Source: a virus
Lineage: Duplodnaviria > Heunggongvirae > Uroviricota > Caudoviricetes
Length of the DNA: 51,169 nt
IMG/VR virus record: IMGVR_UViG_2541047830_000012
Direction: 5' to 3' (one strand)
The notes under the pieces: model-generated
What the model saw: only the letters and a program-made list of their open reading frames with translations
What the model was told of the DNA's origin: nothing
Databases searched by the model: none
Translations under genes and position numbers: made by a program
In this document: positions 1-51,169 of the stretch, piece after piece
How the letters are laid out: every line of letters starts with the position of its first letter
How positions within the stretch are numbered: position 1 is the first letter of the stretch

Positions 1-195
1 ATGCAATTACCTGTAAAGTTATTAATGAGCCTTATATCTCTGGTCAGCGTTATTGCACGTGCCGGGAAATATAAAAATTACATCCGGGATGAAATAAAAT
101 ACTGGCGATATACATCATACAAGGGGGGGGAATTTCCGGAAGGTTTCACTGATGAGAAATTTTCCAGCGCCATTTACAACGGAAGAATATTTACA

Positions 196-678
196 ATGAA
201 ACGTTTACATACCCTGATGTTATTTCTGGCGGTTCTGTTTACTGGCTTTAACGTGGAAGCAGCGAGCGTGAAACAAGCGCTCAGCTGCGACCCAAACGCC
301 CGGGCTGAACAACCTGGAGCGTGTCCAACAACGTACGAGTTGTACGAAGGTGACGCTGCCTACAAAGCTGCGCTTGACAAAGCATTAAAACCGGTCGGAC
401 TGAGCGGCATGTTCGGTAAAGGCGGGTATATGGATGGCCCTGGCGGAAACGTAACGCCAGTAACCATTAACGGTACAGTCTGGCTCCAGGGCGACGGTTG
501 CAAAGCCAATACCTGCGGCTGGGACTTTATCGTAACACTCTATAACCCAAAAACCCATGAAGTCGTTGGCTACCGCTACTTTGGTTTAGATGACCCGGCC
601 TACCTGGTTTGGTTCGGCGAAATTGGCGTGCATGAATTCGCGTATCTGGTGAAAAACTACGTAGCTGCGGTTAACTAA
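196..678 (+). CDS. Exported protein with signal peptide (island cargo, function unknown)
   Basis: ORF runs to the window edge; likely start ATG 196 after GGAAGA; N-terminus MKRLHTLMLFLAVLFTGFNVEA is signal-peptide-like; four Cys in mature part; family not recognised. Confidence 0.5.
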   Translation: MKRLHTLMLFLAVLFTGFNVEAASVKQALSCDPNARAEQPGACPTTYELYEGDAAYKAALDKALKPVGLSGMFGKGGYMDGPGGNVTPVTINGTVWLQGDGCKANTCGWDFIVTLYNPKTHEVVGYRYFGLDDPAYLVWFGEIGVHEFAYLVKNYVAAVN

Positions 679-693
679 TTTAAGGAGTCTGTC

Positions 694-1104
694 ATGAAAA
701 CTTTTATCAAAACTTTACTCGTTGCTGTAACTATTCTGTTCTCTGTCTTCGCTGCGGCGAAACAAGTAAAACTGCCAAACAACATCAAATACGTTAATAC
801 TACAGAGGCGTTTTCCTGTACTGAGATTGACGGTATGAATTGCCAGACGAAGAATCCGTTCAACTATAAAGATAACAGCTATGTTTTCGTGCTTGAACGT
901 GGTGGTGCCTGGTGTTACGACTACACTGTCTCGGTACTTAACCTGAAAACCGGGAAAGAACAGATGCTCGAATACAAAGACAACCAGCTGTGCTCAGGTA
1001 GCAACAAACCGTTCTTCGAAATCAAAAATGGCGTACCGACGGTAGGAGTCATCGACACATCCGGAAAACCTGTCGTTGTGGCTCTGGACAAACTTAAAAC
1101 CTGA
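694..1104 (+). CDS. Exported protein with signal peptide (function unknown)
   Basis: AAGGAG RBS 7 nt upstream of ATG; N-terminus MKTFIKTLLVAVTILFSVFAAA is signal-like; 136 aa. Confidence 0.55.
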   Translation: MKTFIKTLLVAVTILFSVFAAAKQVKLPNNIKYVNTTEAFSCTEIDGMNCQTKNPFNYKDNSYVFVLERGGAWCYDYTVSVLNLKTGKEQMLEYKDNQLCSGSNKPFFEIKNGVPTVGVIDTSGKPVVVALDKLKT

Positions 1105-1246
1105 GGAGTAAACCATGCGTTTCTCTGCACATTATTAATATCAAAGGTAAATACAGCCCCAGCCATTGTTGCCGGAAAGCCGCTTAATGCGTGGCTCGCC
1201 AGTGAAAGGCTTCTCAGACAATAAACCTCATTCATTTCACCCGTCA

Positions 1247-1279
1247 GGCCGCGTCTTCTCCGGGAGACGTGGCTTTTTT
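1247..1279 (+). terminator. Putative rho-independent terminator
   Basis: GC-rich imperfect hairpin (GCGTCT...AGACG) followed by TTTTTTC. Confidence 0.4.
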
Positions 1280-1324
1280 CATTTATTACACCAGTAAATC
1301 TTAACCACCGATAAGGAGCAAATC

Positions 1325-2143
1325 ATGCGATTAACCAGTCGTTTTGGTTATGTAAACCAGATACGCCGTGACCGTCCGCTGACACACGAAGAACTGATGC
1401 ACCATGTACCGGGTATTTTCGGTGAAGACCGGCATACCTCCTGCAGTGAACGCTATACGTACATCCCCACCATCACCGTACTGGAAAGCCTGCAGCGGGA
1501 AGGCTTTCATCCATTCTTCGCCTGCCAGACCCGCGTACGTGACCCGGACCGCCGGGAATACACCAAACACATGCTGCGTCTGCGCCGTAACGGAGAGATA
1601 AACGGAGAACATGTCCCTGAAATTATTCTGCTCAACTCTCATGACGGTACCTCCAGCTACCAGATGCTGCCGGGTTACTTCAGGTTCGTCTGCCAGAACG
1701 GATGCGTCTGTGGTCAGTCTCTGGGGGAAGTGCGTGTTCCGCACCGGGGAAATGTGGTGGACAGAGTCATTGAAGGGGCTTACGAGGTGGTGGGCGTGTT
1801 TGACCGGATAGAGGAGAAGCGTGATGCCATGCAGTCGCTGATTCTGCCGCCACCGGCACGCCAGGCGCTGGCACAGGCGGCACTGACTTACCGTTATGGT
1901 GACGAACATCGGCCCGTCACCACCGCCGACATTCTGACGCCACGACGCCGGGAGGATTACGGTAAGGACCTGTGGAGTGCTTATCAGACCATCCAGGAGA
2001 ATATGCTGAAAGGCGGGATTTCCGGTCGCAGTGCAAAAGGAAAACGTATCCACACCCGTGCCATTCACAGCATCGACACCGATATTAAGCTCAACCGCGC
2101 ATTGTGGGTAATGGCAGAAACGCTGCTGGAGAGCCTGCGCTGA
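1325..2143 (+). CDS. DUF932 family protein (YfjQ/YafZ-like, CP4-type island)
   Basis: 272-aa ORF with AAGGAG RBS; sequence resembles the YafZ/YfjQ family as recalled; conserved position upstream of the antirestriction gene. Confidence 0.75.
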   Translation: MRLTSRFGYVNQIRRDRPLTHEELMHHVPGIFGEDRHTSCSERYTYIPTITVLESLQREGFHPFFACQTRVRDPDRREYTKHMLRLRRNGEINGEHVPEIILLNSHDGTSSYQMLPGYFRFVCQNGCVCGQSLGEVRVPHRGNVVDRVIEGAYEVVGVFDRIEEKRDAMQSLILPPPARQALAQAALTYRYGDEHRPVTTADILTPRRREDYGKDLWSAYQTIQENMLKGGISGRSAKGKRIHTRAIHSIDTDIKLNRALWVMAETLLESLR

Positions 2144-2388
2144 TGCAGCATGTCCCTGAAGGCGTGATTCAGGCACCAGAATCACCCGACGCCCCGGAGG
2201 CGCTGCCGGGGTGTCGTTCCATTTCTGATGATGACCTGTGCGCCTGGTGTACCCGTCTGCTTTACCGTCCCGGAGAAATCAGTCTGTGCAGACTGAGTAC
2301 AGGCAATGGCATCTGGCCATCCGTCTGTGACCGGAACGGTTACGCGTACGGCTGTCCGGAATTTCAGCCGAATATCATTCATCCCTGA
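2143..2388 (+). CDS. Small island protein (YkfF/DUF905-like by position)
   Basis: ATG overlaps upstream stop (TGATG), suggesting translational coupling; 81 aa; sits before the antirestriction gene as ykfF does in CP4-6. Confidence 0.5.
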   Translation: MQHVPEGVIQAPESPDAPEALPGCRSISDDDLCAWCTRLLYRPGEISLCRLSTGNGIWPSVCDRNGYAYGCPEFQPNIIHP

Positions 2389-2481
2389 TATTACCGGGTC
2401 TCACGGTCAGTGATGAACGTGATGTTGCCAGCTCCCGACCTTTACTCCCTCTCATTTATTCACATTACAAGGATTTCATAC

Positions 2482-2955
2482 ATGAAAACATTGTCTCAGA
2501 ACACCACCTCTTCGGCCTGTGCACCGGAGACTGGCCTGCAACAACTGGTTGCCACCATAGTCCCTGATGAACAGCGCATCAGCTTCTGGCCGCAGCATTT
2601 TGGCCTCATTCCACAGTGGGTGACCCTGGAGCCCCGTGTCTTCGGCTGGATGGACCGTCTGTGCGAAAACTACTGCGGTGGTATCTGGAATCTGTACACC
2701 CTGAACAACGGCGGGGCATTTATGGCCCCTGAACCGGATGACTATGATGACGAAACATGGGTACTGTTCAATGCCATGAACGGTAACCGCGCTGAAATGA
2801 GCCCGGAAGCCGCCGGCATTGCCGCCTGTCTGATGACGTACAGTCATCACGCCTGCCGTACGGAGTGTTATGCCATGACGGTTCATTATTACCGTCTGCG
2901 GGATTACGCCCTGCAGCATCCGGAATGCAGCGCCATTATGCGCATTATTGACTGA
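2482..2955 (+). CDS. Antirestriction protein, KlcA/ArdB family (YfjX/YafX-like)
   Basis: 157-aa ORF; sequence and position typical of CP4-island antirestriction proteins; start chosen at internal ATG 2482. Confidence 0.8.
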   Translation: MKTLSQNTTSSACAPETGLQQLVATIVPDEQRISFWPQHFGLIPQWVTLEPRVFGWMDRLCENYCGGIWNLYTLNNGGAFMAPEPDDYDDETWVLFNAMNGNRAEMSPEAAGIAACLMTYSHHACRTECYAMTVHYYRLRDYALQHPECSAIMRIID

Positions 2956-2970
2956 AAGGGGGCCGGAACA

Positions 2971-3447
2971 ATGCAACAGATTTCCTTTCTGCCCGGAGAA
3001 ATGACAACCAGAGAGCGCAGCCTCATTCAGCGGGCCCTGAAAACCCTGGACCGCCATCTTCATGAACCCGGCGTGGCCTTCACCTCCACCCGTGCGGCAC
3101 GGGAATGGCTGATTCTGAACATGGCGGGACTGGAGCGTGAAGAATTCCGGGTGCTGTATCTGAATAACCAGAATCAGCTGATTGCCGGTGAAACCCTCTT
3201 CACCGGCACCATCAACCGCACGGAAGTCCATCCCCGGGAAGTGATTAAACGCGCCCTGTATCACAATGCCGCAGCCGTGGTGCTGGCGCACAATCACCCG
3301 TCCGGTGAAGTCACACCCAGTAAGGCAGACCGGCTTATCACCGAACGTCTGGTACAGGCACTGGGCCTGGTGGATATCCGGGTGCCGGACCATCTGATAG
3401 TCGGTGGCAGCCAGGTTTTCTCCTTTGCCGAACATGGTCTGCTTTAA
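2971..3447 (+). CDS. RadC-like JAB-domain protein (YeeS/YkfG/YfjY family)
   Basis: HNHPSGxxxPSxxD JAMM-like motif (AHNHPSGEVTPSKAD) visible in translation; GGGG RBS. Confidence 0.85.
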   Translation: MQQISFLPGEMTTRERSLIQRALKTLDRHLHEPGVAFTSTRAAREWLILNMAGLEREEFRVLYLNNQNQLIAGETLFTGTINRTEVHPREVIKRALYHNAAAVVLAHNHPSGEVTPSKADRLITERLVQALGLVDIRVPDHLIVGGSQVFSFAEHGLL

Positions 3448-3509
3448 CCCGTCACAACCACATCACACCTGTTTTCACTTTTATCTTCTGTCTTCAGAGG
3501 TATCCCACT

Positions 3510-3731
3510 ATGAAAATCATCACCCGTGGCGAAGCCATGCGTATTCACCGTCAGCATCCTGCATCCCGTCTTTTTCCGTTCTGTACCGGCAAATACCGCT
3601 GGCACGGCAGTGCTGAAGCGTATACCGGTCGTGAAGTGCAGGATATTCCCGGTGTGCTGGCCGTGTTTGCTGAACGCCGTAAGGACAGTTTTGGCCCGTA
3701 TGTCCGGCTGATGAGCGTCACTCTGAACTGA
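3510..3731 (+). CDS. DUF987 family small protein (YeeT/YkfH-like)
   Basis: 73-aa ORF in the conserved position between the radC-like gene and the toxin-antitoxin module. Confidence 0.7.
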   Translation: MKIITRGEAMRIHRQHPASRLFPFCTGKYRWHGSAEAYTGREVQDIPGVLAVFAERRKDSFGPYVRLMSVTLN

Positions 3732-3749
3732 GTCAGTAAGGGCATTCTG

Positions 3750-4394
3750 ATGAGCAGAATTATCACCACCACCGTGTATACACTGCATGAGCTATCCTCC
3801 ACCGCACAGGAAAAAGCCCGCGACTGGTACCGTCAGCATCATGCTGACAGCAACTGGTATGAAAACGTGTATGAGGACTTCAGGGCGGTCTGTGGCATTT
3901 TCGGAATTGACCTCCGCCAGCGCGTTTTCCGGCTCAGCAACGGCAGGTTTATGGAAGAGGCGTGCATCTGGTTCAGCGGATTCTGCAGCCAGGGGGACGG
4001 AGCCTGTTTTGAAGGACGCTGGCACTGGCAGCCAGCAACAGCCAGAAGGCTCCGGGAGTATGCCACACAGGACCATGAACTCCATCGTATCGCGGATGCC
4101 CTGCAGGCGGTGCAGAAACGTAACTTCTGGCAACTGCAGGCTGAAATCCACCACCGGGGACGTTACTGCCATCCGTACAGCATGGATATCACTGTTACCC
4201 GGAACAGTCCGACTGGTCAGGCTATGACAGCCGATGCGGAAGCCGCTGTCAGCGAAGCCCTGCGCGACCTGGCCTTCTGGTTGTACCGTCAGCTGGAAAA
4301 CGAGTACGACAGGCTGACCTCTGATGCCGCTGTGGATGAGGCCCTTCTCATCAACGAATACACCTTCACCGAAGCCGGTCTGCGCGCCGGCTGA
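3750..4394 (+). CDS. Hypothetical protein (214 aa) between DUF987 gene and antitoxin
   Basis: Tightly packed ORF with no recognisable motif; as far as I recall this position is empty in the K-12 CP4-44 layout. Confidence 0.55.
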   Translation: MSRIITTTVYTLHELSSTAQEKARDWYRQHHADSNWYENVYEDFRAVCGIFGIDLRQRVFRLSNGRFMEEACIWFSGFCSQGDGACFEGRWHWQPATARRLREYATQDHELHRIADALQAVQKRNFWQLQAEIHHRGRYCHPYSMDITVTRNSPTGQAMTADAEAAVSEALRDLAFWLYRQLENEYDRLTSDAAVDEALLINEYTFTEAGLRAG

Positions 4395-4409
4395 CCTGAG
4401 GACTTTATC

Positions 4410-4778
4410 GTGTCAGACAAACTCCATGAGACAAATTATCCCGACGACCATAACGACCGCCTCTGGTGGGGACTGCCCTGCACCGTGACGCCCTGTTTCG
4501 GGGCACGTCTGGTGCAGGAGGGTAACCGGTTGCATTACCTTGCCGACCGCGCCGGTATCAGAGGCCTGTTCAGCGATGCAGATGCGTACCACCTGGACCA
4601 GGCCTTTCCGCTGCTGATGAAACAACTGGAACTCATGCTCACCAGCGGTGAACTGAATCCCCGCCATCAGCATACCGTCACGCTGTATGCAAAAGGGCTG
4701 ACCTGCAAAGCCGATACCCTCAGCAGTTGTGGTTACGTTTATCTGGCTGTTTATCCGACGCCCGAAATGAAAAATTAA
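4410..4778 (+). CDS. cbeA: Type IV antitoxin CbeA (YeeU family)
   Basis: Translation (…DDHNDRLWWGLPCTVTPCFGARLVQEGNRLHYLADRAGIRGLFSDADAYHLDQAFPLLMKQLELMLTSGELNPRHQHTVTLYAKGLTCKADTLSSCGYVYLAVYPTPE) matches YeeU/CbeA as recalled; GTG start. Confidence 0.8.
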   Translation: MSDKLHETNYPDDHNDRLWWGLPCTVTPCFGARLVQEGNRLHYLADRAGIRGLFSDADAYHLDQAFPLLMKQLELMLTSGELNPRHQHTVTLYAKGLTCKADTLSSCGYVYLAVYPTPEMKN

Positions 4779-4866
4779 CTCTCCAGAATAGCCTTCTGCT
4801 ACGGCCTGGTGTTTTCACCACGCCACTTTTCCATTTTTATATCTGCATATCAGGAAAATCTTCAGT

Positions 4867-5241
4867 ATGAAAACATTACCTGTATTACCCGGGCAGGCGG
4901 CCAGTTCTCGCCCGTCTCCTGTTGAAATCTGGCAGATACTGCTGTCCCGACTGCTGGACCAGCACTATGGCCTCACACTGAATGACACACCGTTTGCCGA
5001 TGAACGTGTGATTGAGCAGCATATTGAGGCAGGCATTTCACTGTGTGATGCGGTGAACTTTCTCGTGGAAAAATACGCGCTGGTGCGTACCGACCAGCCG
5101 GGATTCAGCGCCTGTACCCGCTCTCAGTTAATAAACAGCATCGATATCCTCCGGGCTCGCAGGGCGACCGGCCTGATGACCAGCGACAATTACAGAACGG
5201 TAAATAACATTACCCTGGGTAAGTATCCGGAGGCGAAATGA
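4867..5241 (+). CDS. cbtA: Type IV toxin CbtA (YeeV family, cytoskeleton-binding toxin)
   Basis: 124-aa ORF directly downstream of cbeA; sequence typical of YeeV/YkfI/YpjF toxins. Confidence 0.8.
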   Translation: MKTLPVLPGQAASSRPSPVEIWQILLSRLLDQHYGLTLNDTPFADERVIEQHIEAGISLCDAVNFLVEKYALVRTDQPGFSACTRSQLINSIDILRARRATGLMTSDNYRTVNNITLGKYPEAK

Positions 5242-5432
5242 TGACACTGGAAGCCGACAGCGTTAACGTACAGGCGCTGGATATGGGGCACATTGTCGTT
5301 GACATTGATGGTGTTAATATCACTGAACTGATTAATAAGGCCGCTGAAAACGGTTATTCACTCCGCGTGGTGGATGACCGTGACTCTACCGAAACACCGG
5401 CAACTTATGCCAGCCCTCACCAGTTGCTGTAA
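5238..5432 (+). CDS. yeeW: YeeW-like small protein
   Basis: 64-aa ORF overlapping the cbtA stop (ATGA); position as yeeW in CP4-44. Confidence 0.55.
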   Translation: MMTLEADSVNVQALDMGHIVVDIDGVNITELINKAAENGYSLRVVDDRDSTETPATYASPHQLL

Positions 5433-5588
5433 GACAATGCAGTGATACAGGGTATAGTGCCATTAACCACAGAAACAGCACTGTTGTCCTGTATTAAGCA
5501 GGCAAGAGAAGATGTCCTTACCCTGCGCCATCTGCAGCTTCTGCACCAGAACCGGTGAATCTCACTCAACAGGCTTCATTTCCCCTGA

Positions 5589-5620
5589 CGCCAGCCTGAA
5601 TACAGCTGGCGTTTTCATTT
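5589..5620 (+). terminator. Rho-independent terminator after the toxin-antitoxin operon
   Basis: Hairpin CGCCAGC-ctgaataca-GCTGGCG followed by TTTTCATTT. Confidence 0.6.
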
Positions 5621-5872
5621 ATAAACAGAAAGGAAAACCGATAATAATGGAATGGACGCCCCGACCATGAAGCAACGGTAGGATATTACTGATAAACCTT
5701 CCAGTGGAGGTGCGTTATGGCCGTTTTAACGATTAGCATTGACCTGACAAAAAATGAATTCCAAATCCACGGTCTGGGTAGGAACAGAAAAATCTAAGCT
5801 CAGAAAACGGATTAAAGTAAGCGTCAACGGAGCACCGTATTGACGCTTATTTATTGGTGAGAACTACGTTCC

Positions 5873-6229
5873 ATGGCAGGAGTTCGTCAACACGGTTGGA
5901 GGGCCATTCCGGCAGTATGCTCAGAATATGGCGCAGATACGCTTCCGGATCGATACCGTTCAGACGGCAGGTGCCTGCTTTTCCGGCAACAAGCAGGAAT
6001 CTCAGCGCTGAAGCAGGAATTAGAGGTAAAAACGCCCTACCGGGCCATGAATCACCCGGTCATTGGAGTAGTAACCAAAGCAGATTTAGCCAGCATGGAA
6101 CAAATATCTTTGGTGACAAGTTGGTTACGGGAAGCTGGAGCGCACAACGTGTTAGTAACCAGTGCAGTTAATAACAATGGAGTTACAGAACTTTTTGCCT
6201 TGCTGCATACAGAAGAAGGCTGTTGTTAA
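5873..6229 (+). pseudogene. EutP/PduV-like GTPase fragment (yoeF-like pseudogene)
   Basis: Two overlapping ORFs in different frames (5854-6171, 5873-6229) suggest a frameshifted gene; C-terminal residues resemble EutP/PduV; position matches yoeF upstream of yeeX. Confidence 0.45.
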
Positions 6230-6329
6230 TTTCGATTGGTTCTCAGATGAGAATGATGACGGTGATACACAGATAAGAATCAATGAGCAATGAGGGTTGC
6301 CGGGCAACCCTCATTGAATAAAACGGGAA

Positions 6330-6659
6330 TTACTTCGCTTCGCCGTTTTTCATTTCGCCCATAGCTTTCAGCTTTTTGGAGATATCGCGGCGTTCTTTGG
6401 AGAGCTCGGCATTTTTGATGATGTAATCGTCAACGCGATCTTCATAGTCACCTTTCATGCTGGCGATGATGCCCTGGATTGCTTCAACGCTCATCCCTGG
6501 CTTGATGTAATCGCTCAGGTTGTCCAGCAACAGGACGCGCTTCTGGTTGTCACGGATCTTTTTCTCAACGTCCTGAATTTCACGTTGCAGTTTGTTCTTA
6601 CGACGGAACAGACGAACAAATTCCAGTACGTCCTGGAATGAAGGCTTGGTAGTTTCCAT
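6330..6659 (-). CDS. yeeX: YeeX (UPF0265/DUF496 protein)
   Basis: Translation from [18 protein letters not shown]… matches E. coli YeeX as recalled; start set at the internal Met. Confidence 0.85.
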
Positions 6660-6830
6660 TTTTATACCCCTGATAATGTGAGAGTCGGATTCGTTTAAGC
6701 AACCGCTATTCGTTAGGGCCAACATTACTCATAGCTGCCGCAGATGACAATGCTTTTATCCCTTTTCACTATCATACCCTTTATCCTTGCTGAATCGAAG
6801 CAGCAGCAAGATGATTCTGAAGTTCAGGAA

Positions 6831-7889
6831 TTATTTGCGCAAGGCCCGGCAAATCAGATTCGATAGCAACTCAAGCTGATGTGCCGTTTCCATGTTCAGC
6901 CACACATAACCATAGATTGGTGTTTCCAAGACTTTCAGGTCATGGTGGTTATCGAGCAACTGACGCAGCTCTTCCACAGCATCGTTCAATTTTTCCGTAT
7001 TGGCAAAAACCGGCTGCGGATTACCTTCGTACAGCGCATGAACAAGGCTCAGCAGTATTTGCTGCATCATGTGCTGGGTATCACGAAGTTTTTGCGCGTT
7101 CAATAACACGAAATGGCTGGGGCGCGTGGCCCAGTATGCATTGATTTGCAACTCCAGCATACAAACCAGATTGCGATTAATGGTCTGGATACCTTCATAT
7201 ATCGATTTGGGAATACGGGTTTCTTTGCTGGCGGGCGCAATCAGCCCACGCATTTTCACGGCATCGGTCAGGAGTTTTTGTAGATGGCTTTCCAGACGTG
7301 GGCGTTCGAGTAAGTTCGGTGAGAATGCAGATTGATAGACCCGATTATACTCGGTCAGACTTTTCGCCAGTTGAATGCGCCAGTGGATGAACGCCCGTTG
7401 TGGCCAGATACCGGTAAACAACATTGCCAGTAAAGAGCCGAGGATCACATCGCCGCTTCGCCATAACGCCGTATCAATTTCACCTGTCGGGGAACCCACA
7501 ACAATTGCCAGCGTCACCCCAATCAATAATCCTTGATACGGTTTCTTGCCCAGCGCCAGCCAACCGCAAAGAAACATCGCCGCCGCGCACCAGACTAACA
7601 TCAGCGGTAACGAAATTAACTCCAGTTGCAGAGCGATAAGACCTAAAATCGAACCCAACACCGTACCGCCAATACGTTCGAAGGCACGAGGGACAACGTT
7701 CCCCCAGAACGAGATTGGCCCCATAATCACCACCATGGTGACCAGCGGCCAGGTGCTTTCCGGGATAGTAAACAGGCGGATAATGAGAAAAGTGAGCAGG
7801 AATGCCAGCGCGACCCGAGTACCATGCACAATGCGGTAATGGCGGTATACCCGGATTTCAAACGGGCTTAATGACTTATCGGCACGCAC
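6831..7889 (-). CDS. yeeA: YeeA, putative FUSC-family inner-membrane transporter
   Basis: Hydrophobic 350-aa ORF matching YeeA as recalled; start uncertain (GTG 7889 or upstream ATG 7931). Confidence 0.8.
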   Translation of the reverse strand: MRADKSLSPFEIRVYRHYRIVHGTRVALAFLLTFLIIRLFTIPESTWPLVTMVVIMGPISFWGNVVPRAFERIGGTVLGSILGLIALQLELISLPLMLVWCAAAMFLCGWLALGKKPYQGLLIGVTLAIVVGSPTGEIDTALWRSGDVILGSLLAMLFTGIWPQRAFIHWRIQLAKSLTEYNRVYQSAFSPNLLERPRLESHLQKLLTDAVKMRGLIAPASKETRIPKSIYEGIQTINRNLVCMLELQINAYWATRPSHFVLLNAQKLRDTQHMMQQILLSLVHALYEGNPQPVFANTEKLNDAVEELRQLLDNHHDLKVLETPIYGYVWLNMETAHQLELLSNLICRALRK

Positions 7890-8086
7890 GCAGAAACTCC
7901 GTAATGAAGATGAAAAGCGCTCATAACACATCTGTCGGCCAGAAGGCGCGCCTCTGAGTTATCCGACGGACATACCGGGAACAGTGTAATTTCCCGGCAG
8001 GAGCGAAAAATTTGAAAGGCGCATCTTACTCTTTTCGCTTTCAAAAAAAGAGTGGTCTTCGCGTTAACACACCGCCCTGAGATGAA

Positions 8087-8560
8087 TTAGTGATGTTTTG
8101 GCTGCACCGCAACATACATTTCGATATCCCAGTACCCATCTTCCGCGCCATTGTTCAAGTAAACCTCGAAGCAGGGCTTTGGTAACATTTCATAAGCACT
8201 GTCCTGCAAGAGGCTATTAAAGAACTGATACCAGGGTTTAGCAAAATCATCACCGACTACACGAGCCACCGCCACCGCATACTGACCACCTGAAATTTCT
8301 GTCAGAATGACGCCCTCACTGTTTTCGGGGAGCGTAAAGTTATTCGGTACCGTCACGACGGTGTCGCAGCGTAATTTTTCGGCGGGTGTTTCATCTGGAT
8401 TGTCGTAATAGACAGCAACCCACTCCTTCGGCACAATATTTTTGCTATCTATCCACATCATCAACTGCTCAAAACCTTTCTTTACCATCTGCTCCCACGG
8501 GCCAACAAGATGGAAACCTGCAACGGTACGTTTATCTTCCTGCTTAATCTCGTAGTTCAT
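8087..8560 (-). CDS. sbmC: DNA gyrase inhibitor SbmC (GyrI)
   Basis: 157-aa [27 protein letters not shown]… matches SbmC as recalled; LexA box immediately upstream. Confidence 0.9.
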
Positions 8561-8576
8561 GACGCCTCCACTAACA

Positions 8577-8592
8577 CTGTTTTTATATACAG
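8577..8592. promoter_or_regulatory. LexA box (SOS operator) in the sbmC promoter
   Basis: CTGTTTTTATATACAG fits CTGT-N8-ACAG, 17 bp upstream of the sbmC start; sbmC is a known SOS gene. Confidence 0.7.
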
Positions 8593-8678
8593 TATAGTTG
8601 CAATATTAAAACCACAAGGAATGAGTGTTGATTATGCGAGCAGACTCGCACTCCTGCCAGTCTGCTGCAAAAGAAAGG

Positions 8679-9851
8679 TCAGGCCTTATGGTGGAAATAA
8701 TCACTCAGGCGGGAAAACATGCTGCCTTCCCCGACAGATTCCAGGGTAACCAGCGGCCAGTGCGCCACCTGTTTATCACGGTCGTAAAGTTCAATTTCCC
8801 CTACCCGCTGATGGGCGCTAATTGGCGCGGTGAGTTCTTTACCATCAAGGGTATATTTGGCTTTGATATGTGGAATTTCGGCTTTCGGTAGCACCATCCA
8901 GAACTCTTGTTCCGTTCCCAGGGCGATATTTTCTTTATCACCATACCAGATGCGTTCCGTACCGACCTTTTTCCCACGGTGCAAAATTTGCACCGTAGTA
9001 AAGTTTTGTTGCCCCCAACGCAGTAATTTTCTTGCCTCTTCCTCACGACCTTTTGCGCTGTCAGCCCCCATTACCACTGCAATGAGGCGACGCTGCCCGT
9101 CTACAGCCGAAGCAATAAGATTAAACCCGGCACCAGAAGTATGGCCCGTTTTCAGGCCGTCAACATTCATGGTTTTATCCCACAATAACCCGTTACGGTT
9201 TTGCTGGGTGATACCGTTCCAGGTGAGGCTTTTCTCACTGTACATATGATAAAACTCGGGCTCGCCGTGGATGATAGCGCGAGAAAGCACGGCTAAATCA
9301 TAAGCCGAGCTATGCTGGCCAGGTGCATCCAGACCATGCACTGTTTCAAAATGCGTATCCTTGAGATGCAGCTTCTCGGCATAGTTGTTCATCATTTCAA
9401 CAAACTGCCGTTGCCCACCGGCAATATAGTCAGCCAGAGCAACACAAGCGTCATTTCCGGAATCCACAATTAAACCACGGCTTAAATCACGTACCGATAC
9501 GCGATCGCCCTCTTTCAAAAACATCAGTGAAGAACCGACAAACACCGGATTATCTTTCGCCCACGCATCACGCCCCACGGTGACAATATCGTCTGGCGTA
9601 ATGCGATGACTATCGATAGCGCGATCCACGACATAGCCCGTCATCAGCTTTGTCAGGCTGGCGGGATTGCGCTGTTGATGCTCATTACCCGCGGTGAGAA
9701 TCTGACCGGTGGTGTAATCCATCAATACCCAGGACCCGGCATGAATCTCTGGAGGCTGAGGTGAAAAAGGAATGTTTTCCGCCGCAAAACCAGACGATAA
9801 ATTAAAAACGAACAAAGAAGCAGCAATAATAAGACGGCGTTTCAACAGCAA
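8679..9851 (-). CDS. dacD: D-alanyl-D-alanine carboxypeptidase DacD (PBP6b)
   Basis: 390-aa ORF with signal peptide and SxxK motif (ASLTK); synteny yeeX-yeeA-sbmC-dacD. Confidence 0.9.
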   Translation of the reverse strand: MLLKRRLIIAASLFVFNLSSGFAAENIPFSPQPPEIHAGSWVLMDYTTGQILTAGNEHQQRNPASLTKLMTGYVVDRAIDSHRITPDDIVTVGRDAWAKDNPVFVGSSLMFLKEGDRVSVRDLSRGLIVDSGNDACVALADYIAGGQRQFVEMMNNYAEKLHLKDTHFETVHGLDAPGQHSSAYDLAVLSRAIIHGEPEFYHMYSEKSLTWNGITQQNRNGLLWDKTMNVDGLKTGHTSGAGFNLIASAVDGQRRLIAVVMGADSAKGREEEARKLLRWGQQNFTTVQILHRGKKVGTERIWYGDKENIALGTEQEFWMVLPKAEIPHIKAKYTLDGKELTAPISAHQRVGEIELYDRDKQVAHWPLVTLESVGEGSMFSRLSDYFHHKA

Positions 9852-10638
9852 ACCCTCAGGTGTTTCAAATAGCTGTTCTTTTTACGGAAATACTTATGAA
9901 CTGGCTGGAATAAAGTGCAAGAAAATGTGACTACTATCTCATTTTTATCTGACATGATCTGTTGCCACTCGCTGCCAAATTGTCGCGCTAAAGCTGATTA
10001 GCACGGTGATATTTGATACTCTGGCAGACAGCAGAAATAACGGATTTAACCTAATGATGAATGACGGTAAGCAACAATCTACCTTTTTGTTTCACGATTA
10101 CACGCACCCCACCTGAGAACAGCCATGAGTAAGGGTTTCATGGTTTATGATTTTAGTTTGGTACACAATTTGGTACACATCGCAATTTTCACATCACCGG
10201 GCAGTCATAAAACTCACCATAACGCTCTTCGTTGATGATGTACGTGATCACCAAAAATATCGCATCCGGACTAGTTCCATCTTCATGCGTAGGTATCTGT
10301 TCATGCCTACCTGTCTGCAAATCCTAAAGATGAGATTTTAGAGTTTTGGGATATCTTTTTATCCTCAGTTCTCTATCCATTCTGCAAACCAGTAACGAAC
10401 CATCACCGTGTGATAGTGAGGCATCCGCTACGTTAAGCGCAGAGAAATGATGCAGTGGTGGGCGGATTGGATTGATGAAAAGGTGGTGTGACCCGCCTTA
10501 ACAACTATCGAATATCACAAAACCTTGCAATCCAGTGCAAAGCTTTGTGTGCAAGAATATTTTCTCACCAACATCATGACAACATTATTCTCTTAGTTAA
10601 TTACATCGAAAAATCATACATAACCATATTAATTAACA

Positions 10639-10661
10639 ATCTGCGCCTTTTCGACGCAGAT
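10639..10661 (-). terminator. Hairpin terminator at the prophage end downstream of the tailspike gene
   Basis: ATCTGCG-ccttttcga-CGCAGAT inverted repeat flanked by T/A-rich runs on both strands. Confidence 0.45.
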
Positions 10662-10684
10662 TTCATATTGTTTTATGTTGAATA

Positions 10685-13063
10685 TCATATTTTATTTAAG
10701 TTATTCTTTTTTAATGTCATCTCTAGTTCTTCGATACGTCTTTCTATATTATCAATTCTCTCCCAGCATTGCTGAATTGATTTAACAATAGGTGGGATAA
10801 ACTCATCGTAACCGAGTGAGTAAACATCATCCCCACCATTTTTCAAGTGATGCTGTAGCCCACCGAACTCAACACCTAATTTTTCACACAGTTTCAATAC
10901 GTCCTGTGCAATAAACCAGTGATGGTATCGTTGACGTTTTTTACTGCCGTCAGGAGTTTTCTGCACTACTTCAAGATATTTTTCTTCGACATTCTCAATA
11001 GCTGATATAGTAATTCCATCAACATCTCGTTCTACTTTTTTTGGTACAATTCTTGTCTTTTCAATAACATCAATATAATCATCACGCATATCCCAGCGAC
11101 CATCGACAGGACGAAGCCCAAGGATAAATTCAATCCCCAGCAAAGTATCTCGGATATCTGTTTTATCACGCGCATCAGATCTGTTTTGCACAGTTCCATA
11201 TACATACGTCGTTGTGGAAGAATTGCCAAGCTGCACCTGATTACTTCCAGACACTCTTGCATCATTGCCAACAGTTGTTGTGTTGGTAAGTGATGATGTG
11301 CTTTCCCCTGATTGAGTTAATCTACCTGAATTATGTCCAATAGCCGTGTTTAATGCGCCGGTTGTATTTGTGACAAGAGAGCCAGACCCAATTGCAACGT
11401 TACTGCTTCCCGATGTTGTTCCTTTTAATGCCTGCTGTCCAACCGCAACATTATTATCACCCGTTGCTGCTATAAGTGCCATGTGACCAATAGAAACGGT
11501 AAATGAACCTAGCGTTTGAGTTTCACCGCATGCACCATAACCAATTACAACAACATTATCTGTAATTGTTGACTCGGTTGCCGCTCCAGCACCAATAACA
11601 ACGCTTTCATTCCCGGCAAGATTCTTGCGCATTGCGAACATTCCAATGCCAACATTATCATGCCCAGTCCCTGTACCTGCTGCCTCCGCAGCACCAAGAC
11701 AGTTTCCCGCTCTGTAGCCAACCATGGTGTTATTTGAACCAATAGAGAAGTCTCCGGCAAAAGAGCCTACGTATACACTATTAGACTGTGAGTAATCTCC
11801 AGGATTTCCATTCGCCCGATATCCTACTGCAACTGTATAAATAGTATCTGGAGCCTCAGCCATGGCCTCAAAGCCAACTCCAACGTTATATCTACCGCCC
11901 TTAACTTTTTCTCCTGCACCAAGTCCGAAGAATGAGTTATAGCTCCCGGTTGTTAGCCACTCGCCAGCAACAGAACCTACAGCAGTGTTTCCTGTTCCAG
12001 TACATCGATACAAAGTCAGGAAGCCAACTCCGGTATTATTATTTCCTGAAATATTACTCATCAATGATTTTGACCCAATGGCAGTATTGTTAACACCATC
12101 GGTCAGATCCTGTAACGCTCGCGGGCCAAATGCTGTATTATCGTAACCCTTTGGCGCTGTTGTTGGATCTGGTAACTCCGGGGTTAGTTTTTCACCACCG
12201 CCACCATTGGCACAAAGATTGTAAGATCGAATAAATTCAGCCACTGGCCCAAGTTTTAAATAACCATTGGCAATATTAATTCTGACACTTACATTAACTG
12301 AGCTACCAGGAGCTTCTATTGTCCTGTCATCAACCCAGGTAAAACTCTGTGGTATCCCGTCATAAGTTAATGTCACATCTCCTTTATCATTATAATTATA
12401 GAACAATGTATAACGCTCATTTATAGATTCAGAACCTGATGATCCTCCTCTCCTCCACCACTCTGCATTATCAAAAATAAGTAATCCTGGACCATAATAT
12501 TTTCCCTTCTGACCCAAGATCATAGGAGTCGATAATCGCCACCTTCCCTCTGGAACATATACATCGATCCCAGTTCTTTCTGCGTCTTTAAACGATTCAT
12601 CACATAATAAAACACCACCTTCAACAGCACCAAATCCACGAACATCACCATTATCTCTCCATCGAGCCATTTGCAACTCAGGATACTTCTTAGCGCCATC
12701 AATGTCTTCTAATTGGTCCCGCAGCTGATCAGGATCATACTTCAGTACATTAGGAAAATAGAACTGCTGAGCACCGTAAGCATCATATACAGCCATAGAA
12801 TGGCCTTGCACAGTTACGAACTTGGCAATCTGTCCGTTATATACAGGGTAACCAGCAGCGTTAAGGATGATTGGTTGTGAAACAGGAATGTGAGAACCAT
12901 CTTCACTCTCTACATAAACCTGAATCTGGTTTTCAGGATTTACCGGGTCAGTGTCAATTTTACCGATATAAATTTTGCCATTAGCTACGGCTTTAAAAGA
13001 GCGAGCCATAGTGAAGAGTTGCGATGGCATCCCAATTACAACATTTGGGGTTATATTAGGCAT
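10685..13063 (-). CDS. Tailspike / tail fibre: P22 gp9-type head-binding N-terminus, Gly-rich repeat body, C-terminal S74-type chaperone domain
   Basis: N-terminus ([43 protein letters not shown]…) matches the P22 tailspike head-binding domain as recalled; the middle has repeated GxxNTAxGxxA motifs; C-terminal …[23 protein letters not shown]… resembles the self-cleaving chaperone of endosialidase-type fibres; start at ATG 13063 (AGGA 8 nt upstream), alternatives 13072 or 13156. Confidence 0.8.
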
Positions 13064-13408
13064 ATTAGTCATCCTGTTTGAAAACTTAGAAATTGAATAA
13101 AAAGGAATGACTGTAGACAAAGATGCAAGTGTTTTGAAAAATAATCTTCTATCCATTTTAAATCATGCAACACAAACAAAACGATTATTTTACAACGTGC
13201 ACGAATCTTGATCAACAGGCATATATTTTAATTGCTGAATACGTCACTTAAAAATGACAAGTACTACTTTTATTCCTATCGTCCATGATTTTAATTTTCA
13301 AATATTATTAAATAACAATTCCTATTTATAATATCTGTCATTTAATTTGCTCCAGATACAAGTAATCGCTGCAGCATGACTGCAGTGATACATAATCAAT
13401 CATACAAC

Positions 13409-13425
13409 AAGACCACCGTGGTCTT
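13409..13425. promoter_or_regulatory. Mnt-operator-like palindrome between mnt and the tailspike gene
   Basis: Perfect 17-bp palindrome AAGACCACCGTGGTCTT 63 bp upstream of mnt; resembles the P22 Mnt operator (TAGGTCCACGGTGGACCTA, recalled). Confidence 0.55.
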
Positions 13426-13487
13426 ATTGAGGATGCAACCAGCAGATAATAAGATGCCGATCCACTCACAAGAGCGAGGCATCAAGA

Positions 13488-13739
13488 ATGGGAAGAGATG
13501 ACCCGCAATTTAATCTGCGGCTACCTTACGAATTAAAGGAAAAACTAAAACAGCGAGCCAAATCCAATGGCCGCTCTCTTAATTCAGAATTAGTTCAGAT
13601 AGTGACTGATGCTGTATCAAAGCCATCCAAAATTTCAGGCTATCGAGACGATGCGGAACGCATCGCTGATGAGCAGTCCGAACTTGTTAAGAAGATGGTG
13701 TTTGATACGCTGAAGGATTTGTACAAAAAAACCACCTGA
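13488..13739 (+). CDS. mnt: Mnt repressor (ribbon-helix-helix, P22 immI-type)
   Basis: Translation MGRDDPQFNLRLPYELKEKLKQRAKSNGRSLNSELVQIVTDAVSKPSKISGYRDDAERIADEQSELVKKMVFDTLKDLYKKTT closely matches P22 Mnt as recalled. Confidence 0.85.
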   Translation: MGRDDPQFNLRLPYELKEKLKQRAKSNGRSLNSELVQIVTDAVSKPSKISGYRDDAERIADEQSELVKKMVFDTLKDLYKKTT

Positions 13740-13755
13740 CGGTGGGTTAATTTTT
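13727..13755 (+). terminator. Rho-independent terminator after mnt (possibly bidirectional)
   Basis: AAAAAAA-CCACC-tgac-GGTGG-GTTAATTTTT. Confidence 0.55.
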
Positions 13756-13838
13756 GCATTTACCTGGGCCATATTGACTACTTATAAAATGAGATCAATA
13801 TTTAATCGCCCAATAACGGGTGTATGTTGAGGTATATC

Positions 13839-14084
13839 ATGGCGAAAAAACCAGGTGAAAACACAGGAAAAACGGCGGAATATACCAAGAGGTTGGCCCA
13901 CGCGGCGGTAAGAAAGACAATTTTGCCACCGTCAAGGACAACGAAAGGCTTCCGCCAACAACAAAGCCAGGTCATGGCTGGGTATTGGATAAGCGAACTC
14001 CAGACAGCAAAAAGTAATACTCAAGCCGGGTCACTCCGGCTTTTTGATATGTCGCTCGCAGAACTCAACAAGCCTGCTCATTAA
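13839..14084 (+). CDS. Possible small basic protein convergent with the HExxH gene
   Basis: GAGGTA RBS 5 nt upstream of ATG; 81 aa; overlaps the 3' end of the opposite-strand gene, so it may not be real. Confidence 0.3.
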   Translation: MAKKPGENTGKTAEYTKRLAHAAVRKTILPPSRTTKGFRQQQSQVMAGYWISELQTAKSNTQAGSLRLFDMSLAELNKPAH

Positions 14085-14396
14085 GTAGCAGTAAGTCTCG
14101 TTGGCTCTTCCTGGTTCAACATCAACGCCGACCCTTGAGCAGATATCGAATGCCATGTGAGCGCACTCATGGGCAATAGTAGATAGTTTGCCATTGAACA
14201 CGCCTATCACATGCAAAACACCATTCTCGCTGCTCATTGTATGAGACGCTCCGTTGGCGTCCGAGTCATGCACGTCAACGCCAAGTTTTTGATGCAGGCG
14301 TTGCCATTCTGGAAAGTCTCTACAAAACACAATTGTACCGCTCTCAAAGAGCGGAACGAGCATCTTTGGTACGTTTCCAATGTTAACTTTTTTCAT
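14031..14396 (-). CDS. Small HExxH-motif protein (putative Zn-metallopeptidase-like)
   Basis: 121-aa ORF with AGGA RBS; HECAH motif (…STIAHECAHMAFDI…); sits between the ejection genes and mnt, where P22 has sieA (recalled). Confidence 0.6.
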   Translation of the reverse strand: MKKVNIGNVPKMLVPLFESGTIVFCRDFPEWQRLHQKLGVDVHDSDANGASHTMSSENGVLHVIGVFNGKLSTIAHECAHMAFDICSRVGVDVEPGRANETYCYLMSRLVEFCERHIKKPE

Positions 14397-14567
14397 GGTA
14401 TCCTGCTCAAAACTAAGGAGGTTGGAGGTTGGTGTGCTTGAATGGTTTCTGTTGGCTGCATTAGTCGTTTCTGGTTGGGTGTATGAGTATCGAATGCACT
14501 CTTATTAGACGTCAACTAGTTTTGCCGACTCGCGCCAACTATACTGGCCGCACCCTTCAGTGCGACA

Positions 14568-15323
14568 TCAAGTCGCGCTTGTTACTGCCTTCGCTGTCTT
14601 TTTCCTGTAGCTTTCACCTTTCAGTTCGAACATATATCCGTGATGGATCAGCCGGTCTGCCGCCGCCACCGCCATAGTCTCATCCACGAAGATGCTGCCC
14701 CACATGCTGAACGGATGGTTACTGGTTATCACCAGGCTCCCACGTTCATAGCGATGCGCTATTAACTCGAACAGTACTCCCGTTTCGGCGCTGTCGCGTT
14801 TGACATAGCCAAGATCATCCACCACTATCACCCGGTAGCGATCCAGTTTCAGTAGCAGCTCATTCAGTTTCAACTGCGCTCTGGCTTTACGTAGTTCCTG
14901 CAACAACTCTCCTGCGCTGTAGAACCGGGCCCGGTAGCCCTGGCCTACTACGCCATCCACGATCGCTGCCGCCAGATGGCTTTTCCCCAACCCGCTGGCT
15001 CCGAACAGCAGAACGTTTTCTCCTGCATCAACCCAGTCTGTCGTTTCACAGAGTTGCCGGAACTGAGCTCCATTCAGTTCCGGCACCTGACTGAAGTCGT
15101 ATTCGCTTAGCGTTTTGGCAACTGGCAACCGGGCCTCCTTTTTATAACGACGCAGTTTTTCACTCTCGCGCCACAGGAGTTCTTCATTGCATAGCGTCAG
15201 AAGATAGCGCGATGGTGTCCAGCCTTCTGCCAGTGCTCGTTTTTCCAGAGCGTGCCATTCAGCTCCAACTCGTGTCAGGCGTAGTTTACGCAGGCTGCGT
15301 TCAAGGTGATGGATATTGCTCAC
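14568..15323 (-). CDS. istB: IS21-family helper ATPase IstB
   Basis: Walker A GASGLGKSHLA and Walker B VIVVDDLG; typical IstB length. Confidence 0.9.
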   Translation of the reverse strand: MSNIHHLERSLRKLRLTRVGAEWHALEKRALAEGWTPSRYLLTLCNEELLWRESEKLRRYKKEARLPVAKTLSEYDFSQVPELNGAQFRQLCETTDWVDAGENVLLFGASGLGKSHLAAAIVDGVVGQGYRARFYSAGELLQELRKARAQLKLNELLLKLDRYRVIVVDDLGYVKRDSAETGVLFELIAHRYERGSLVITSNHPFSMWGSIFVDETMAVAAADRLIHHGYMFELKGESYRKKTAKAVTSAT

Positions 15324-16819
15324 TGCGAACCTCCCTTGCCACGCAGTAGTTGCTCATAACTGCTCAGGTTATGCTGTTTCACATTGACTACCGGCAACGC
15401 CTTTTCCTTTATACCCAGGAAGCGCATCAGCCGGTGCAGATCCACGTTTCCCGGGGTATTCAGCATCTGCTCCATACCTTTTGCCACGACTGAGATATCG
15501 TCGTATCCTGCAGCCAGTTTCAGAGCATGTACCATCAGCCTGCCTGCCATGTCGGGTTCCAGATGATTACATAAGCGACGCCACAGCCTCCGCCATTCAT
15601 CGTCTGGCAGGATGTCATTTCTCAGCGTTGCATGGCAGAACGCACCGGGCTTTTTTGCCAGACTGTCGATCACATGTCGGAAGTCGATACGACGGGCCCG
15701 CGTCTTCCCTTTTTCTGGTCTGACACGTGGGCAGCTCATGACCTCGCTGCTGCCAACGTAACAGCTCAGACGATCGTCCCATAACCGGACCCGTAACAGT
15801 TGACCTACAAGCCGGGAAGGTACGCTGTAGACGACGTGCTTCACATTGATGGTACTGCTGCGGCTAACCCTCACAGTCAGCTCATCATAGTCAGCACTGC
15901 GACGAAGCGGCAGCGGTTTCAGATGAAGACGTTCTTCCTTGACCAGATCCTGATTGTTACGGTTGTGCCGCATAACCTGCTGAGTGATGAAGGCCTGATA
16001 TTCTTCTATGGTGCTGAAGTCGTTACTGCCCCGCAGTATCAGCGCCTGACAGATACGCCTTTTCAGATGTCCGTGGGCACTTTCAACCGAGCCATTTTCG
16101 TGGCCCCGACCGGCATTATTGTGTACGCCCTGCATTCCGTAGTGCTGACAGAGAGCAGCATAACGCTCAGTCAGCTCGCGGCGTCCATCTTCGCCCTGTT
16201 GTTTCCATGCTGCCCTCAGGCTGTCCGTTTTATGTTCTACCGGCACTCCGCCCAGTTGTCCGAGGGCTTCCTGCAGACCTTCAGCCAGAGCAGAGAAGCT
16301 CTCACCACCCAGCACAACCCGCATCCAGCTCCAGTGGCTCCATTCCAGACGGAAGTGATACAACTTATGCGCCAACAACTTACCGGCGATGGTGACAACT
16401 ACACCTTTCAGTTCAGTAAAGTCCGACAGACCTCGCAGACCGGGCTGATGTCGCTGGCGGAACATGACCTCCTGCTCTGCACCATACTGTAGCTTCCATT
16501 CGCAGACCCGCCGTTGCATTGTTCTTCGAAGGCTGTTGGGGTACTGGCCGGGATATTTATCCTGTAGCATCTCCAGCAGAGTTGTTGGTGTCAGAGCCGG
16601 CCTCTCTTTCAACAGAGGAACAAGCATGCTGTCCCACACAGCTTCCAGAGGATCTTTGCGTGTGCGCCAGTGCCGAACACTGTTTTTTGCCCACTCTCCT
16701 TTTTCGATCCGACGACCAGAACGGACTGAGATACCAGCCTTCATGGCCGAGATATGCTGAGTTATACCTTTCTTACGCTGAGTCATATAGTAACTGACCT
16801 GAGAAGTATTGAGCGTCAC
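15320..16819 (-). CDS. istA: IS21-family transposase IstA
   Basis: 499-aa ORF with N-terminal HTH and integrase-like core, directly upstream of and overlapping istB. Confidence 0.85.
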   Translation of the reverse strand: MTLNTSQVSYYMTQRKKGITQHISAMKAGISVRSGRRIEKGEWAKNSVRHWRTRKDPLEAVWDSMLVPLLKERPALTPTTLLEMLQDKYPGQYPNSLRRTMQRRVCEWKLQYGAEQEVMFRQRHQPGLRGLSDFTELKGVVVTIAGKLLAHKLYHFRLEWSHWSWMRVVLGGESFSALAEGLQEALGQLGGVPVEHKTDSLRAAWKQQGEDGRRELTERYAALCQHYGMQGVHNNAGRGHENGSVESAHGHLKRRICQALILRGSNDFSTIEEYQAFITQQVMRHNRNNQDLVKEERLHLKPLPLRRSADYDELTVRVSRSSTINVKHVVYSVPSRLVGQLLRVRLWDDRLSCYVGSSEVMSCPRVRPEKGKTRARRIDFRHVIDSLAKKPGAFCHATLRNDILPDDEWRRLWRRLCNHLEPDMAGRLMVHALKLAAGYDDISVVAKGMEQMLNTPGNVDLHRLMRFLGIKEKALPVVNVKQHNLSSYEQLLRGKGGSQ

Positions 16820-16927
16820 GCCATTTCCTGTTGGATCATGTAAATGACACTCAGGTTACAAAACCGGCCAGAATAATCGGCGCCAGGCGGACTGAGTTAT
16901 TGTCGTCTCATACACTCTCTAACAAAA

Positions 16928-17178
16928 AAAATAGGAATTCTAGAAAACGAATATTGGGCTCTCAAATCCTCACTGGAACGTGAGCAAGGAGACTTAAAAA
17001 TCTATCTGTCTAGCATTGAGCGTTCTATAGAGAGCCTAGAGGATAAAGTTAATCGTATAAAGAATGAGGATATTCATGATATTAAGGACGATATATCCTT
17101 CTTAAAATCTTGGTTGAAAAATGTTGGTAAAATTGCCACATCAACACGAGATAAGCTCAATCCATCCATGGATGATTA
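16928..17178 (+). pseudogene. C-terminal fragment of a phage gene interrupted by the IS21-family element
   Basis: ORF without a start reads KIGILENEYWALKSSLEREQGDLKIYLSSIERSIESLEDKVNRIKNEDIHDIKDDISFLKSWLKNVGKIATSTRDKLNPSMDD*; a candidate N-terminal part (RBS TAAGGAGG, GTG 14435, VLEWFLLAALVVSGW…) lies on the same strand just before the IS. Confidence 0.4.
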
Positions 17179-17179
17179 A

Positions 17180-19348
17180 TTACTCCTGTGCTATTCCGCT
17201 TAGCGATGCCACAATTCCAGCCCTTGCTAAACGCTGGAAATCTTCGTTTCCTAGTGCATCGCGTATTGCTTTTACGGCGGCCTTATTTGCCATAAATCTG
17301 CGTTCAGCCGCCGCTAATGCGCCATCACTTGCCCCAACCTTAACTGCCTTTGTTGCCTCTTGAACAGCCTTTTCAATAGCGTAACGACCGCTTCTGGTTG
17401 CGGATAATTTCGCTATCGATCCTTTTGCTATTGCATCAATTGCTCCACCTGCAGCGCCACCCACTATTGCTCCAATAACACCACCTCCAGAGAACCCTGC
17501 GATAGCGCCAGCGGTTGGAAAAGCGCCAGACAATACGCTCTCTAAAACTGGATGAAGGCCCTTCTCAAGAGTGCTAATGGCTGGCATAGAGCGCCCTGTC
17601 TGTTCAACATATCGAAGTGGCTTTGTTGCTGCTCGTGCAAGTTCTCCGTATGAACTTGTAATCCTGCCAAGTTCTGGAGAATATCGACTAATTGCCTTCA
17701 CGTTTTGTGGGGTAAGAATAGTCGCGATATGCTTAATTCCAGCCCCTTCAGACTTACCTCCGCGCATCCCTTGCGATACCGTATCTTGCAATATTGATGC
17801 AATTGCTGGCGCGCGTTCAGACTCAGGTAGGGCGCTTATTATTTTATGAAACTGACCTGTTCCACTTTTTGCTGAGCCCTGTAACGCCTTAGAGCCATTA
17901 GTTACCAACTGATCAGTTGCAAGGTCTCTACCAAACGCTGCTTCAGCCTGTTCTTGTGCTGTAAATCTTGCCTTTGACAGATCATTAGCTTTTTGCCAGT
18001 CATCAAGAAAACCGCCATTTTGAGCCATTATGCGCATATCTTCCGTTGCTGCATCACGAAGCTCAGCCATGCGCCTTGCCGTATTTGCCTCACCAGACCT
18101 TATATACTTCTGCTCAGCGTCAGCAAGTTTACTTCGCCATGCCTTCATGGCATCAAACGTGATTCCATTTTTACCAGTTTTAGCATAAGCAGATGCGAAT
18201 TGTTTCATCTCAGGAGTTAGCGGCATGCCAGCCAAAATATCACCCTGAATTGTAGCGTTCAGGTTTAACATTCTGGCCTTTGCGTCAGGCATCGTGGAGC
18301 GGACGCTATCCCATGCGGCCTTTTCTGAATTTTTCATTTTATCAATACTTGCCAAAACCCTTTGTTTTATGGCTGCACTTTTTTCTGATGCAGTTCCTGC
18401 TTCAGCCCCAAACTCATCCAATGCTGAGTTAAATTTCGACTCTATTTCACTGAATGCTTTGGTGTGTGCATCCTGTGTAATTCCGGGCTTTGACGCCAGA
18501 ATCCCCTCCGCCTGAGCAAGACCACGACTACCTGATCTCATGCCAGGAGTTAATGCGTTGATATCTATTCCAGCGGTATCTGCTGCTTTTGCTATTTCGT
18601 CTGACACGTTAGCTGACTGTCTGGCAATAATCTCTCTTCCTGTACCAGACTTTGCCATTTTCGAAACATCAGCAGCGGAATTTATTGCCCCGCCACCAAG
18701 AACTTGAGGTGATTTAGAGGTTAAGAGCCTTCCAGCCCCAGAAAGTATCCCCTGAGCACCAATATTGATACCACCGTTAATGGCAGCATTTTGTGCAAAG
18801 TCGCCCTCCTGATTTGCAGCATCAGCAAGAGAACCTGCAATCATGTTTCCTGCGGAACCGATATCTCCAGCGAGCTTTGCTGGCGCTCCAGCAGCTTTTG
18901 CCGCTGTGCCAATTGGCAGGAGATACCCACCAATTGTTTCACCGGCTTGCGCGTAAGGGTCTGTCGGTCGATCGACAGGGCGATAAACATCATCCAAAAC
19001 CTTTGGGCCACCAAGCCCCTGGCTGATTGCATTAATCAGACTTGCGCCACCCTGTAACACGTCAAATGGTATGTTTACCAGACCACGACCAGCCTGTTCT
19101 GCAATTTGCCCTGCACTTTGACCACCAGTGAGCCAATCGCCAGCTTGTTGCATCAATGATGGTTCTTCTTTCTGCTGCTGAGGCGGAGGGTATGCTGCAT
19201 AAAACTGATCTCTTGCTTCAGCCCATTTGTCACCAGCCTTAGGGGCAACAACCTCATCAAAATATTGCGCTTGAGCCTGTGCTTTCTGTTCTTCAGTTAA
19301 CGCCTGATACTGTGGAGAAGCGATAACGTCTTTCCATGCTTTAGCCAT
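17180..19348 (-). CDS. DNA ejection/injection protein (P22 gp16-like)
   Basis: 722-aa Ala/Gly-rich ORF in the gp16 position of the P22-type order 26-14-7-20-16. Confidence 0.65.
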
Positions 19349-20697
19349 TAATCACCCCATAAAGACGAGAAACCGGACTTATTGCTGTCGCTTCCTGATT
19401 TTCGCTCACTAACATATGTGTCATAACCTGATGAACTGTATCCCATTGATTCAGCCTCCCTTGCTGCAACCTTTTGAAATACAGAATATTGAGATCGTAT
19501 TTCAGATAACTGTTTTCTGACGACCTCTTCAGGCTGTGTTATATCGAGTTTCGCGATCAGGTTTTCCAGTTTTTGGCCTTCAGCATTGGAGAGGCTACCC
19601 ATACCTCGCATAGTCTGCACGTTCTGGACAAACGCACCCGACTTTAATTCTTCTATCGCATTACGGTTTGCAAGCCCTTCAGCACTTGTGAAGCCATCTA
19701 TATTTCTTCCTTCGAAGCGACCGATACCTTCAAGCTCCTTCTTACCAAGCAAAGAATCAATTTTCTCTATCCCTCGCTCACCAGTAATCAACGCATTGTT
19801 GTAATTATTGTTGCCATCAAGCCATCTCTTAGCCTGAGACATTCTGGCTGACGTTGCAGCTTTACCGGTTAGCGGATCAATTCCCGTCGCTGCTATCTGT
19901 GAGTTAAGAGACAAAACATCCATATCCTGAAGTTGTCCTGCTCTTTCAAGGGCCGCCTGTGACTGCTTAAACACATACTTGTCGTGATTCAGTCTTGCCA
20001 TTTGAGCCTTATAGGAAAGATCCTGCCCCCTAATAGCCCTCGCATTCGTCATGTCATTATTGCGAATGGTTTCGTTAATTCTTTGCTGCTCCTGCTGGCG
20101 ACCAACCATCTTATCCTGAACAGCAAACGCCTTTTCTGGTCCAAGCGCACCGAGAGACATAGTAGTCAGCATGTGTGATAGCTGCTCGGGATTCTGGATA
20201 CCTGTCTGAATCATCCAGTCAGCATTAGCACCCACGCGATTTAACCTGTCCTTGTTGTCAGTAATGAATTTACTGTAGGCTTCCGGTCCCTGAGAAAGAG
20301 CGACGTTAGCCCTCATGGCTAAATCGCCCATATCGTTGCGTTGCTGCTCATTAAGACCGGAAAACGCCTGTTGTGCCTGTGCAACAAACGCTGGATTTTC
20401 CTGGGCAAACTTAAATAGTCCCGATGGATCACCAGAAGCCCATGCATCAGCGTGAACCTTATTGAACGCACTAATAGCTTTCTGTTGCTGTTCCTGCTTA
20501 TAAATATCAGCAACTCCAGCCAGACCACGTAACGCGGTCAGACCAACGTTATTTGCACCTGAGCGAGCCAGTTCATTGTTTTCGCGGATCAGACCAAGCG
20601 TTGCGTTAATGTCGCTTGCCTTTGGCGCATTCTCGTTTTGCGCGCCAATGCCAGCCAAAAAACCACCAGAATTAATACCCTGTTGCCACGTAGCCAT
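19348..20697 (-). CDS. DNA ejection protein (P22 gp20-like)
   Basis: 449 aa; synteny; start overlaps upstream stop. Confidence 0.65.
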
Positions 20698-20707
20698 TGA
20701 TTACCCC

Positions 20708-21400
20708 TTAAAACAACGAGCCAAGCAGACCAAGACCAGCACCGATACCAGCACCCCACGGAGTTGATAGCTCGAGAGCACTGGCTATGCCACCACCCAA
20801 AAGCGCACCGGATGCAGCACCACTAACCCCCTGCTGCAATGCTGACGGTCGGTTGGCGTTTGCCGCAGCCAGCGCCGCGCTTTGCTGTGAAATCTGACTC
20901 ATGTTGTTGGCATATGTTTGCCCGGCGTTTGCCTGCCCCTGAAGAGCGCCAAGACCGATATTTGCCAGGTTGTTGTAATTGTTCATTTGTCCAGATAGCC
21001 ATTGCTGACCAAGCGTTGGTGCGATTGTTGCTAACTGATTACTGGTTGCGGTGGAACCCAATCCACCTGTTGCTTCCGCTGCCGCCAGACTCTGATAGCG
21101 AGCCTGACCTGCAAGGTCTTTATACTGCTGAGAGTTGTAATACTGGTTAAGTGCCTGACCTTGCCCCTCCAGAGACGATAAGTTCTCGAGGCTGCCGACA
21201 TACTTCTCAGCCAGAGGAGTAAACGGCTTCAGGTTATTCATGATGGTGTTGAACTGCTGATTTTGCAGGTCTGCGGCATACTTCTGAGCTTCTGCTGCAT
21301 ACTTTGCGCTTTTATCAGAACTGCCACCTTTACCGCCTTTTTCAGGGCAATAAGGTTCCTCGCCGCGCAGTTTTCTGCCCAGCTTAAATGCATATAACAT
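20708..21400 (-). CDS. DNA ejection protein (P22 gp7-like)
   Basis: 230 aa; synteny with P22 gene 7. Confidence 0.6.
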   Translation of the reverse strand: MLYAFKLGRKLRGEEPYCPEKGGKGGSSDKSAKYAAEAQKYAADLQNQQFNTIMNNLKPFTPLAEKYVGSLENLSSLEGQGQALNQYYNSQQYKDLAGQARYQSLAAAEATGGLGSTATSNQLATIAPTLGQQWLSGQMNNYNNLANIGLGALQGQANAGQTYANNMSQISQQSAALAAANANRPSALQQGVSGAASGALLGGGIASALELSTPWGAGIGAGLGLLGSLF

Positions 21401-21402
21401 GG

Positions 21403-21861
21403 CTATCTCCCGTGATTCAGGAAGTCGATTAGTTCTTCGCGTGTGGCGCTGTAAAACGTCACGTCATCCACGCCTTTGAAGTATTTCTTGATGGTTCCTA
21501 CACGATTAAGGCCAATCATTGCGCAGTACATCTGCCCGTGGCGGAATTTGCGTGCAGCGAACGATGTGACACACTGAACAGTGGTGTTAGTCAGAATGTA
21601 TCGCCAGAACGCCAGCCCGATTTCCTTGCTGAATCCACGAACCTCTGGCAGGTACATGGCGTGGCAATCGAATGTCAGCGGCTGAATCTCCTGATAGTAA
21701 ACAATGCCGCCGAACTGCCCGTGCACGTTCACCTCAAAGTAACGGCAATCAGGTTTGTAGTCGTATCCATCACCGTTGTTGCTCCCGGCAATAATGTCAG
21801 GGTGATTTCCGACTGCTTCTATCAGGTCGATGTTTCGCGTTGGTTTGAACTGAATCATCAC
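21403..21861 (-). CDS. Ejection-module protein (P22 gp14-like)
   Basis: 152 aa; position between tail needle and gp7-like gene. Confidence 0.55.
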
Positions 21862-22811
21862 TGCTCCGCGATTATCTTGATGGTTGTGGCAGTAAACGCC
21901 GCACCATTTGACTGAATGGTTAACGTGCTGCCATTTGTGGCAAGAAAGCCGTCTTTATCCACGCTGAAGAACGTAGCTAACAGGATGTTATCGGTTGTTG
22001 TCGCCGAGTTGCGACTGCTTACCAGTGTGTCAGGAACAGAGCTGGAAAAGGTTAGCTGCATTGACCTGTTTGCGGTTCCGCTGGGCCACGTCCCGACGAT
22101 CGACAGCTTGAAGAACAAGGTTTTGTTCTCGTTGAACACAACCATCTTGTTGTTAACGGTGTCGAAGAATGGTGCCAACGTGCCGGATGACGGCGTGAGC
22201 GTTTTCAGCAGGCTAACAAGGTTGGTCGGCGCTGTCGGGATGGTTACCGATACTCCTGAGTAAACAACCTCTGATTTCTTGCGCGTGGTGGCATACTCAA
22301 GCGCAGATATTCTTGTTGAGTGATCACCAACTGTGCTTTGTAGTGTCGAAATACTTCCCTCTGCCGCTGTGAGCCTGGTATCAAGTGCGTCGATATCGGT
22401 TGTATTCTGAGTTATTCGCGCATCATGGTTTGCTAACTCAGATTCATTGGCAGCAATTCGCGTCTCGTGATCAGCCAGCTCTGTTTCGGCAGCCGTAATC
22501 CTTGTTTCATGATCTGCAAGAGTGCTTTCCGCTGCTGCAATTCTATGTTCATGATTGATGAGAGTTGCTTCAGCAGCTTCAATTCTGGATTCATGGTCTG
22601 CAAGGGTGACATCCTGCTCATCATTCTTCACCTGTGCATCATAAGCCCCCTTCCCTGCTTCGTTGGCCTTGTTAGCCACGTTACCAACATCAGTGCCCTG
22701 TGCGATAACGTAAAGCAGATACGACTGCGAGAAGATATTGCGTGGAAGAACTGATGTATCGAGCCGCGTAGCCTGGATGATTACTGGCTCATTGAGATTC
22801 GAATCAGCCAT
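21858..22811 (-). CDS. Tail needle protein (P22 gp26-like, with C-terminal extension)
   Basis: N-terminus [43 protein letters not shown]… matches P22 gp26 as recalled; heptad repeats (ADHExRI); 317 aa is longer than the gp26 length recalled for P22, suggesting a C-terminal knob. Confidence 0.8.
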
Positions 22812-24229
22812 TACTCAATCCTTATCTGGCAGCCAGACAGAGTGACAGGTGACTTCGTGATAACGCGCAATTTGAAGCCGACATTTTTCCTGATGCGCCC
22901 GACTCGCTTCCACAAAACGCGTTTGTCGTAAACGAACGGTTCATTCTGCTCAATCATCTGCTCACGACCGTAATTTATGCCGTCAGTGGTTGCAGAGAGA
23001 AAAAGGCGATCGGCGTACTGCGCAACACCCGTTGAAGATTCAACTTCAAGGTCGAAAACTCTGGCGTTATCCGCTTTGAAGAGGGGAGTAAACAGCAGGT
23101 GTTCCTGTTGCTTGTCGTACTGGCTGCTGATATCGAACTGCAATTTGCCGGTAACCGATTCCAGCTTATCGCCGCACGTTATCTGATTGCCTTCGTAAAT
23201 GAAGTCGATAGCGCGGTACACATCGTCATACAAGCCTGTTTTCAGCACACACCATTGCGGACCATTGGCGCTTGAAGATGCGTCGTACACGAGAACATGG
23301 CGAGGAAGGTGGATAATCAGCAACTCATGAGCATCAAATCGCAGCGATTCCATCACACCATCAGCCAGTTCATCAGCAGTGTAGGAGCGGAGGATTTTCT
23401 CAATGCTCGCGCTGGCGATTGGTGACACCTGACCGGAGCCGATGATGTATACAGACGGCGCACCCGTTGCCGGATTGCTGATGAACGCATAGGAATCAGC
23501 AAACGGCGTTTTGCAGTAAGTTCCGGCAATGCCTTTCTGCACCATCAGCGATGGCTGTGCGACATACAACGCGGCACCAACAGTGGTTGCACCAGTCAGG
23601 GAGAAATATTCAATCGTTGATGAACCAAAGCAGACGATGAAGTCTCGCCATGTTCCGATACCGATGATGCCGTCCGGCTGCGATTCTGCGCGATATTGTG
23701 CGCTGTATCGGTCAGGATGCGATTCGTCTTCAAGGTCAGTGATAAACCATGAATCAGTTCCGTCTTTTGACCACGCATAACGCCCACGTAAGCGCGTAAT
23801 GTCGCGGACTGAGCCTAACTCATACTGAGTGAATCCACTGTCTGTAGGCCAGTTTGAGACGGTTTTAACCGTGCCATCATAGCGATACTCGACCAGTTGA
23901 CCATTAACGCCTACAGCCTGAGATGTCCGACCATGCGCCATTGATACGCGACCACTTCCGGCGACGTCACCGACTTCGCTTTCGCCTTTGTAAAGCTTCC
24001 CACCACACACGCGATAAACAGCACTCTGCGCCATGTTGTACTCGACGCCGCGCGATACGCCGTTCACATCAGAACGTTTGGCAATGCCCGGGAATGAGCG
24101 AAGATATCCGCTGCTGTTAAGGATTTCTTTGGGTGTTGCCAACATATTTACTGGCAGATAGTCGATATAGTCGGCGTTTCGAAAGTCTTTGCCGACACCT
24201 TTCATAAGCGGAAGTTGCTGAATCGGCAT
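22811..24229 (-). CDS. Tail accessory protein (P22 gp10-like)
   Basis: 472 aa, the gp10 length recalled for P22; synteny. Confidence 0.75.
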
Positions 24230-24238
24230 TTATTCACC

Positions 24239-24700
24239 TCACGTACTCGGATCATCTTTCTCGATGTAAAACCGATTCCACGTAAACGCGCTTTTGTTAC
24301 CACTACCGCGAGGCATGTCATTTCGTCGCTCAAGTGGTGGTATTTTGGTTAAAGCGATACAGATTGTCTGATATGCACTGTCAGCAGCGGTCAGGAGAGC
24401 ATCCGACGGCTGAATGACGTTATCCATGCACACTTGCACAGCGAGCTTCAAAGCGACGCCATCATTTGCCCATGCAGGGATACCTGAATCATCGTCAGGT
24501 AACGGCATGATGCCGTTTTCTGTATCCGCAAACTGATATCCAAGCTCGATACCTTTCGCCTGCCATGCTGCCATCATGTCTTCGAGGTCATTAATGGCAT
24601 CTTCAATTGCCTGAGGGTCGGCATCTGTCAACGTGGCATTGGAATACAGCCCGGCTTTTCGTAAAGCCTTAAGAACGAGATCACCCTTCGTTTTCGCCAT
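24239..24700 (-). CDS. Head-tail adaptor / tail accessory protein (P22 gp4-like)
   Basis: 153 aa; position between coat and gp10. Confidence 0.7.
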   Translation of the reverse strand: MAKTKGDLVLKALRKAGLYSNATLTDADPQAIEDAINDLEDMMAAWQAKGIELGYQFADTENGIMPLPDDDSGIPAWANDGVALKLAVQVCMDNVIQPSDALLTAADSAYQTICIALTKIPPLERRNDMPRGSGNKSAFTWNRFYIEKDDPST

Positions 24701-24869
24701 CTTCTTCCGCCTTAGCCACTTTTTGCTTCGTTGCGGTTTCTTCAGGAGTTTTTACCCAGCCTTTTTTCAGGTGAGTTTTAACTTCTTCGTCATCAACAAT
24801 GATGTAATCGACAGCAAACTGACCACAGGTGATCATGTTGCCCGGCTTATAGAGCATTGTTCGTGCCAT
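24681..24869 (-). CDS. Small hypothetical virion-module protein
   Basis: 62-aa ORF from an internal Met between coat and gp4 genes; acidic C-terminus. Confidence 0.4.
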   Translation of the reverse strand: MARTMLYKPGNMITCGQFAVDYIIVDDEEVKTHLKKGWVKTPEETATKQKVAKAEEDGENEG

Positions 24870-24910
24870 TGTCTTCTCCCAATAAAAATGGGGCCGAAGC
24901 CCCACCAAAA

Positions 24911-26164
24911 TTACTGCCCGGCAATAACGATGCCCGTATATTCAGGAACCAGTACAGAGCAACCGTACAGAGTGGTGAAACGCGCAGTGGTTACGCCTTT
25001 GATGTGGTCGAAGGCGTAAGACATGATCAGCGTAGCGCCCTGCTCGGTGGTTGCTGTCATTACCTGTGGACCCTGACCAGTCGGGAACGCCAGTTTGCCG
25101 TACATCAGTTCAACAGAACCATCAGCCCAGAACAGGTTAGCCGGTGCGGCATTTTTGTTGAGAATGGTAATTGCTGCACCATTTGCCGCGTTAGCATCAA
25201 CGTTTGCATATGGACGGCTGGCGGCATCCGCGTTGTCAGGCGGCAGAATTTTCGGGGAGATAGTTACTGTCGTTCCGCTTACTGCCAGAACGCGGAATAC
25301 CTGCGGCTGCCCGGTGGTATCTTTGGTGATCTGGTGTACGGAATTCACGCCAGCAATGGTGAACGCATCGCCAGCCTGCAAACCAGATGCAGATACCGTA
25401 ATGGTCCCCTGTCGGTTATCCACTGGCATATCGTTGGCATCTTTCGCTTCAACCTTGTGCGCAGGTTCAGCCGCCAGCGTCAGGGAAGTTGCTGTCCCTT
25501 TCGGAACACGACCAGAAATATCGGTCTTGTAGCTATCGAAGGACGCAACCGGAGGGATCTGCGCTTTTTCGTATGCTGTCAGGGTTGCGCCCTGAGCATA
25601 AGCACGGTGACCAAGCTCGCCAGCAAGGTCTTTGTAGTTGAAGGGGTTCCAGAAAGAGCGGCGGTTGATACCCTGTGGTACACCAATCGCCGTCATGGTG
25701 GCATCAATACCTGCCGCACAGTTCCACAAATCACGTCCCTGTGAACCAGTGGTTGAGTCAGCCATTGTGATCACGTTAGTAGCACGCTGCGTGACCATGG
25801 AAATCAGGTCAGAGTCAATCTGTGCAGCAAGGCGCATACCTGCGGCGCGACCAGCTTCAGTTTTATGTTCCGGGTCACGCATTTCACGCGCATCCAGAGT
25901 GTACAGAATGTTTTTCGGCTCCTTGAACACTGAAGGAACAAGGCGCTGAACCAGTGCTGTTGGTGTTTTGCTGCTGAGATCGAGGCCTTCCTCAATGTTC
26001 ATGTGGTAATGCTGCGGACGATACAGAACATCACCTGCTCGCTGCATTGCTGTATCACCGGGACGGAATTTTTTAGCGTTACGGGAAACTACGCAGGCGG
26101 CCTCAAAGCCTTCAACGTAGTTTTCGAACATGATTTCAAGGTCTTTTGCTAATTGGTTAGCCAT
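24911..26164 (-). CDS. Major capsid (coat) protein, P22 gp5-like
   Basis: 417 aa; position after the scaffold gene; Gly/Ala/Thr-rich as in P22-type coats. Confidence 0.8.
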   Translation of the reverse strand: MANQLAKDLEIMFENYVEGFEAACVVSRNAKKFRPGDTAMQRAGDVLYRPQHYHMNIEEGLDLSSKTPTALVQRLVPSVFKEPKNILYTLDAREMRDPEHKTEAGRAAGMRLAAQIDSDLISMVTQRATNVITMADSTTGSQGRDLWNCAAGIDATMTAIGVPQGINRRSFWNPFNYKDLAGELGHRAYAQGATLTAYEKAQIPPVASFDSYKTDISGRVPKGTATSLTLAAEPAHKVEAKDANDMPVDNRQGTITVSASGLQAGDAFTIAGVNSVHQITKDTTGQPQVFRVLAVSGTTVTISPKILPPDNADAASRPYANVDANAANGAAITILNKNAAPANLFWADGSVELMYGKLAFPTGQGPQVMTATTEQGATLIMSYAFDHIKGVTTARFTTLYGCSVLVPEYTGIVIAGQ

Positions 26165-26182
26165 GCTTAATGCTCCGATAGG

Positions 26183-27076
26183 TTATTTTTTTGCCTTTTT
26201 AGCGGCGAAATACGGCGTCCAGTCACCAGTTTCCAGCGCCCTGGCTTTCAGTTTGTCGAGGTTGTTGATTACTGCGCCGTTGCTCCCCTTAACTGTCGGG
26301 GTTGTGGCTGCCGTGGTTTTTGCTTTTGGCATGATTCTGGCCTTAGATTCGATACGTTCCAGCAGACGACCAATTGCTACGGGGTTGGTAGCTTCTGCCA
26401 GTTGCTTGCGCAGTTCAGCGTTGCGACCGAGTGCCAGAACAACGATTTCCGGCTTCTCTGACTCAAACAGGATCGCGTTTTGTGTCTCGATGGGGATTTC
26501 CTCGAGTACGGCCTGTTCAGCTTCCTGATAGCCAGGAACCTTGAGGGCCTTAACACGTTGCTGATATTTGGATAATCGCTCTTGATAGGCAGCCTGAAGC
26601 TCCTGCTCCTTCTGCTTGCGAGCCATCTCCTGTTGCTGGTACTTGCCGTTATCCTCTGCCCACTTAGCCATGCGTTGCTGGTAGATTTCTTCATCGAAAT
26701 CGATGTCCTCATCATCCAGTTTTGGCATTCGCGGTGGTTGAGTGATTACCGGCTGCTGCTCGACGGGTTTCTGAGACTGACGCATCAGCTCTTTCAGCTC
26801 GCGGTCTTTCTCTTTAATCGTCTTGCGCAGGTGTTTTACCAGTCCATGCTCTGCGCCATCTTCGCTGGTTGGCGAATCCAGCTTTTCGTCACCAAAGTAG
26901 AATTCCTGTTCTGATTCGTCGTCATCAGTTTCAGTAGCTTCCTCTGCATCATTGCCGGATGACTCACTGCCATCTTCTTTTTCGACTTCTTCAGCCAGTT
27001 CGACATCATCAGGAATCTGCTCTGACGCGTCGGTTTCGATTTCAACTTCTGGTGTGTTTTCTGCCATCTGGTCCAT
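26183..27076 (-). CDS. Scaffolding protein (P22 gp8-like)
   Basis: 297-aa acidic, coiled-coil-rich ORF between portal and coat. Confidence 0.75.
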   Translation of the reverse strand: MDQMAENTPEVEIETDASEQIPDDVELAEEVEKEDGSESSGNDAEEATETDDDESEQEFYFGDEKLDSPTSEDGAEHGLVKHLRKTIKEKDRELKELMRQSQKPVEQQPVITQPPRMPKLDDEDIDFDEEIYQQRMAKWAEDNGKYQQQEMARKQKEQELQAAYQERLSKYQQRVKALKVPGYQEAEQAVLEEIPIETQNAILFESEKPEIVVLALGRNAELRKQLAEATNPVAIGRLLERIESKARIMPKAKTTAATTPTVKGSNGAVINNLDKLKARALETGDWTPYFAAKKAKK

Positions 27077-27169
27077 TTGTTACCCCTGTTTACTCGATGT
27101 TCAGCCCATCGGAAGGCAATAGGGTGCCAGGCCTCATAAAGACAGCCATTGCACGTTATGGGTTAATTA

Positions 27170-29365
27170 CTACTGTGGTTGTTGCTGAGTTGATTTTTGC
27201 AGGATGCTGCTGATGTCCATGCGCTGCGCATGGCCCTGTGCCTGACTTTTCAGGACAAGCTCTGCATCAGCACGGGCATTATCTCCTTGCTGTTGCTGGA
27301 ACTGTCCGAGCAGTTTCAGCGCCTCACGGATATCAGATTTTTGCTGGCTATCGGCAGATGCGAGGATTTTCACAACATTTGCCACAGCAACCTGAGCATC
27401 CGTCTGTGCCTGGAATGCTTTAACCTGAATGGCTGCCTGTTCGTTCTGCGCTTTCTGCAATTCAGCCTGACCAGCAAGAAGCTGACCTTGCGCTGCAACC
27501 ATAGCCGGATCTGGCTGACTGGCCTGTTGTTGTTTCGCCTGTTCAACCATCTGCTGTTCTTCAGGCGTTCTCGGCTTGATAACGCCAGACAGAAGCAACT
27601 GATTGCGGTTGTATTCTTTCAGGTCGTCCATCCCTTCGCCGTCCATATTGTCGAGAATCATCGACGATACAAGGTCGTGCTTCGGCGTTCCTGGTGGGAT
27701 AAGTGCCAGCATGGAAAGTAACGACTTAACCGTTGCGTCACGGCGAGTAGCGAACGACTGACCGACATCGACAGTCACTTCATAGTTACCCTGCGAAAGG
27801 TCGTTAAGCGCGATAACCTGCCCTGTCTGACGGTCAACCACTTCACCAGTCATCAGCGCCACGTCATCGCTGCCGTCCTCATTCACGATACGCATCGGCG
27901 TATCACTGCCATAGACCTCACGCGCCATAGAAAGCCACACAACGCCAGCGCGACGCATGGATTTAGCCATGTTGTCCATGTAGATATAGGACTGCGTATC
28001 CATCCGGTTAAAGATGCTATCAACGGTATCGGTGGCGACGTTGCTCGGCATGTTCTCAAGCTGCGACGCACCTGTAATTTGCTGAATAGCCGTTCCGGTG
28101 TACTGCAATAGCCCGGCAAGAGCTGGAGGCATTTGTGTCGGAGGTGTCCAGCCAGCAACCTGAGCTTCTGAAATGACTGTTCCGTTTTTGTCCTTCTTGC
28201 TGGTCATAGGAAGAACTGCAGGTCTATTCTTATTCCTCTCTGCCCAGTAATTCATTAATGGGCCGGGAATGAAATCAACATCCACGATAGGAATGCCATC
28301 ACCGCCAGCCTGAGTGGCGTTATCTGCAATCATGGAAACCATCAGGTTCTCAAGACGCTGTGCATCCATCGCTTTTGCTGCGTGGCCTTCGATTCGCTCC
28401 TGATTATCAACAAATGAACGACGCCCATATACCGGGATGAGAGGAATATGTTCGCCCGGAATGCGCTTCGGTTCTTCCAGCCATTCAGCGCCAGACAGAA
28501 GACCGCAATAAACTCGGCGTTTCTTCACTGTCCGCTCACCAATCAGTTCGAATGCACCATCGGTCAGCTCGTCGACAATATCTTTGATTTGCTCTTCATC
28601 ATAGATTGCCGTTTCTCCGCTAACAGGGTTGCGCCACGCCGTGAGCTTCACCTTCTCTATGCGAACTTCGTAGTAGCGTCCAACATAGATGGCATCTGGC
28701 GTTGACCAGTCATACTGAGTACCAGTGCCATCACGAGAAAGGCTTGCCGCAATGGAATCAGGGTATTCAGCCTCGAACGCTTTAGGCGTCATGGAGAACA
28801 TTTCCATAGCCCACATAGCATCAGATCGGTCATATTGCTTGCTGTCCTGATCGAAGAAGACGCATGTCGCTGGGTCGTAAACAGGAAGAAGACTGATGCG
28901 TCGCTGCTCGTTACTCGGATCCATTTCATCTTCGTAATCGGCACACATGCGGAAACAACCGAATCCGCCCGTTACAGCATCATCAAATGCGTTATCACAC
29001 GCTTCACCACCGGATGTTTCCTGATAGTCAGCGCGGAATTTGCCGTTCATCTTTTCGGCTAACGCTTCCGATGCCTTATCGTCCTTCGGCCTGAATTTAA
29101 CGCTGATGCGATTCTGTCGATACTCGCCAATGATGCGATCACATTCACGGGCAATCTTATTCAGTTCAAAGCGCGGGTAATGCTCAAACCTGCCTTCATC
29201 AAATGAGTAACCAGCGTTTGTGCTGCCTTCCCACTGTGCGCCGGATACCCGGACGAAACGTTGAGCCTCAATAATCTGCTCACGCATATCCTGCGTTGCT
29301 GACCAGGCATTATCAAAGTTGCACAGCACCTTGCGATGCCAGTCAGTCATCTTTTTTTCTGCCAT
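27170..29365 (-). CDS. Portal protein (P22 gp1-like)
   Basis: 731 aa with Gln-rich C-terminus; follows large terminase. Confidence 0.8.
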   Translation of the reverse strand: MAEKKMTDWHRKVLCNFDNAWSATQDMREQIIEAQRFVRVSGAQWEGSTNAGYSFDEGRFEHYPRFELNKIARECDRIIGEYRQNRISVKFRPKDDKASEALAEKMNGKFRADYQETSGGEACDNAFDDAVTGGFGCFRMCADYEDEMDPSNEQRRISLLPVYDPATCVFFDQDSKQYDRSDAMWAMEMFSMTPKAFEAEYPDSIAASLSRDGTGTQYDWSTPDAIYVGRYYEVRIEKVKLTAWRNPVSGETAIYDEEQIKDIVDELTDGAFELIGERTVKKRRVYCGLLSGAEWLEEPKRIPGEHIPLIPVYGRRSFVDNQERIEGHAAKAMDAQRLENLMVSMIADNATQAGGDGIPIVDVDFIPGPLMNYWAERNKNRPAVLPMTSKKDKNGTVISEAQVAGWTPPTQMPPALAGLLQYTGTAIQQITGASQLENMPSNVATDTVDSIFNRMDTQSYIYMDNMAKSMRRAGVVWLSMAREVYGSDTPMRIVNEDGSDDVALMTGEVVDRQTGQVIALNDLSQGNYEVTVDVGQSFATRRDATVKSLLSMLALIPPGTPKHDLVSSMILDNMDGEGMDDLKEYNRNQLLLSGVIKPRTPEEQQMVEQAKQQQASQPDPAMVAAQGQLLAGQAELQKAQNEQAAIQVKAFQAQTDAQVAVANVVKILASADSQQKSDIREALKLLGQFQQQQGDNARADAELVLKSQAQGHAQRMDISSILQKSTQQQPQ

Positions 29366-29366
29366 A

Positions 29367-30782
29367 TCAACCTACACCACAAGGAATTGAGTAACTGGAA
29401 TAGTCGGGTTGCGCAGCCGACTCCGGGCAATGCATACACATCATCAGCGCATCAGCCAGGTTAGGAGATGGAATACCGAGCTTCTGCTTCATTTCGACCT
29501 TAGTCATAAGCTCCAGCTTCCCGTTGTTATTGAATTTGCGCTGAATCTGCGTCAGTTCTGCAAACAGCTTCTCCAGCATCTTCTCGCCTATCGCTTCTTT
29601 GTCGAAACTCAGCATGTCGTCTGGGTCTGCATACTCACCGTGAACAACCGCCCGATATGTCAGATACAGCCTGTCAGCCAGCGCGTAATAGAATTGTGCT
29701 CGCTTATTGCGGAACACATCACCAATAGTGCGAACGTTGTCGCCCTGTACGACTTCATCGGCCCATGCTCCGGCCTGATAAGGCGCATCTTCATCGAATG
29801 GCGATTCGCTGCCCTTGAACATCGTGGCGGTGATTTTCTTGCCGGAGAACGCTTCCGTTGTCTGTCTGCGTAGCCCGGCACCAACACCATCACCATCCCA
29901 CAGGTAATGGTCAGCGCCGTCTTCAATCGCCAGCGAAGTAGCCCAGTCAGCACCCTCGTTGATGTCCATCAGCAGACCTTCAGCAATGCGCTTAACTACC
30001 GAACCGTGACGCGATGCATAACCTTTAGCATCTGGCCCTGTATCTGATGGGTCATGCGCAGAGACAACAGCGCCTTTCGCTTTCCATCCGAGTTTCTTGT
30101 GCGCATCGGTTGCAGCTTCAAGCCATTCTCGTTTGATGATTGCCATATCACTTGCGCTTACCGGCTCACCAAGCCAGATGTGACGATACAGTGTCGGATT
30201 TCTGCGTTTACACTCTTCCATCTCCAGACGGAGAACTTCAGGAAAGTGCGGGTTGTCGGTGTAGTTCACCGTCAGCAGGCAAATATCATCGGGAGGATTT
30301 ACAACGAATCGCTGATAGGTATCGTCGAGGATGTTTTTCGGGTTAAAGCTCACCCATATTTCAGAGAACGGCTTACGGATGGTCGGTATCAGGATATCCC
30401 ATGATTCCTTCGTTACCGCTTCCGCTTCTTCCACCCAGCAGATATCAATACCTTCGAGCGATTTAATCTTCGTCGGGTTGTTTTTGATGCCGTAGAACAT
30501 GAATTCAGCATTCGTTCCGAGATGACGAATCATGGAACGCTGAATTTCAAACTCAGCCGAATACCCTTCACGCTCAATGGTATCTTCAAGCAGCCGGATT
30601 ACCGAATCGCTGATACTGTTTTGCAGTTCACGAGCGCAGAGAATACGCACTGGCTGACGACGCGCCGCTTCAACAAGCAGCCTAGCAATTGCCCATGACT
30701 TACCGCTACCTCGACCGCCTTTGGCGACTTTGTAGCGATGCGCCTCAATGAACGGTTCAAAGATAGGATTAATCGAGGTCAT
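29367..30782 (-). CDS. Terminase large subunit
   Basis: 471 aa; Walker A-like VAKGGRGSGKS near N-terminus; position. Confidence 0.85.
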   Translation of the reverse strand: MTSINPIFEPFIEAHRYKVAKGGRGSGKSWAIARLLVEAARRQPVRILCARELQNSISDSVIRLLEDTIEREGYSAEFEIQRSMIRHLGTNAEFMFYGIKNNPTKIKSLEGIDICWVEEAEAVTKESWDILIPTIRKPFSEIWVSFNPKNILDDTYQRFVVNPPDDICLLTVNYTDNPHFPEVLRLEMEECKRRNPTLYRHIWLGEPVSASDMAIIKREWLEAATDAHKKLGWKAKGAVVSAHDPSDTGPDAKGYASRHGSVVKRIAEGLLMDINEGADWATSLAIEDGADHYLWDGDGVGAGLRRQTTEAFSGKKITATMFKGSESPFDEDAPYQAGAWADEVVQGDNVRTIGDVFRNKRAQFYYALADRLYLTYRAVVHGEYADPDDMLSFDKEAIGEKMLEKLFAELTQIQRKFNNNGKLELMTKVEMKQKLGIPSPNLADALMMCMHCPESAAQPDYSSYSIPCGVG

Positions 30783-31219
30783 TTTCCGAATAGAGTGCTC
30801 ATCGGTGATGTTTCAATCTGGATTGCGCCGCCGTCTTTGCCTGTTAGCTCGTGATCAACCTTGTCGCGCCATTTATCCTTCTGTCGGTTCTTAAGCCAGA
30901 AAATGGCAGCGGTTGTATCAGGCGGGTAATACTTCTCAAGCGGAGTTTCGACAATTCTGTTTTCAATAACACGAATATCGATATCTGGAGCCACGAAGCC
31001 CATAGCGCGTTGATAAAGACGATCACTAACTTCTGCATCAGCGACGGCCTTACCCTTTTTTATGGACTCCGAAAACTTAGGATAATCAAGCTTCCACTTG
31101 TTAATAGTTGACTCACTGACTTCGAAGAAATCAGCAAGCTCTGCATCGGTGTAGCCCAGCAAGCACAGTTTGCGTGCCTGTTCGGCGTACGCCTCTTGAT
31201 ACTTTGTTGGGCGCGCCAT
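30779..31219 (-). CDS. Terminase small subunit (HTH DNA-binding)
   Basis: 146 aa with N-terminal HTH (…GYTDAELADFFEVSESTINKWK…); overlaps TerL start. Confidence 0.75.
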   Translation of the reverse strand: MARPTKYQEAYAEQARKLCLLGYTDAELADFFEVSESTINKWKLDYPKFSESIKKGKAVADAEVSDRLYQRAMGFVAPDIDIRVIENRIVETPLEKYYPPDTTAAIFWLKNRQKDKWRDKVDHELTGKDGGAIQIETSPMSTLFGK

Positions 31220-31221
31220 GT

Positions 31222-31464
31222 TTATGCTCCGGTAGTGAACAGGTCTAACGCTTCCTTCGATTTACGCACCGCTTCAAATGTGCGGATCGTGATATCTGAA
31301 TTAGCGCCGCCTGACTGGAAGTGAATTTTGAATAGCTCAAGCTTCAGCTCGTCAGTGCCAATGAATTGAAATGCTTCTTCTGCGGCTGCGTTCTGGTTCA
31401 TGACCAGTTTGTAAATCTCTAACTGGAATTTCTGTTCTTCAGTCATGGGAATAATCTCTGCCAT
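31222..31464 (-). CDS. Small hypothetical protein upstream of terminase
   Basis: 80-aa ORF tightly coupled to terS. Confidence 0.5.
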   Translation of the reverse strand: MAEIIPMTEEQKFQLEIYKLVMNQNAAAEEAFQFIGTDELKLELFKIHFQSGGANSDITIRTFEAVRKSKEALDLFTTGA

Positions 31465-31711
31465 TGTTGGCTCCGTTTATCCGTTAAAAGGGATATCAGT
31501 TAAGATATCCCGTGTAGGGTATAAGCCATTGTCGAGACCACTCATTGAATGGTCTCTGCAATAACCGATGTCTTTCCATCAGTCCGCCACCACAAAGAAT
31601 CTTTTTTGCCTTAAGGCTGGAGGTTCATCTTTCAGTGGCTGCCAGTGTTATTTCCCCACTTACTGGCTTGGGTTGTTTCGCTGTACTGCCGTTAATTAGT
31701 GAGTCCGGGGA

Positions 31712-32197
31712 TTATTTCAGTTCGTTACCAGGCATTTCTTTTAGCTCTTTCAAATGACAACGATTGAGGCTAAACCACTCCCCGTGCGACCTATAGTTGT
31801 AATATTTTTGGTGCAATTTGGTTTCAAGCTCTCTATCGGACGGAATCTTTGCAATTAGATTTAGCTTCCCACCACTCATGCGAGATATCTCTGAAATTCG
31901 TTTATTAACCCTGCGACTAAACCCTATTTTTGTTAGCCCACTATCTTCAGCATGCAGAACGTACACATATGATTTTTGCGAAGCACTGGGTGCGACTTTG
32001 TTGTAATTAATCATGTCAAACATGAAGCCTTGCTTTAGCAAAGTTTCAAAAAAGATAGAATTAACACACCCATTCCTTCTCAGCTCTGCACTTAGCTTGT
32101 CAATTTCCTCTATGATGTCGCCAGACCCCTTTCCACTTATAAGAAAATCTTGGTACATGCGACCAATTCTTGAGGTAATTTCAACAAAGTTATTCAT
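31712..32197 (-). CDS. T5orf172 / GIY-YIG-like domain protein (accessory gene)
   Basis: C-terminal half YVYVLHAEDSGLTKIGFSRRVNKRISEISRMSGGKLNLIAKIPSDRELETKLHQKYYNYRSHGEWFSL fits the T5orf172 pattern (KIG…R…L…E..LH…GEWF); AT-rich; flanked by roughly 250-350 bp non-coding spacers. Confidence 0.65.
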   Translation of the reverse strand: MNNFVEITSRIGRMYQDFLISGKGSGDIIEEIDKLSAELRRNGCVNSIFFETLLKQGFMFDMINYNKVAPSASQKSYVYVLHAEDSGLTKIGFSRRVNKRISEISRMSGGKLNLIAKIPSDRELETKLHQKYYNYRSHGEWFSLNRCHLKELKEMPGNELK

Positions 32198-32344
32198 AGC
32201 GTTTACCTTTTAGAAAGATGAGCCTGTTCGCACAGAAAAGCCGTCCCCGAGATGGTCGCCACCATATACGGCAATTCTCAGGCTCAGCTTTCTGAAAGAC
32301 TCGGGATTGTTACGCGCTGCGATGCGCGGTTTACTGCAGATGTA

Positions 32345-32368
32345 AAAAAGCCCCGCAAATGCGAGGCT
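32345..32368 (-). terminator. Rho-independent terminator downstream of Rz/Rz1
   Basis: Minus strand reads GCCTCGCATTTGCGGGGC followed by TTTTTTAC. Confidence 0.55.
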
Positions 32369-32541
32369 AAATCCTGGTATTTGTAATGACTGGCTCTTAT
32401 CTCAACGCAGCCCCTTACTGCGCGCCAGATGCTCAATATCAAGCATCAGCAATGAGATGTTTAATCTGGATTCACTCCAGAAGTGATCATCACCCTGTCT
32501 ACAGAGCCAGATGTGAAGGATGATGAGTAAAATTATCGCTA

Positions 32542-32979
32542 TCATCGAAGGCATTGCGTCCTGATGTACTCCTGCAGGTAGTTAACCTGCGCGGTTATCC
32601 TGTCGATTCCACTTCGGAGACGGTAATAATTGAGTTCAGCATCTGCTGTAAGTCTTGGGCTTTCTCCATCGCCCATGCTGCTGGATCCGGTCGTTGACTT
32701 TGTACAGGTGGCGGCGACTTGCAGGCGCTTACGCCCAGCAGAAACATCAGCACGGAGACTTTCGATAGTCGCGTTAGCATCAGCAAGTTCCTTTGTATAT
32801 CTTGCGTCGAGTTCTGCTACATCACGTTGACGCTTCTGCATGTCAGCGATGATGGATGTGGCTTTGTCGCGCTGGGCTTTGTAGGCGATGGCGTTATCCC
32901 GGTAATGATTAACAGCCCATGACAGGCAGACGATGATGCAGATAACCAGAGCGGAGATAATCGCGGTGACTCTGCTCAT
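32542..32979 (-). CDS. Spanin inner-membrane subunit Rz
   Basis: 145 aa with N-terminal TM helix and coiled coil; overlaps endolysin stop. Confidence 0.8.
32595..32786 (-). CDS. Spanin outer-membrane lipoprotein Rz1 (embedded in Rz, +1 frame)
   Basis: Lipobox LLGVSAC and Pro-rich mature part, wholly inside Rz. Confidence 0.7.
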
Positions 32980-33452
32980 ACCTCAATCTCTCTGACCGTT
33001 CCGCCTGCTTCTTTGAATTTTGCAATCAGGCTGTCAGCCTTATGCTCGAACTGACCATAACCAGCGCCCGGCAGTGAAGCCCAGATATTGCTGCAACGGT
33101 CAATTGCCTGACGAATATCACCACGATCAATCATCGGCAAAGCGCCACGCTCTTTAATCTGCTGCAATGCCACTGCGTCCTGGCTTTTGGGAGAGAAGTC
33201 TTTCAGGCCAAGTTGCTTGCGGTAGGCATCCCACCAACGTGAAAGAAGCTGGTAACGTCCGGCTGCTGTTGATTTGAGTTTGGGGTTTAGCGTGACAAGT
33301 TTGCGAGGGTGATCGGAGTAATCAGTGAATAGCTCTCCGCCAACAATGACGTCATAACCATGATTTCTGGTTTTCTGCCGTCCGTTATCAGTTCCCTCTG
33401 ACCACGCCAGCATATCGAGGAACGCCTTACGTTGATTATTGATTTCCACCAT
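32976..33452 (-). CDS. R: Endolysin R (lambda-type lytic transglycosylase)
   Basis: Translation [53 protein letters not shown]… is near-identical to lambda R as recalled. Confidence 0.9.
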
Positions 33453-33759
33453 CTTCTACTCCGGCTTTTTTAGCAGCGAAGCGTTTGATAAGCGAACCAA
33501 TCGAGTCAGTACCGATGTAGCCGATGAACACGCTCGTTATATAAGCGAGATTGCTACTTAGTCCGGCGAAGTCGAGAAGGTCACGAATGAACCAGGCGAT
33601 AATGGCGCACATCGTTGCGTCGATTACTGTTTTTGTAAACGCACCGCCATTATATCTGCCGCGAAGGTACGCCATTGCAAACGCAAGGATTGCCCCGATG
33701 CCTTGTTCCTTTGCCGCGAGAATGGCGGCTAACAGGTCATGTTTTTCTGGCATCTTCAT
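33436..33759 (-). CDS. S: Holin S (lambda S107/S105 dual-start)
   Basis: [44 protein letters not shown]… matches lambda S as recalled. Confidence 0.9.
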
Positions 33760-34206
33760 GTCTTACCCCCAATAAGGGGATTTGCTCTATTTAATTAGGA
33801 ATAAGGTCGATTACTGATAGAACAAATCCAGGCTACTGTGTTTAGTAATCAGATTTGTTCGTGACCGATATGCACGGGCAAAACGGCAGGAGGTTGTTAG
33901 CGCAACCTCATGCCACCCGCTTTCACGAAGGTCATGTGTAGAAGGCCGCAGCATAACTATCACTGATGAATTCAGGACAGCCAGTGGCTACGGCTCAGTT
34001 TGGGTTGTGGCGGCCGGAATCGAACCGGCTTCCATCGGTGCGCTGCCGATTGCAGTACGCGCGGCGGTCAGCTACATGACTAGTATTTTCACTATCGCCT
34101 ATCTGCTAGCTCGCCATTGAGCTTCACCACAACGATAAGAGCACTGCGCGGCACCTTTCGCCAATTCCGCGAGGTCTGCGGGTTCAATGCTCTTACCTGT
34201 TGTGCA

Positions 34207-34250
34207 AATAAAAAAGCCACCGTTGCAACTTAAGAGTCACTAACGGCAGC
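34207..34250 (-). terminator. tR'-like terminator of the short late leader transcript
   Basis: Minus strand 9-bp stem with two G-U pairs (GCTGCCGTT…AACGGTGGC) followed by TTTTTTATTT; flanking sequence resembles the lambda tR' region as recalled. Confidence 0.5.
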
Positions 34251-34260
34251 TTACCTTCTA

Positions 34261-34290
34261 ATTATGGCTAAATGGCTAATTGCATGTCAA
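34261..34290 (-). promoter_or_regulatory. Candidate late promoter pR' (Q-modified)
   Basis: Minus strand TTGACA, 18-nt spacer, CATAAT, overlapping the Q stop; placement is tentative because the terminator lies only about 40 nt downstream. Confidence 0.35.
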
Positions 34291-34786
34291 GGCTTTTAAC
34301 AGCAACATGCTTAACTTTCTCAACACGTTTACGCATTTTGAAAGCATTTTGCATCGGCTGGTATAAAACAAATAATGACGCTTTCAGGATGTCGTCAATT
34401 TCGTTTCTACAGGTTGCCAGTGAAGGTTTTCTCCATCCCTCGCCACCACGTCCACACATCTTGCGTGGCTTTGCAGTCGCGTGATAGTAGGATGCAATTG
34501 CTCGCTTAGATGAACCATGAGCGTAGTAGCTGAGGAGGATGCCAAAGGCTTTTTTGTCAATGTACATGACGGAATCGACGACCTGAGAAATCAACATTCC
34601 ATCATCATCATTGCACATCGGCCTTGTCATAACTCTTCCCGGCTCTACGCTCTCCATGAACTTCGCTATTACGCTGCTCATGCGCTTTTCCAGGCGACCT
34701 GAATAAACCCATGCGCCCCACAGTTCAAGCCAGCCATTCAGCCACTCGTGCTGCTCTTTGGTGAGGTTTAGTTCTCTTATGCTCAT
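34268..34786 (-). CDS. Late antiterminator Q (QuuD / phage-82-type, not lambda-type)
   Basis: Residues …LWGAWV…RPMCNDDDGMLIS…AFGILLSYYAHG… resemble the DLP12 QuuD family as recalled; sits immediately upstream of pR' and S. Confidence 0.7.
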   Translation of the reverse strand: MSIRELNLTKEQHEWLNGWLELWGAWVYSGRLEKRMSSVIAKFMESVEPGRVMTRPMCNDDDGMLISQVVDSVMYIDKKAFGILLSYYAHGSSKRAIASYYHATAKPRKMCGRGGEGWRKPSLATCRNEIDDILKASLFVLYQPMQNAFKMRKRVEKVKHVAVKSLDMQLAI

Positions 34787-34971
34787 CGTCTACCCCTCTT
34801 GCCCTGTTTGACCATCAGGACGCCGTTAACTATTACGTGACGCTCGCCTTTGCTGTCTCGGTTGTACTTGAGCACTGTTCCTCTTGCGCAGGAAAGCATC
34901 CTCGCCACTTCGGTCTGATTGCCTCGTGTCTGGATAAGAAGCTCTGGTATCGTTTGAATTGTGGCGTTCAT
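34783..34971 (-). CDS. ninH: NinH
   Basis: …TIPELLIQTRGNQTEVARMLSCARGTVLKY… resembles lambda NinH as recalled. Confidence 0.75.
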   Translation of the reverse strand: MNATIQTIPELLIQTRGNQTEVARMLSCARGTVLKYNRDSKGERHVIVNGVLMVKQGKRGRR

Positions 34972-35330
34972 ACGTTCTCCAGTTCGGTGATTTTTATTCC
35001 AAGCCTTCCGCCTGGTACTTTCACGCCACGAATTACGCGAATGTCATCGAATTGCTCGTCGTCTTCCGCAAATCCGGCGTGGATAAGGGAGTCGAGTAAA
35101 CCTTTCAGGATGTTATCGAGGTCGCGGCGGCGGGAGTCTGGAACGTCTGCGATGACTTTGATGCGGAGTCGTGATTTGGTGAAAATGTCTAACTTAAGTT
35201 GGCGGATGATTTGCTGAACGTCTTTTCGGTATTTCTGGCCTTTATCGCTGATGTAGTATTGGCTTCCCCGTCTTCGCCAGTAGGTATTCACCGACGGCGG
35301 GTATGGAAGCACAAACTGATATTCGTTCAT
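34968..35330 (-). CDS. rusA: Holliday junction resolvase RusA
   Basis: 120 aa; …RRRDLDNILKGLLDSL… typical of RusA; nin-region position. Confidence 0.8.
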   Translation of the reverse strand: MNEYQFVLPYPPSVNTYWRRRGSQYYISDKGQKYRKDVQQIIRQLKLDIFTKSRLRIKVIADVPDSRRRDLDNILKGLLDSLIHAGFAEDDEQFDDIRVIRGVKVPGGRLGIKITELENV

Positions 35331-35617
35331 GGCTTAATCTTTCCCTCCTTCAGCAGTATCGCCTGCGTCCTGATCACGCCTTCGAGGTGGTAAAGTCTGG
35401 CGTCTTTGTTGTCGAGATTATGGGTGCGTCGGTCGATTTCATCGTGACACGCGCTACAAGCCCATGCGCCGATCAGGTCGTCAGGCTTCATTCCAGTTCC
35501 GCAAATTCCAGCCATCCGGTAATGTGCCAGAACTGTAGTTTCAGGATTACCATTGCATACGCCGTAAATACGTACCTGGCATTCTCTGCCGCGCGCTTCT
35601 TTGCGTAGGTTAGCCAT
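35327..35617 (-). CDS. DUF1364 / YbcO-like nin-region protein (putative nuclease)
   Basis: MANLRKEARGRECQVRIYGVCNGNPETTVLAHYR… resembles DLP12 YbcO as recalled; Cys-rich. Confidence 0.7.
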   Translation of the reverse strand: MANLRKEARGRECQVRIYGVCNGNPETTVLAHYRMAGICGTGMKPDDLIGAWACSACHDEIDRRTHNLDNKDARLYHLEGVIRTQAILLKEGKIKP

Positions 35618-35822
35618 TTACCTTCCCTCGCAATTGAAGAATTGACTGAAGGTCTTTTTTAATAAATATGCGAGTGCGAATTGAGCAGTAGTTTTCCTTC
35701 ATTCTGGCGTAGTAATAGTCTTTTCTTTGCTTAAGCTTGTTGGCATCCGCTGTCATCCAGTCTTTTACAGCAAACTTAATTAACCAGCGGTGGCAGAGAT
35801 ACCATTTCAGGTAATCATTCAT
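35610..35822 (-). CDS. Hypothetical nin-region protein
   Basis: 70-aa ORF whose start overlaps the ninF stop. Confidence 0.45.
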   Translation of the reverse strand: MNDYLKWYLCHRWLIKFAVKDWMTADANKLKQRKDYYYARMKENYCSIRTRIFIKKDLQSILQLRGKVNG

Positions 35823-35991
35823 CGTCTTCTTCCTCGTACATTGAGCTATTCGGATCGCTCATCAGTTCTGCGCAGCAGTGCTCACACACGTGAACTTCCA
35901 GCACATGCAGCTTCTGACCGCAGTTAGCGCACGTTAAAGCTCGCTCGACACTTTCTTTCTGGTATTGAAGGGATTGGGATGGGCTAAGCAT
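35815..35991 (-). CDS. ninF: NinF
   Basis: Not in the supplied ORF track (under 60 aa); minus-strand translation [58 protein letters not shown] matches lambda NinF as recalled. Confidence 0.8.
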   Translation of the reverse strand: MLSPSQSLQYQKESVERALTCANCGQKLHVLEVHVCEHCCAELMSDPNSSMYEEEDDE

Positions 35992-36358
35992 TATTGGCGT
36001 CCTGCATCATGAGAAAGACAATCATGGCAGCGCGGAGTGGGTTGTCATCAAGAGTAATATGCTCACCAAAGCTATCAGCCTCCCACCATGACACTGCTTT
36101 CATGCCAGGGTTTGCTCGCTTGTATGCACATACGCTGATCATGTTTTCCATGATAATCGGCCATGCGTCTGCCGGGTTGTTGCAGTAGTCAGCTGCCGCT
36201 ATGCAGATATATTCAGAATTAACTTCTGCAACAATCGTTACTCCTTCCTTGCTAGGGAGATTTCTGGCAACAAATAGACCATTCCTGTCTTTATAAATAA
36301 CCTCTGCTACTCGCTTGTTAATTTCAAAATCACTTAACTTTGAATAATCCATTGTCAT
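35984..36358 (-). CDS. Hypothetical nin-region protein (124 aa)
   Basis: Start ATG overlaps the ninE stop (ATGA). Confidence 0.55.
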
Positions 36359-36531
36359 TTCCTCGCACGATGTCTTAGCCACCGGATATCCCACAGGTGA
36401 GCCGTATAATTGAAGGTTTTTACGTCAGATTCTTTTGGGATTGGCTTGCGTTTATTTCTGGAGCGTTTCGTTGGAAGGTATTTGCAGTTTTCGCAGATTA
36501 TGTCGGTGAAACTTCGTCGCTGTCGTCTCAT
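36355..36531 (-). CDS. ninE: NinE
   Basis: [58 protein letters not shown] matches lambda NinE as recalled. Confidence 0.85.
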
Positions 36532-36938
36532 TCGTACCTCCTGTCGGTAAATCTGACACCCTGACCAATAGCCCATGCTGTCGTGTACTCAATCAGACTT
36601 GCCATACGCTTCACGCTCATCTGCGCGCTGCTTTCGCGAATGTTGACGTATTCGCCTTCAAGGCCGGGCAAAACATCAGCTTCCTGTTTTGTTGCCACTG
36701 CATGACCGCTGATCAACAAAACCTTCCATTGTTCTGGTTTTAACCATTTATCGCGCCACTGAACTTGCCTAGCGATATCTGCGACCATCGCGTGAAATTT
36801 TGCGTTCTGGTCAAGGTTGCGCTTGTAGTCAGTAATGCGGATGGTGACTGGCTTGTCTTTATCGAGAGGAGTTGAGAGGATGGCATTTATTGCGGCTTGC
36901 TGTTGTTGCTTACTTCGGAGGAAGATTGTTTGCTTCAT
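36528..36938 (-). CDS. ninB: NinB (Orf-family recombination mediator)
   Basis: …[20 protein letters not shown]…[16 protein letters not shown]… aligns with lambda NinB as recalled; start taken at MKQTIFL. Confidence 0.75.
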
Positions 36939-36940
36939 CG

Positions 36941-37207
36941 TTACTCCTTCACTTTGACTCCAGCAGCGCGAATCCGTCCTTCGCATTCACTAATTGCGTC
37001 GTTATAACCAAATGTGACCCCATCCTCGAAATCGGTAGAAAATGCCTCACGCTCTCTTTTTCCAGGACACTCAATCTCGATAGCTGCTCGCGATGCCTGC
37101 CACGCTTGCCAATACATCTCAACCATATTGGCGTATATTTTATTTTTAGGATCACATCCGGTGTAATTTTCAAACCATTCTTCAAACTGCTTTCTTGATT
37201 CGTCCAT
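36941..37207 (-). CDS. Hypothetical early protein
   Basis: 88-aa ORF immediately upstream of ninB. Confidence 0.45.
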   Translation of the reverse strand: MDESRKQFEEWFENYTGCDPKNKIYANMVEMYWQAWQASRAAIEIECPGKREREAFSTDFEDGVTFGYNDAISECEGRIRAAGVKVKE

Positions 37208-37218
37208 ATCAATCCCCG

Positions 37219-37419
37219 TTATGACAGGTTAATTTTCACCCAACCCTTCCCACGCACATTTGCAACAAGCCCTTTCTTTCTCAGGTATTGCATACGGCGA
37301 TCGATGGTTTCGATATACATTCCATTGCTCCGCCATTTAAGCCAGATATCAAAAACAGGTGTTGGTCTTTCACTCAGCATTGAAAGAATGTTTTGATCTA
37401 ATTTTTCGTACTTGCTCAC
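37219..37419 (-). CDS. Hypothetical early protein
   Basis: 66-aa ORF overlapping the upstream gene stop. Confidence 0.4.
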   Translation of the reverse strand: MSKYEKLDQNILSMLSERPTPVFDIWLKWRSNGMYIETIDRRMQYLRKKGLVANVRGKGWVKINLS

Positions 37420-37742
37420 AAATACCCTCTCTCACTTAATCGCGCCCACGCTTCGTTAAACTCTTCTCGGGTTGCGCCGGATTTTCTTTCTTCAAACATC
37501 ATGCATTCGCTGATGTCTCCCCATGACTTTGGTCGCTTTTCAGCGAACAGATCATCCCATTCGAATACCCAGCGGCCTGATTTCCGGTAGTGGTAAATGG
37601 TCAGCCATGTTGTGCTGTTCGCTGGATACCCATAGAGAACTTCGACTTTTTGATCACGGTCTTTATGCTTCTTCAGCAGGATAAAGCCAGCAACCAGCGA
37701 AGCTCCGGCAAGAATGATGATTGGAATTTGCCAGTCAGCCAC
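37416..37742 (-). CDS. Hypothetical membrane-anchored protein
   Basis: 108 aa with N-terminal hydrophobic helix (IPIIILAGASLVAGFILL). Confidence 0.45.
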   Translation of the reverse strand: MADWQIPIIILAGASLVAGFILLKKHKDRDQKVEVLYGYPANSTTWLTIYHYRKSGRWVFEWDDLFAEKRPKSWGDISECMMFEERKSGATREEFNEAWARLSERGYL

Positions 37743-37814
37743 ACTTCCCTCTCCCCCAAATAAAAAGGCCTGCGATTACCAGCAGGCCTGTTACAAGCTC
37801 AGTGATGTAGATGG

Positions 37815-39191
37815 TCATACGTCAGCCCCTTGTGCATATCGTCTGCCACGTGCAGCGGGTGCATTTGATGTTGTGCAAATCTGTCTGGCTTCATCCTGGT
37901 CACATGCAACAAAGTGTCCGTTGCAGAACCGCTGGTAAACCGTACCAAGCGAGCCAAAGCGGTTTTTCGTCACGATGATTTCAGCAAATGGCGCGGCGCT
38001 ACTGTTCTCGTCATATACCGCTTCCCGATAGAGCATGATGATTGAGTCTGCGTCCTGCTCAATGCTTCCTGAATCACGCAAATCTGCGTTTGTCGGGCGT
38101 TTGTTTGGTCGCTTCTCAACATCGCGCGAAAGCTGACTCAGGGAGATAACAGGCGTTTTCAGGTCTTTCGCCATCGCCTTCAGGCTTCCGGAGATGTGAG
38201 CAATTGCGAGGTCGTTCCGGTCTGCTTTCGGCTTCTCAATCAGGCCAAGATAATCCGCCATGATGAGTGACAGATTTGGATTTTCCTGTTTATGCCGTTC
38301 TGCGATTGAGCGTATTTCTTCGACCGATAACCGCGAGGCATCGACTACCCATACATCCAAATCTGCAAGCTGACTCATGCCGTTAGCAACACGCGCCCAG
38401 CCTTCGTCATCCATCGATGCAGGATTTCGCAGTACGCTAACCGACATCCTCCCGGCGTTGGCAATGCTTCGCTCTGCAATCTGCAATGCGCTCATTTCCA
38501 TTGAGAAAATCAATACCCCGCGCCGGACGTCAGAACCAGGAATAACGCGGCTTGCAACGCCTTCGGCAATCTTCAGCGCCAGTTCGGTTTTCCCCATACC
38601 AGGACGAGCAGCGATTATCACCAGGTCTTCTGCGTTCATCCCTCCGGTGATAGCGTCAAGTTCTTCGATTCCGGTCTTCAGGGTATCTGACTCTTCTCCG
38701 TTCCTCAGACGCCTGTCAAGCGTGTCAGTGTAGTCAGTGATGATTTCCCCTAACCGTACAGGTTTAACCTCGTCACGGGGCTTTCTGATGGCTGAAAGAC
38801 GCTTTACAAGCTCGTCCATCGCCTGACTCGATGTATCGATGGTTCCGCTCTGAATTGGTTCACGCATTTCATCCATGATTTCCAGCACCAGACGGCGGTG
38901 ATAGTTATCCGCGACCATTCCGGCATATCCCTTCAGGTTTGCGGCGCTCGGGCAGTTTTTGCTGGTCATCAGGATTGACGTGAAATGCTCCTCTCCGCAC
39001 GCCTCGGCAACCATCAGCGCGTCGATTAGGTTTCTGTTTCTCGCCTGCTTGCGGATAACCTCGAAGGCTTTCCGGTAGAGCGGAATTGAAAACGCTTCCG
39101 GCTCAAGCGTTGCCAGAACGTCACTGGCAGTTGGTGTTAATCCACCAATCAGCAGGCCACCGATAACGCTCGCTTCGATATCCTGTCTCAT
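37815..39191 (-). CDS. Replicative DNA helicase (DnaB family, P22 gene 12-like)
   Basis: 458 aa; Walker [10 protein letters not shown]; DnaB-like N- and C-terminal regions; overlaps initiator gene stop. Confidence 0.85.
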
Positions 39192-40135
39192 GCAATCCCC
39201 CTGTCTGCAAACTTCCCTTCCCGTACTCCCGTTAACGAATCTTCCCTCAACAGGTAATCAAAATCAGCCGTCCAGCCCGTGTCGTTGTCTCCGAAGTAAA
39301 ACGGCTTGGCCTGATGCACAAACGCCCTGACATACGCTCTGAAACCGTCCACGTTTGGCGTTTTCAGTTGCGGGATGATTTTCTTCAGGCGGCGTTTGCG
39401 TTTCTCGTTGACCGCAACAGCGTGTGGCAGTCTGTCACCGACTTCGGTGTTGTAGGCGTTCAGGAAGGATTCGTAGTCGATTCGTTCTGCCTTGCGACGT
39501 TCAGGTTTAACCTGCCCATCACCTCCCCCATTGGGGGGTAGGGGGGTATTATTTATATTCTTGTTAATACCTTCTTGTTCATGATGTGCGGTTGTTTGTG
39601 CGGCTTCATGTGCGCTTTCATGTGCGGCATGTACGCTGAAAGCCGCGCCATTACTGGCTTCATCATGTGCGGCGTCATGTGCGGTTGTTTGTGCGGCTTC
39701 ATGTGCGGGTGAATTGTCCATTTTTTGAGCATATTCATGGTAATTTGTGATGGTGATCACACGACCTTTTTGCTTCTCTCCATCAATGGAGATCATCCCC
39801 TCTTTCACAAAAACCTGAAGCATCCGCTCAACCTGATCACGGCTTGCTGGCTTGCCATGCCTGTCGCATAACTGAAGACCTAAATCAGCTGCTGTCACAA
39901 CCAGTTGACCGGGTTGCAGATGCCATTCATGACCTTTGAAATTCGCTTTGTATGGCTTTCTGGCGGCATTCAGGAGAAGGTTTTCCCACAGGGTGCGAAG
40001 ATAAACATCTTTCGACCATGACTGTTTCAGAATGCTCCGGTACAACGGAATGTAACCAGTTTTCTGGTTCTCCATCCTGTTGCTCCTGCGCTCGTGTGCG
40101 GCGCTGAAATCGTAGATTTTTGCTGTATTGCTCAT
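39188..40135 (-). CDS. Replication initiation protein (lambda O / P22 gp18-like) containing origin iterons
   Basis: 315 aa; internal HEAAQTTAH-type peptide repeats encoded by DNA iterons; position between cII and the helicase. Confidence 0.75.
39585..39710. repeat. Replication-origin iterons inside the initiator gene, with adjacent AT-rich segment
   Basis: About eight direct copies of (T/C)ATGTGCGG / TTTGTGCGG spaced roughly 10-11 bp, followed by an AT-rich stretch near 39715-39760. Confidence 0.65.
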
Positions 40136-40137
40136 AA

Positions 40138-40410
40138 CTACCTGCCTTGACGAAAGACCTTAAGAACATCGTTAAACTGACTTACGGATATGTCTTCTTT
40201 GAGCAGCTTTTCCAGAAATGCGTTTGGAATGAACGTATATCCATCCTCTTTTGGTAGAGACGGGAGCAACGCCCTCGCCTCAGCCTTCAGAAGCTCAGTT
40301 CTGGCAACTTTCACAAAAGAGATTTGAGTTCTTTCATCAATGGAACGAAGGAAGCGCAAACGCTTAGCTTCTTTGTGTGTATCAGGTGGATTAAAGCCTT
40401 TGTTTCGCAT
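40138..40410 (-). CDS. Hypothetical protein between cII and the initiator
   Basis: 90-aa ORF from internal ATG 40410 with GAGGT RBS. Confidence 0.5.
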   Translation of the reverse strand: MRNKGFNPPDTHKEAKRLRFLRSIDERTQISFVKVARTELLKAEARALLPSLPKEDGYTFIPNAFLEKLLKEDISVSQFNDVLKVFRQGR

Positions 40411-40432
40411 ATAATTACCTCGTTGGATGTTG

Positions 40433-40726
40433 TTAAAATTCCATTTGTATTTGATCAGAACGCTCGGTTGCCGCCGGGCGTTTTTTATTGGTGAGAATCG
40501 AAGCAACTTGTCGTGCCAATCGAGCCATGTCGTCGTCGACGACACCCCATTCAAGAACAGCAAGCAGCATTGAGAACTTTGGAATCCAGTCCCTCTTCCA
40601 CCTGCTGATCTGCGACTTATCAACTCCCACAGCTTCCGCTGTCTTCTCAGTTCCAAGCATTGCGATTTTGTTAAGCAACGCACTCTCGATTCGTAGAGCC
40701 TCGTTGCGTTTGTTTGCACGAACCAT
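40433..40726 (-). CDS. cII: Transcriptional activator CII
   Basis: MVRANKRNEALRIESALLNKIAMLGTEKTAEAVGVDKSQISRWKRDWIPKFSMLLAVLEWGVVDDDMARLARQVA… matches lambda CII as recalled. Confidence 0.9.
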   Translation of the reverse strand: MVRANKRNEALRIESALLNKIAMLGTEKTAEAVGVDKSQISRWKRDWIPKFSMLLAVLEWGVVDDDMARLARQVASILTNKKRPAATERSDQIQMEF

Positions 40727-40844
40727 ATGTAAGTATTTCCTTAGATAACAATTGATTGAATGTATGCAAATAAATGCATACACCATAGGTGTGGTTTAAT
40801 TTGATGCCCTTTTTCAGGGCTGGGATGTGTAAGAGCGGGGTTAT

Positions 40845-41054
<210 letters not shown>

Positions 41055-41071
41055 TTAGTACATGCAACTAT

Positions 41072-41135
41072 TATCACCGCTAGAGGTAAAATAGTCAACA
41101 CGCACGGTGTTAGATATTTATCCCTTGCGGTGATA
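41072..41135. promoter_or_regulatory. Right operator OR1-OR2-OR3 with divergent pR and pRM
   Basis: OR1 TATCACCGCTAGAGGTA (41072-41088), OR2 CAACACGCACGGTGTTA (41096-41112), OR3 TATCCCTTGCGGTGATA (41119-41135); match lambda operators as recalled, with one mismatch in OR1. Confidence 0.85.
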
Positions 41136-41142
41136 GATTTAA

Positions 41143-41859
<717 letters not shown>

Positions 41860-41977
41860 CCACAATACAACCTTGTTGTCGCAAAAAGATCGCATATGCG
41901 ATTGTTTATTAGAAATAGAAATCGCCATATAGGCGAATAGTCGATCTCAGTGCATAACATAAGGAAATCAATAACAT

Positions 41978-42883
41978 ATGCCAAATTTACCGATGGGCGG
42001 ATCGCAGGGTGAATTACCCTTAGTACCTACAGTAGAAGTTGTTGCTGATGGCATTCCTATGGGGGTGCTTAATGATGGAACCCCTTATCTAACTCTTTAC
42101 GGTTTAGCCAAATTATGTGGCATAGATGAAGCACCTCTTCGAATGTTTACATCTAACTGGGAGACTGAAAAAAATAAGCCAAGAGGACAAAAAGTAGCTG
42201 CATACTTAGCTGAGAAAGGATTTAACAACGTTGACCGACTGTATACCCGCGTCATAAATAGCTCAAACGTTGAAACACATGCTTATCCTGACTATGTTTG
42301 TATGGCTATCCTCCGTTACTACGCTCTAGATGCCACCAATTTTGATAGGTCAGTCGCAATAGGTAATTTTGTTCGCTTGGCTGAGTACACGCTTAAGCGA
42401 ATGATTTATGAAAAGTCAAATTACAACCCAAATGCTTCAATAGATATCTCATTCGAGAACTATAGAGCAAGGATTAAGCTAAACGATCAGATACCGACAA
42501 CTCATTTTGCAGTATTCAGAGAGATAGCTGACATTGCCATGAACCTGATCGGAGGAGGATTCCCAATGGATGACACCACATCTTTGGATGGAAGTGTTGG
42601 AATTCACTGGGGAAAGTATTGGACAGCTAATGGGCTATCTGAGAAATTCGGGGAAAGGGTGCAGTACCCACATCTATTCCCCGAAAATTACAGGCAGTCA
42701 GCTGCAAATAAGCATATAAAAGCTTGGATTTATCCTATTGAGGCACTTGGCGTGTTCAGAAAATGGCTACACGATAATTACGCAATGGAAAAACTGCCAA
42801 ATTACCTTGGGAACAAAAAGATTAGTAATGCCTCCGAGCTATTAGAGTTGATAAAAAAACCAGCACTCCCAAATAAGCATTGA
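41978..42883 (+). CDS. Uncharacterised 301-aa protein occupying the rexA-rexB position
   Basis: AAGGAAA RBS; AT-rich coding sequence; palindromes upstream and a GC hairpin terminator downstream; N-terminal segment IPMGVLNDGTPYLTLYGLAKLCGI weakly resembles Bro-N/KilA-N/antirepressor N-terminal DNA-binding motifs; rest unrecognised. Confidence 0.7.
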   Translation: MPNLPMGGSQGELPLVPTVEVVADGIPMGVLNDGTPYLTLYGLAKLCGIDEAPLRMFTSNWETEKNKPRGQKVAAYLAEKGFNNVDRLYTRVINSSNVETHAYPDYVCMAILRYYALDATNFDRSVAIGNFVRLAEYTLKRMIYEKSNYNPNASIDISFENYRARIKLNDQIPTTHFAVFREIADIAMNLIGGGFPMDDTTSLDGSVGIHWGKYWTANGLSEKFGERVQYPHLFPENYRQSAANKHIKAWIYPIEALGVFRKWLHDNYAMEKLPNYLGNKKISNASELLELIKKPALPNKH

Positions 42884-42897
42884 TCTCCACCACAACC

Positions 42898-42924
42898 CGG
42901 CATCTGCGCCGGGTTTTCTTTGCC
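42898..42924 (+). terminator. Rho-independent terminator after the rex-position gene (timm analogue)
   Basis: CCCGGC-atctgc-GCCGGG followed by TTTTCTTTG. Confidence 0.6.
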
Positions 42925-43071
42925 TAACGCCCCCAAAAAACACATAACCAATTGTATTTATTTTAAAATTAATAGATACAACTCGCTAAACATCGCAATT
43001 CATATCTCTCGATCACCTTCCCAATCCACACAACCCTGCAAAAAATAAATCTATATAAAAAACATACAGAT

Positions 43072-43134
43072 AACCATCTGCGGTGATAAATTATCTCTGG
43101 CGGTGTTGACATGAATACCACTGGCGGTGATACT
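43072..43134 (+). promoter_or_regulatory. Left operator OL3-OL2-OL1 with pL
   Basis: AACCATCTGCGGTGATA, TATCTCTGGCGGTGTTG, TACCACTGGCGGTGATA; -35 TTGACA (43106-43111), -10 GATACT (43129-43134); match lambda as recalled. Confidence 0.85.
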
Positions 43135-43172
43135 AAGCACATCAGCAGGACGCACTGACCACCATGAAGGTG

Positions 43173-43204
43173 ATGCTCTTAAAAATTAAGCCCTGAAGAA
43201 GGGC
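43173..43204 (+). promoter_or_regulatory. nutL (boxA and boxB)
   Basis: boxA TGCTCTTA and boxB hairpin GCCCTGAAGAAGGGC, the latter identical to lambda boxB as recalled. Confidence 0.8.
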
Positions 43205-43361
43205 AGCATTCAAAGCAGAAAGCTTTGGTGTGTGTGATACGAAACGAAGCATTGGCCGGAAGTGCGAATCCGGATTAGCTGCCAATGTGCCATTGCGGGG
43301 TGTTTTCGTTCAGGAATACGACTCCCACACACAACCAAAGCTAACTGACAGGAGAATCCTG

Positions 43362-43688
43362 ATGGATGCACAAACACGCCGCCGCGAACGTCGCGCAGAG
43401 AAACAGGCTCAATGGAAAACAGCAAACCCCCTGTTGGTTGGGGTAAGCGCAAAACCAGTTAACCGCCCTATTCTCTCGCTGAATCGCAAACCGAAATCAC
43501 GAGTAGAAAGCGTACTGAATCCGATAGACCTTACAGTGCTGGCTGAATACCACGAACAGATTGAAAGCAACCTGCAGCGTATTGAGCGCAAGAATCAGCG
43601 CACATGGTACAGCAAGCCACGCAGTGAAATGGGTGTGACTTGTGTTGGTCGCCAGAAAATGAAATTAGGCAGCAAACCACTTATTTGA
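43362..43688 (+). CDS. N: Antiterminator N
   Basis: MDAQTRRRERRAEKQAQWKTANPLLVGVSAKPVNRPILSLNRKPKSRVES… matches lambda N as recalled; start at internal ATG 43362. Confidence 0.9.
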   Translation: MDAQTRRRERRAEKQAQWKTANPLLVGVSAKPVNRPILSLNRKPKSRVESVLNPIDLTVLAEYHEQIESNLQRIERKNQRTWYSKPRSEMGVTCVGRQKMKLGSKPLI

Positions 43689-43699
43689 GAGGAATTAAT

Positions 43700-44323
43700 A
43701 TGTCATCAATCCGCTTAACTACGAGAATGAAAGAGGAAATCGCTCGTAACGCTTTAATTAAGTCTGGGGTTTTCACTGAACTTGAAGAAGTAACAAAGTT
43801 AAAGAACCAGCTTGCACTTGACGCCAGAGTTATTGCGTTTGGCGGGAAAAAGAAAACTGAGGAAGTTGATCAGTTATCATCCAAGTTGGTAGCTATAAGT
43901 GAAGAACTTGAAAAGATGGGATGTTCATTTTACTCATACGATGTTCGTTCTACTTCAATTTATCTGACTGCATCTGGCAGAAGGATTGGATGGCATTCAT
44001 ATGGGAAAGACGGCAACGGCGAAGATATATTGCTCCCTACTCCGAACAAAGATAAATGCATGTTTAGCGCAGAACACGAAATAACAAAAAGGTTTGATGA
44101 AATCTGCGCATTGCAACAAAAACTTGAAGCCAAGAAAAAGGATATCGAATCAAATGTATGGGCTGCTTTGAACTCAGTCACAACAGTTAAGCGACTTATT
44201 GAGGTTTGGCCTGAAAGCAAAGAATTGCTACCAAAAGAAGCAGATAAAGCAAGTACAGCACTTCCTGCTTTACGGGTAGAAGATTTGAATAAGATGATTG
44301 GACTTCCTTCCGAGGCCGCATAG
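43700..44323 (+). CDS. Uncharacterised 208-aa pL-operon accessory protein
   Basis: AT-rich ORF straight after N in the ral/sieB position; own terminator overlapping its stop; no recognisable motif. Confidence 0.6.
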   Translation: MSSIRLTTRMKEEIARNALIKSGVFTELEEVTKLKNQLALDARVIAFGGKKKTEEVDQLSSKLVAISEELEKMGCSFYSYDVRSTSIYLTASGRRIGWHSYGKDGNGEDILLPTPNKDKCMFSAEHEITKRFDEICALQQKLEAKKKDIESNVWAALNSVTTVKRLIEVWPESKELLPKEADKASTALPALRVEDLNKMIGLPSEAA

Positions 44324-44338
44324 TCGGCCTTTATTTTT
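44313..44338 (+). terminator. Rho-independent terminator (tL1-like)
   Basis: AGGCCG-catagt-CGGCCT followed by TTATTTTTGG. Confidence 0.6.
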
Positions 44339-44386
44339 GGCATAAACAACAGAATAAACACTGCACTGAATTATTTGAGGTGAGAT

Positions 44387-44857
44387 ATGACAAAATCACG
44401 GAGCGTACCTTTTCCTGAATCAGAAACTGAACATAATGGAATGCCTGTTTTCTGGAGATTCCAAGCGACAGTTGAAGAAGATGGAATCAAAATATTCGCA
44501 CTTCAATATATAGCTTTTCATCAGACAGAGCATTATGCATGGTTGGTTCCTGCGCATTGGATTGTTGATTTTAAACCAGCACCAAATCAGTGGTTACAGG
44601 AATGGAAACAAAGGAGAAATAGATATGCAATTAAGAAAGTAGCAAAAAATGCAGAAAGATCTTTTGCATTCCCAACGAAGAAACTTGCTATTGAAAGTTT
44701 ATTGCGTCGGAAGAAATACCATTTAATGAGAATAAAACAAGATTTGGCTGTTGTATCAACTCTTGTTGATGGGATGAAAAATATTGATACATCAATACCA
44801 GATATTGAATATAACTTTGGACACAACCAAGAAACAGAAAATTGGGTATTTTATTAG
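44387..44857 (+). CDS. Uncharacterised 156-aa pL-operon accessory protein
   Basis: GAGGTGAG RBS; AT-rich; followed by a 9-bp inverted repeat and a terminator; no recognisable motif. Confidence 0.6.
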   Translation: MTKSRSVPFPESETEHNGMPVFWRFQATVEEDGIKIFALQYIAFHQTEHYAWLVPAHWIVDFKPAPNQWLQEWKQRRNRYAIKKVAKNAERSFAFPTKKLAIESLLRRKKYHLMRIKQDLAVVSTLVDGMKNIDTSIPDIEYNFGHNQETENWVFY

Positions 44858-44961
44858 TACGAATAAGCACTGTGTATTCATTCCAACGAGTGAATACACG
44901 GAGCAATGTCGCTCGTAACTAAACAGGAGCCGACTTGTTCTGATTATTGGAAATCTTCTTT

Positions 44962-44988
44962 GCCCTCCAGTGTGAGGGCGATTTTTTA
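44962..44988 (+). terminator. Rho-independent terminator
   Basis: GCCCTC-cagtgt-GAGGGC followed by GATTTTTTAT. Confidence 0.6.
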
Positions 44989-45007
44989 TCTATGAGGATA
45001 TGAATAG

Positions 45008-45376
45008 ATGTCAAACATCAAAAAATACATCATTGATTACGACTGGAAAGCATCAATAGAAATTGAAATCGACCATGACGTAATGACAGAGGAAAAACTT
45101 CACCAGATTAATAATTTCTGGTCAGACTCTGAATACCGACTCAATAAACACGGCTCTGTATTAAATGCTGTATTAATCATGCTGGCGCAACATGCTCTGC
45201 TTATAGCAATTTCAAGCGACTTAAATGCATATGGTGTTGTGTGTGAGTTCGACTGGAATGATGGAAATGGTCAGGAAGGATGGCCTCCAATGGATGGTAG
45301 CGAAGGAATAAGAATTACCGATATCGATACATCAGGAATATTTGATTCAGATGATATGACTATCAAAGCCGCCTGA
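45008..45376 (+). CDS. Hypothetical acidic protein (122 aa)
   Basis: ORF with GAGGA RBS; Asp/Glu-rich C-terminus. Confidence 0.55.
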   Translation: MSNIKKYIIDYDWKASIEIEIDHDVMTEEKLHQINNFWSDSEYRLNKHGSVLNAVLIMLAQHALLIAISSDLNAYGVVCEFDWNDGNGQEGWPPMDGSEGIRITDIDTSGIFDSDDMTIKAA

Positions 45377-45410
45377 GAGCGTTTTTAAAGAATACAACGA
45401 AGGAGGATAT

Positions 45411-46379
45411 ATGAGTGAAGTAACAGATTTAGTTGTTATTGAAAAATCAAATGCAATGACTGTATTTCAGTCTGCCGACCAGATTGAAGAAATCCTTCAA
45501 AAGGTTGAACGTGAAGTTATGTCCTTTGTTCCTGATATCACAACGGCAAAGGGCAGGAAGGAGATCGCTTCTCTGGCGTATAAAGTTGCGCAGACGAAAA
45601 CATATCTCGATGGTCTTGGCAAAGACCTTGTTGCTGAACTGAAGGAAATTCCAAAGCTAATTGATGCCAACCGCAAGACAGTGCGTGATCGCCTTGATGA
45701 GCTGAAAGCCAAGGCACGCCAGCCTCTTACTGATTATGAGGAAGAACAGGCGCGGATTAAAGCCGAAGAAGAAGCTAAGGCAGCAGCTGAAGCTCTCGCA
45801 AAGCAAATTGAGTCTGACCATGAAATAGCTATTTTGATGGATCGCGAATTTGACCGCCAAAGAGAAGAGGCAAGACTCAAAGCGGAGCAGGAAAAGCGAG
45901 AGCATGAAGAACGCTTAAAAAGAGAAGCTGAAGAGAAAGCCAGAGCAGAAGCCGAAGCAAAGGCAAAAGCCGAAATTGAAGCAGCAGCAAGGCGAGAAGC
46001 AGAAGCTAAGGCCGCTGCGGAACGAGCAGAGCGTGAACGCATTGAAGCCGAGCAACGAGCACAGCGCGAAGCAAAAGAGGCAGCAGAACGAGCTGAAAGA
46101 GAAAAGCAGGCAGCAATTGAAGCAGAACGCAGAAAAGCACAGGAGGAGGCTGAACAAATCCGTCGCGATGCTGAAGCAAAAGAGCAAGCCAGAATAGCAG
46201 AAGAAAAAAGAATCAAGGACGAAGAAGAGCGTAGAGCAAAGGATAAAGCTCACCGGAAAGAAGTTAATAACAAAATACTTGCTGACCTTATCAAGGTTGG
46301 CGCATCAGAAGATGTTGCTAAAAATATCATAACAGCCATCGTAAAAGGCGAAGTATTCGCAACAAAAATAACCTACTAA
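45411..46379 (+). CDS. Coiled-coil protein with charged E/A/K/R-rich central region
   Basis: 322 aa; AGGAGGA RBS; long low-complexity AEREAKAAAE-type stretch; the opposite-strand ORFs in this stretch are artefacts. Confidence 0.6.
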   Translation: MSEVTDLVVIEKSNAMTVFQSADQIEEILQKVEREVMSFVPDITTAKGRKEIASLAYKVAQTKTYLDGLGKDLVAELKEIPKLIDANRKTVRDRLDELKAKARQPLTDYEEEQARIKAEEEAKAAAEALAKQIESDHEIAILMDREFDRQREEARLKAEQEKREHEERLKREAEEKARAEAEAKAKAEIEAAARREAEAKAAAERAERERIEAEQRAQREAKEAAERAEREKQAAIEAERRKAQEEAEQIRRDAEAKEQARIAEEKRIKDEEERRAKDKAHRKEVNNKILADLIKVGASEDVAKNIITAIVKGEVFATKITY

Positions 46380-46403
46380 TAAAACCAACATAAGGAACCA
46401 CCC

Positions 46404-46535
46404 ATGATTTACGCAATCGCGGGAGGCGCTCGCATGGGTGCCTTCCAACTAAATGAATCTTTACTTGAACGAATCACCCGTAAATTACGTGACGGATGGA
46501 AAAGAGTTGAGGTCTTATTATGCGCAATGAAATAG
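46404..46535 (+). CDS. cIII: CIII-like protein
   Basis: Not in the ORF track (43 aa); MIYAIAGGARMGAFQLNESLLERITRKLRDGWKRVEVLLCAMK shares ESLLERITRKLRDGWKR with lambda CIII as recalled. Confidence 0.7.
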   Translation: MIYAIAGGARMGAFQLNESLLERITRKLRDGWKRVEVLLCAMK

Positions 46536-46672
46536 CCATCAATCACCAGATGCTTCGTGCTGCACAGAACAAAGCAGTAATAGCCAGATTTATTGGTGAT
46601 TCCAAAATGTGGCTTGAAGCAAATAAAGCGATGAAATCAGCTATCAACCTTCCGTGGTATCGCAGGAAATGA
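46520..46672 (+). CDS. kil: Kil-like protein
   Basis: Not in the ORF track (50 aa); …AVIARFIGDSKMWLEA… resembles lambda Kil …ATFIGDEKM…; overlaps the cIII 3' end. Confidence 0.55.
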   Translation: MRNEIAINHQMLRAAQNKAVIARFIGDSKMWLEANKAMKSAINLPWYRRK

Positions 46673-46747
46673 GTTTCACAGATAACTGGTCAGACGAAGA
46701 ATTCATTCGTCAGATGAAAGAATTAATCGGTAACGAAGGAGATATTC

Positions 46748-46918
46748 ATGTCACTTGCAACCACAGTGAAGGAGAGCAAGTTACAGAGACGCATGTACAC
46801 GCAGCAGGCGTTAATGTATCGCCAGAAGGGAGATCGTGAAGGTGTTCGCGTATTTTTAAATGCGGCAAAGACTGAAGTATTAAATCAGCGTTATTTCCTT
46901 GGGCCATGTCCATTCTGA
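46748..46918 (+). CDS. Possible small protein upstream of erf (P22 arf position)
   Basis: 56-aa ORF ending 10 bp before erf; competes with the overlapping track ORF 46654-46839; call by position only. Confidence 0.3.
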   Translation: MSLATTVKESKLQRRMYTQQALMYRQKGDREGVRVFLNAAKTEVLNQRYFLGPCPF

Positions 46919-46928
46919 GAACAAACAT

Positions 46929-47534
46929 ATGAGTAAAGAATTTTACGCAAGACTGGCAGCTATTCAGGAGAATCTGAACGCGCCAAAGAATCAGTACAAC
47001 TCATTCGGTAAATATAAATACAGAAGCTGCGAAGACATTCTTGAAGGCGTTAAGCCGTTACTGAATGGCCTGTTTTTATCAATCAGCGATGAAGTTGTGT
47101 TGATTGGTGATCGGTATTACGTAAAAGCCACGGCAACTATTACCGATGGCGAAAACAGTCATACGGCAACCGCTCTTGCACGAGAGGAAGAAAGCAAGAA
47201 AGGAATGGATTCTGCACAAGTTACTGGAGCTACAAGCTCTTATGCGCGCAAGTATTGCCTCAATGGTTTGTTCGGCATTGATGATGCGAAAGATGCAGAT
47301 ACCGACGAACATAAACATCAGCAGAACGCAGCAGCAAAGCAATCAAAACCATCACCTACACCTGAACAGGTTCTAAAAGCATTCACTGACGCAGCAATGC
47401 AAAAAAACACCGTGGAAGAGCTTAAACAGGCGTTCGCCAAAGCGTGGAAGATGCTCGAAGGAACACCGGAGCAGCACAAAGCGCAGGACGTTTACAACAT
47501 CAGACGTGACGAATTAGAAGGAGCGTCTGCTTAA
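46929..47534 (+). CDS. erf: Erf single-strand annealing recombinase (P22-type)
   Basis: MSKEFYARLAAIQENLNAPKNQYNSFGKYKYRSCEDILEGVKPLLNGLFLSISDEVVLIGDRYYVKATATITDGENSH… matches P22 Erf as recalled; start at internal ATG. Confidence 0.9.
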   Translation: MSKEFYARLAAIQENLNAPKNQYNSFGKYKYRSCEDILEGVKPLLNGLFLSISDEVVLIGDRYYVKATATITDGENSHTATALAREEESKKGMDSAQVTGATSSYARKYCLNGLFGIDDAKDADTDEHKHQQNAAAKQSKPSPTPEQVLKAFTDAAMQKNTVEELKQAFAKAWKMLEGTPEQHKAQDVYNIRRDELEGASA

Positions 47535-47917
47535 TGGCACATTCGATTACTGTAAGACTAAACAAGCCCGCAAGAGAGTTTCAGGCCGGGGAAAATATCG
47601 GATTCAACATCCGTGCTGGCGTTCAGTATTACGATCGCCAGACAAAAAAGAAAGAATGGACAAACTACAGCGCCGTTGTATTTGCCAAGCCGGGAGCGCA
47701 AGCGGATTACTACCGTAGTGTTCTTGTTGAAGGTGGCATTGTGGAAATTACCGGAGAAAACATCAGGGTTGATGTTTATCAGGGGCAAAATGGTCAATCA
47801 ATCACTCTTGAATTACTGAATGCAAAGATTGGATTTGCAGCTTCAGGAAATGGCCCGCAGCAGCAAAGTAGTAACCAGCAGAACACTCCTGTATACGACG
47901 ATTCCATCCCATTCTGA
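47534..47917 (+). CDS. Single-stranded DNA-binding protein (phage SSB)
   Basis: 127 aa; Gln/Gly-rich linker and acidic tail …PVYDDSIPF resembling the SSB C-terminus DDDIPF; overlaps the erf stop. Confidence 0.75.
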   Translation: MAHSITVRLNKPAREFQAGENIGFNIRAGVQYYDRQTKKKEWTNYSAVVFAKPGAQADYYRSVLVEGGIVEITGENIRVDVYQGQNGQSITLELLNAKIGFAASGNGPQQQSSNQQNTPVYDDSIPF

Positions 47918-47940
47918 TTTAGAAAAATAAGGATTTAATT

Positions 47941-48234
47941 ATGCCAGCGCCTCTGTATGGTGCGGATGACCCACGCCGCTGTTCCGGCAATTCCGTATCG
48001 GAGGTGCTGGATAAATTCAGGAAAAACTACGACCGGATAATGTCGCTACCGCAGGAAACGAAAGAGGAAAAGGAATTTCGCCATTGTATATGGCTTGCAG
48101 AGAAAGAAGAACTAGAGCGAATTTACCAGACATCAATCCGACCATTCCGCAAAGCCACATATACCCACTTCCCTGAAATTGACCCGCGCCTGCGTAATTA
48201 CCGCTCACGCTATGGCGCTATCAGTAATGACTGA
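47941..48234 (+). CDS. Hypothetical protein (P22 abc position)
   Basis: 97-aa ORF after the erf-ssb pair with AGGA RBS; an anti-RecBCD role is suggested by position only. Confidence 0.5.
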
Positions 48235-48244
48235 GGAATTTACC

Positions 48245-48409
48245 ATGAGAGGACTTGCATACAATCCCGGTATTCTTCCGGCAGAAATGATTATTCGCCA
48301 ACGCGTAAAGCCAATGCCATCGAGAGAGGAATTGCTTAAAAGAAATAGTTTCGGTTCTGTTAATGACAACAAATATCTGAATGCGATGTTGCGGAGTGGG
48401 AAAAAATGA
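48245..48409 (+). CDS. Small hypothetical protein
   Basis: 54-aa ORF with GAGGA RBS; stop overlaps next start. Confidence 0.4.
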
Positions 48410-48879
48410 AACAAATGTCACTAATTGAGATGGATGGTTTTCTGAAAGGTAAATGCATCCCAAGTGATTTAAAGGTTAACGAAACAAACGCTGAATATCT
48501 GGTGCGTAAGTTCGGTGAGCTTGAATCAAAACTGGAAACGGCGTTGCGGGAGTGTCGTTCTGCTGGAATCACGATTGATAACCTTGAGGCCAAGTGCGCG
48601 GCGCTGGCAGCGGAGAGTGCGGGGCTGAAAAAGTTCTGTGAAGACGCAGCGTTTGATGCTGATTATGAGTCAGAACTTCTTGGAGAACGCGGTGGATTTG
48701 TTGATGGGCTTAGCTTGGTAAAAACCCCAGCCACCGACGCTTTCCTGGCTGAAGTACGGGCGCATGGCGTGGAGATGGCTATGGAGCATATGCAGTCGAG
48801 CGGTTCGTTAACATTTGGAGATTGCTACATATCACTTAACGAGTTCGCCGCAGAGCTTCGCAAAGGAGGCAACCAGTGA
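48406..48879 (+). CDS. Hypothetical protein (157 aa)
   Basis: Translationally coupled ORF in the early-left operon. Confidence 0.55.
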
Positions 48880-49544
48880 GCAAGATTGACTATCAGGCAC
48901 TGCGTGAGTTAGCAAAACAGGCAACACAGGGCGAATGGGTCGCATTTATTTCGCCGGGTACTGGTACGTATGCGGTGCATACACCTGGTGATAAACGATG
49001 TGAAGACGTTATCAAATGGACCGGCTTTGATGGACAGAACAACGCAGAGAACAACGCTCGTTATATCGCAGCTTTCAACCCTGAAGTAGTGCTGGCACTA
49101 CTGGATGAACGGGAAAGAAACCAGCAATACATCAAACGCCGTGACCAGGAGAACGAGGATATTGCGCTAACGGTAGGGAAGCTGTTAATCGAAAACGGTC
49201 AGCTTGTTGCCGATACGCTACGCCACTTAGCTGATAACGAAATCGACTCTGATTATTTTGCTATCACCTCAACTAATGAGAACGGTACTGAAATTGATCA
49301 TGAGATGTCTATTACCGATTACGCACTGCAAGCTGCCGGAACTGTAGACGAATTGGTTGCGGCGCTGGAATCCGCAGAGAAGCGCATAGCAGAACTGGAA
49401 GCGCGGGAAATACTGCTCCCGGAACGTAGCAGCATGCTTCATCGAACAGATTTTCACGATGATTACCAAACGGTAATGGCATACAAAGTTTCTGAAGTCA
49501 TCGCTGCAATCCGCGCCGCTGGTATTCGCATCAAAGGAGAGTGA
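48876..49544 (+). CDS. Ead/Ea22-like protein
   Basis: 222 aa; N-terminus [23 protein letters not shown]… typical of lambdoid Ead/Ea22-like proteins as recalled. Confidence 0.65.
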   Translation: MSKIDYQALRELAKQATQGEWVAFISPGTGTYAVHTPGDKRCEDVIKWTGFDGQNNAENNARYIAAFNPEVVLALLDERERNQQYIKRRDQENEDIALTVGKLLIENGQLVADTLRHLADNEIDSDYFAITSTNENGTEIDHEMSITDYALQAAGTVDELVAALESAEKRIAELEAREILLPERSSMLHRTDFHDDYQTVMAYKVSEVIAAIRAAGIRIKGE

Positions 49545-49545
49545 T

Positions 49546-50121
49546 ATGACCACTATAACCGATAAGAAACAGTATCCCAGCGATCAATATCTTAATGAGC
49601 TGGTCACCAACATGGAGTTTGCTGCAAGGGCACCAGTTGAAGTCGTGAGAGCGATGGCAGCAGAGCTACAGAAGCGGCGCGAAGCTGATAGTGCAGAACC
49701 TGTAAGCCAAACTTACAACTTGCCAGAATTAATCGAAGGCATGGAAGTTTCCATTGATGTAAGCACTTGTGATGCTGATTTAGGTAATCGCTATTTCGGC
49801 ACCGTCACCGAGGCGTTAGAACTTGATACAGCCAAGAATGGTTACATCCTCTTGGTTCAGGACGCAGAGCCAAACTTCGATGTAAATGGCAACTCTCCGG
49901 TAACTCCGGATGGTTGGATAAGCTGTAGTGAGCGAATGCCAGATGATGGTCAGCACGTAATTATTTTATGTGATGGCGCATTCGTTCTTTATGCGCAATA
50001 TCGAGACGGAGAGTTTTTCGATATTGTCCGCAATGGTGATGAATTTTTCGAAACACAGAGTCGCAATGTAACCGACTGGATGCCTCTACCAGAACCGCCG
50101 AAGGAGGTTAACCGTGGCTAA
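49546..50121 (+). CDS. DUF551-like prophage protein
   Basis: 191 aa; C-terminal DGWISCSERMPDDGQHVIILCDG… resembles the DUF551 motif. Confidence 0.55.
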   Translation: MTTITDKKQYPSDQYLNELVTNMEFAARAPVEVVRAMAAELQKRREADSAEPVSQTYNLPELIEGMEVSIDVSTCDADLGNRYFGTVTEALELDTAKNGYILLVQDAEPNFDVNGNSPVTPDGWISCSERMPDDGQHVIILCDGAFVLYAQYRDGEFFDIVRNGDEFFETQSRNVTDWMPLPEPPKEVNRG

Positions 50122-50398
50122 CCTGCAACTTGCCGTCAAAGGTGAATACTTCGATGCCATGATTCGCGGAGAGAAAACGGAAGAGTATCGCCTGTGTAAT
50201 GACTACTGGAATAAGCGAATTATGTTCCGGGAGTATGACCGCCTGATTATCACAAAGGGATATCCGAAGCGTGACGATTCCAGCCGCAGAATTGACGTTC
50301 CGTATGGCGGTTATGAAATAAAGACAATCACACATCCCCACTTCGGCGATAAACCGGTAAAGGTGTTCGCGATAAAGGTGAATATCGACACTGAATAA
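50114..50398 (+). CDS. Hypothetical protein (94 aa)
   Basis: ORF overlapping the upstream stop. Confidence 0.5.
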   Translation: MANLQLAVKGEYFDAMIRGEKTEEYRLCNDYWNKRIMFREYDRLIITKGYPKRDDSSRRIDVPYGGYEIKTITHPHFGDKPVKVFAIKVNIDTE

Positions 50399-50470
50399 CA
50401 ATCCTCGCACTCGCGGGGATTTCTTTTATCTGAACTCGCTACGGCGAGTTTTGTTTTATGGAGATGATAA

Positions 50471-50637
50471 ATGCACTTCCGAGTCACAGGTGAATGGAAT
50501 GGAGAACCATTCAACAGAGTTATCGAAGCAGAGAACATCAACGACTGCTATGACCACTGGATGCTATGGGCGCAGATAGCACATGCAGACGTAACCAATA
50601 TTCGAATTGAAGAACTGAAAGAACACCCAGCCGCCTG
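50471..50637 (+). CDS. Small hypothetical protein
   Basis: 55-aa ORF followed directly by a terminator. Confidence 0.4.
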
Positions 50638-50650
50638 ATGGCGGTTTTTT
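50629..50650 (+). terminator. Rho-independent terminator
   Basis: CCGCC-tgat-GGCGG followed by TTTTTT. Confidence 0.65.
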
Positions 50651-50661
50651 GGGGGTAGTAG

Positions 50662-50877
50662 ATGGCTGCAATTCACATTGTATCAATAACATGCAATGCA
50701 ATTCAGATAGTTGCTTGCATTATCTTTGTTTTCTCAATCCTTCGCTCCCGACGATATTCTCCAGCAATTAACCGACATCCTGCTCAGGTTGAAGCCGTCA
50801 GGATGGCTATAGAGTTACGAAAGGAGATGAATAAGGCATTAATGGAGATGGAGAAACCATTCACTGACAAACATTAA
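50662..50877 (+). CDS. Small membrane protein
   Basis: 71 aa with hydrophobic N-terminal half (IVSITCNAIQIVACIIFVFSIL); weak hairpin plus T-run downstream near 50940-50960. Confidence 0.4.
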   Translation: MAAIHIVSITCNAIQIVACIIFVFSILRSRRYSPAINRHPAQVEAVRMAIELRKEMNKALMEMEKPFTDKH

Positions 50878-50977
50878 GAGTGGAAATAAAGAAATCACAC
50901 CGCCTCACACTCGATGAGGCCTGTACATATCTGATAGAGCCGCTATATGGCGGTTTCTTTTTGCCTGGAGAATTAAG

Positions 50978-51169
50978 ATGACCGATACCAGCCTGATTCC
51001 TGAGAAAGAAGTGATGAACAAGCTCGGTGTTTCATCACGTCAGACAATCTTGAACTATACCAAACGGCACGGATTTCCGAAGCCAGTCAGAACCCACCCA
51101 AAATCATACCTTCGTGAAGCTGTTGAAGGGTGGATTCTTAACGGTGGCGTTAACCAGAAATGCTCCTGA
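50978..51169 (+). CDS. Excisionase-like / AlpA-family DNA-binding protein
   Basis: 63 aa; …LGVSSRQTILNYTKRHGFPKPVR…REAVEGWI… resembles AlpA/Xis-type HTH; integrase expected just beyond the window. Confidence 0.55.
   Translation: MTDTSLIPEKEVMNKLGVSSRQTILNYTKRHGFPKPVRTHPKSYLREAVEGWILNGGVNQKCS

Follow-up and report, generated by a model that had tools for sequence, protein, structure and literature searches.

The locus studied here raises the question of why a gene for a 214-aa protein lies between the DUF987 (yeeT-type) gene and the antitoxin gene cbeA of an E. coli island, at a place where E. coli K-12 has none. The original prediction took it for an extra gene, wedged into a CP4-type toxin–antitoxin module, that could be either a further regulator of the pair or an independent cargo gene. 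The window, by which we mean the whole stretch of DNA analysed (51,169 nucleotides), corresponds to the CP4-44 site beside tmaR/yeeA/sbmC in ST131-type E. coli, and Pfam confirms the predicted order of antirestriction, radC-like, DUF987, antitoxin and toxin genes (Table 1). The ORF is real and as tightly packed between DUF987 and cbeA as had been described, and a comparison with CP4-44, CP4-57 and CP4-6 of K-12 bears out its absence from all three islands.

The reading frame starts with ATG and runs without interruption to the stop codon at 4392-4394, so that a gene broken by frameshifts, which had been named as a way in which the prediction might fail, was not found. Between E. coli alleles the gene is under purifying selection (dN/dS 0.20-0.30), and AlphaFold2 gives a confident α/β model of the protein (pLDDT 90, pTM 0.83). 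Because it also has thousands of homologs, the ORF is not a product of chance; it is a genuine, selected gene encoding a soluble protein of ~24 kDa, with a pI of 5.7, a net charge of −7 and no transmembrane or hydrophobic segment in its sequence. DUF987 ends with a stop codon at 3729-3731 and cbeA begins with GTG at 4410. Since a site scan detected neither promoter-like nor plus-strand terminator-like sites from 2217 to 4806, the 214-aa gene is probably co-transcribed with the block. An Rfam scan of the whole window gave no match.

Table 1. Coordinates of the island genes and spacers in the window, and of related features in other loci
Feature	Position	Strand	Evidence
Co-oriented upstream part of the block: DUF932, 81-aa hypothetical protein, KlcA-type antirestriction, RadC-like	1325..3447	+	Pfam; RefSeq annotation of the identical locus
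DUF932	1325-2143	+	Pfam
KlcA-type antirestriction (Antirestrict, PF03230)	2482-2955	+	Pfam
RadC-like JAB protein	2971-3447	+	Pfam
DUF987 (yeeT-type), upstream neighbour of the 214-aa gene in E. coli	3510..3731	+	PF06174, E 1.5e-40
Spacer from DUF987 stop to ATG, 18 nt, with TAAGGG Shine–Dalgarno-like motif upstream of the ATG	3732..3749	+	Sequence
214-aa gene, DUF8835/phrog_5162 family	3750..4394	+	ORF listing; identity to WP_000086752.1; phrog_5162 profile
Spacer to cbeA, 15 nt; 214-aa gene and cbeA in the same reading frame	4395..4409	+	Sequence
cbeA, type IV antitoxin, downstream neighbour	4410..4778	+	PF06154, E 7e-53
cbtA toxin	4867..5241	+	PF06755, E 8e-58
DUF5983_N (yeeW)	5238-5432	+	Pfam
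16-codon stub ORF, K-12 MG1655 yeeT-cbeA spacer	L002:7054-7104; NC_000913.3 about 2077053-2077103
138-aa gene	L009:6589-7008, L010:6592-7008 and 74 further loci among L016-L094

Some features of the surrounding block deserve mention in their own right. The 88-nt spacer between cbeA and cbtA contains a weak terminator-like hairpin (4807-4825) that could tune the ratio of antitoxin to toxin expression. The yeeW gene of the window is a short form of 64 aa with the DUF5983_N domain only; its relatives in related islands (L005, L097, L100) are 159-163 aa long and carry the full DUF5983 domain. In RefSeq the annotation beyond it consists of DUF957 and remnants of transposases, so that the right end of the island is decayed. 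At the other end, the K-12 CP4-57 paralogs of the upstream neighbours (L003:4920-5869) are lfgA, which is antirestriction-like, and lfgB, a RadC-like 'prophage protease'. LfgB is reported to cleave the antitoxin MqsA (PMC10846083, of 2024), and by analogy the RadC-like neighbour in our island may likewise be a protease with antitoxins as substrates.

The original prediction could not place the protein in any family. This holds as far as families of known function are concerned: scans against Pfam (E<=0.01; a 2025 copy without a DUF8835 model), NCBIfam and PADLOC gave no match. The protein itself, though, is 100% identical to RefSeq WP_000086752.1, labelled "DUF8835 domain-containing", and matches the PHROGs profile phrog_5162 over almost its entire length (E 5.3e-37, 128 bits, residues 2-210 against profile positions 2-195 of 201). 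It is thus a member of an already catalogued family, DUF8835 (a Pfam name according to RefSeq) or phrog_5162, to which no function is attached; in several genomes the RefSeq product is misspelt as 'DUF8835 domain-containing pootine' (for example L001:12001-12645). A literature search with DUF8835 and the product name returned no functional study and no mention of DUF8835.

The family is very large: clustering at 90% identity leaves 2,461 homolog clusters and clustering at 50% leaves 6,077 representatives, 1,101 of the latter at E<=1e-30. Across 131 diverse members, which are 35-63% identical to the 214-aa protein, the residues E14, L15, G52, G77, Q81-G-D-G-A85, F87, G89, D108 and H141 are nearly invariant, as are W177, Y179, N202, F206 and G210; the invariant polar residues among them are E14, Q81, D83, D108, H141 and N202. 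The 214-aa protein keeps the corresponding motifs FSGFxSQGDGAxFEG (residues 75-89), RGRYxH (136-141), WLY (177-179) and, close to the C-terminus, NEYTFTExG (202-210). Copies from gamma- and alphaproteobacteria share ~60% identity and many invariant residues. Most members are acidic (median pI 4.75, median net charge −16), the 214-aa protein being milder in this respect, and charge alone is not diagnostic.

The predicted fold is confident and has no credible relative in the PDB. Neither the protein alone nor a profile of the 131 members retrieved a credible sequence match from that database, and when the pLDDT-90 model was compared with it by Foldseek, no hit was better than E 0.35, TM stayed below 0.3 and no YeeU, YfjZ or YafW structure was among the hits. 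The corresponding search of BFVD returned uncharacterised phage proteins only (best E 6e-8, TM 0.59). When the family was aligned by hhalign with CbeA, CbtA, DUF987, KlcA, RadC and the 138-aa partner described below, the probability was at most 0.7% in each case (0.1% for CbeA and 0.3% for the set of neighbouring KlcA proteins). Pfam matches among the 131 members were scattered and at chance level, and no extra domain came to light in P0139 and P0247, which are longer than the rest.

The product name found in the databases is 'antitoxin', in the form of the stock description of RelB, and a proteomics paper on ETEC uses the same antitoxin phrase to name relB itself. A RelB identity can be discarded: neither RelB nor RelB_N is matched in Pfam by the 214-aa protein (E<=0.01), and no such match is listed for the 131 members. 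Nor does a RelE-type toxin adjoin the gene, whose neighbours are DUF987, CbeA and CbtA in enterobacteria or the 138-aa protein and a methyltransferase-helicase in alphaproteobacteria. Judged from these comparisons, we regard the antitoxin name as a propagated mis-annotation, and a misleading one for anybody who meets the protein in a database.

How common the gene is in E. coli, and whether it was gained or lost, can be read from complete genomes. It occurs in 2,101 of 5,426 (39%), at 3,073 places, and 1,943 genomes have at least 80% of the gene in one copy. The yeeT-type DUF987 gene is found at 12,894 places in the complete genomes, so that roughly one yeeT-type module in four contains the 214-aa gene and about three in four do not. 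The original prediction would have been undone by a known, conserved island member of defined function. The gene does prove to be conserved and catalogued as DUF8835, but no function has been defined for it.

The idea that the gene is an addition to the island has to be given up. In K-12 CP4-44 the yeeT-cbeA spacer is 73 bp long and reads ATGAGCAGAATTATCGCCACTACCG..., which translates as MSRIIATT, the N-terminus of a P0036-type allele, and the rest of the spacer matches the intergenic DNA 3′ of the stop codon of such an allele. K-12 MG1655 has therefore kept the ATG, eight codons and the 3′ intergenic DNA, which together form a stub ORF of 16 codons (MSRIIATTGPFLADFL, followed by a stop codon). 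This points to a deletion from K-12 and not to an insertion here: to judge from the alignment of the spacer, K-12 CP4-44 lost the 214-aa gene by a clean internal deletion and the gene is ancestral to the island lineage. Other partial 3′ remnants in some genomes, together with frameshifted copies (P0045, P0063), indicate that loss has been recurrent. The K-12-centred view of these islands is corrected accordingly, in that the canonical CP4-44 layout is the derived, deleted state.

Within the enterobacteria, every locus examined has the gene somewhere between DUF987 and CbtA with a CbeA gene adjoining it, albeit not always in the same order. If X denotes the 214-aa gene, E. coli has DUF987-X-CbeA-CbtA, the full CP4-44-type block being DUF932 - KlcA - RadC - DUF987 - X - CbeA - CbtA - YeeW; Klebsiella has DUF987-CbeA-X-CbtA (L095:5610-6996) and Salmonella has DUF987-CbeA-CbeA-X-CbtA with tandem CbeA paralogs (L097:5293-7081). 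In the Klebsiella and Salmonella islands X thus splits the antitoxin/toxin 'pair'. A neighbour-joining tree resolves three roughly equidistant clades, one alphaproteobacterial, one comprising the main E. coli group and a second enteric one, and the change of gene order falls within the second enteric clade. Since the order changes inside a single clade, rearrangement appears more likely than independent acquisitions as the origin of the different orders, although the tree is not decisive on this point.

Outside the enterobacteria the surroundings of the gene are of a different kind. Matches by tblastn come from 69 phage records and 112 plasmid records, the plasmids being mostly alphaproteobacterial. 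For a comparison of gene order we used 80 loci from one genome per species, found with a 27-member alignment; all but one are non-enterobacterial. CbeA, CbtA and DUF987 are found at only one of these loci, that of E. ruysiae. The other 79 have a conjugative-element block instead. Two genes recur in it: a gene for a 138-aa protein lies immediately upstream in 75-76 of the 80 loci, and in 74 of 75 the two genes share exactly 8 nt (TATGCCTGA) where the family gene starts, and a gene for a methyltransferase/strawberry-notch helicase of 1,440 aa, whose domains were confirmed, follows downstream at a median distance of 163 bp in 78 of 80. Toprim (62/80), ParB-N (56/80), DUF2493 (45/80), ArdC-type zincin (42/80) and DUF2958 (31/80) genes are frequent companions. 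The typical alphaproteobacterial block reads ArdC - DUF2958 - ParB - ... - 138-aa - X - methyltransferase/strawberry-notch helicase - toprim - DUF2493, and its carriers in alphaproteobacteria are Tn4371-type conjugative elements and plasmids. Sphingopyxis pMC4, for instance, has the block at the end of a Tn4371-type element, with RepA/ParA, relaxase, TraG and Trb genes after it. Genes for SSB, DUF932, RadC and antirestriction proteins appear in addition in other plasmid contexts.

In lytic and jumbo phages the family gene is part of arrays of small hypothetical genes of an early type. CcrColossus-like Caulobacter phages carry it inside the annotated terminal repeats, in two copies per record (H73, H75, H77-H79). 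CbeA, CbtA and DUF987 were all absent wherever we examined the surroundings of the gene in phages and on alphaproteobacterial plasmids. A divergent clade (seed P0264) occurs in phage-like metagenomic contigs as well.

The 138-aa protein (MADYFTHFSCLLDVGTPEN...) is itself well conserved, being at least 83% identical over the 120 best-scoring of its 1,664 homolog clusters. We considered it as a hidden CbeA or DUF987, because a 'CbeA-like + X' arrangement would then link the enteric and the alphaproteobacterial layouts. As a distant CbeA it fails, with an hhalign probability of 0.2% and no YeeU structure found for its AlphaFold2 model, and as a distant DUF987 it gave no BLASTP alignment. Pfam, NCBIfam and PDB sequence searches returned nothing for it, and with the model (pLDDT 74) Foldseek found weak generic ferredoxin-like/ABM matches only; one source names a 138-aa member 'VOC domain-containing'. 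We make no claim for a conserved triad 'RadC - small protein - X' either, as the alphaproteobacterial gene a little upstream that NCBI annotates as RadC has no Pfam RadC match.

We consider it close to certain that the 214-aa gene belongs to a real, ancestral family that is borne by mobile elements and is not specific to toxin–antitoxin systems. As to its role, the contexts shared by its carriers, namely KlcA, ArdC, ParB, SSB, the methyltransferase-helicase, toprim, toxin–antitoxin genes and the terminal-repeat or early genes of phages, favour a factor for the entry or establishment of mobile elements, possibly directed against host defence; by analogy with these neighbours, we give this reading a probability of about 0.5. 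The protein would act when the DNA of a mobile element first enters the cell. Most plausibly it would bind and neutralise a host protein, in the service of anti-defence or host takeover, as its neighbours KlcA and ArdC do, and the strong acidity of the family would suit such an entry or binder role. In E. coli we would then see the gene as a further module in an 'anti-defence island' where CbtA/CbeA also reside, the gene itself standing outside that pair. The case is one of guilt by association, an early or entry position being demonstrated only for the terminal repeats of the phages. The 214-aa protein itself is only mildly acidic, which counts against this reading, and its invariant polar residues could mean an enzyme instead. 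No match to an anti-defence protein was obtained in PADLOC or in the PDB and BFVD fold libraries.

Looked at from the enterobacteria only, the gene might pass for an additional, third member of the type IV module CbtA/CbeA, acting as co-antitoxin, chaperone or regulator. At the enterobacterial loci examined it lies within the DUF987...CbtA interval beside CbeA, and some functional link to the pair is possible there. Since it also shares its frame with cbeA, whose start comes 18 nt after the beginning of the stop codon (4392-4412), loss of the TGA yields read-through fusions of 342-343 aa, which databases record for a few genomes; they could be natural fusions that are tolerated, or sequencing errors that occur now and then. 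In the fusion P0002 the TGA has become a Cys codon and in P0008 a Leu codon, on several contigs including a 4.66-Mb chromosome. The antitoxin label of the databases would fit the same role, but it is the generic RelB description, and likeness to CbeA, CbtA or RelB is lacking in sequence, profile and fold alike. The CbeA/CbtA pair of K-12 works as a toxin–antitoxin system without the 214-aa gene. More generally, about three-quarters of the yeeT-type modules of E. coli, including all three of K-12, and nearly all non-enteric relatives separate the gene from the pair, and this family distribution, established by sequence comparison, rules out an obligate role in it. With CbeA and CbtA missing from 79 of the 80 species loci and from all phage matches examined, the further regulator of the original prediction is unlikely, and we think a third component quite improbable. 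The independent cargo gene comes closer to the truth, except that the gene behaves as part of the backbone of a mobile-element entry module.

The alphaproteobacterial loci invite another explanation, that the protein is an enzyme or an accessory subunit working on DNA or nucleotides together with the methyltransferase/strawberry-notch helicase and the 138-aa protein, the E. coli and phage copies being stand-alone versions. The position immediately before the helicase gene in 78 of 80 loci, the 8-nt overlap with the 138-aa gene and the six polar residues that are invariant over the 131 members would all agree with this. Neither the helicase nor the 138-aa partner is adjacent in the E. coli islands and phage loci examined, however, and the protein does not resemble a known enzyme fold or family, which leaves such a function unlikely. 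A decaying or functionless hitch-hiker in a cryptic island, finally, would be compatible with the repeated losses, as seen from the K-12 scar, the partial 3′ remnants and the two frameshifted copies. It is largely refuted by selection and conservation: the low dN/dS, the ~60% identity and many invariant residues kept between gamma- and alphaproteobacteria, the 1,943 E. coli genomes with most of the gene and the confident fold prediction make it barely credible. Our preference therefore stays with a factor for entry or establishment.

Taken one step further, DUF8835 would be a structurally orphan establishment or anti-defence effector, common to conjugative elements, islands and lytic phages, that was recruited beside CbeA/CbtA in enterobacterial islands and went unstudied since K-12 had deleted its only copy; we propose this fuller account as a tentative one, less likely than not. 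The family merits a functional test in any case: its clusters at 50% identity number more than 6,000, its alpha- and gammaproteobacterial copies remain ~60% identical, its confident predicted fold is without a relative in the PDB, and its neighbours are anti-restriction and entry genes, whether in ICEs, islands or phages. Screens for anti-defence and establishment functions could sensibly include it, although as a discovery it is an ordinary one.

Among known systems, RelB shares with DUF8835 the database product name only. CbeA/YeeU (PF06154) adjoins the 214-aa gene in all enterobacterial loci examined, probably within the same operon and with rare fusions between the two, but it is unrelated in sequence and fold, and the family occurs mostly without CbeA or CbtA. 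The resemblance to KlcA/ArdB (PF03230), encoded 800 bp upstream, is one of circumstances, both being small soluble proteins of mobile elements that reside in the same block and in the same kinds of element (ICEs, plasmids, islands); in contrast to these, there is no match in sequence, profile or PDB fold to KlcA/ArdB, nor to ArdA (PF07275). In position the Caulobacter phage copies resemble the pre-early genes located in phage terminal repeats, and the ICE copies lie in the ArdC-ParB-methyltransferase/helicase block at the end of the element. A parallel in gene content is provided by the anti-defence islands that conjugative elements carry in their leading regions. Anti-restriction, methyltransferase, SSB, toxin–antitoxin and many uncharacterised families are enriched there; a third of these families are uncharacterised and ~10% are phage-associated (Samuel et al. 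2024, PMC11541004). Dyads of a methyltransferase with an SNF2/strawberry-notch helicase have been described, along with CbtA domains, as part of the toolkit used in conflicts by conjugative elements and phages (PMC5512222). Like the members of such islands, the DUF8835 gene is found near antirestriction, ArdC, ParB, SSB, orphan methyltransferase and toxin–antitoxin genes, in conjugative elements as well as in phages.

What the first reader, a model, noticed from the sequence alone, without database searches (positions are those of the whole stretch)
10685..13063. Chimeric tailspike: P22 head-binding domain fused to a Gly-rich repeat fibre with self-cleaving chaperone C-terminus
The first 110 residues or so closely follow the P22 gp9 head-binding domain, but the rest is not a P22-type endorhamnosidase. 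It has many GxxNTAxGS-type repeats and ends with a segment resembling the intramolecular chaperone (S74 peptidase-like) of endosialidase and T5 L-shaped fibres. This implies a swapped receptor-binding module, hence a different and unknown host surface receptor, and post-translational auto-processing.
Basis: partly seen in the sequence, partly recalled or inferred. Interest (0 to 1): 0.45.

Follow-up and report, generated by a model that had tools for sequence, protein, structure and literature searches.

The report
Modular prophage tailspike with self-cleaving chaperone
This gene encodes the tailspike of a P22-like prophage of human E. coli. It joins the usual P22 virion-attachment domain to a widespread but uncharacterised repeat-built receptor-binding module and ends in a self-cleaving folding chaperone, which is a sound but ordinary case of phages swapping host-recognition modules.

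Summary
Window 10685-13063 (minus strand) is an intact 792-aa gene, and RefSeq annotates it with the same coordinates as "phage tailspike protein".

- **Residues 1-113:** a P22 head-binding domain (Pfam 213 bits; 70% identical to P22 gp9, 90% to Sf6).
- **The rest:** no similarity to the P22 endorhamnosidase.
- **Residues ~306-615:** about 17 Gly/Asn/Thr/Ala-rich repeats with a significant 17-residue period. AlphaFold models them as a beta-solenoid, so a spike rather than a thin fibre.
- **Residues 629-792:** an S74-type intramolecular chaperone domain.
  - Alone, it passes the Pfam threshold.
  - It carries the Ser629-x4-Lys634 motif (RSDARDK), which is invariant or nearly so in 71 homologues.

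The same receptor-binding and chaperone cassette occurs in thousands of metagenomic proteins. There it is joined to P22-, T7- or G7C/SU10-type attachment domains, with the junction at residues ~110-160.

Phage CUS-3 is a direct precedent (P22 head-binding domain, endosialidase, S74 chaperone). The receptor, any enzymatic activity and the actual cleavage remain untested. Verdict: new member of a known kind, of modest interest.

The parts
10685..13063 (-). Complete tailspike gene (792 codons plus stop)
   Evidence: ORF. Identical to RefSeq CDS WP_021527227.1 'phage tailspike protein'. PHROG 4636 'tail spike protein', 780 bits.
13072..13075 (-). Likely ribosome-binding site (AGGA), 8 nt upstream of the ATG at 13063
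   Evidence: Read directly from the sequence. It supports the PGAP start over the upstream ATG at 13156.
12725..13063 (-). Residues 1-113: P22-type head-binding (virion attachment) domain
   Evidence: PF09008, 212.9 bits. PDB matches to Sf6 gp14 and P22 gp9. 69.9% identical to P22 and 90.3% to Sf6.
12611..12724 (-). Residues 114-151: neck/linker still shared with the phage CUS-3 tailspike; the module junction zone
   Evidence: 86% identity to the CUS-3 endosialidase tailspike over residues 1-151, and none beyond. Homologues with other N-termini start aligning at residues ~110-160.
12149..12610 (-). Residues 152-305: N-terminal subdomain of the receptor-binding module. It holds the pectate-lyase-like beta-helix cap motif (GFGAVEGG...[10 protein letters not shown]) and the conserved [14 protein letters not shown] segment
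   Evidence: The A1 profile hits the N-terminal cap of phi29 gp12, Sf6 gp14 and beta-1,3-glucanase in PDB, E 5e-9 to 8e-6. Homologues P0010 and P0031 pass PF12708 over profile positions 3-65. AF2 pLDDT is >90 here. Conserved D198, E201, R204, S208, E216.
11219..12148 (-). Residues 306-615: about 17 Gly/Asn/Thr/Ala-rich 17-residue repeats, predicted beta-solenoid body. The most variable stretch is 456-560, where homologues gain or lose whole rungs
11180..11218 (-). Residues 616-628 ([13 protein letters not shown]): highly conserved stem just before the cleavage site
   Evidence: Mean identity is 0.82 across 70 homologues for residues 616-635. R628 is invariant.
11162..11179 (-). Residues 629-634 (SDARDK): predicted scissile/nucleophilic Ser629 and general-base Lys634
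   Evidence: Motif found. D630, R632, D633 and K634 are invariant and S629 is present in >=90% of 71 homologues. The spacing is the same as Ser1264/Lys1269 of T5 pb1 (PMC4690869).
10688..11179 (-). Residues 629-792: S74-type C-terminal intramolecular chaperone domain. It has a long beta-hairpin 'tentacle' (~664-701) and a C-terminal helix (~752-791) suited to a trimeric coiled coil

Best explanation
This is the tailspike of an apparently complete ~39-kb P22-like temperate prophage integrated between dacD and sbcB in a human E. coli lineage that includes an O25:H4 strain. It is a three-part mosaic.

(1) Residues 1-113, plus a neck to ~151, dock the trimer onto the P22-type tail hub.

(2) Residues ~152-628 form a beta-solenoid. 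It starts with a pectate-lyase-like cap subdomain, followed by about 17 narrow 17-residue rungs. This body recognises a surface glycan of the host, either O-antigen or capsule. Its identity, and whether it is cut, are unknown.

(3) Residues 629-792 are an S74-type intramolecular chaperone. By analogy with K1F endosialidase and T5 pb1, three chaperone domains assemble through their C-terminal helices and hairpin tentacles and template trimerisation of the body. They then cut themselves off between Arg628 and Ser629, using Ser629 activated by Lys634. This should leave a 66-kDa mature spike and release a 19-kDa fragment.

Shown here: the domain composition, the fold assignment, the conserved dyad, and the modular distribution of the cassette. 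Inferred: trimer assembly, cleavage, glycan binding.
For: - Gene and context: the RefSeq CDS is identical. It is the last gene of a P22-like virion module (portal, coat, gp4, gp10, needle, ejection proteins, Arc), with integrase at the far end next to sbcB.
- Head-binding domain.
- Junction: 86% identity to CUS-3 up to residue 151 and none after. Homologues with PF03906 (T7 tail fibre) or PF18668 (TSP1/gp66) N-termini align from residues ~110-160 to the C-terminus at 45-77% identity. P0002 lies in a T7-like prophage and P0003 in an SU10-like phage.
Against: - On the full-length protein PF13884 scores 19.5 bits, below the 22-bit cut-off. A ~50-residue hairpin insertion splits the Pfam match.
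- Sequence-only comparison with the CUS-3 chaperone is weak: hhalign probability 35%, 21 columns.
- No catalytic residues could be assigned in the body. The narrow 17-residue rungs leave little room for a typical depolymerase groove.
- No experimentally characterised close relative exists. The best cultured-phage match to the body is 30-37% identity over half the protein.
- Nothing here shows that the prophage is inducible.
Confidence: 0.8

Rival explanations
1. The body is an active depolymerase (glycosidase, lyase or esterase) that digests the host O-antigen or capsule, as every characterised P22-like tailspike does. It is not a purely binding module.
For: - The cap motif is shared with pectate-lyase-like enzymes and enzymatic spikes (phi29 gp12, Sf6), E 5e-9 to 8e-6.
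- Homologues pass PF12708, and NCBI names two of them 'glycosyl hydrolase family 28-related'.
- Conserved acidic and aromatic residues: D198, E201, E216, W243, E368, W369.
- From established knowledge: a short-tailed P22-like virion must get through the O-antigen layer.
Against: - PF12708 matches cover only the first ~60 of 213 profile positions. This protein has no Pfam hit in residues 116-615.
- No acidic residue before the cleavage site is conserved in more than 90% of homologues.
- The 17-residue rungs resemble adhesin-type solenoids (pertactin, TpsA/FhaB-like, TAA heads) more than enzyme grooves.
Confidence: 0.45
2. The body is a non-enzymatic, adhesin-like beta-solenoid that only binds its receptor. 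Penetration of the glycan layer is left to other factors.
For: - The profile hits the YadA head at E 1.4e-3.
- A phage relative is annotated as FhaB-like.
- Rung number varies freely among homologues.
- T5 pb1, which carries the same chaperone type, has no known enzymatic activity (PMC4690869).
Against: - Every characterised P22-like tailspike is an enzyme (PMC5380687).
- The cap subdomain is of the enzyme-associated type.
- Left-handed TAA heads superpose poorly on the model, at rmsd 7.6-12 A.
Confidence: 0.35
3. The C-terminal domain is not removed. It stays on the mature spike as a distal tip, either as a structural cap or as a second receptor-binding site.
For: Two of the 71 aligned homologues have Ala instead of the nucleophilic Ser (NRADLRDK) and so presumably do not cleave. 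Reviews note that some C-terminal domains of receptor-binding proteins are credited with receptor recognition (PMC5380687).
Against: This protein keeps both Ser629 and Lys634 in the invariant RSDxRDK context. In every member tested experimentally (K1F, T5 pb1), this dyad gives cleavage and release (PMC4690869).
Confidence: 0.1
4. The gene is a relic of a defective prophage and no longer serves a phage.
For: In this window an IS21-family element has landed 1.4 kb upstream in the same prophage. The gene is rare, found at full length in 18 of 5426 complete E. coli genomes.
Against: - The ORF is intact and 100% identical in 16 genomes.
- The whole virion, lysis, replication and integration gene set is annotated intact in strain ZH063.
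- The IS interrupts only a small accessory gene.
- Five identical copies sit on IMG/VR viral contigs.
Confidence: 0.1

Closest known systems
Phage CUS-3 endosialidase tailspike (E. coli K1, P22-like)
   Same: The overall design is the same: P22 head-binding domain, then a foreign receptor-binding module, then a C-terminal Peptidase_S74 chaperone. Residues 1-151 are 86% identical. It holds the same genomic position at the end of the virion module.
   Different: The central module is an endosialidase beta-propeller (PF12217, PF12219), which is absent here. The chaperone domains are barely alignable by sequence. CUS-3 has the capsule-modifying neuO next to the spike, and nothing comparable lies downstream here.
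K1F endosialidase and T5 L-shaped tail fibre pb1 C-terminal intramolecular chaperone domains (PDB 3GW6, 4UW8); also GA-1 neck appendage (3GUD) and MyRF ICA (7DC3)
   Different: Sequence identity is only 13-18%. The hairpin is longer and splits the Pfam match. The upstream 'sensor' Arg/Asp residues described for T5 and K1F were not mapped here.
P22 gp9, Sf6 gp14 and HK620 tailspikes
   Same: Homologous head-binding domain (70-90% identity) and the same role and gene position. The body is likewise predicted to be a parallel beta-helix.
   Different: No sequence similarity beyond residue ~117-128. Those spikes have no S74 domain and use non-cleaved C-terminal regions for trimerisation (PMC3357383, abstract). 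Their rungs are wider and their active sites are known.
Bacillus phage SPO1 gp2.52 and relatives (annotated tail spike / intramolecular chaperone auto-processing domain protein)
   Same: 36-37.5% identity over residues 356-766, covering the repeat rungs and the chaperone together.
   Different: They come from myoviruses of a Gram-positive host. They lack the head-binding domain and the N-terminal cap subdomain, and they are also uncharacterised.
YadA-like heads of trimeric autotransporter adhesins (1P9H, UspA1, BpaC, EibD)
   Different: The period is 17 residues rather than 14. There is no Pfam YadA_head hit. Superposition is poor (rmsd 7.6-12 A), whereas right-handed helices fit at 3-4.5 A. 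This is probably convergence of repeat composition.

Membership tests
P22-type tailspike head-binding domain (Pfam PF09008) | Profile match above the curated cut-off, covering the whole domain at the N-terminus | tested here: met
   212.9 bits against a cut-off of 24; residues 1-113 match profile positions 1-113 of 113.
P22-type tailspike head-binding domain (Pfam PF09008) | Encoded at the end of a P22-like virion assembly module, after the ejection-protein genes and the immI/ant moron | tested here: met
   The annotated neighbours are Arc, DNA transfer proteins, needle, gp10, gp4, P22 coat and portal. This arrangement is described in PMC2629481.
P22-type tailspike head-binding domain (Pfam PF09008) | Physical binding of the trimer to the tail hub | not testable with these tools
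   Needs virion proteomics or cryo-EM.
Peptidase S74 / C-terminal intramolecular chaperone domain (Pfam PF13884) | Profile match above the curated cut-off | tested here: met
   The isolated C-terminal 177 aa score 25.1 bits against a cut-off of 22. The full-length protein scores only 19.5 bits. Homologues at 48-65% identity score 28-34 bits.
Peptidase S74 / C-terminal intramolecular chaperone domain (Pfam PF13884) | Nucleophilic Ser and general-base Lys five residues later, at the start of the domain | tested here: met
   S629 and K634 lie in RSDARDK. K634 is invariant and S629 is present in >=90% of 71 homologues. The spacing equals Ser1264/Lys1269 of T5 pb1.
Peptidase S74 / C-terminal intramolecular chaperone domain (Pfam PF13884) | K1F/T5-type fold: mixed alpha-beta part, beta-hairpin tentacle, C-terminal helix for a trimeric coiled coil | tested here: met
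Peptidase S74 / C-terminal intramolecular chaperone domain (Pfam PF13884) | Autoproteolytic release after trimer folding; the chaperone is required for folding | not testable with these tools
   Needs expression of the wild type against S629A and K634A mutants and a C-terminal truncation.
Peptidase S74 / C-terminal intramolecular chaperone domain (Pfam PF13884) | Upstream Arg/Asp 'folding sensor' residues from the neighbouring subunit that form the oxyanion hole (T5 Arg1250/Asp1239) | not tested
   Conserved D601 and R603 and invariant R628 exist upstream. No trimer model was available to map them.
P22-type endorhamnosidase receptor-binding domain | Sequence similarity to P22 gp9 beyond the head-binding domain | tested here: not met
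   PDB matches to P22 gp9 stop at residue ~117. No P22 tail family appears in Pfam at E<=1.
Pectate-lyase-like right-handed beta-helix depolymerases (Pfam PF12708 and relatives) | Profile match and beta-helix fold | tested here: inconclusive
Pectate-lyase-like right-handed beta-helix depolymerases (Pfam PF12708 and relatives) | Identifiable catalytic acidic residues in a substrate groove | tested here: inconclusive
   Conserved D198, E201, E216 and E368 are present in 80-90% of homologues. Their spatial arrangement was not examined.
YadA-like trimeric autotransporter head (left-handed beta-roll) | 14-residue repeat, YadA_head profile match, left-handed roll | tested here: not met

The most novel reading that the evidence does not exclude
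The ~480-residue body (cap subdomain plus narrow 17-residue rungs) may be a structurally uncharacterised class of receptor-binding module with no solved structure and no Pfam family. It could be a non-enzymatic, adhesin-like solenoid, or it could have a new kind of active site along the conserved Y/R/E/W stripe. It travels as a fixed cassette with its own chaperone between P22-like, T7-like and SU10-like podoviruses of Proteobacteria. Its rungs-plus-chaperone half is still recognisable in SPO1-like myoviruses of Bacillus. Conservation of 45-77% across host genera would then point to a receptor or scaffold logic different from that of the hypervariable O-antigen depolymerases.
Probability: 0.2. 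Interest if true: 0.5.

Novelty: new member of a known kind. Interest (0 to 1): 0.28.

Why it matters
The practical value is modest.

- **Host range:** the gene marks the host-range determinant of a P22-like prophage carried by human clinical E. coli isolates, one of them typed O25:H4. Prophage tailspikes of this kind have been used to build strain-specific antibacterials and detection reagents (PMC3303846, listed).
- **Protein production:** knowing that the protein needs its C-terminal chaperone and should lose 19 kDa on maturation is essential for expressing it correctly.
- **A gap in knowledge:** the central module has thousands of relatives but no solved structure, no Pfam family and no known receptor or activity. 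A structure or substrate for any member would annotate many phage proteins at once.
- **Concept:** the gene adds another clean example of receptor-binding cassettes being exchanged between unrelated phage chassis at a fixed junction. This was already established for CUS-3 and K1F.

Tried and rejected
- **Sequence search of PDB, full protein and family profile.** It found only the head-binding domain and the beta-helix cap. Nothing matched the repeats beyond a marginal YadA hit, and nothing matched the chaperone. The C-terminal profile alone gave only weak hits: MyRF ICA at E 0.09 and a phage long-tail-fibre tip chain at E 0.65.
- **NCBIfam.** No family matched.
- **hhalign of the C-terminal family against the CUS-3 chaperone.** It aligned only 21 columns around the HHxxIAQ motif, probability 35%, so sequence alone does not link the two.
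- **A YadA/TAA-head relationship for the repeats.** Considered and rejected as homology: wrong period, no Pfam hit, poor superposition.
- **Clues to the receptor from neighbouring genes.** No gtr, acetyltransferase or other conversion gene lies next to the spike or elsewhere in the annotated prophage. There is no tRNA in the window.
- **Literature searches for this protein or an ST131 P22-like tailspike.** Nothing specific was found.
- **The longer ORF start at 13156.** Rejected in favour of 13063, on the basis of the RBS, the alignment with P22 and Sf6 N-termini, and PGAP.
Full report
**What is at the coordinates**

The window holds one long ORF on the minus strand, 10685..13156. That start gives MPNITPNVV..., which aligns with the N-termini of P22 gp9 (MTDITANVV) and Sf6 gp14. 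An AGGA lies 8 nt upstream of it.

RefSeq annotates exactly the same 2379-nt CDS as WP_021527227.1, "phage tailspike protein", in E. coli ZH063 and other strains. The gene is 100% identical in 16 complete E. coli genomes and 98-99% identical in 2 more, out of 5426. All the carriers with a listed source are human isolates, one of them typed O25:H4. About 1100 further genomes share only the first ~430 nt.

**Context**

The gene is the last gene of a P22-like virion module. Upstream lie an Arc-family gene, ejection ("DNA transfer") proteins, a tail needle, gp10, gp4, P22-family coat and portal. Beyond these come terminase, lysis genes, a lambdoid early region and an integrase next to sbcB.

This is therefore a ~39-kb prophage inserted between dacD and sbcB, and it appears complete. 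No O-antigen or capsule modification genes are annotated in it. The 834 bp between the spike's stop codon and dacD hold no credible gene and no tRNA.

**Head-binding domain**

- Pfam PF09008 matches residues 1-113 end to end, at 212.9 bits against a cut-off of 24.
- Identity over these 113 residues is 69.9% to P22 gp9 and 90.3% to Sf6 gp14. PDB hits to both stop at residue ~117-128.
- Against the CUS-3 endosialidase tailspike, identity is 86% through residue 151 and then vanishes.
- No P22 endorhamnosidase family is detected.

It is not fulfilled.

**The repeat region**

Residues 306-615 are rich in Gly (17%), Thr, Ala, Asn and Ser. They can be laid out as about 17 units of N-[TV]-x-[VI]-G-x2-[AS]-[LGM]-x5-G-x2. 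Self-identity peaks at lags 17 (z 8.5), 34 (z 5.3) and 50 (z 3.8). The 95th percentile of the maximum z in shuffled sequences is 3.4. The repeat is therefore real.

- Right-handed helices superpose at 3-4.5 A over 190-264 residues. They include pertactin, the K1 lyase, a K64-1 depolymerase, the HK620 and LKA1 spikes, and TpsA adhesins.
- Left-handed helices superpose at 7.6-13 A. They include LpxA, LpxD, GlmU and the trimeric-autotransporter heads.

I take this to mean that the model is a right-handed beta-helix, so a spike body rather than a thin fibre. This is an inference from rmsd values, because the coordinates could not be inspected. The weak YadA-head profile hit (E 1.4e-3) and the 15-20% identity to TAA heads are best read as similar repeat composition.

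**The subdomain before the repeats**

Residues ~152-305 are modelled with pLDDT >90. They begin with the GxGxxxG...A...VYVPxGxY cap motif of pectate-lyase-like beta-helices. The family profile hits that segment in a beta-1,3-glucanase, in the phi29 gp12 chains and in Sf6 gp14, at E 5e-9 to 8e-6. Homologues P0010 and P0031 pass PF12708 over profile positions 3-65. This protein itself has no Pfam hit anywhere in 116-615.

A strongly conserved [14 protein letters not shown] segment and a set of conserved polar residues might mark either a binding or catalytic surface or the trimer interface. These residues are D198, E201, R204, S208, E216, W243, Y352/R353, E368/W369, R416 and Y450/R451. I could not decide which role they have.

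**The C-terminal domain**

*Sequence evidence*
- On the full protein PF13884 (Peptidase_S74) scores 19.5 bits, just below its 22-bit cut-off, and covers only profile positions 1-32.
- The reason is a ~50-residue hairpin insertion between the two halves of the Pfam domain. When the C-terminal 177 residues are scanned alone, two stretches are found and the score is 25.1 bits.
- Homologues at 48-65% identity score 28-34 bits, and one with a short hairpin matches profile positions 1-57.

*Structure evidence*
- A model of the last 183 residues has pLDDT 82.9. It shows short helices, a long beta-hairpin at model residues 55-92 (protein residues ~664-701), a mixed alpha-beta part and a 40-residue terminal helix.

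*Catalytic motif*
- The domain starts with R628-S629-D-A-R-D-K634.
- In 71 aligned homologues R628, D630, R632, D633 and K634 are invariant, and S629 is present in at least 90%.
- The Ser-x4-Lys spacing is that of Ser1264/Lys1269 in T5 pb1. There Ser-to-Ala mutation blocks auto-proteolysis, and the Lys is proposed to activate the Ser (PMC4690869).
- The 40 residues around the site are the most conserved part of the whole family, at 0.7-0.8 mean identity.
- Predicted products are 66.1 kDa (residues 1-628) and 19.2 kDa (residues 629-792).

**Distribution and modularity**

Residues 116-792 retrieve 3303 proteins at E<=1e-5, even though only the 8000 word-sharing candidates were scored. The best 60 align from residue ~110-160 to ~781 at 40-77% identity. 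They carry different N-termini:

- P22 head-binding domains, for example in Chimaeribacter, Yokenella and other E. coli;
- the T7 tail-fibre N-terminal domain (PF03906);
- the TSP1/gp66 N-terminal domain (PF18668);
- or none.

P0002, 77% identical in the cassette, lies in a prophage with T7_gp14-like and SLT-domain internal virion proteins. P0003 lies in an SU10-like phage, next to a second spike.

Homologues differ by whole rungs, with insertions of 17, ~48 and ~65 residues after residues 481, 516 and 550. The most variable stretch is 456-560, which is a plausible specificity region.

Among 50,697 deposited phage genomes, none covers 80% of the protein. The best matches to the cassette are Bacillus phage Mater (29.6% identity over residues 231-766) and SPO1-like phages (36-37.5% over residues 356-766). 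IMG/VR holds five identical copies and only distant others. PHROGs already has a family for it, phrog_4636 "tail spike protein", at 780 bits.

**How it most likely works**

The steps below are inferred by analogy with K1F endosialidase and T5 pb1 (PMC4690869) and with P22-like virions (PMC2629481, PMC5380687).

1. Three nascent chains are brought into register by the C-terminal helices and hairpin tentacles of the chaperone domains.
2. The conserved stem and the solenoid fold on this template.
3. Correct trimer geometry arms Ser629/Lys634, and the chaperone is cut off and released.
4. The mature trimer docks on the tail hub through residues 1-113.
5. The solenoid binds a surface polysaccharide of the host.

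Whether the body also cleaves or deacetylates that polysaccharide is open. I rate enzyme at about 0.45 and pure binder at about 0.35, as set out in the rival explanations.

**Comparison with the known, and novelty**

The design of P22 head-binding domain, foreign receptor module and S74 chaperone is already known from CUS-3. The same central module is shared with T7-like K1F (PMC5380687; Pfam architecture of CUS-3). The gene is already annotated as a tailspike.

Three things have no description that I could find: the particular central module has no solved structure, no Pfam family and no characterised member. I therefore class the finding as a new member of a known kind.

Noticed in passing
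window ~14503-16912 (istB-like ORF 14568..15323 -, istA-like ORF 15320..16819 -): An IS21-family-like element of ~2.4 kb, with a ~7-bp duplicated target (ACACTCT), is inserted in a small hypothetical gene of the prophage, between the Arc gene region and the gp16-like ejection gene. That gene is intact in strain ZH063. None of 5426 complete E. coli genomes has the insertion at this site; the best match covers 67% of the query in two pieces.
   Followed up: partly
A1/A2 alignment members (C-terminal motif column corresponding to Ser629): Two of the 71 homologues have Ala instead of the nucleophilic Ser (NRADLRDK) while keeping the rest of the motif. These may be natural non-cleaving variants of the chaperone domain.
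   Followed up: no
window 10685-11995 (residues 356-766) against Bacillus phages SPO1, SP8, CampHawk and Goe9: The rungs-plus-chaperone half is 36-37.5% identical (E ~1e-56) to SPO1 gp2.52-type proteins of Gram-positive myoviruses. This is unusually far-reaching similarity for a receptor-binding region.
   Followed up: partly
window 43640-44323 (+); L015 16992-17615: The prophage early region encodes a protein annotated in RefSeq as 'Nmad5 family putative nucleotide modification protein'. A GIY-YIG nuclease gene also sits near the terminase genes (window ~31712-32197).
   Followed up: no
window 13488-13739 (+) and 14031-14396 (-): The 'ant moron' between the ejection genes and the tailspike is reduced to an Arc-family repressor gene and small hypothetical genes, with no antirepressor gene. 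CUS-3 differs here (mnt, mnt, ant).
   Followed up: no
window 9852-10684: An 834-bp stretch with no credible gene lies between dacD and the tailspike stop codon, in a region of low GC (~0.39). It presumably contains the prophage end (attR). No tRNA is present, and the attachment site was not mapped.
   Followed up: no
window 1-8600: The left part of the window matches the ZH063 region that encodes a CP4-44-like island remnant (antirestriction protein, yeeT, cbeA/cbtA toxin-antitoxin, yeeW). After it come tmaR, yeeA, sbmC and dacD.
   Followed up: no

Follow-up and report, generated by a model that had tools for sequence, protein, structure and literature searches.

In phage P22, Mnt made by the prophage represses ant. 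The corresponding immI region, or 'ant moron', lies between DNA-injection gene 16 on one side and the tailspike gene (gene 9) on the other, and a mnt-only form of it was described in 2008 by Villafane et al. for ST64T, ST104 and Para1 (PMC2629481). This form is also present in L, SE1, ST160 and the E. coli prophage Gally, and for phage L the question of whether mnt is a leftover or serves a new purpose was already posed by Zaworski et al. in 2021 (PMC8022706).

We analysed such a region in a 51,169-nucleotide stretch of DNA (the window) that carries a P22-like prophage from E. coli of ST131 type. An identical prophage is found in ZH063, and the same sequence occurs in many ST131 genomes. Judged from its sequence, the interval is almost certainly the ant moron in its known mnt-only form. 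We found genes 16 and 9 as flanks, mnt together with genes of unassigned function, and neither arc nor ant, which is the composition reported in 2008. SE1 and ST160 were 93% identical to the window over 13331-14425, and P22 was 97% identical over 13641-14425. A sequence-only reading had presented the locus as a newly rewired immI-like region; the layout is ordinary and was published in 2008 (PMC2629481), and little hinges on the locus itself. The features picked out by that reading, namely mnt, the palindrome, a 121-aa ORF and a small ORF, are all present. The explanation that we favour overall, and consider fairly probable, is the known mnt-only moron with an orphan Mnt of the class defined below (class B), plus a separate hkcC-orf59a cassette.

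The orphan mnt gene and its operator

The features on the tailspike side of the interval and around mnt are as follows (window coordinates, with strand in parentheses):

10685-13063 (minus): tailspike gene; the head-binding domain is of P22 type and the receptor-binding part is unrelated; the longest ORF extends to 13156
13064-13329 (minus): AT-rich leader (26.6% GC) that accompanies this tailspike type
13291-13341 (minus): relic left by an older gene-9 start of P22 type, ATGACAGATATT..., a 16-codon ORF with a Shine-Dalgarno sequence at 13348-13353
13369-13385 (minus): conserved stem-loop (7 bp) within the leader of the tailspike mRNA, CUGCAGU-CAU-GCUGCAG
13409-13425 (no strand): predicted class-B Mnt operator, AAGACCAC-C-GTGGTCTT, a perfect 17-bp palindrome (AAGACCACCGTGGTCTT)
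13427-13455 (plus): P_mnt-like promoter, TTGAGG-17-TAAGAT, whose -35 starts 1 bp past the operator
13488-13739 (plus): mnt, class B (Gln6), 83 aa
13732-13745 (no strand): hairpin at the mnt 3' end, terminator-like both ways, with T runs on either strand

The description of mnt as an orphan was borne out. In the 51-kb window, P22 Ant gave no tblastn match better than E = 3, and P22 Arc matched mnt alone (44% identity). No known RNA family, sar included, was found by Rfam over 12800-14600, and the annotated identical prophage of ZH063 names no antirepressor between dacD and sbcB. SieA likewise had no tblastn match in the window. The sar region is deleted, and the position of P_ant, on the strand opposite P_mnt, reads TCGGCA-17-TGCATC, hexamers that appear degenerate and non-functional. 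Neither a promoter scan nor a reading of the class-B alignment revealed, at the operator, any promoter of sigma-70 type directed towards the tailspike. Since arc, sar and ant are absent and the P_ant hexamers are degenerate, the sole promoter left under the operator would be that of mnt itself. Of the earlier proposal that Mnt controls the tailspike, what survives is a possible effect on transcription into that gene, itself a published speculation (PMC2629481); a tailspike promoter under the operator is unsupported.

Mnt of the window shares 77% identity with the P22 protein (tblastn E 6e-43). In Pfam it has both the N-terminal ribbon-helix-helix domain (residues 3-50; PF03869 Arc at E 2.8e-22) and the C-terminal tetramerisation domain (residues 53-80; PF11423 Repressor_Mnt at E 2.2e-18). 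The half of the gene encoding the N-terminal DNA-binding part is class-specific, and the final ~84 nt are 90-100% identical to P22. Knight and Sauer are said to have shown in 1989 that the DNA-contacting beta-strand residues of Mnt are Arg2, His6, Asn8 and Arg10 (numbered without the initiator Met), and residue 6 has reportedly been the subject of papers from the Stormo laboratory. Arg2, Asn8 and Arg10 are retained in the window, and His6 is replaced by Gln in all 68 class-B copies. Together with matching changes in both operator half-sites, Gln6 looks like a specificity variant, not a loss.

The near-P22 palindrome at 13409-13425 appears to be a variant Mnt operator and is unique: no second copy with up to 3 mismatches was present in the window, and 0.13 were expected from shuffled sequences. 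Across dozens of related loci its offset from the mnt ATG is constant at -79, and its 13-bp core GACCACnGTGGTC is unchanged even where Mnt identity is as low as 58-72%. Class-B loci with such divergent Mnt also keep the layout of tailspike, ~70 bp, operator, 62 bp and mnt. The geometry of the promoter equals that of the annotated P22 P_mnt (TTGAGA-17-TATCAT), with TTG(T/A)GG-17-TA(T/A)GAT conserved in class-B loci. We infer that class-B Mnt binds this palindrome as P22 Mnt binds O_mnt.

In the 85 loci surveyed, two classes were distinguished. Ant was present in all 17 loci of class A (His6, operator AGGTCCAC-N-GTGGACCT), and arc or ant in none of the 68 of class B (Gln6, GACCAC-N-GTGGTC). The mnt start was intact in every class-B copy. 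Between orphan copies dN/dS was 0.07-0.14, or about 0.1, with dS saturated between distant copies (for window versus SE1, dN was 0.048 and dS 0.444). Because arc and ant are absent from 68 of 68 loci, dN/dS is low and the operator core is invariant, the orphan Mnt appears to be a distinct specificity class that is functional rather than decaying.

The tailspike gene and its leader

The tailspike matched Pfam Head_binding (1.1e-63) and was 49% identical to P22 gp9 across residues 1-182. Its start is most likely at 13063 and not 13156, judging by sequence comparison: in ZH063, PGAP places the start of the gene in the identical prophage at the position equivalent to 13063, and MPNITPNV aligns there with P22 MTDITANV. 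Contrary to the claim that the operator region abuts the tailspike gene directly, ~345 bp separate the operator from this start. They contain the relic of the older gene-9 start, which was seen by sequence comparison with SE1, P22 and HK620 and is also found in JEP4 and E4, and the AT-rich leader.

Sequences 87-100% identical to the leader occur in phage JEP4 and 44 complete E. coli genomes. In JEP4 the leader neighbours another mnt type, and in strain E4 an intact ant gene. It contains a promoter-like TTGATC-17-TAAAAT at 13215-13187, whose hexamers are constant while the spacer is variable (10 variants), and an in-frame upstream ATG at 13156. A Tat-like N-terminal extension of the tailspike from this ATG is open in all variants, but its variable sites fall 4/2/5 by codon position, versus 17/4/57 in the head-binding domain, and it is probably untranslated. 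For the stem-loop at 13369-13385, 97% of cells were paired in 24 distinct sequences, with compensatory changes in 3 of 6 pairs; such values were never reached in 500 shuffles.

HkcC and the cassette with orf59a

Beyond mnt the window carries the following features:

13839-14017 (plus): homologue of orf59a (HkcD), with a frameshift near 13868-13877; the mechanical ORF continues to 14084
14023-14042 (no strand): terminator hairpin common to the convergent orf59a and hkcC; the homologous site in HK620 is annotated as the bidirectional terminator tORF59A
14031-14396 (minus): hkcC, predicted minimal zinc metallopeptidase, 121 aa, intact, H76-E77-x-x-H80 ... E100
14434-14502 (plus): 5' fragment of an hkcB homologue, by comparison with the intact gene in ZH063
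14503-16909 (minus): ISEc10-like IS21-family element in hkcB, with istA at 15320-16819 and istB at 14568-15323
16910-17179: 3' fragment of the hkcB homologue

The small convergent ORF at 13839-14084 exists as had been noted and is really a frameshifted copy of P22 orf59a. By tblastn, P22 Orf59a matched in separate frames with its residues 1-13 and 11-59; the frameshift is therefore the reason why the mechanical ORF extends to 14084. Twenty-nine other class-B loci have an intact copy, and the only broken ones are those of the window and two further loci (L008 and L009). Orf59a has a weak YjzC-like match in Pfam (E 0.006).

The HExxH protein, whose motif reads H76-E77-C-A-H80 in the window, has as homologues HK620 hkcC, SE1 gp64 and an unannotated P22 ORF, 99% identical and placed between orf59a and sieA. 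It had been taken to stand where P22 carries sieA and to be paired with mnt instead of arc-ant. P22 has this gene alongside arc, ant and sieA, which disagrees with both suggestions, and the sieA slot of the window is filled by the hkcB homologue, split by the IS21-family element. The intact hkcB homologue has one transmembrane helix and a coiled coil.

HkcC belongs to a large, uncurated family (514 representatives). The residues H76, E77 and H80 were unchanged in 19 close and 52 distant relatives. E100, also invariant, lies 20 residues past H80 and opens helix 100-116 of the AF2 model, which has a pLDDT of 89 and a beta-beta-alpha-beta-beta-alpha-alpha fold. Because only G49, HExxH and the Glu 20 residues downstream are invariant in the family, HkcC is predicted to be a minimal gluzincin, that is, an HExxH+Glu zinc protease. 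The earlier idea of a small metallopeptidase thus gains support from the invariance of these motifs in the 52 distant relatives and from the confident model. The spacing resembles that of H146 and E166 in thermolysin, and a weak sequence alignment of HkcC to thermolysin and neutral protease spans both motifs. With thermolysin-type gluzincins and with minimal zincins like PDB 3e11, HkcC would share an HExxH carried on a helix; a sheet and two helices are predicted for it.

Curated resources added little. The sole family match was phrog_1365 ('unknown function'), with none in Pfam, NCBIfam or PADLOC. The comparison with ImmA/IrrE and SprT that had been suggested for the protein favoured neither family: Peptidase_M78 (ImmA/IrrE) had no Pfam match in HkcC or the 52 relatives, and SprT-like PF10263 matched one of the 52, at 1e-4, and not HkcC itself. 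In Foldseek, SPRTN (6mdx) came up at probability 0.5. Ten longer HkcC relatives had no Pfam domains as fusions, and a literature search for 'hkcC' retrieved unrelated acronyms alone.

The gene was constantly paired with orf59a, including in tail operons of unrelated prophages without mnt among the called genes, and was present in 10 of 17 loci bearing arc/ant and 32 of 68 orphan loci. Judged from this distribution, hkcC and orf59a appear to be a separate mobile, convergent two-gene cassette. The other neighbour of hkcC is hkcB, and no gene for an XRE-type or other HTH repressor substrate is adjacent. For an ORF unexplained in P22 for decades there is now a concrete prediction, a minimal HExxH+Glu zinc protease that accompanies Orf59a.

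Possible roles of Mnt and comparison with known systems

As a tentative proposal, Mnt may be a self-regulated prophage repressor that limits tailspike-directed read-through in the lysogen. Mnt expressed from the prophage would repress its own promoter P_mnt, and the tightly bound tetramer would block polymerase coming from the late operon or the hkcC side towards the tailspike. Convergent transcription from P_mnt and the two bidirectional terminator hairpins would help to limit the read-through. Prophage Gally of E. coli LF82 has the mnt allele and operator type of the window, and in macrophages its mnt RNA rose 40-fold and its tailspike RNA ~20-fold, with injection genes at background (Misson et al. 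2023). This pattern indicates that P_late-independent tailspike-sense transcription exists in the region. Since mnt and the tailspike rise together, Mnt is no complete block of tailspike-sense RNA. Several observations argue against the proposed role. Gally mnt RNA was at background in LB, and deletion of mnt left macrophage survival unaffected. In the window the operator stands ~345 bp away from the start of the tailspike, and the conserved promoter-like site of the leader, downstream of the operator, would lie beyond occlusion by Mnt; Q-modified late transcription may ignore the roadblock, and the constant tailspike-adjacent position may reflect insertion-site history only.

A broader statement, possible although less probable than not, is that orphan class-B Mnt is an old stand-alone regulator maintained by selection, with a co-evolved operator, whose job in the lysogen is either tailspike insulation or tuning or else trans-immunity, and that the mobile hkcC-orf59a cassette encodes a new minimal gluzincin family with a dedicated small partner. 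Since mnt was induced 40-fold in macrophages, that job may depend on conditions.

Trans-immunity on its own would mean that orphan Mnt represses the antirepressor promoter of incoming phages with class-B operators, giving immI-type immunity without an ant of its own; we consider this rather unlikely. P22 prophage Mnt is a known repressor of ant, and three ES18-like uncultured phage contigs (L088, L128 and L136) have AAGACCACGGTGGTCTC between a gene for a Gln6 Mnt-like protein (MARDDPQFNLRM..., 137 aa) and an arc-ant operon. One of these contigs shares a metagenome with many class-B prophage contigs. However, the operator-arc-ant module of L128 was found neither among 5,426 complete E. coli genomes nor among species-representative genomes, and a second scan of genome contigs found one Serratia locus only. 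SPN3UB, a cultured relative, differs in its regulator and specificity and has no such operator, and all 17 sampled ant-bearing P22-like loci use class-A Mnt.

That mnt and its operator are functionless leftovers of a deleted immI is a reading already disfavoured and, in our view, very improbable. Loss of arc, sar, ant and P_ant would fit it, as would the damage to neighbouring genes in this lineage (the orf59a frameshift and the split hkcB) and the scarce expression of Gally mnt in LB with a deletion lacking a phenotype, and the phage L literature leaves the possibility standing (PMC8022706). Against it are the 68 of 68 intact starts, the dN/dS of about 0.1, read with dS saturated between distant copies, and the retention of the operator core and P_mnt even at 58% Mnt identity. 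Compared across loci, the question raised for phage L thus has an answer: orphan mnt appears to be under purifying selection, has an invariant operator and belongs to a class never linked to ant in the sampled loci, and therefore deserves a functional test.

Also very improbable is the sequence-only model of a rewired locus, with Mnt as the direct repressor of a promoter for the tailspike and the HExxH protein taking over from arc-ant or sieA in anti-repression or exclusion. No promoter-like site towards the tailspike was seen at the operator. P22 has HkcC as well as arc, ant and sieA; the protein is missing from about half of the orphan loci, is always found with orf59a even where no mnt was called, matches neither the Pfam M78 model nor any in PADLOC, and has no HTH substrate gene beside it.

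Our preferred explanation, the known mnt-only moron with a class-B Mnt, can be set against the closest described systems. The antisense RNA STnc6030 of BTP1 (Owen et al. 2020) is likewise prophage-expressed from the gene 16/tailspike junction, runs antisense to late genes, and the region has P_late-independent start sites; it differs in its RNA-based exclusion function without Mnt, and a sequence relation to the window was not detected. HK620 hkcB-hkcC-hkcD is 96.9% identical to the window across hkcC, orf59a/hkcD, the bidirectional terminator and the beginning of hkcB, but mnt and ant are remnants only in HK620, whereas mnt is complete in the window. With P22 immI (mnt, O_mnt, P_mnt/P_ant, arc, sar and ant) the window shares the Mnt fold, the C-terminal tetramerisation domain, an operator palindrome of 17 bp lying 1 bp away from the P_mnt -35, and, downstream, the orf59a-hkcC cassette at 97% identity. 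Unlike P22, it is without arc, sar, ant, a usable P_ant and sieA, has Gln and not His at Mnt residue 6, and has the operator half-site AAGACCAC in place of AGGTCCAC. The mnt-only morons of ST64T/L, ST104, Para1, SE1, ST160 and Gally have the same gene 16-gene 9 site, mnt divergent from the tailspike and no arc or ant. Among those read directly, SE1, ST160 and Gally share the class-B Mnt N-terminus, operator and P_mnt with the window; the Gally allele is ~99% identical, and SE1 also has orf59a and hkcC. The window departs from these morons in what appear to be lineage-specific changes: replacement of the tailspike along with its 266-bp AT-rich leader, which left the relic of the old gene-9 start, the frameshift in orf59a and the splitting of the hkcB homologue by an ISEc10-like element.

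Gene order of the prophage locus

The window contains a P22-like prophage of an ST131/O25:H4-type E. coli, integrated between dacD and sbcB. Fifteen complete genomes, strains ZH063 and CU568-3 among them, match positions 13000-14502 at 100% identity, and related DNA occurs in 1,170 of 5,426 complete E. coli genomes. The genes are arranged as follows.

10685-13063, minus strand: tailspike gene
13488-13739, plus strand: mnt, following the intergenic region after the tailspike gene
13839-14084 (mechanical ORF), plus strand: orf59a-like ORF, between mnt and hkcC
14031-14396, minus strand: hkcC, next after the orf59a-like ORF
Plus strand: hkcB homologue, interrupted by an ISEc10-like IS21-family element (14503-16909)
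17180-19348, minus strand: gene 16, beyond the hkcB homologue

The sequence-only reading of this region was partly supported: its orphan Mnt, variant operator and metalloprotease-like protein were right, whereas a "rewired" locus and an HExxH protein "instead of arc-ant/sieA" were wrong. Mnt is an 83-aa protein 77% identical to P22 Mnt, with Arc-type ribbon-helix-helix and Mnt C-terminal domains, and the palindrome AAGACCACCGTGGTCTT lies exactly at 13409-13425, as the sole match in the window at ≤3 mismatches (0.13 expected). No homologue of P22 Ant lies in the window, P22 Arc matches mnt alone, and annotation of the identical ZH063 prophage from dacD to sbcB names no antirepressor. The 121-aa ORF carrying HECAH (hkcC) exists, but P22 has the same ORF (99% identical; unannotated in AF527608) between orf59a and sieA. 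The proposed small convergent ORF is also real but proved to be P22 orf59a with a frameshift, which is confined to the ST131 lineage of the window, where hkcC is intact. The likeliest start of the tailspike gene is 13063, not 13156.

The IS element is flanked by a ~9-bp duplication (junction site 14486-14515), and its junction with hkcB was absent from all 5,426 complete E. coli genomes. The istB-side end of the element carries an outward TTGACG; together with a GATACT at a distance of 18 bp it makes a promoter-like site directed at hkcC. Elsewhere in the window, a 301-aa ORF without a Pfam match (41978-42883, plus strand) lies just downstream of the LexA-family prophage repressor, a position that is often the site of exclusion genes in lambdoid phages.

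Mnt classes and selection on orphan mnt

We compared 85 loci from IMG/VR contigs, reference phages and the window, which include two Mnt classes, with His6 (class A) or Gln6 (class B) at residue 6. In class A the N-terminal sequence of Mnt is MARDDPHFNFRMP, and the operator AGGTCCAC-N-GTGGACCT lies 74 bp ahead of the ATG; Ant was present in 17/17 of these loci and Arc in 13/17. In class B the N-terminal sequence is MGRDDPQFNLRLP, the operator (A/G)(A/C)GACCAC-N-GTGGTCTT lies 79 bp ahead of the ATG, and both arc and ant were absent in all 68 loci. Operator preference of Mnt is reported to be switched at residue 6, and a T-to-A change, symmetric in the two operator half-sites, fits replacement of His6 by Gln. 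A secondary citation attributes the switch to a single Mnt residue. Inside mnt, near nt 168 (window ~13655), lies a mosaic junction. Identity to P22 is 60-69% ahead of it and 90-100% from there on, across the final ~84 nt of mnt and the downstream sequence as far as 14425. The operator thus appears to have been exchanged as one unit with the DNA-binding half of Mnt. In their tail-gene region, three uncultured ES18-like phage contigs (L128 2102-3707, L136 6926-8531 and L088) encode arc, a P22-type ant and a Mnt-like protein of 137 aa, which has Gln6 and differs in its C-terminal part; the operator AAGACCACGGTGGTCTC lies there too.

Among orphan mnt copies dN/dS was 0.07-0.14 (window versus SE1, dN 0.048 and dS 0.444). 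An operator scan recovered further class B loci in which Mnt was 58-72% identical and the tailspikes and downstream genes were unrelated. These divergent loci keep the layout of tailspike, ~70 bp, operator, 62 bp and mnt; with synonymous sites saturated, P_mnt is still conserved and no change occurs in the 13-bp core GACCACnGTGGTC. The low dN/dS, invariant operator core and conserved P_mnt indicate that orphan mnt is under purifying selection and is no relic.

The HkcC family and its cassette

HkcC homologues include HK620 hkcC, SE1 gp64 and the unannotated P22 ORF. Its sole family match was phrog_1365, of unknown function, and no match was found in Pfam, NCBIfam or PADLOC. A profile search gave a family of 514 cluster representatives, nearly all stand-alone proteins of 105-140 aa. 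In 52 representatives 23-44% identical to HkcC, only G49, H76, E77, H80 and E100 were invariant, and this HExxH motif with its downstream Glu bears out a metalloprotease-like character at the sequence level. E100 lies 20 residues past the second His, the same spacing as in thermolysin, and a weak phmmer alignment to neutral protease/thermolysin spans both motifs. The structural model was confident (pLDDT 89.3, pTM 0.83) and showed a beta-beta-alpha-beta-beta order, the HExxH helix and then a helix beginning at E100. HkcC is thus a predicted minimal gluzincin-like metallopeptidase of an uncurated family. It is present in 10/17 class A and 32/68 class B loci, and its occurrence in both classes shows no tie to the absence of arc-ant.

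The HkcD homologue orf59a, which has a weak YjzC-like match, always accompanies hkcC, the two being convergent onto a common hairpin. The pair was also found in the tail operon of a siphovirus-type Rosenbergiella prophage and in another distant contig. Convergent pairs lie at the following positions.

Window 13839-14396
Locus L216, 2501-3056
Locus L209, 4001-4565

Constant pairing and occurrence in tail operons of unrelated prophages argue that hkcC-orf59a is a mobile two-gene cassette.

The tailspike leader and a possible role of Mnt

Alignment of the intergenic region with P22, SE1 and HK620 showed that the layout right of the operator is that of P22. A -35-like TTGAGG starts 1 bp past the operator, followed by 17 bp and TAAGAT (13427-13455; TTGAGA-17-TATCAT in P22 P_mnt). 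On the opposite strand, the P_ant position reads TCGGCA-17-TGCATC, unlike TTGACA-17-TATATT in P22, and these hexamers are considered non-functional. Left of the operator are the following features.

13369-13385, minus strand sense: stem-loop
13341-13330, minus strand: codons 1-4 of a gene 9 of P22 type, ATGACAGATATT, preceded by its Shine-Dalgarno sequence
13341-13291: 16-codon relic ORF of the older gene-9 start, opening the leader module
13064-13329, minus strand: leader of 266 bp, 26.6% GC, up to the present tailspike gene

The 7-bp stem-loop, ~20 nt upstream of the gene-9 Shine-Dalgarno, is kept with compensatory changes in 24 distinct sequences covering P22-like phages with either Mnt class (97% of cells paired, 3/6 pairs covarying, observed values reached in 0/500 shuffles). 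A terminator was excluded, as the T run is absent. In 44 E. coli genomes, as well as in phage JEP4, the relic and leader accompany the present type of tailspike, and in strain E4 they adjoin an intact mnt-arc-ant region; they are therefore part of the tailspike module rather than of mnt. Across 10 variants, a promoter-like TTGATC-17-TAAAAT in the leader (13215-13187) has invariant hexamers and a variable spacer. At nucleotide level, variable sites make up 12% of the leader (window 13064-13341) versus 24% of the adjacent head-binding domain. Upstream of the tailspike ORF, an in-frame extension (13063-13156, minus strand) resembles a twin-arginine signal peptide and is open in all variants. Its variable sites were distributed 4/2/5 by codon position, and this lack of bias means that the extension is probably untranslated leader. 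The tailspike itself has a head-binding domain of P22 type and a long, repeat-rich part for receptor binding; its C-terminus weakly matches an endosialidase chaperone domain (Peptidase_S74, E 0.0012).

We tentatively propose, as a possible rather than probable role, that Mnt limits tailspike-directed read-through in the lysogen. Mnt would bind the palindrome at 13409-13425 and regulate its own promoter, and the bound tetramer would stand in the way of polymerases approaching the tailspike gene from hkcC or the late operon; convergent P_mnt transcription and terminators (terminator-like hairpins lie at 13732-13745 and 14023-14042) would add to this effect. An influence of Mnt and Arc on late transcription into gene 9 was suggested by Villafane et al. 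(PMC2629481). The E. coli LF82 prophage Gally carries the same mnt allele and a class B operator, 146 bp from its tailspike gene. Gally mnt RNA is at background in LB and rises 40-fold in macrophages, tailspike RNA rises alongside (log2FC 4.4) while late-operon injection genes stay at background, and mnt deletion leaves bacterial survival in macrophages unchanged (Misson et al. 2023, PMC9928086). Work on the Salmonella prophage BTP1 (PMC7067206) found that the 16/9 junction yields an exclusion-conferring antisense RNA and that the tailspike gene is served by start sites of its own. In lysogens, therefore, transcription of this junction does not depend on P_late. The joint rise of Gally mnt and tailspike RNA counts against the read-through role, as do the ~345 bp between operator and tailspike start in the window lineage and the position of the leader promoter-like site outside Mnt's reach. 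The main rival, which we consider unlikely, is trans-immunity, in which orphan Mnt would repress ant of incoming phages carrying a class B operator; the three ES18-like contigs do hold a class-B-type operator with arc-ant on one side and a Gln6 Mnt-like gene on the other, but this operator-arc-ant module was not found in complete E. coli genomes or representative genomes, and their cultured relative SPN3UB has a different specificity.

The architecture of the locus had been described before. In the Salmonella phages SE1 and ST160, which share 93% identity with 13331-14425, mnt lies ~135 bp from the tailspike gene with an hkcC homologue downstream; the mnt-only layout has been in print since 2008 (Villafane et al., PMC2629481) and appears again in the phage L genome paper (PMC8022706). 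The locus thus corresponds to the mnt-only variant of SE1, ST160 and phage L and involves no new rewiring. What is new is comparative: a Gln6 operator class without any link to ant in the loci compared, purifying selection acting on orphan mnt, a conserved hairpin in the leader, the HkcC gluzincin signature and the hkcC-orf59a cassette.

Follow-up and report, generated by a model that had tools for sequence, protein, structure and literature searches.

A complete copy of the insertion sequence ISEc10 has, very probably, transposed once into hkcB, an accessory gene of a HK620/P22-like prophage, and created a null allele. The prophage occupies sbcB in a close E. coli relative of strain ZH063 and was found in the stretch of DNA analyzed here (51,169 nucleotides, hereafter the window). 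According to this account, a single transposition would have placed the element at codon 23/24 of hkcB with duplication of a 6-bp target (CACTCT); a stub of 24 residues and a 3' remnant that cannot be translated would be all that is left of the gene, and HkcB would be lost. ISEc10, hkcB and the carriage of insertion sequences by P22-like phages are all already known; for annotation, the value lies in ends of the element and a target duplication that are now exact (Table 1).

Table 1. Features of the hkcB::ISEc10 region and its neighbors (positions in the window) and the basis of each assignment
Feature	Position	Strand	Basis
mnt homologue, Arc/Mnt repressor	13488-13739	+	PF03869, PF11423
hkcC homologue, 121 aa, conserved HExxH	14031-14396	-	HK620 annotation, phrog_1365, homologue alignment
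Putative promoter, homologous to P22 PsieA	14366-14396	+	aligned 'P sieA' of the P22-pbi record
Ribosome-binding site TAAGGAGGTT	14414-14430	+	alignment with HK620 and P22
hkcB 5' fragment: GTG + codons 1-23, hydrophobic anchor	14434-14502	+	aligns with P22 sieA and HK620 hkcB starts
Target duplication CACTCT, left copy; hkcB codons His22-Ser23	14497-14502		read from sequence
Terminal inverted repeat, istB-proximal end	14503-14550		inverted repeat I1
istB, AAA+ helper ATPase, 251 aa, intact	14568-15323	-	profiles
istA, IS21-family transposase, 499 aa, intact	15320-16819	-	profiles and length
Terminal inverted repeat, istA-proximal end	16865-16912		inverted repeat I1
Target duplication CACTCT, right copy	16913-16918		read from sequence and empty site
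hkcB 3' fragment: codons 24-109 + stop, no usable start	16919-17179	+	identical to 3' part of WP_001576809.1 (ZH063)
Gene 16 homologue, HK620-type DNA ejection protein	17180-19348	-	ZH063-like and HK620 annotations

The element occupies 14503-16912 on the minus strand (2410 bp), is complete, and is identifiable by sequence comparison as ISEc10, an already named insertion sequence of the IS21 family. It is 100.0% identical over this interval to several independent copies, whose genes are labeled 'IS21-like element ISEc10 family' in RefSeq, and the alignments of many further copies end at precisely 14503 and 16912. IstA matched NCBIfam NF033546 (223 bits, cutoff 160) and contains the Mu-transposase C-terminal domain (Pfam PF22483), and its length equals that of RefSeq WP_000174402.1, a product of copies with identical DNA; IstB matched PF01695 (209 bits) and NF038214 (267 bits, cutoff 200). 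The istB gene lies directly downstream of istA, the two overlapping by 4 nt (GTGA) at the end of istA, and the 48-nt terminal inverted repeats are imperfect (71% complementary). An IstA, an IstB immediately downstream, imperfect inverted repeats and a short target duplication, by which the IS21 family is recognized, were thus all found in this element. The copy is apparently active. An istA-istB element between the ejection genes and the Mnt locus had been described in the first-pass annotation, and this placement holds, the intact element being located between ejection gene 16 and mnt, where it splits a small plus-strand gene.

In the IS21 family, the target duplication measures 4-8 bp and the ends usually read 5'-TG...CA-3', which is typical but not defining. 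Nine independent ISEc10 copies from different contexts start TATTAGACG and finish CGTCTCATA, with a length of 2409-2410 bp; all nine read 5'-TATTAG...CTCATA-3' rather than the typical form, and the 'CA' beyond the right end in the window is part of the target duplication. Chromosomal and plasmid-borne copies in E. coli share these ends and the istA-istB layout but occupy other insertion sites, with target duplications of 5-7 bp (mostly 6 bp); the copy in a DUF4942 gene (ST131 strains; THO-003) is 99.8% identical to that in the window. Alignment to other copies, the check proposed earlier for finding the exact ends and the target duplication, therefore led to 14503-16912 and to CACTCT (6 bp).

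By their sequence, the two orphan ORF fragments flanking the element are a single pseudogene, hkcB. The 5' fragment runs into the element and meets a TAG stop at 14506-14508, and the 3' fragment, which closes with TAA at 17177-17179, offers no start codon in frame upstream of TTG at 17114; a 24-aa stub and a remnant that cannot be translated together amount to a null allele. In-silico removal of 14503-16918 (the element and one duplicate) brings the fragments into one frame of 109 aa and yields a 785-bp junction that is 785/785 identical in 16 complete E. coli genomes with an intact empty site, including ZH063 and SaT040, which means that nothing was deleted at insertion. The rebuilt gene shares 96.3% nucleotide identity with hkcB of phage HK620, and its product matched phrog_5962 over positions 2-109 of 109 (E = 3.9e-61). 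The same gene, of 109 aa, convergent with gene 16 and divergent from hkcC, is found at the same position as hkcB in HK620 and as gene 14 in Salmonella phage epsilon34 (PMC2629481); the window has the same neighbors in the same orientations, but unlike in these two phages its hkcB is split by the element. The hkcB::ISEc10 junction was absent from 5,426 complete E. coli genomes and from two contig collections (genome and metagenome), and a 42-aa ORF spanning the junction has no recorded match. No observation speaks against the insertion as such.

Much of what the first-pass annotation had proposed for this gene is borne out. Removal of the element in silico followed by a homolog search, its suggested check, recovered an intact gene that is 100% identical in the 16 complete genomes and 96% identical at the nucleotide level to HK620 hkcB, and the idea that the element interrupts a small gene with a hydrophobic N-terminus and a coiled-coil-like body agrees with the restored reading frame. 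It had also correctly recognized, on the plus strand, an ORF in which a GTG start is preceded by a strong ribosome-binding site (TAAGGAGG) and followed by a hydrophobic N-terminus, although GTG is at 14434 and not 14435; similarly, a start-less helical C-terminal ORF does follow the element, but extends over 16919-17179 instead of 16928-17178.

Besides the loss of HkcB, the insertion may have effects in cis. The istA-istB genes have the direction of the prophage late operon, and late-operon transcripts would now pass through them in the sense direction before reaching hkcC and the tailspike gene; in addition, an extra 2.4 kb would shorten the terminal redundancy of a headful-packaging phage without necessarily abolishing it. 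It appears unlikely, however, that such cis action (polarity on hkcC and the tailspike gene, or a genome too long for a headful) is the main consequence and that the prophage is functionally crippled by it. The element is indeed located between gene 16 and gene 9, where PLate transcripts pass (PMC2629481), the prophage has grown from 40,037 to 42,453 bp compared with a P22 headful of 43,400 +/- 750 bp (PMC8402733), and phage Sf6 becomes faster after loss of IS911, but Sf6 is also viable with IS911 (PMC5630979). With a headful like that of P22, the terminal redundancy would still amount to about 0.95 kb, an estimate made with the P22 value, which may differ from the headful of the HK620/P22-like prophage considered here. 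With regard to polarity, a terminator scan of the minus strand of the element returned only one weak site (16642-16628). Moreover, Q-antiterminated transcription of lambdoid late operons is expected to pass terminators, and a Q-family gene is present.

Comparison with ZH063 shows a prophage that is otherwise intact, so that the presence of ISEc10 in hkcB reflects one ordinary transposition rather than decay of the prophage. Once the element is removed, the window (48.7 kb) differs from ZH063 by 2 SNPs, one of which is in the prophage and synonymous while the other is outside it. In ZH063, the prophage is complete in its genes for lysogeny, replication and lysis and for the head, ejection and the tailspike; it also encodes an integrase, and RefSeq marks none of its genes as a pseudogene. 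These data do not support the earlier statement that the prophage is accumulating lesions, and they make it quite improbable that the prophage is a defective, non-inducible remnant in which the insertion is but one decay event among several, even though insertion sequences are common in decaying prophages and truncated or frameshifted hkcB variants are present in other genomes. The integrase and the right attachment site (attR) lie beyond the window, and their state is deduced from ZH063.

The gene that was struck also argues against decay, as hkcB is part of the 'ant moron', a non-essential region that corresponds here to the variable stretch from ejection gene 16 to the tailspike gene and that has been described as a site of rapid genetic flux crossed by PLate transcripts toward the tailspike gene (PMC2629481). 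Hence, the insertion alone says little about inducibility and is no reason to score the prophage as degraded. Another P22-like prophage has an IS3-type element in its ant moron (PMC2629481); like this element and the IS911 of Sf6, ISEc10 is located in a non-essential region of a headful-packaging P22-like genome, whereas it differs from both in belonging to the IS21 family rather than the IS3 type and in disrupting a defined gene.

Two further readings are hardly credible. That the flanking fragments come from different genes or from none, with the element in intergenic or unrelated DNA, could draw on the fact that the exact insertion occurs in no complete genome of the E. coli collection, so that there is no before and after within one strain, but the fragments are neither unrelated nor out of frame: intact homologs span both, the 109-aa ORF is annotated by PGAP in ZH063 (WP_001576809.1) and as hkcB in HK620 (NP_112088.1), and the family is conserved to 45-49% identity even in Salmonella and Klebsiella, strongly so in the C-terminal third. 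There is just as little room for the reading that TGTATGAG/CTCATACA repeats at 14480 and 16914 form the ends of the element without any duplication of the target, a situation that would call for an IS-associated deletion or rearrangement in place of a simple insertion; these repeats do make an 8-nt perfect inverted match (14480-14487 and 16907-16914), and IS21-family ends often begin with TG, but 14480-14502 is uninterrupted in the empty-site genomes and in HK620 hkcB, other copies have no similarity to the left of 14503, and the excision described above restores a perfect junction without deletion.

The TGTATGAG termini of the first-pass annotation have thus to be replaced by those that the nine copies share and at which the matches to many further copies stop (14503 and 16912). 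The left TGTATGAG is hkcB coding DNA, and in the right CTCATACA, six bases are the end of the element and two are the beginning of the target duplication; the match is unremarkable, since TGTATGAG occurs 4 times in the window with 1.4 occurrences expected. Ends set at TGTATGAG would also leave the flanks out of frame. Two related ideas were rejected. CACTC adjoins the element both in the window and in the DUF4942-gene copy of THO-003, but it is neither part of the element nor a target motif, as seven other sites have unrelated duplications. End-like sequences that might have attracted the element (TATGAGACG at 14240 and TGTATGAG at 14480) have counts within the range of shuffled sequences.

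The gene inactivated by ISEc10 occupies the exact spot of the superinfection-exclusion gene of P22, and its earlier description as lying in the position of P22 sieA is true in a strict sense: locus, upstream sequence, ribosome-binding site and GTG start are the same for both genes. Positions 14300-14406 are identical among the window, P22 and HK620, and the putative PsieA homologue, assigned from the P22-pbi annotation and sequence identity, sits within the 5' part of hkcC, which is encoded on the other strand. Compared with HK620 and P22, the alleles of the window and of ZH063 have a 7-bp tandem duplication (GGAGGTT x2) in the ribosome-binding-site region. Both sieA and hkcB run counter to the late operon, and a membrane association is predicted for each product. 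In P22, sieA is depicted among the regions expressed from the prophage, and its product is an inner-membrane superinfection-exclusion protein (PMC10883804); by analogy, hkcB, which follows sequence identical to the sieA promoter and has the same ribosome-binding site and GTG start, is probably expressed in the lysogen as well.

HkcB is predicted to consist of an N-terminal hydrophobic anchor and a helix of about 85 residues. Its AlphaFold model is a single helix (2-103, pLDDT 87), and in the sequence, hydrophobic residues 1-17 are followed by K/R and a heptad pattern. The helix probably forms a coiled coil, and the K/R residues after the anchor suggest that it is on the cytoplasmic side. With about 16-17 residues, the hydrophobic segment is short, and membrane insertion is a prediction. 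No meaningful match to HkcB was obtained in Pfam, PADLOC or NCBIfam, its PHROGs family (phrog_5962) gives no function, and a profile search of the PDB returned only generic coiled-coil matches.

Despite the shared locus, the two proteins are unrelated. SieA has 164 aa, several transmembrane segments and a conserved FxRYPxEAxxFNK motif, whereas HkcB combines a single hydrophobic segment with a single long helix; HkcB lacks the motif, and BLASTP between the two found no alignment at E <= 100, which places HkcB, on sequence grounds, outside SieA types A-C. From the position of the gene, we infer that HkcB could have a role analogous to that of sieA, in exclusion or defence. A more specific proposal, which is tentative and considered doubtful, is that HkcB, with a structure unrelated to that of SieA, represents a second 'cassette' of the sieA locus, in the form of a prophage-expressed, membrane-anchored coiled coil that excludes or defends against superinfecting phages. 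HK620-type ejection proteins partly escape SieA (PMC10883804), and such a second cassette may act on other ejection proteins than SieA does. If this were true, the ISEc10 allele would be a natural knockout of an exclusion or defence function, nearly isogenic with the ZH063 prophage.

Independently of that proposal, the strain of the window and ZH063-type strains make up a natural near-isogenic pair (hkcB::ISEc10 and hkcB+), which could be used to study both the function of HkcB and the effect of 2.4 kb of extra DNA on a headful-packaging phage. In addition, ISEc10 has been reported upstream of afa in S103EC, where the insertion is given as 2,530 bp (PMC8764528), compared with 2409-2410 bp for the copy in the window and those in nine other contexts.

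An IS21-family element is present between the ejection gene and the Mnt-type repressor gene, as the first-pass annotation had proposed, because its transposase and IstB ORFs match the family models, both above cutoff. The IstB ORF starts 4 nt ahead of the end of the transposase ORF, and the two overlap. More than 1000 related copies were detected by megablast among 5,426 complete E. coli genomes, and RefSeq names their genes "IS21-like element ISEc10 family"; both ISEc10 and hkcB, the 109-codon accessory gene that it splits, are already catalogued.

Coordinates of the features at the ISEc10 insertion in hkcB
Feature	Position	Strand	Remarks
Arc/Mnt-type repressor gene	13488-13739	+	bounds the IS region on one side
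Direct repeat CACTCT (target duplication)	14497-14502 and 16913-16918		read in the window
IstB helper ATPase ORF, 251 aa	14568-15323	-	NF038214, 267 bits (cutoff 200); PF01695, 209 bits
Transposase ORF (istA), 499 aa	15320-16819	-	NF033546, 223 bits (cutoff 160)
A8 homopolymer within hkcB	16924-16931		codons 25-28
Ejection-protein gene (gene 16)	17180-19348	-	bounds the IS region on the other side

The TGTATGAG termini initially assigned to the element were wrong. In an alignment with the THO-003 copy, similarity starts further in than TGTATGAG at 14480-14487, and a query trimmed to the element matched exactly 14503-16912 in many independent chromosomal and plasmid copies, several of them with 100.0% identity. 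Nine copies extracted from different genomic contexts were all 2409-2410 bp long, with TATTAGACG at the 5' end and CGTCTCATA at the 3' end; the flanking direct repeats were unrelated between sites and 5-7 bp in length, in most cases 6 bp, and the element ends form an imperfect inverted repeat (48 nt, 71% complementary). The left TGTATGAG is target DNA outside the element, while the right CTCATACA is made up of six IS bases and two from the duplication. With four occurrences of TGTATGAG in the window versus 1.4 expected by chance, its match at the termini is without special meaning. The ISEc10 copy upstream of afa in ST131 was published as 2,530 bp (PMC8764528), whereas the length here and in the nine other contexts is 2409-2410 bp.

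In-silico excision of the IS and one CACTCT copy, joining 14502 to 16919, yielded an in-frame ORF of 330 nt (GTG 14434 to TAA 17177-17179, 109 aa). A 785-bp reconstruction at this joint matched 16 complete E. coli genomes with 100% identity over its entire length, among them SaT040, CU568-3 (O25:H4), and ZH063, a strain with a near-identical prophage; its identity to coliphage HK620 was 96.3%. The ORF is annotated in ZH063 as WP_001576809.1 and in HK620 as hkcB, with gene 16 and the divergent gene hkcC on its flanks exactly as in the window. Because the rebuilt ORF is in frame and is a single intact gene in both references, the two fragments belong to one interrupted gene, neither out of frame nor derived from different genes. 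Its product matched phrog_5962 over the full length (E = 3.9e-61), a family without known function, and a homologue, likewise of unknown function, was described for epsilon34 in the same 'ant moron', the variable accessory region between gene 16 and the tailspike gene (PMC2629481). In the interrupted allele, translation from the GTG covers the first 23 native residues, adds a single Tyr, and ends at TAG 14506-14508. The 3' fragment is closed upstream by an in-frame stop at 16874, and none of ATG, GTG, and TTG occurs in its frame until 17114; the helical part of the protein therefore cannot be produced, which makes this a null allele.

With a query spanning both junctions, this insertion was found in none of the 5,426 complete E. 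coli genomes (best coverage 87%), and the junction was also absent from species-representative genome contigs and metagenome contigs. Strains with the empty site may bear ISEc10 elsewhere, such as USVAST219 on a plasmid. The insertion looks like a recent, strain-specific transposition.

The suggestion that the gene occupies the position of P22 sieA was borne out even more strongly than proposed. Window, P22, and HK620 are identical over 14300-14406 in a three-way alignment, a stretch that includes, at 14366-14396, the aligned promoter annotated as "P sieA" just upstream of sieA in the P22-pbi record, and all three have the AAGGAGGTTGGTGTG ribosome-binding site and the GTG start in common, beyond which the sequences diverge into sieA in P22 and hkcB in HK620 and the window. 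The two genes thus appear to be alternatives served by a common set of expression signals. The proteins themselves are unrelated: BLASTP gave no alignment between HkcB and SieA, and SieA types A-C are defined by several membrane segments together with the FxRYPxEAxxFNK motif (PMC10883804), both of which HkcB lacks. Relative to HK620 and P22, the hkcB ribosome-binding region carries a 7-bp tandem duplication (GGAGGTT GGAGGTT, 14417-14430) that creates two Shine-Dalgarno-like motifs and is shared by the genomes identical to ZH063.

HkcB belongs to a small family with members in E. coli, Salmonella, and Klebsiella, in which identity falls to 45-49%, the N-terminus is variable yet hydrophobic, and the C-terminal third is strongly conserved. 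The AlphaFold2 model is a single continuous helix (residues 2-103, mean pLDDT 87); residues 1-17 are hydrophobic, followed by R20, K26, and K27, and a heptad pattern runs through the remainder, which by the positive-inside rule points to a predicted N-out/C-in anchor whose coiled coil would be cytoplasmic. Profile searches against Pfam, PADLOC, NCBIfam, and PDB returned only generic coiled-coil matches. Several database variants are defective (P0019 and P0022-P0025 truncated or chimeric, P0026 frameshifted exactly in the A8 tract); judging from these sequences, hkcB is evidently lost fairly often, and the A8 tract may be a slippage hotspot. A sigma-70-like consensus match (TTGAGA-17-TAGAAT, 10/12) also lies inside hkcB at 16937-16965 on the minus strand; it now faces the istA end of the IS, and in the empty site would lie ~125-150 bp upstream of hkcC.

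Besides the probable loss of HkcB, the insertion may affect transcription and packaging. The IS genes and the late operon run in the same direction, and in P22 the PLate transcripts cross the ant-moron region on the way to the tailspike gene (PMC2629481). Here, late transcripts would cross istA-istB in the sense direction ahead of hkcC and gene 9 (tailspike), polarity should be mild owing to Q-type antitermination, and the sieA-type promoter would now fire antisense into istB-istA. The prophage is 40,037 bp in ZH063 (core to core) and 42,453 bp with the IS. A P22 head takes up 43,400 +/- 750 bp of DNA (PMC8402733); if the headful is P22-like, terminal redundancy would fall from ~3.4 kb to ~0.95 kb, a drop that could make circularisation less efficient but not impossible. 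Sf6 carrying IS911 is viable and gained speed on deletion of the IS (PMC5630979).

The first-pass annotation was correct about an IS-interrupted gene, an ordinary event, but over-reached in concluding that the prophage is accumulating lesions. Local BLAST of the entire window against the ZH063 region gave two collinear blocks with the IS as the only gap, and base-by-base comparison revealed two differences in 48.7 kb: G/A at 1979, outside the prophage (Thr219Ala in a DUF932 gene, the only non-synonymous difference from ZH063), and T/G at 46846, synonymous in a small prophage ORF. The ZH063 prophage has uninterrupted genes for tailspike, ejection proteins, head and portal, terminase, lysis, Q, and the nin region, together with replication genes, cro, LexA-type repressor, N, erf, and others, plus integrase, and none of its genes is flagged as a pseudogene. 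No evidence of decay emerged from these comparisons. Because of this collinearity, the two substitutions, and the lack of pseudogene flags, the IS appears to be the sole structural lesion, and the gene that it hits belongs to the ant moron, a non-essential and fast-changing region (PMC2629481).

The prophage is integrated in sbcB, the exonuclease I gene, at its 5' end, with the core TTTCACGATTAC at 10090, where the old sbcB N-terminal coding stub remains; at the right junction (ZH063 NZ_CP014522.1, ~2257834), with the same core TTTCACGATTAC, the phage supplies a similar replacement N-terminus, and this junction and the integrase lie beyond the window end. The first ~10 kb (1-10000) are outside the prophage and comprise a CP4-44-like island (DUF932, antirestriction, yeeT, and cbeA/cbtA toxin-antitoxin genes), then tmaR, yeeA, sbmC, and dacD. 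The longest tailspike ORF (10685-13156, minus strand) encodes 823 aa, and its start precedes the conserved P22-type head-binding N-terminus by 29 codons; RefSeq gives a shorter product of 792 aa for ZH063, and the tailspike C-terminus looks like a candidate self-cleaving chaperone-type domain.

What the first reader, a model, noticed from the sequence alone, without database searches (positions are those of the whole stretch)
41860..42924. Unknown 301-aa gene replaces rexAB between cI and pL
The flanking immunity region is lambda-like throughout (cI, OR1-3, OL1-3, pL, nutL, N). Where lambda carries rexA-rexB, this prophage has one AT-rich ORF (41978-42883) that I cannot assign to any family. 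It is bracketed by a perfect palindrome (ATCGCATATGCGAT, 41889-41902), a second hairpin (41923-41937) and a strong terminator (42898-42924), so it looks like a self-contained cassette expressed in the lysogen. The rex position is a classic site for prophage-encoded exclusion or abortive-infection functions, so this is the strongest candidate for an undescribed defence gene. Only the N-terminal 60 residues hint at a Bro-N/KilA-N-type DNA-binding fold.
Basis: partly seen in the sequence, partly recalled or inferred. Interest (0 to 1): 0.8.

Follow-up and report, generated by a model that had tools for sequence, protein, structure and literature searches.

The report
Known BstA abortive-infection gene, not novel
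The "unknown" gene that sits where phage lambda carries rexAB is a member of BstA, a prophage abortive-infection defence family described in 2021, so it is real and correctly guessed to be a defence gene but is not undescribed.

Summary
The ORF (41978-42883, +, 301 aa) is real. Aligned to lambda, window 41856-42893 replaces the cI-rexA spacer plus rexA and rexB.

It is not family-less. It matches the BstA models of PHROGs (E 5e-135) and PADLOC (E 3e-106) over its full length. It is 43% identical to the founding BstA of Salmonella prophage BTP1. It is 94% identical (residues 9-301) to the CL707/NCTC10963-type E. coli allele, BstA-Ec, which Owen et al. 2021 showed to confer phage defence. RefSeq names the identical protein "BstA C-terminal domain-containing protein". 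That paper already discusses the cI-N/rexAB position.

One extension emerged. BTP1's self-immunity DNA element aba ends in direct repeats 56 bp apart around the start codon. Across 63 distinct bstA loci I find allele-specific direct repeats at the same 56/57-bp spacing (48/63; cognate versus non-cognate pairing p<=5e-5). The window has CGATCTCAG (41942-41950) and GGATCGCAG (41999-42007). These differ from BstA-Ec's ATCCCT[A/G]C boxes, which predicts a different self-immunity specificity.

The upstream palindromes are real but weak and allele-specific. The terminator is lambda's own tIMM.

The parts
41856..42893 (.). Segment that replaces lambda's cI-rexA spacer + rexA + rexB
   Evidence: blastn against lambda: homology ends at window 41855 and resumes at 42894
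41978..42883 (+). bstA coding sequence (301 aa + stop)
   Evidence: ORF list; PHROG 6287 'BstA' E 4.9e-135, full length; PADLOC BstA E 2.9e-106; 43% identity to BstA-BTP1 over 299 aligned columns; identical protein WP_001576830.1 named 'BstA C-terminal domain-containing protein'
42026..42418 (+). N-terminal domain (about residues 17-147), KilA-N/Bro-N/APSES-like putative DNA-binding fold
42425..42880 (+). C-terminal BstA domain (about residues 150-301), effector of unknown fold
41942..41950 (+). Upstream aba-like box CGATCTCAG (-36..-28 from the ATG)
   Evidence: Matches the downstream box 7/9 at lag 57, at the same position as the boxes of other alleles
41999..42007 (+). Downstream aba-like box GGATCGCAG (+22..+30; codons G8-S9-Q10)
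   Evidence: It is in register with the second CCCGCC of BTP1 aba when the proteins are aligned
41942..42007 (+). Predicted cognate anti-BstA (aba) self-immunity DNA element, 66 bp spanning the RBS and start codon
   Evidence: Inference from the BTP1 aba architecture (-29..+34, terminal direct repeats both required; PMC8585504) plus the family-wide lag-56/57 repeats
41889..41902 (.). Perfect palindrome ATCGCATATGCGAT. Its left arm plus the preceding G (41888-41894) is a third copy of GATCGCA, 55 bp upstream of the first box
   Evidence: A third copy is not seen in other alleles; role unexplained
41923..41937 (.). Imperfect palindrome TCGCC-ATATA-GGCGA immediately upstream of the first box
   Evidence: Shared only with alleles that carry the same 5' module
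42894..42924 (+). Rho-independent terminator (lambda tIMM) ending the cI-bstA transcription unit
   Evidence: It lies in lambda-homologous DNA and is annotated Timm in CL707
41146..41859 (+). Lambda-type cI repressor, presumed co-transcribed with bstA from pRM
   Evidence: 99.3% identical DNA to lambda. No sigma-70-like + strand promoter was scanned between cI and bstA. Co-transcription is inferred
43106..43134 (+). pL (TTGACA-17-GATACT), downstream neighbour
   Evidence: lambda homology

Best explanation
The ORF is bstA, a prophage-encoded abortive-infection gene.

Shown by sequence: it is a full-length, two-domain BstA protein. It lies directly downstream of, and on the same strand as, a lambda-type cI, in the slot where lambda has rexAB, and is followed by the tIMM terminator.

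Inferred from the characterised homologues (BstA-BTP1, and BstA-Ec of the 94%-identical allele type):
- It is made constitutively in the lysogen, probably on the pRM cI transcript.
- Phage DNA replication is then blocked and the infected cell dies without releasing progeny.
- The home prophage escapes its own BstA on induction because it carries a cognate DNA element, aba, spanning the start of the gene.

I predict aba here to be about 41942-42007. It is bounded by direct repeats CGATCTCAG and GGATCGCAG, 57 bp apart. Its specificity should differ from that of BstA-Ec, whose boxes are ATCCCT[A/G]C.
For: Family membership: PHROGs BstA E 4.9e-135 over 5-301 of 301. PADLOC BstA E 2.9e-106. BLASTP to BstA-BTP1 gives 43% identity over residues 10-300, E 1e-83. 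Identity to CL707 orf CL70704 is 94%. The cloning primer for bstA-Ec (NW_761) matches the CL707/ECO3183 allele exactly. RefSeq product name. All 30 family-invariant residues are present in a 61-sequence alignment.

Position: cI, then bstA, then terminator, then pL and N. This is the same order as in BTP1 and as described by Owen et al..

Function of homologues: defence by abortive infection, block of phage DNA replication, and cognate DNA-based aba (PMC8585504).

aba-like repeats: best 9-mer self-match reaches >=7/9 at lag 57 in 36 of 63 non-identical loci and at lag 56 in 12 of 63. Other lags from 30 to 90 give 0-10 loci. At least 10 different box sequences each agree between their two copies. 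In 33 cluster representatives, cognate pairs score 6.88 and non-cognate pairs 5.28, permutation p<=5e-5. The window's copies are at -36 and +22, lag 57.
Confidence: 0.9

Rival explanations
1. It is an antirepressor or other regulatory DNA-binding protein of the KilA-N/Bro-N class, with an N-terminal DNA-binding domain and a C-terminal partner-binding domain, rather than a defence protein.
For: Weak structural matches of the whole model to phage antirepressor, Bro-N and KilA proteins in BFVD, and to winged-helix/APSES domains in PDB.
Against: No Pfam KilA-N, Bro-N or ANT hit even at E<=10. Full-length, high-scoring homology is to BstA, not to antirepressors. A gene made from the repressor operon in the lysogen is the wrong place for an antirepressor. 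BstA-Ec, of the 94%-identical allele type, confers phage defence.
Confidence: 0.03
2. Its main role in the lysogen is lysogenic conversion or virulence modulation, as proposed for the Salmonella orthologue st313-td, with phage defence incidental.
For: Owen et al. note that bstA (st313-td) had been linked phenotypically to virulence and anti-virulence in Salmonella. BTP1 records still carry the gene name st313-td.
Against: No mechanism was ever proposed for the virulence link. Defence was shown directly for three alleles, including an E. coli one. The covarying aba-like repeats make sense only for a function that would otherwise harm the phage's own replication.
Confidence: 0.04
3. The gene is an inactive passenger: not expressed, or non-functional, in a defective prophage.
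For: The prophage in the window carries an ISEc10 insertion relative to an otherwise 99.99%-identical prophage. One E. coli genome has an IS1 inside its bstA (H50).
Against: The ORF is intact with all family-invariant residues. It is 99.5-100% conserved in 23 complete genomes. It has an RBS (AAGGAAA) and sits in the most highly transcribed prophage operon.
Confidence: 0.03

Closest known systems
BstA-Ec (E. coli NCTC10963; same allele type as phage CL707 orf CL70704 and ECO3183 WP_000026554.1)
   Same: 94% amino-acid identity over residues 9-301, with a near-identical C-terminal domain. Same lambda-immunity context (cI, bstA, tIMM, OL/pL, N). Same length, 301 aa. BstA-Ec was shown experimentally to confer phage defence and to have a cognate self-immunity locus.
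   Different: The cI-bstA spacer and the first ~20 codons are unrelated, and substitutions cluster in residues 1-95. The predicted aba boxes differ: GATC[T/G]CAG here versus ATCCCT[A/G]C there. The two palindromes are absent from the BstA-Ec type.
BstA-BTP1 (Salmonella prophage BTP1, st313-td/STMMW_03531), founding member
   Same: 43% identity over nearly the full length. Two-domain architecture. Position directly after the cI-like repressor. Own terminator. Direct repeats bracketing the start codon at 56-57 bp.
   Different: Different box sequence (CCCGCC). BTP1 has a P22-type immunity region with an extra small gene between bstA and N.
Lambda RexA/RexB
   Same: Same genomic slot between cI and tIMM/pL, same strand, lysogen-expressed abortive-infection function.
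   Different: No sequence similarity. One 301-aa soluble two-domain protein here, versus a sensor (RexA) plus a membrane protein (RexB). BstA is reported to block phage DNA replication, whereas RexB is reported to be an ion channel that triggers loss of membrane potential. BstA has a DNA-based self-immunity element.
KilA-N / Bro-N / APSES DNA-binding domain proteins (phage antirepressors, KilA, Mbp1)
   Same: The N-terminal beta-hairpin plus helical fold resembles them weakly. Owen et al. reached the same conclusion by remote homology.

Membership tests
BstA | Full-length sequence homology to BstA-BTP1 and the family profile | tested here: met
   PHROG 6287 E 4.9e-135, residues 5-301 on profile 3-304/304. 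PADLOC BstA E 2.9e-106. BLASTP 43% identity, E 1e-83.
BstA | C-terminal BstA domain (PF26567, 'BstA-like C-terminal domain') | tested here: met
   PF26567 is precomputed for the 100%-identical cluster P0001 and 111 other homologues. RefSeq product name. Invariant residues R165, E182, D204, S206, W211, W215, H232, Y252 and others are present. Caveat: the local Pfam-A scan gave no hit, so that copy does not appear to detect this model.
BstA | N-terminal KilA-N(-like) DNA-binding domain | tested here: inconclusive
BstA | Located immediately downstream of, and co-oriented with, the prophage repressor | tested here: met
   cI 41146-41859 (+) and bstA 41978-42883 (+). Same order in SK0189, CL707, 2013C-4538, ECO3183 and BTP1.
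BstA | Own Rho-independent terminator after the gene | tested here: met
   Stem 42894-42915 plus T tract, -15 kcal/mol, z -4.1. Here it is lambda's tIMM.
BstA | Cognate aba element: about 63 bp spanning the start codon, with terminal direct repeats | tested here: met
   At sequence level only. Boxes at 41942-41950 and 41999-42007, 7/9 identical, lag 57. Same spacing and position as in 48 of 63 distinct loci. Cognate exceeds non-cognate, p<=5e-5. The window's match alone is not significant. Function is untested.
BstA | Confers abortive-infection defence by blocking phage DNA replication; aba suppresses it | not testable with these tools
   [quoted passage not shown] Needs plaque, replication and Southern-blot assays for this allele.
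BstA | Expressed in the lysogen | not testable with these tools
   Inferred from position in the cI operon. No + strand promoter-like site or strong terminator lies between cI and bstA.
RexAB | Homology to RexA and/or RexB | tested here: not met
   Lambda homology stops at 41855 and resumes at 42894, skipping rexA and rexB. No Rex model among the PADLOC or PHROG hits.
KilA-N / Bro-N antirepressors | Significant match to PF04383, PF02498 or ANT-type C-terminal domains | tested here: not met
   Pfam scan at E<=10 returned 0 families. Only weak fold-level resemblance.

The most novel reading that the evidence does not exclude
The self-immunity element aba, mapped so far only in BTP1, may have one architecture across the whole BstA family: two allele-specific 7-10-bp direct repeats held 56-57 bp apart around the start codon. 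The downstream copy lies in codons about 8-10 of the disordered N-terminal tail. This element may recombine as one module together with the N-terminal DNA-binding domain, independently of the C-terminal effector domain. The window and 2013C-4538 share the 5' module but differ in the C-terminal domain, while CL707/BstA-Ec does the reverse. On this reading the window carries a third, untested E. coli specificity (GATCnCAG). It would not be cross-immune with BstA-Ec, and the box sequence could be read from any genome as an 'immunity type'. I did not find this generalisation in Owen et al. 2021 or in later papers of the held library.
Probability: 0.5. Interest if true: 0.4.

Novelty: already known. 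Interest (0 to 1): 0.15.

Why it matters
For the scan, this removes a false 'undescribed defence gene'. The gene is BstA, and the rex-slot synteny has been discussed in print.

What has some residual value is the side result. It gives a sequence rule (phased, covarying direct repeats 56-57 bp apart across the start codon) that locates the cognate anti-BstA element in uncharacterised alleles. It also suggests that the N-terminal domain plus aba is the specificity module. That makes the open question of how aba DNA silences BstA more directly testable, through box swaps, N-terminal-domain swaps and binding assays.

Tried and rejected
- Pfam-A and NCBIfam scans of the protein found no hits. The family is visible only in PHROGs, PADLOC, precomputed PF26567 and BLAST.
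- A profile search of PDB sequences found nothing.
- Foldseek against afdb50 could not be run because the library was unavailable.
- Rfam on 40700-43800 found nothing at E<=1.
- I tested whether the two palindromes are a repeated operator-like motif elsewhere in the window. TCGCNATATNGCGA with <=2 mismatches gave 3 hits against 2.2 expected, none convincing.
- I tested whether a third phased box, as at 41888, is a family feature. It is not, so I do not build on it.
- I considered GATC/Dam methylation as the common denominator of the boxes. Only 5 of 33 cluster representatives have GATC in both boxes, and BTP1 has none. Rejected as a general rule.
- Degnan et al. 2007, which first sequenced the CL707 allele, is not held.
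- Two literature searches for later mechanistic work on BstA/aba returned either nothing or only papers that cite BstA in passing.

Full report
**1. Observation**

The sequence contains an ATG-initiated ORF at 41978-42883 on the + strand (301 aa). It lies 118 bp after the stop codon of a lambda-type cI (41146-41859) and before pL (43106-43134) and N.

A direct alignment with lambda gives these results:
- Window 40800-41855 equals lambda cro-OR-cI at 99.3%.
- Window 42894-43663 equals lambda's terminator tIMM, OL, pL, nutL and N at 91.5%.
- The 1038 bp in between replace 1404 bp of lambda: the cI-rexA spacer, rexA and rexB.

The 14-bp perfect palindrome (41889-41902) and the TCGCC/GGCGA hairpin (41923-41937) exist. 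As RNA structures they are weak (-6.9 and -7.6 kcal/mol, z about -2).

The terminator is strong (stem 42894-42915, -15 kcal/mol, z -4.1). It lies inside the lambda-homologous backbone and is annotated Timm in phage CL707, so it does not mark a mobile cassette.

The ORF is only mildly AT-rich: 41.3% GC, against 45.5% for cI and 47.8% for the window.

**2. Identity**

Other evidence assigns the protein to BstA:
- PHROGs matches phrog_6287, "BstA abortive infection system, replication inhibitor", at E 4.9e-135 over the full length.
- PADLOC matches BstA at E 2.9e-106.
- BLASTP against the founding member, BstA of Salmonella prophage BTP1, gives 43% identity over residues 10-300, E 1e-83.
- A hypothetical protein of phage CL707, a wild phage with lambda immunity, is 94% identical over residues 9-301.
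- The supplement of Owen et al. 2021 lists the primer used to clone bstA-Ec from E. coli NCTC10963. That primer matches the CL707/ECO3183 allele exactly and does not match the window.

The experimentally validated E. coli BstA is thus the sister allele of the window's gene.

In 5,426 complete E. coli genomes the locus occurs in 43: 23 at >=99.5%, 10 at about 91% and 10 at about 86%. Newer RefSeq records name the identical protein WP_001576830.1 "BstA C-terminal domain-containing protein". All but one fragment of the 113 database homologues carry precomputed PF26567.

**3. What is known about the family** (PMC8585504)

- BstA is expressed from the prophage in lysogens.
- It lies downstream of the repressor.
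- It co-localises with infecting phage DNA and blocks phage DNA replication.
- It protects the population by abortive infection.

The home prophage is spared by aba. In BTP1 this is a 63-bp DNA element running from -29 to +34 around the bstA start codon. Its two terminal CCCGCC direct repeats are both essential. It acts as DNA, and it is allele-specific.

The authors explicitly note that the cI-N interval is a mosaic hotspot and is the site of lambda rexAB.

**4. Structure**

An AF2 model built from 61 homologues is confident (mean pLDDT 85; pTM 0.52, consistent with two loosely coupled domains).

The N-terminal domain gives weak matches:
- Foldseek hits in BFVD to antirepressor, Bro-N and KilA proteins at E 1e-3 to 0.3.

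**5. The aba question**

This is the only place where I could add something.

Aligning the cI-bstA spacer and the 5' coding region of four E. coli alleles showed two 5' modules:
- The window and strain 2013C-4538 share one, including both palindromes.
- CL707 and ECO3183 share another.

At equivalent positions on either side of the start codon, the window has CGATCTCAG and GGATCGCAG, while CL707 has GATCCCTAC and AATCCCTGC. Both copies have changed together.

I then fetched 80 bstA loci from viral contigs, located the start codons and measured self-similarity as a function of lag. Among 63 non-identical loci, the best 9-mer match between an upstream copy and a copy inside the coding region reaches >=7/9 as follows:
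- at lag 57 in 36 loci;
- at lag 56 in 12 loci;
- at any other lag from 30 to 90 in 0-10 loci.

The repeated words differ between clades but agree within a locus. Examples:
- CCCGCCA in BTP1
- ATCCCTAC
- GATCCC
- TGGTGAACA and GAACAGCT
- GCAGCACCC
- TGGTCACCA
- GGGCA-CA

With one representative per sequence cluster (33 clusters), cognate upstream/downstream pairs score 6.88/9 and non-cognate pairs 5.28/9. No permutation out of 20,000 reached the observed value (p<=5e-5).

In BTP1 these are exactly the two repeats shown by mutagenesis to be required. The window's copies lie at 41942-41950 (-36..-28) and 41999-42007 (+22..+30), lag 57.

On its own the window's 7/9 match is not significant, because lags 59 and 64 also reach 7/9 in this locus. 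Its weight comes from sharing position and spacing with the family.

I infer that 41942-42007 is this prophage's aba and that its specificity differs from BstA-Ec.

Protein alignment supports a modular view. The window and 2013C-4538 are identical through residue 112 and then diverge. CL707 differs mainly in residues 1-95 and is nearly identical afterwards. The N-terminal domain and the aba-like boxes are therefore inherited together, apart from the C-terminal domain. This is linkage, not proof of a functional pairing.

**6. The palindromes**

They belong to the window-type 5' module and are absent from the BstA-Ec type, so they are not needed for BstA function in general.

GATCGCA at 41888-41894 (the base before the perfect palindrome plus its left arm) is a third copy of the box core. 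It lies 55 bp upstream of the first box, giving three copies at 41888, 41943 and 42000. A third phased copy is not found in other alleles. I leave it as unexplained.

**7. Verdict**

This is a BstA gene, already known and already detected by standard defence-finder tools. Interest is low.

The most novel reading still open is the family-wide aba architecture and the modular N-terminal-domain/aba specificity, which would need the experiments listed under next steps.

Noticed in passing
window 14503-16912: A 2.4-kb IS21-family ISEc10 element (istA/istB) is inserted here. It is absent from the otherwise 99.99%-identical prophage of E. coli SK0189, where the site lies inside a small hypothetical gene. 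The prophage in the window may therefore be altered or defective.
   Followed up: partly
window, whole (from the SK0189 annotation, L087): The prophage is a mosaic. It has P22-like morphogenesis genes (portal, P22-type capsid, gp4/gp10/gp16/gp17 families, tailspike) joined to a lambda immunity region. It abuts dacD-sbmC, and no tRNA gene lies in the window. Hochhauser et al. 2023 reported that the 10 bstA-carrying lambda-like prophages found within their E. coli hotspots were all at a tRNA-Arg hotspot, so this may be a different integration site.
   Followed up: partly
window 41888-41894, 41943-41949, 42000-42006: GATC[G/T]CA occurs three times, 55 and 57 bp apart. The first copy overlaps the left arm of the perfect palindrome. 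A third phased copy is not seen in other bstA alleles.
   Followed up: yes
window 41978-42880 versus L004 2619-3518 and L002 1508-2410: Domain-level mosaicism. 2013C-4538 shares an identical N-terminal 112 aa and upstream spacer with the window but has a diverged C-terminal domain and a different repressor. CL707/BstA-Ec shows the reverse pattern.
   Followed up: partly
L010-L083, about -85 to -30 before the bstA start: Some distant alleles carry a CAGGGAA-like motif. In some the upstream box sits in a short GC palindrome (for example GGCCGATCCCGGCC or CCGATCGG). The RBS region AAGGAAATCA is unusually conserved across homologues of 40-100% identity. Strict-pattern counts among 33 cluster representatives: CAGGG motif 9, RBS pattern 12.
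   Followed up: partly
NZ_CP046259.1 (hit H50): One E. coli genome (ECO2947) has an IS1A element under the match to the 1065-bp bstA locus query. This is presumably a natural knock-out or a nearby insertion.
   Followed up: no
window 43700-44323 (+): The gene right after N is annotated in RefSeq as an 'Nmad5 family putative nucleotide modification protein'. It is followed by several hypothetical genes in the pL operon.
   Followed up: no
protein of window 41978-42880: The local Pfam-A scan returned no family at E<=10. The precomputed table nevertheless lists PF26567 for the identical protein and 111 other homologues. The local Pfam copy seems not to detect this model.
   Followed up: no

Follow-up and report, generated by a model that had tools for sequence, protein, structure and literature searches.

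The open reading frame that directly follows the antiterminator gene N in the window (the whole 51,169-nt stretch of viral DNA analysed here) is, by its sequence, a lambdoid member of Nmad5, a named, widespread and uncharacterised phage family. A terminator-like hairpin overlaps the last codons of the gene, and the two together constitute a discrete exchangeable cassette of ~0.7 kb between N and the ea10/cIII block. We propose, with a probability of roughly 45%, that this pL-expressed exchangeable cassette encodes a soluble, non-enzymatic early protein that binds a target in DNA metabolism or defence; this functional proposal rests on position and neighbourhood, and we hold it with low-to-middling confidence.

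The DNA is matched at 100% by E. coli ZH063 and comes from a lambda-immunity prophage whose early-left region, in which pL reads rightward, is set out in Table 1. An AT-rich ORF after N had been called in the initial annotation with a length of 208 aa, a count that included the stop codon; the ORF is real, and its coding status is supported by a full-length Pfam match, membership of phrog_1965, the 2,314 clusters of its family and dN/dS. Its GC content is ~39% versus ~51% in N, and the accessory genes beside it, including those in the following 1.5 kb, are equally AT-rich. Only 11 nt separate the N stop codon from the start of the gene. An antisense ORF of 133 aa (43960-44361) matches no PHROG family and was therefore not taken as a gene. 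In the interval from cI to pL, the location of rexA and rexB in lambda, the window carries a homologue of the abortive-infection protein BstA, 0.8 kb upstream of the Nmad5 gene.

Table 1 Features of the early-left region, in window coordinates
Feature	Position	Strand	Basis and details
cro	40845-41045	minus	
cI	41146-41859		
301-aa ORF, BstA homologue	41978-42883	+	PADLOC 2.9e-106; phrog_6287
OL/pL	~43060-43140		
pL promoter, TTGACA-17-GATACT	43106-43134	+	promoter scan; region homologous to lambda pL/OL
nutL boxB hairpin, GCCCTGAAGAAGGGC	43190-43204	+	sequence; region 91% identical to lambda
Antiterminator N, lambda type, 108 aa	43362-43688	+	Pfam N36, 7.3e-26; stop TGA 43686-43688
Mosaic unit: 3' end of N, gene, terminator and ~30 nt beyond	43608-44368		breakpoints
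Shine-Dalgarno GAGGA	43689-43693	+	6 nt before ATG, immediately 3' of N stop
Nmad5-family gene, 207 aa + TAG (208 codons counting the stop)	43700-44323	+	Pfam, PHROG, RefSeq name; ATG 43700, TAG 44321-44323
Most conserved family block, codons 159-203, SVTTVKRLIEVWPESKELLP...LPALRVEDLNKMIGLP	44174-44308	+	alignments
R165 codon	44192-44194	+	aligned with Dhillonvirus K296
Intrinsic-terminator-like hairpin + TATTTTTG	44312-44339	+	pattern, folding, conservation

The protein had initially been described as lacking any recognisable motif, a description that no longer applies: it matches Pfam PF18757, "Nucleotide modification associated domain 5", over the full length of the profile (E = 9.4e-72; 241.8 bits against a gathering cutoff of 27; residues 4-203 aligned with profile positions 1-206 of 206), and it already bears the RefSeq/NCBI name "Nmad5 family putative nucleotide modification protein". 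It also matches phrog_1965, a family with no assigned function, at 1.7e-83, and a 100% identical copy with identical neighbours is found in a prophage of E. coli ZH063. Alignments located the N-terminal Nmad5 motif RLT..I..NA and the C-terminal motifs WPE..ELLP and DLN..IGLP. NCBIfam gave no match, none of the PADLOC defence HMM families matched the protein at E <= 1, and a Pfam hit to YfjL_C (18 bits against a cutoff of 28), which fell inside a coiled-coil stretch, was disregarded. Literature searches found no experimental study of Nmad5 activity, and nothing useful in the way of functional work on phages HK542 and mEp235 or on the Pfam and PHROG accessions of the gene; it is thus named but uncharacterised, and not the well-characterised lambdoid early protein that it might have turned out to be.

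The family comprises 2,314 representatives at 50% identity, nearly all of them standalone proteins of 190-220 aa. In an alignment of 138 divergent members, P178 and N197 are the sole invariant residues, and the positions conserved in at least 90% of members (I14, A18, R43, G48, G93, T162, L166, W170, P171, E172, L176, L196 and G201) are mainly hydrophobic, Gly or Pro. No conserved catalytic-looking residues were found in this alignment, and the pattern of conservation looks structural or binding-related rather than catalytic. The window protein has a pI of 6.8 (family median 7.7), values on which we rejected DNA mimicry, and no membrane segment, its maximum Kyte-Doolittle hydropathy being 0.61 over a 19-residue window. 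Among 61 close alleles dN/dS is ~0.3, and the variable positions lie nearly all before residue 162.

An AlphaFold2 model (mean pLDDT 84.6, falling below 50 at residues 184-191) begins with three N-terminal helices, which are followed by a middle rich in beta structure (~86-125), a long helix (residues 127-158) and, at the C terminus, short helices; a conserved helical stalk is built from the helices of both termini, and the beta-rich middle is variable. The C-terminal module, WPE..ELLP / LPA..V.DLN..IGLP, is highly conserved and partly disordered in the model. Foldseek searches of the PDB returned nothing below E 0.26, a BFVD structure search returned only other Nmad5 proteins, and neither single-sequence nor 138-sequence profile searches found a relative among PDB sequences. 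The remote-homology and structure-prediction check suggested in the initial annotation has thus yielded a family, Nmad5, and no PDB fold or sequence relative. Because invariant residues are few, the conserved columns are hydrophobic, Gly or Pro, the pI is neutral, and there is neither a membrane segment nor a PDB relative, we favour a binder over an enzyme.

The family name points to a different activity, modification of phage DNA bases. Nmad5 was reportedly named by Iyer et al. in 2013 from gene neighbourhoods, as cited in PMC11846954, and the homologue in Yuavirus SN1 does lie within a thymidine-hypermodification cluster. The Yuavirus proteins (M6/SN1) have the C-terminal half in common with the window protein (residues 121-207, ~32% identity), but the window has none of the enzymes (aGPT-Pplase, kinase, radical-SAM and PLP) that are encoded on either side of their genes. 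The neighbourhood that gave the family its name, one with base-modifying enzymes, is likewise not seen in related lambdoid phages: in the identical ZH063 prophage the 8 kb to each side of the gene contain no annotated modification enzyme, and there are no such genes in the HK542, mEp235, PhiR12, Klebsiella or Providencia contexts. The Yuavirus cluster, moreover, sits inside a replication module, a setting in which Nmad5 also occurs in phages without modification genes. Taken with the lack of catalytic-looking conserved residues in the 138-member alignment, this makes a base-modifying role very unlikely.

At the 3' end of the gene, the stop codon was expected from the initial annotation to lie within a terminator hairpin, and indeed TAG falls in the 6-nt loop of GAGGCCG-CATAGT-CGGCCTT, a 7-bp stem with five G-C pairs that is followed by TATTTTT, so that a G+C-rich stem-loop and an immediate T-tract are both present. 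The folding free energy is -11 kcal/mol for a 33-nt segment and -13 kcal/mol for a 51-nt segment. As a pattern, the hairpin does not rise above chance, with five sites observed versus 3.9 expected in shuffles and a folding-energy z of -1.04; we take the putative terminator as real because of its conservation across loci, cargo types and lambda, and not because of its pattern or energy. Its 3' arm, the T-tract and ~30 nt beyond are common to lambda and the window, its 5' arm consists of the last codons of whichever gene occupies the slot, and every 5'-arm variant seen across 80 IMG/VR loci retains the ability to fold (-4.3 to -16.5 kcal/mol). This conservation supports the hairpin as a candidate terminator. 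The earlier description of the gene as terminator-insulated therefore fits its 3' side; on the 5' side nothing separates it from N.

Two further hairpins were seen in the region. A minus-strand terminator call at 43190-43204 was a false positive, this site being the nutL boxB hairpin known from lambda. A second and stronger terminator-like hairpin (44960-44981, plus strand; 8 bp then TTTTTTAT) lies just upstream of ea10, is common to lambda, and may be one of lambda's tL2 sites.

The region to the right of N has long been known as mosaic, and the identity of the gene as a family member was already annotated; what could be newly defined are the junctions of the cassette. Homology with lambda extends from pL through N to 43663, leaving the last ~25 nt of N different from lambda, and returns at 44320; the equivalent lambda position, 34087, directly follows the stop codon of ral. 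The Nmad5 gene thus replaces lambda sieB-orf28-ral. Across 80 IMG/VR loci with close relatives and four reference phages, upstream breakpoints fell at 43608, 43635/6, 43665-69, 43680 and ~43336, and downstream breakpoints at 44368 (60 loci) and 44353 (11 loci). The gene is found behind at least five different N contexts; copies of ~98% nucleotide identity follow three unrelated N types, namely a lambda-type N in HK542, an HK620-type N plus a Nun-like gene in mEp235, and a third type in PhiR12. With breakpoints defined on both sides, the notion of a discrete cargo gene put forward in the initial annotation is borne out. In mEp235 (locus L002, 3909-4000), a non-coding remnant of a lambda-type N gene, corresponding to its last ~27 codons, lies between the Nun-like and Nmad5 genes, and looks like a trace of cassette movement.

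Searching IMG/VR for the shared downstream terminator flank and scoring the gene that ends in the hairpin gave 66 loci, at ~42 of which the cargo was Ral; membrane proteins of phrog_3054 with a variable middle occupied 10 loci, the Nmad5 gene seven, an 83-aa protein (phrog_2471) four and an acidic 107-aa protein (phrog_1372) three. Five cargo families, Ral among them, thus end at a common terminator arm, and the slot is variable among related prophages as had been anticipated, which is not the behaviour of a core gene. A true Ral from the slot scores 1.6e-48 to PF11058. The phrog_3054, phrog_2471 and phrog_1372 proteins (for example at IMG/VR loci L100, L102, L111 and L132) all end ...AA, because the 5' arm of the hairpin is coding.

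The distribution of the gene is patchy: of 334 phage records with a match to the surrounding region, 77 carry it, as do 211 of 5,426 complete E. coli genomes (~4%), and a scan of genome contigs gave four loci only. Among 49 related loci, seven carry both ral and the Nmad5 gene, so that the two are not strict alternatives. We rejected a strict tie to one recombination system, since the gene combines freely with Erf/Abc2 or Gam/Bet modules. In 48 records of Stx2a-converting phages (for example LC616032, locus L017, 1427-2640), the gene is split after nt 104-107 by an IS3-family element that encodes a 108-aa HTH_Tnp_1 ORF and a 296-aa rve ORF; the insertion thus inactivates the gene in this lineage. 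As a discrete insertion with its own terminator the cassette resembles a moron, although we found no promoter-like site between pL and the gene that could serve for expression in the prophage.

Early expression from pL, as suggested initially, agrees with the layout. A simple consensus scan of 42900-46500 found pL as the only sigma-70-like site on the plus strand, and scans between N and the Nmad5 gene found no terminator and no separate promoter. In lambda, tL1 lies between N and ral; the N-to-ral interval of lambda is absent from the window. Given the 11-nt gap and the lack of an intervening terminator or second promoter, the gene should be co-transcribed with N and silent in the lysogen. 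On this layout, we infer that it would be transcribed from pL together with N before N antitermination is needed, that unmodified polymerase would stop at the hairpin at the end of the gene, the first intrinsic terminator met, and that N-modified polymerase would read through it; repressor would keep the gene silent in the lysogen. Rho-dependent termination may occur within the gene, and a weak promoter may have been missed by the consensus scan. Klebsiella and Providencia prophages carry homologues of 46-59% identity as the first gene after the repressor, with several different repressors, and the promoter-proximal early position thus recurs across phage groups.

This expression pattern bears on the suggestion in the initial annotation that the gene might act in superinfection exclusion, or more broadly as an abortive-infection gene that protects the lysogen. 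The slot is near known exclusion genes, sieB in lambda and the BstA homologue here, and membrane proteins are among the cargo of the identical slot. A gene carried on the pL transcript without a promoter of its own should, however, be silenced by repressor, and silence in the lysogen argues against exclusion. SieB-like action would call for a membrane protein expressed in the lysogen, whereas the Nmad5 protein is soluble (hydropathy maximum 0.61) and pL is its sole promoter in the simple scan. The family is also common in N4-like, Dhillonvirus and Yuavirus phages, which are virulent, and the protein has no PADLOC match. Superinfection exclusion was thus a weak suggestion, and we regard it as extremely unlikely; the other half of the suggestion, an anti-defence role, seems a reasonable idea for this gene on our analysis.

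The closest known system by position is lambda Ral (PF11058), which acts in restriction alleviation and occupies the same place in the pL operon. The same terminator takes its 5' arm and loop, in lambda, from the last codons and stop of ral; its 3' arm and T-tract are common to both, and ral, like the Nmad5 gene, is a small, dispensable early accessory gene. The proteins themselves differ: Ral has 66 aa and the window protein 207 aa, they have no sequence relationship, and the window protein does not match PF11058. A distance of ~1 kb, with sieB in it, separates ral from N in lambda, whereas the Nmad5 gene abuts N. With T7 gene 0.3 (Ocr) and other anti-restriction genes that are expressed first, the analogy is one of position only: they too are promoter-proximal and precede the remaining early genes in expression. 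Ocr, a DNA mimic, is strongly acidic, in contrast to the neutral window protein with its unrelated predicted fold.

In our preferred reading, then, the Nmad5 protein would be soluble and non-enzymatic, a binder that acts on DNA metabolism as soon as infection begins. Such a protein would either protect phage DNA or alter the activity of a host nuclease or of a component of immunity, and would belong to the functional class of Ral, Gam and Abc2. The link to DNA metabolism or defence derives from the neighbourhoods of distant relatives and from Tmn escape in Dhillonvirus.

Among 22 non-redundant distant IMG/VR clusters, seven have the order DUF2800 nuclease, Enc34-type SSB, Nmad5, PolA. Nmad5 lies between ThyX and a PD-(D/E)XK nuclease plus primase in the N4-like phage SP154, between a DUF3799 exonuclease and an AAA_24 protein in Amjad_SA, and ahead of replication protein O in Athena1; PD-(D/E)XK nucleases and a Sak4-like ATPase flank it in N4-like and Pseudomonas phages. 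In lambdoid phages the gene lies in the operon that carries erf, bet or exo, and in Dhillonvirus it stands alone on the opposite strand, amid head genes. Such neighbourhoods, which extend from early operon to replication module, thymidine-hypermodification cluster and lone head-region gene, are mixed, and this counts against the binder proposal; a second RecBCD modulator is, furthermore, not obviously needed, because related phages already carry Abc2 (34 of 49 loci).

The same neighbourhoods are the strength of the main rival, in which Nmad5 is an accessory factor for replication or recombination that is internal to the phage and not directed at the host. It would partner the phage's own SSB, exonuclease, annealase or polymerase, acting for instance as a mediator or loader. 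Its placement between SSB and PolA downstream of the nuclease, beside nuclease and primase in SP154, beside the exonuclease and AAA_24 protein in Amjad_SA, ahead of protein O in Athena1 and within the erf/bet/exo operon would all suit such a factor. Less easily accommodated are the free combination with either Erf/Abc2 or Gam/Bet modules in lambdoid phages, the exchange with ral and other unrelated cargo, the restriction to a minority of matching phage records and E. coli genomes, the IS-split copies in Stx2a phages and the solitary position on the opposite strand among Dhillonvirus head genes. On balance we think an accessory role of this kind unlikely.

The sole experimental link for the family comes from Dhillonvirus, where escape from Tmn maps to Nmad5 K296E (K216E in SMA8), deletion of Nmad5 gives no escape, and attempts to clone the gene failed, apparently through toxicity (PMC11846954). 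This result is genetic and ambiguous. The Dhillonvirus proteins at the Tmn-escape locus (SM_S22 CDS6 and SMA8 CDS7) belong to the same family and align end to end with the window protein at ~30% identity, with a beta-rich middle that is ~50 aa longer in Dhillonvirus; their genes lie on the opposite strand among head genes, whereas the window gene is in an early operon. Dhillonvirus K296 is aligned with R165 of the window protein, in the conserved TTVKRLIEVWPES helix. The GenBank Nmad5 CDS of phage SM_S22 (locus L012, 1796-2800) overlaps a scaffolding gene on the other strand, and its start is probably annotated 80 codons too far upstream, so that K296 of SM_S22 and K216 of SMA8 are the same residue; the SECphi18 homologue starts MRLTKDIK.

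A bolder form of the binder proposal, which we think doubtful, is that Nmad5 is misnamed, and that its more than 2,000 clusters (at 50% identity) are immediate-early proteins that neutralise or evade host DNA-targeting immunity through the conserved C-terminal binding module, with the R165/K296 helix setting target specificity. Single substitutions could then extend activity to systems such as Tmn. Were the protein a modulator of defence or of a host nuclease, a function would be gained for a family that occurs in thousands of phages of proteobacteria and in ~4% of complete E. coli genomes, and the Dhillonvirus escape mutations would be explained; the slot between N and the terminator would also be a good place to seek counter-defence genes, since other uncharacterised cargo families share the junction. 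Its position and a single suggestive genetic precedent make the gene a reasonable candidate in screens for counter-defence, rather than a surprise.

Two other ORFs are encoded further along the plus strand. Directly after the terminator, a 498-bp insertion (44369-44866) relative to lambda, HK542, mEp235 and PhiR12 contains a 156-aa ORF (44387-44857) of phrog_1636, which has no function assigned; because only six of the 49 related loci carry it, this insertion looks like a second, independent cargo element. Beyond it, in a region of strong AT skew, a 322-aa ORF (45411-46379) rich in Glu, Ala, Lys and Arg belongs to phrog_1376, and is missing from all 49 related IMG/VR loci with full flanks.
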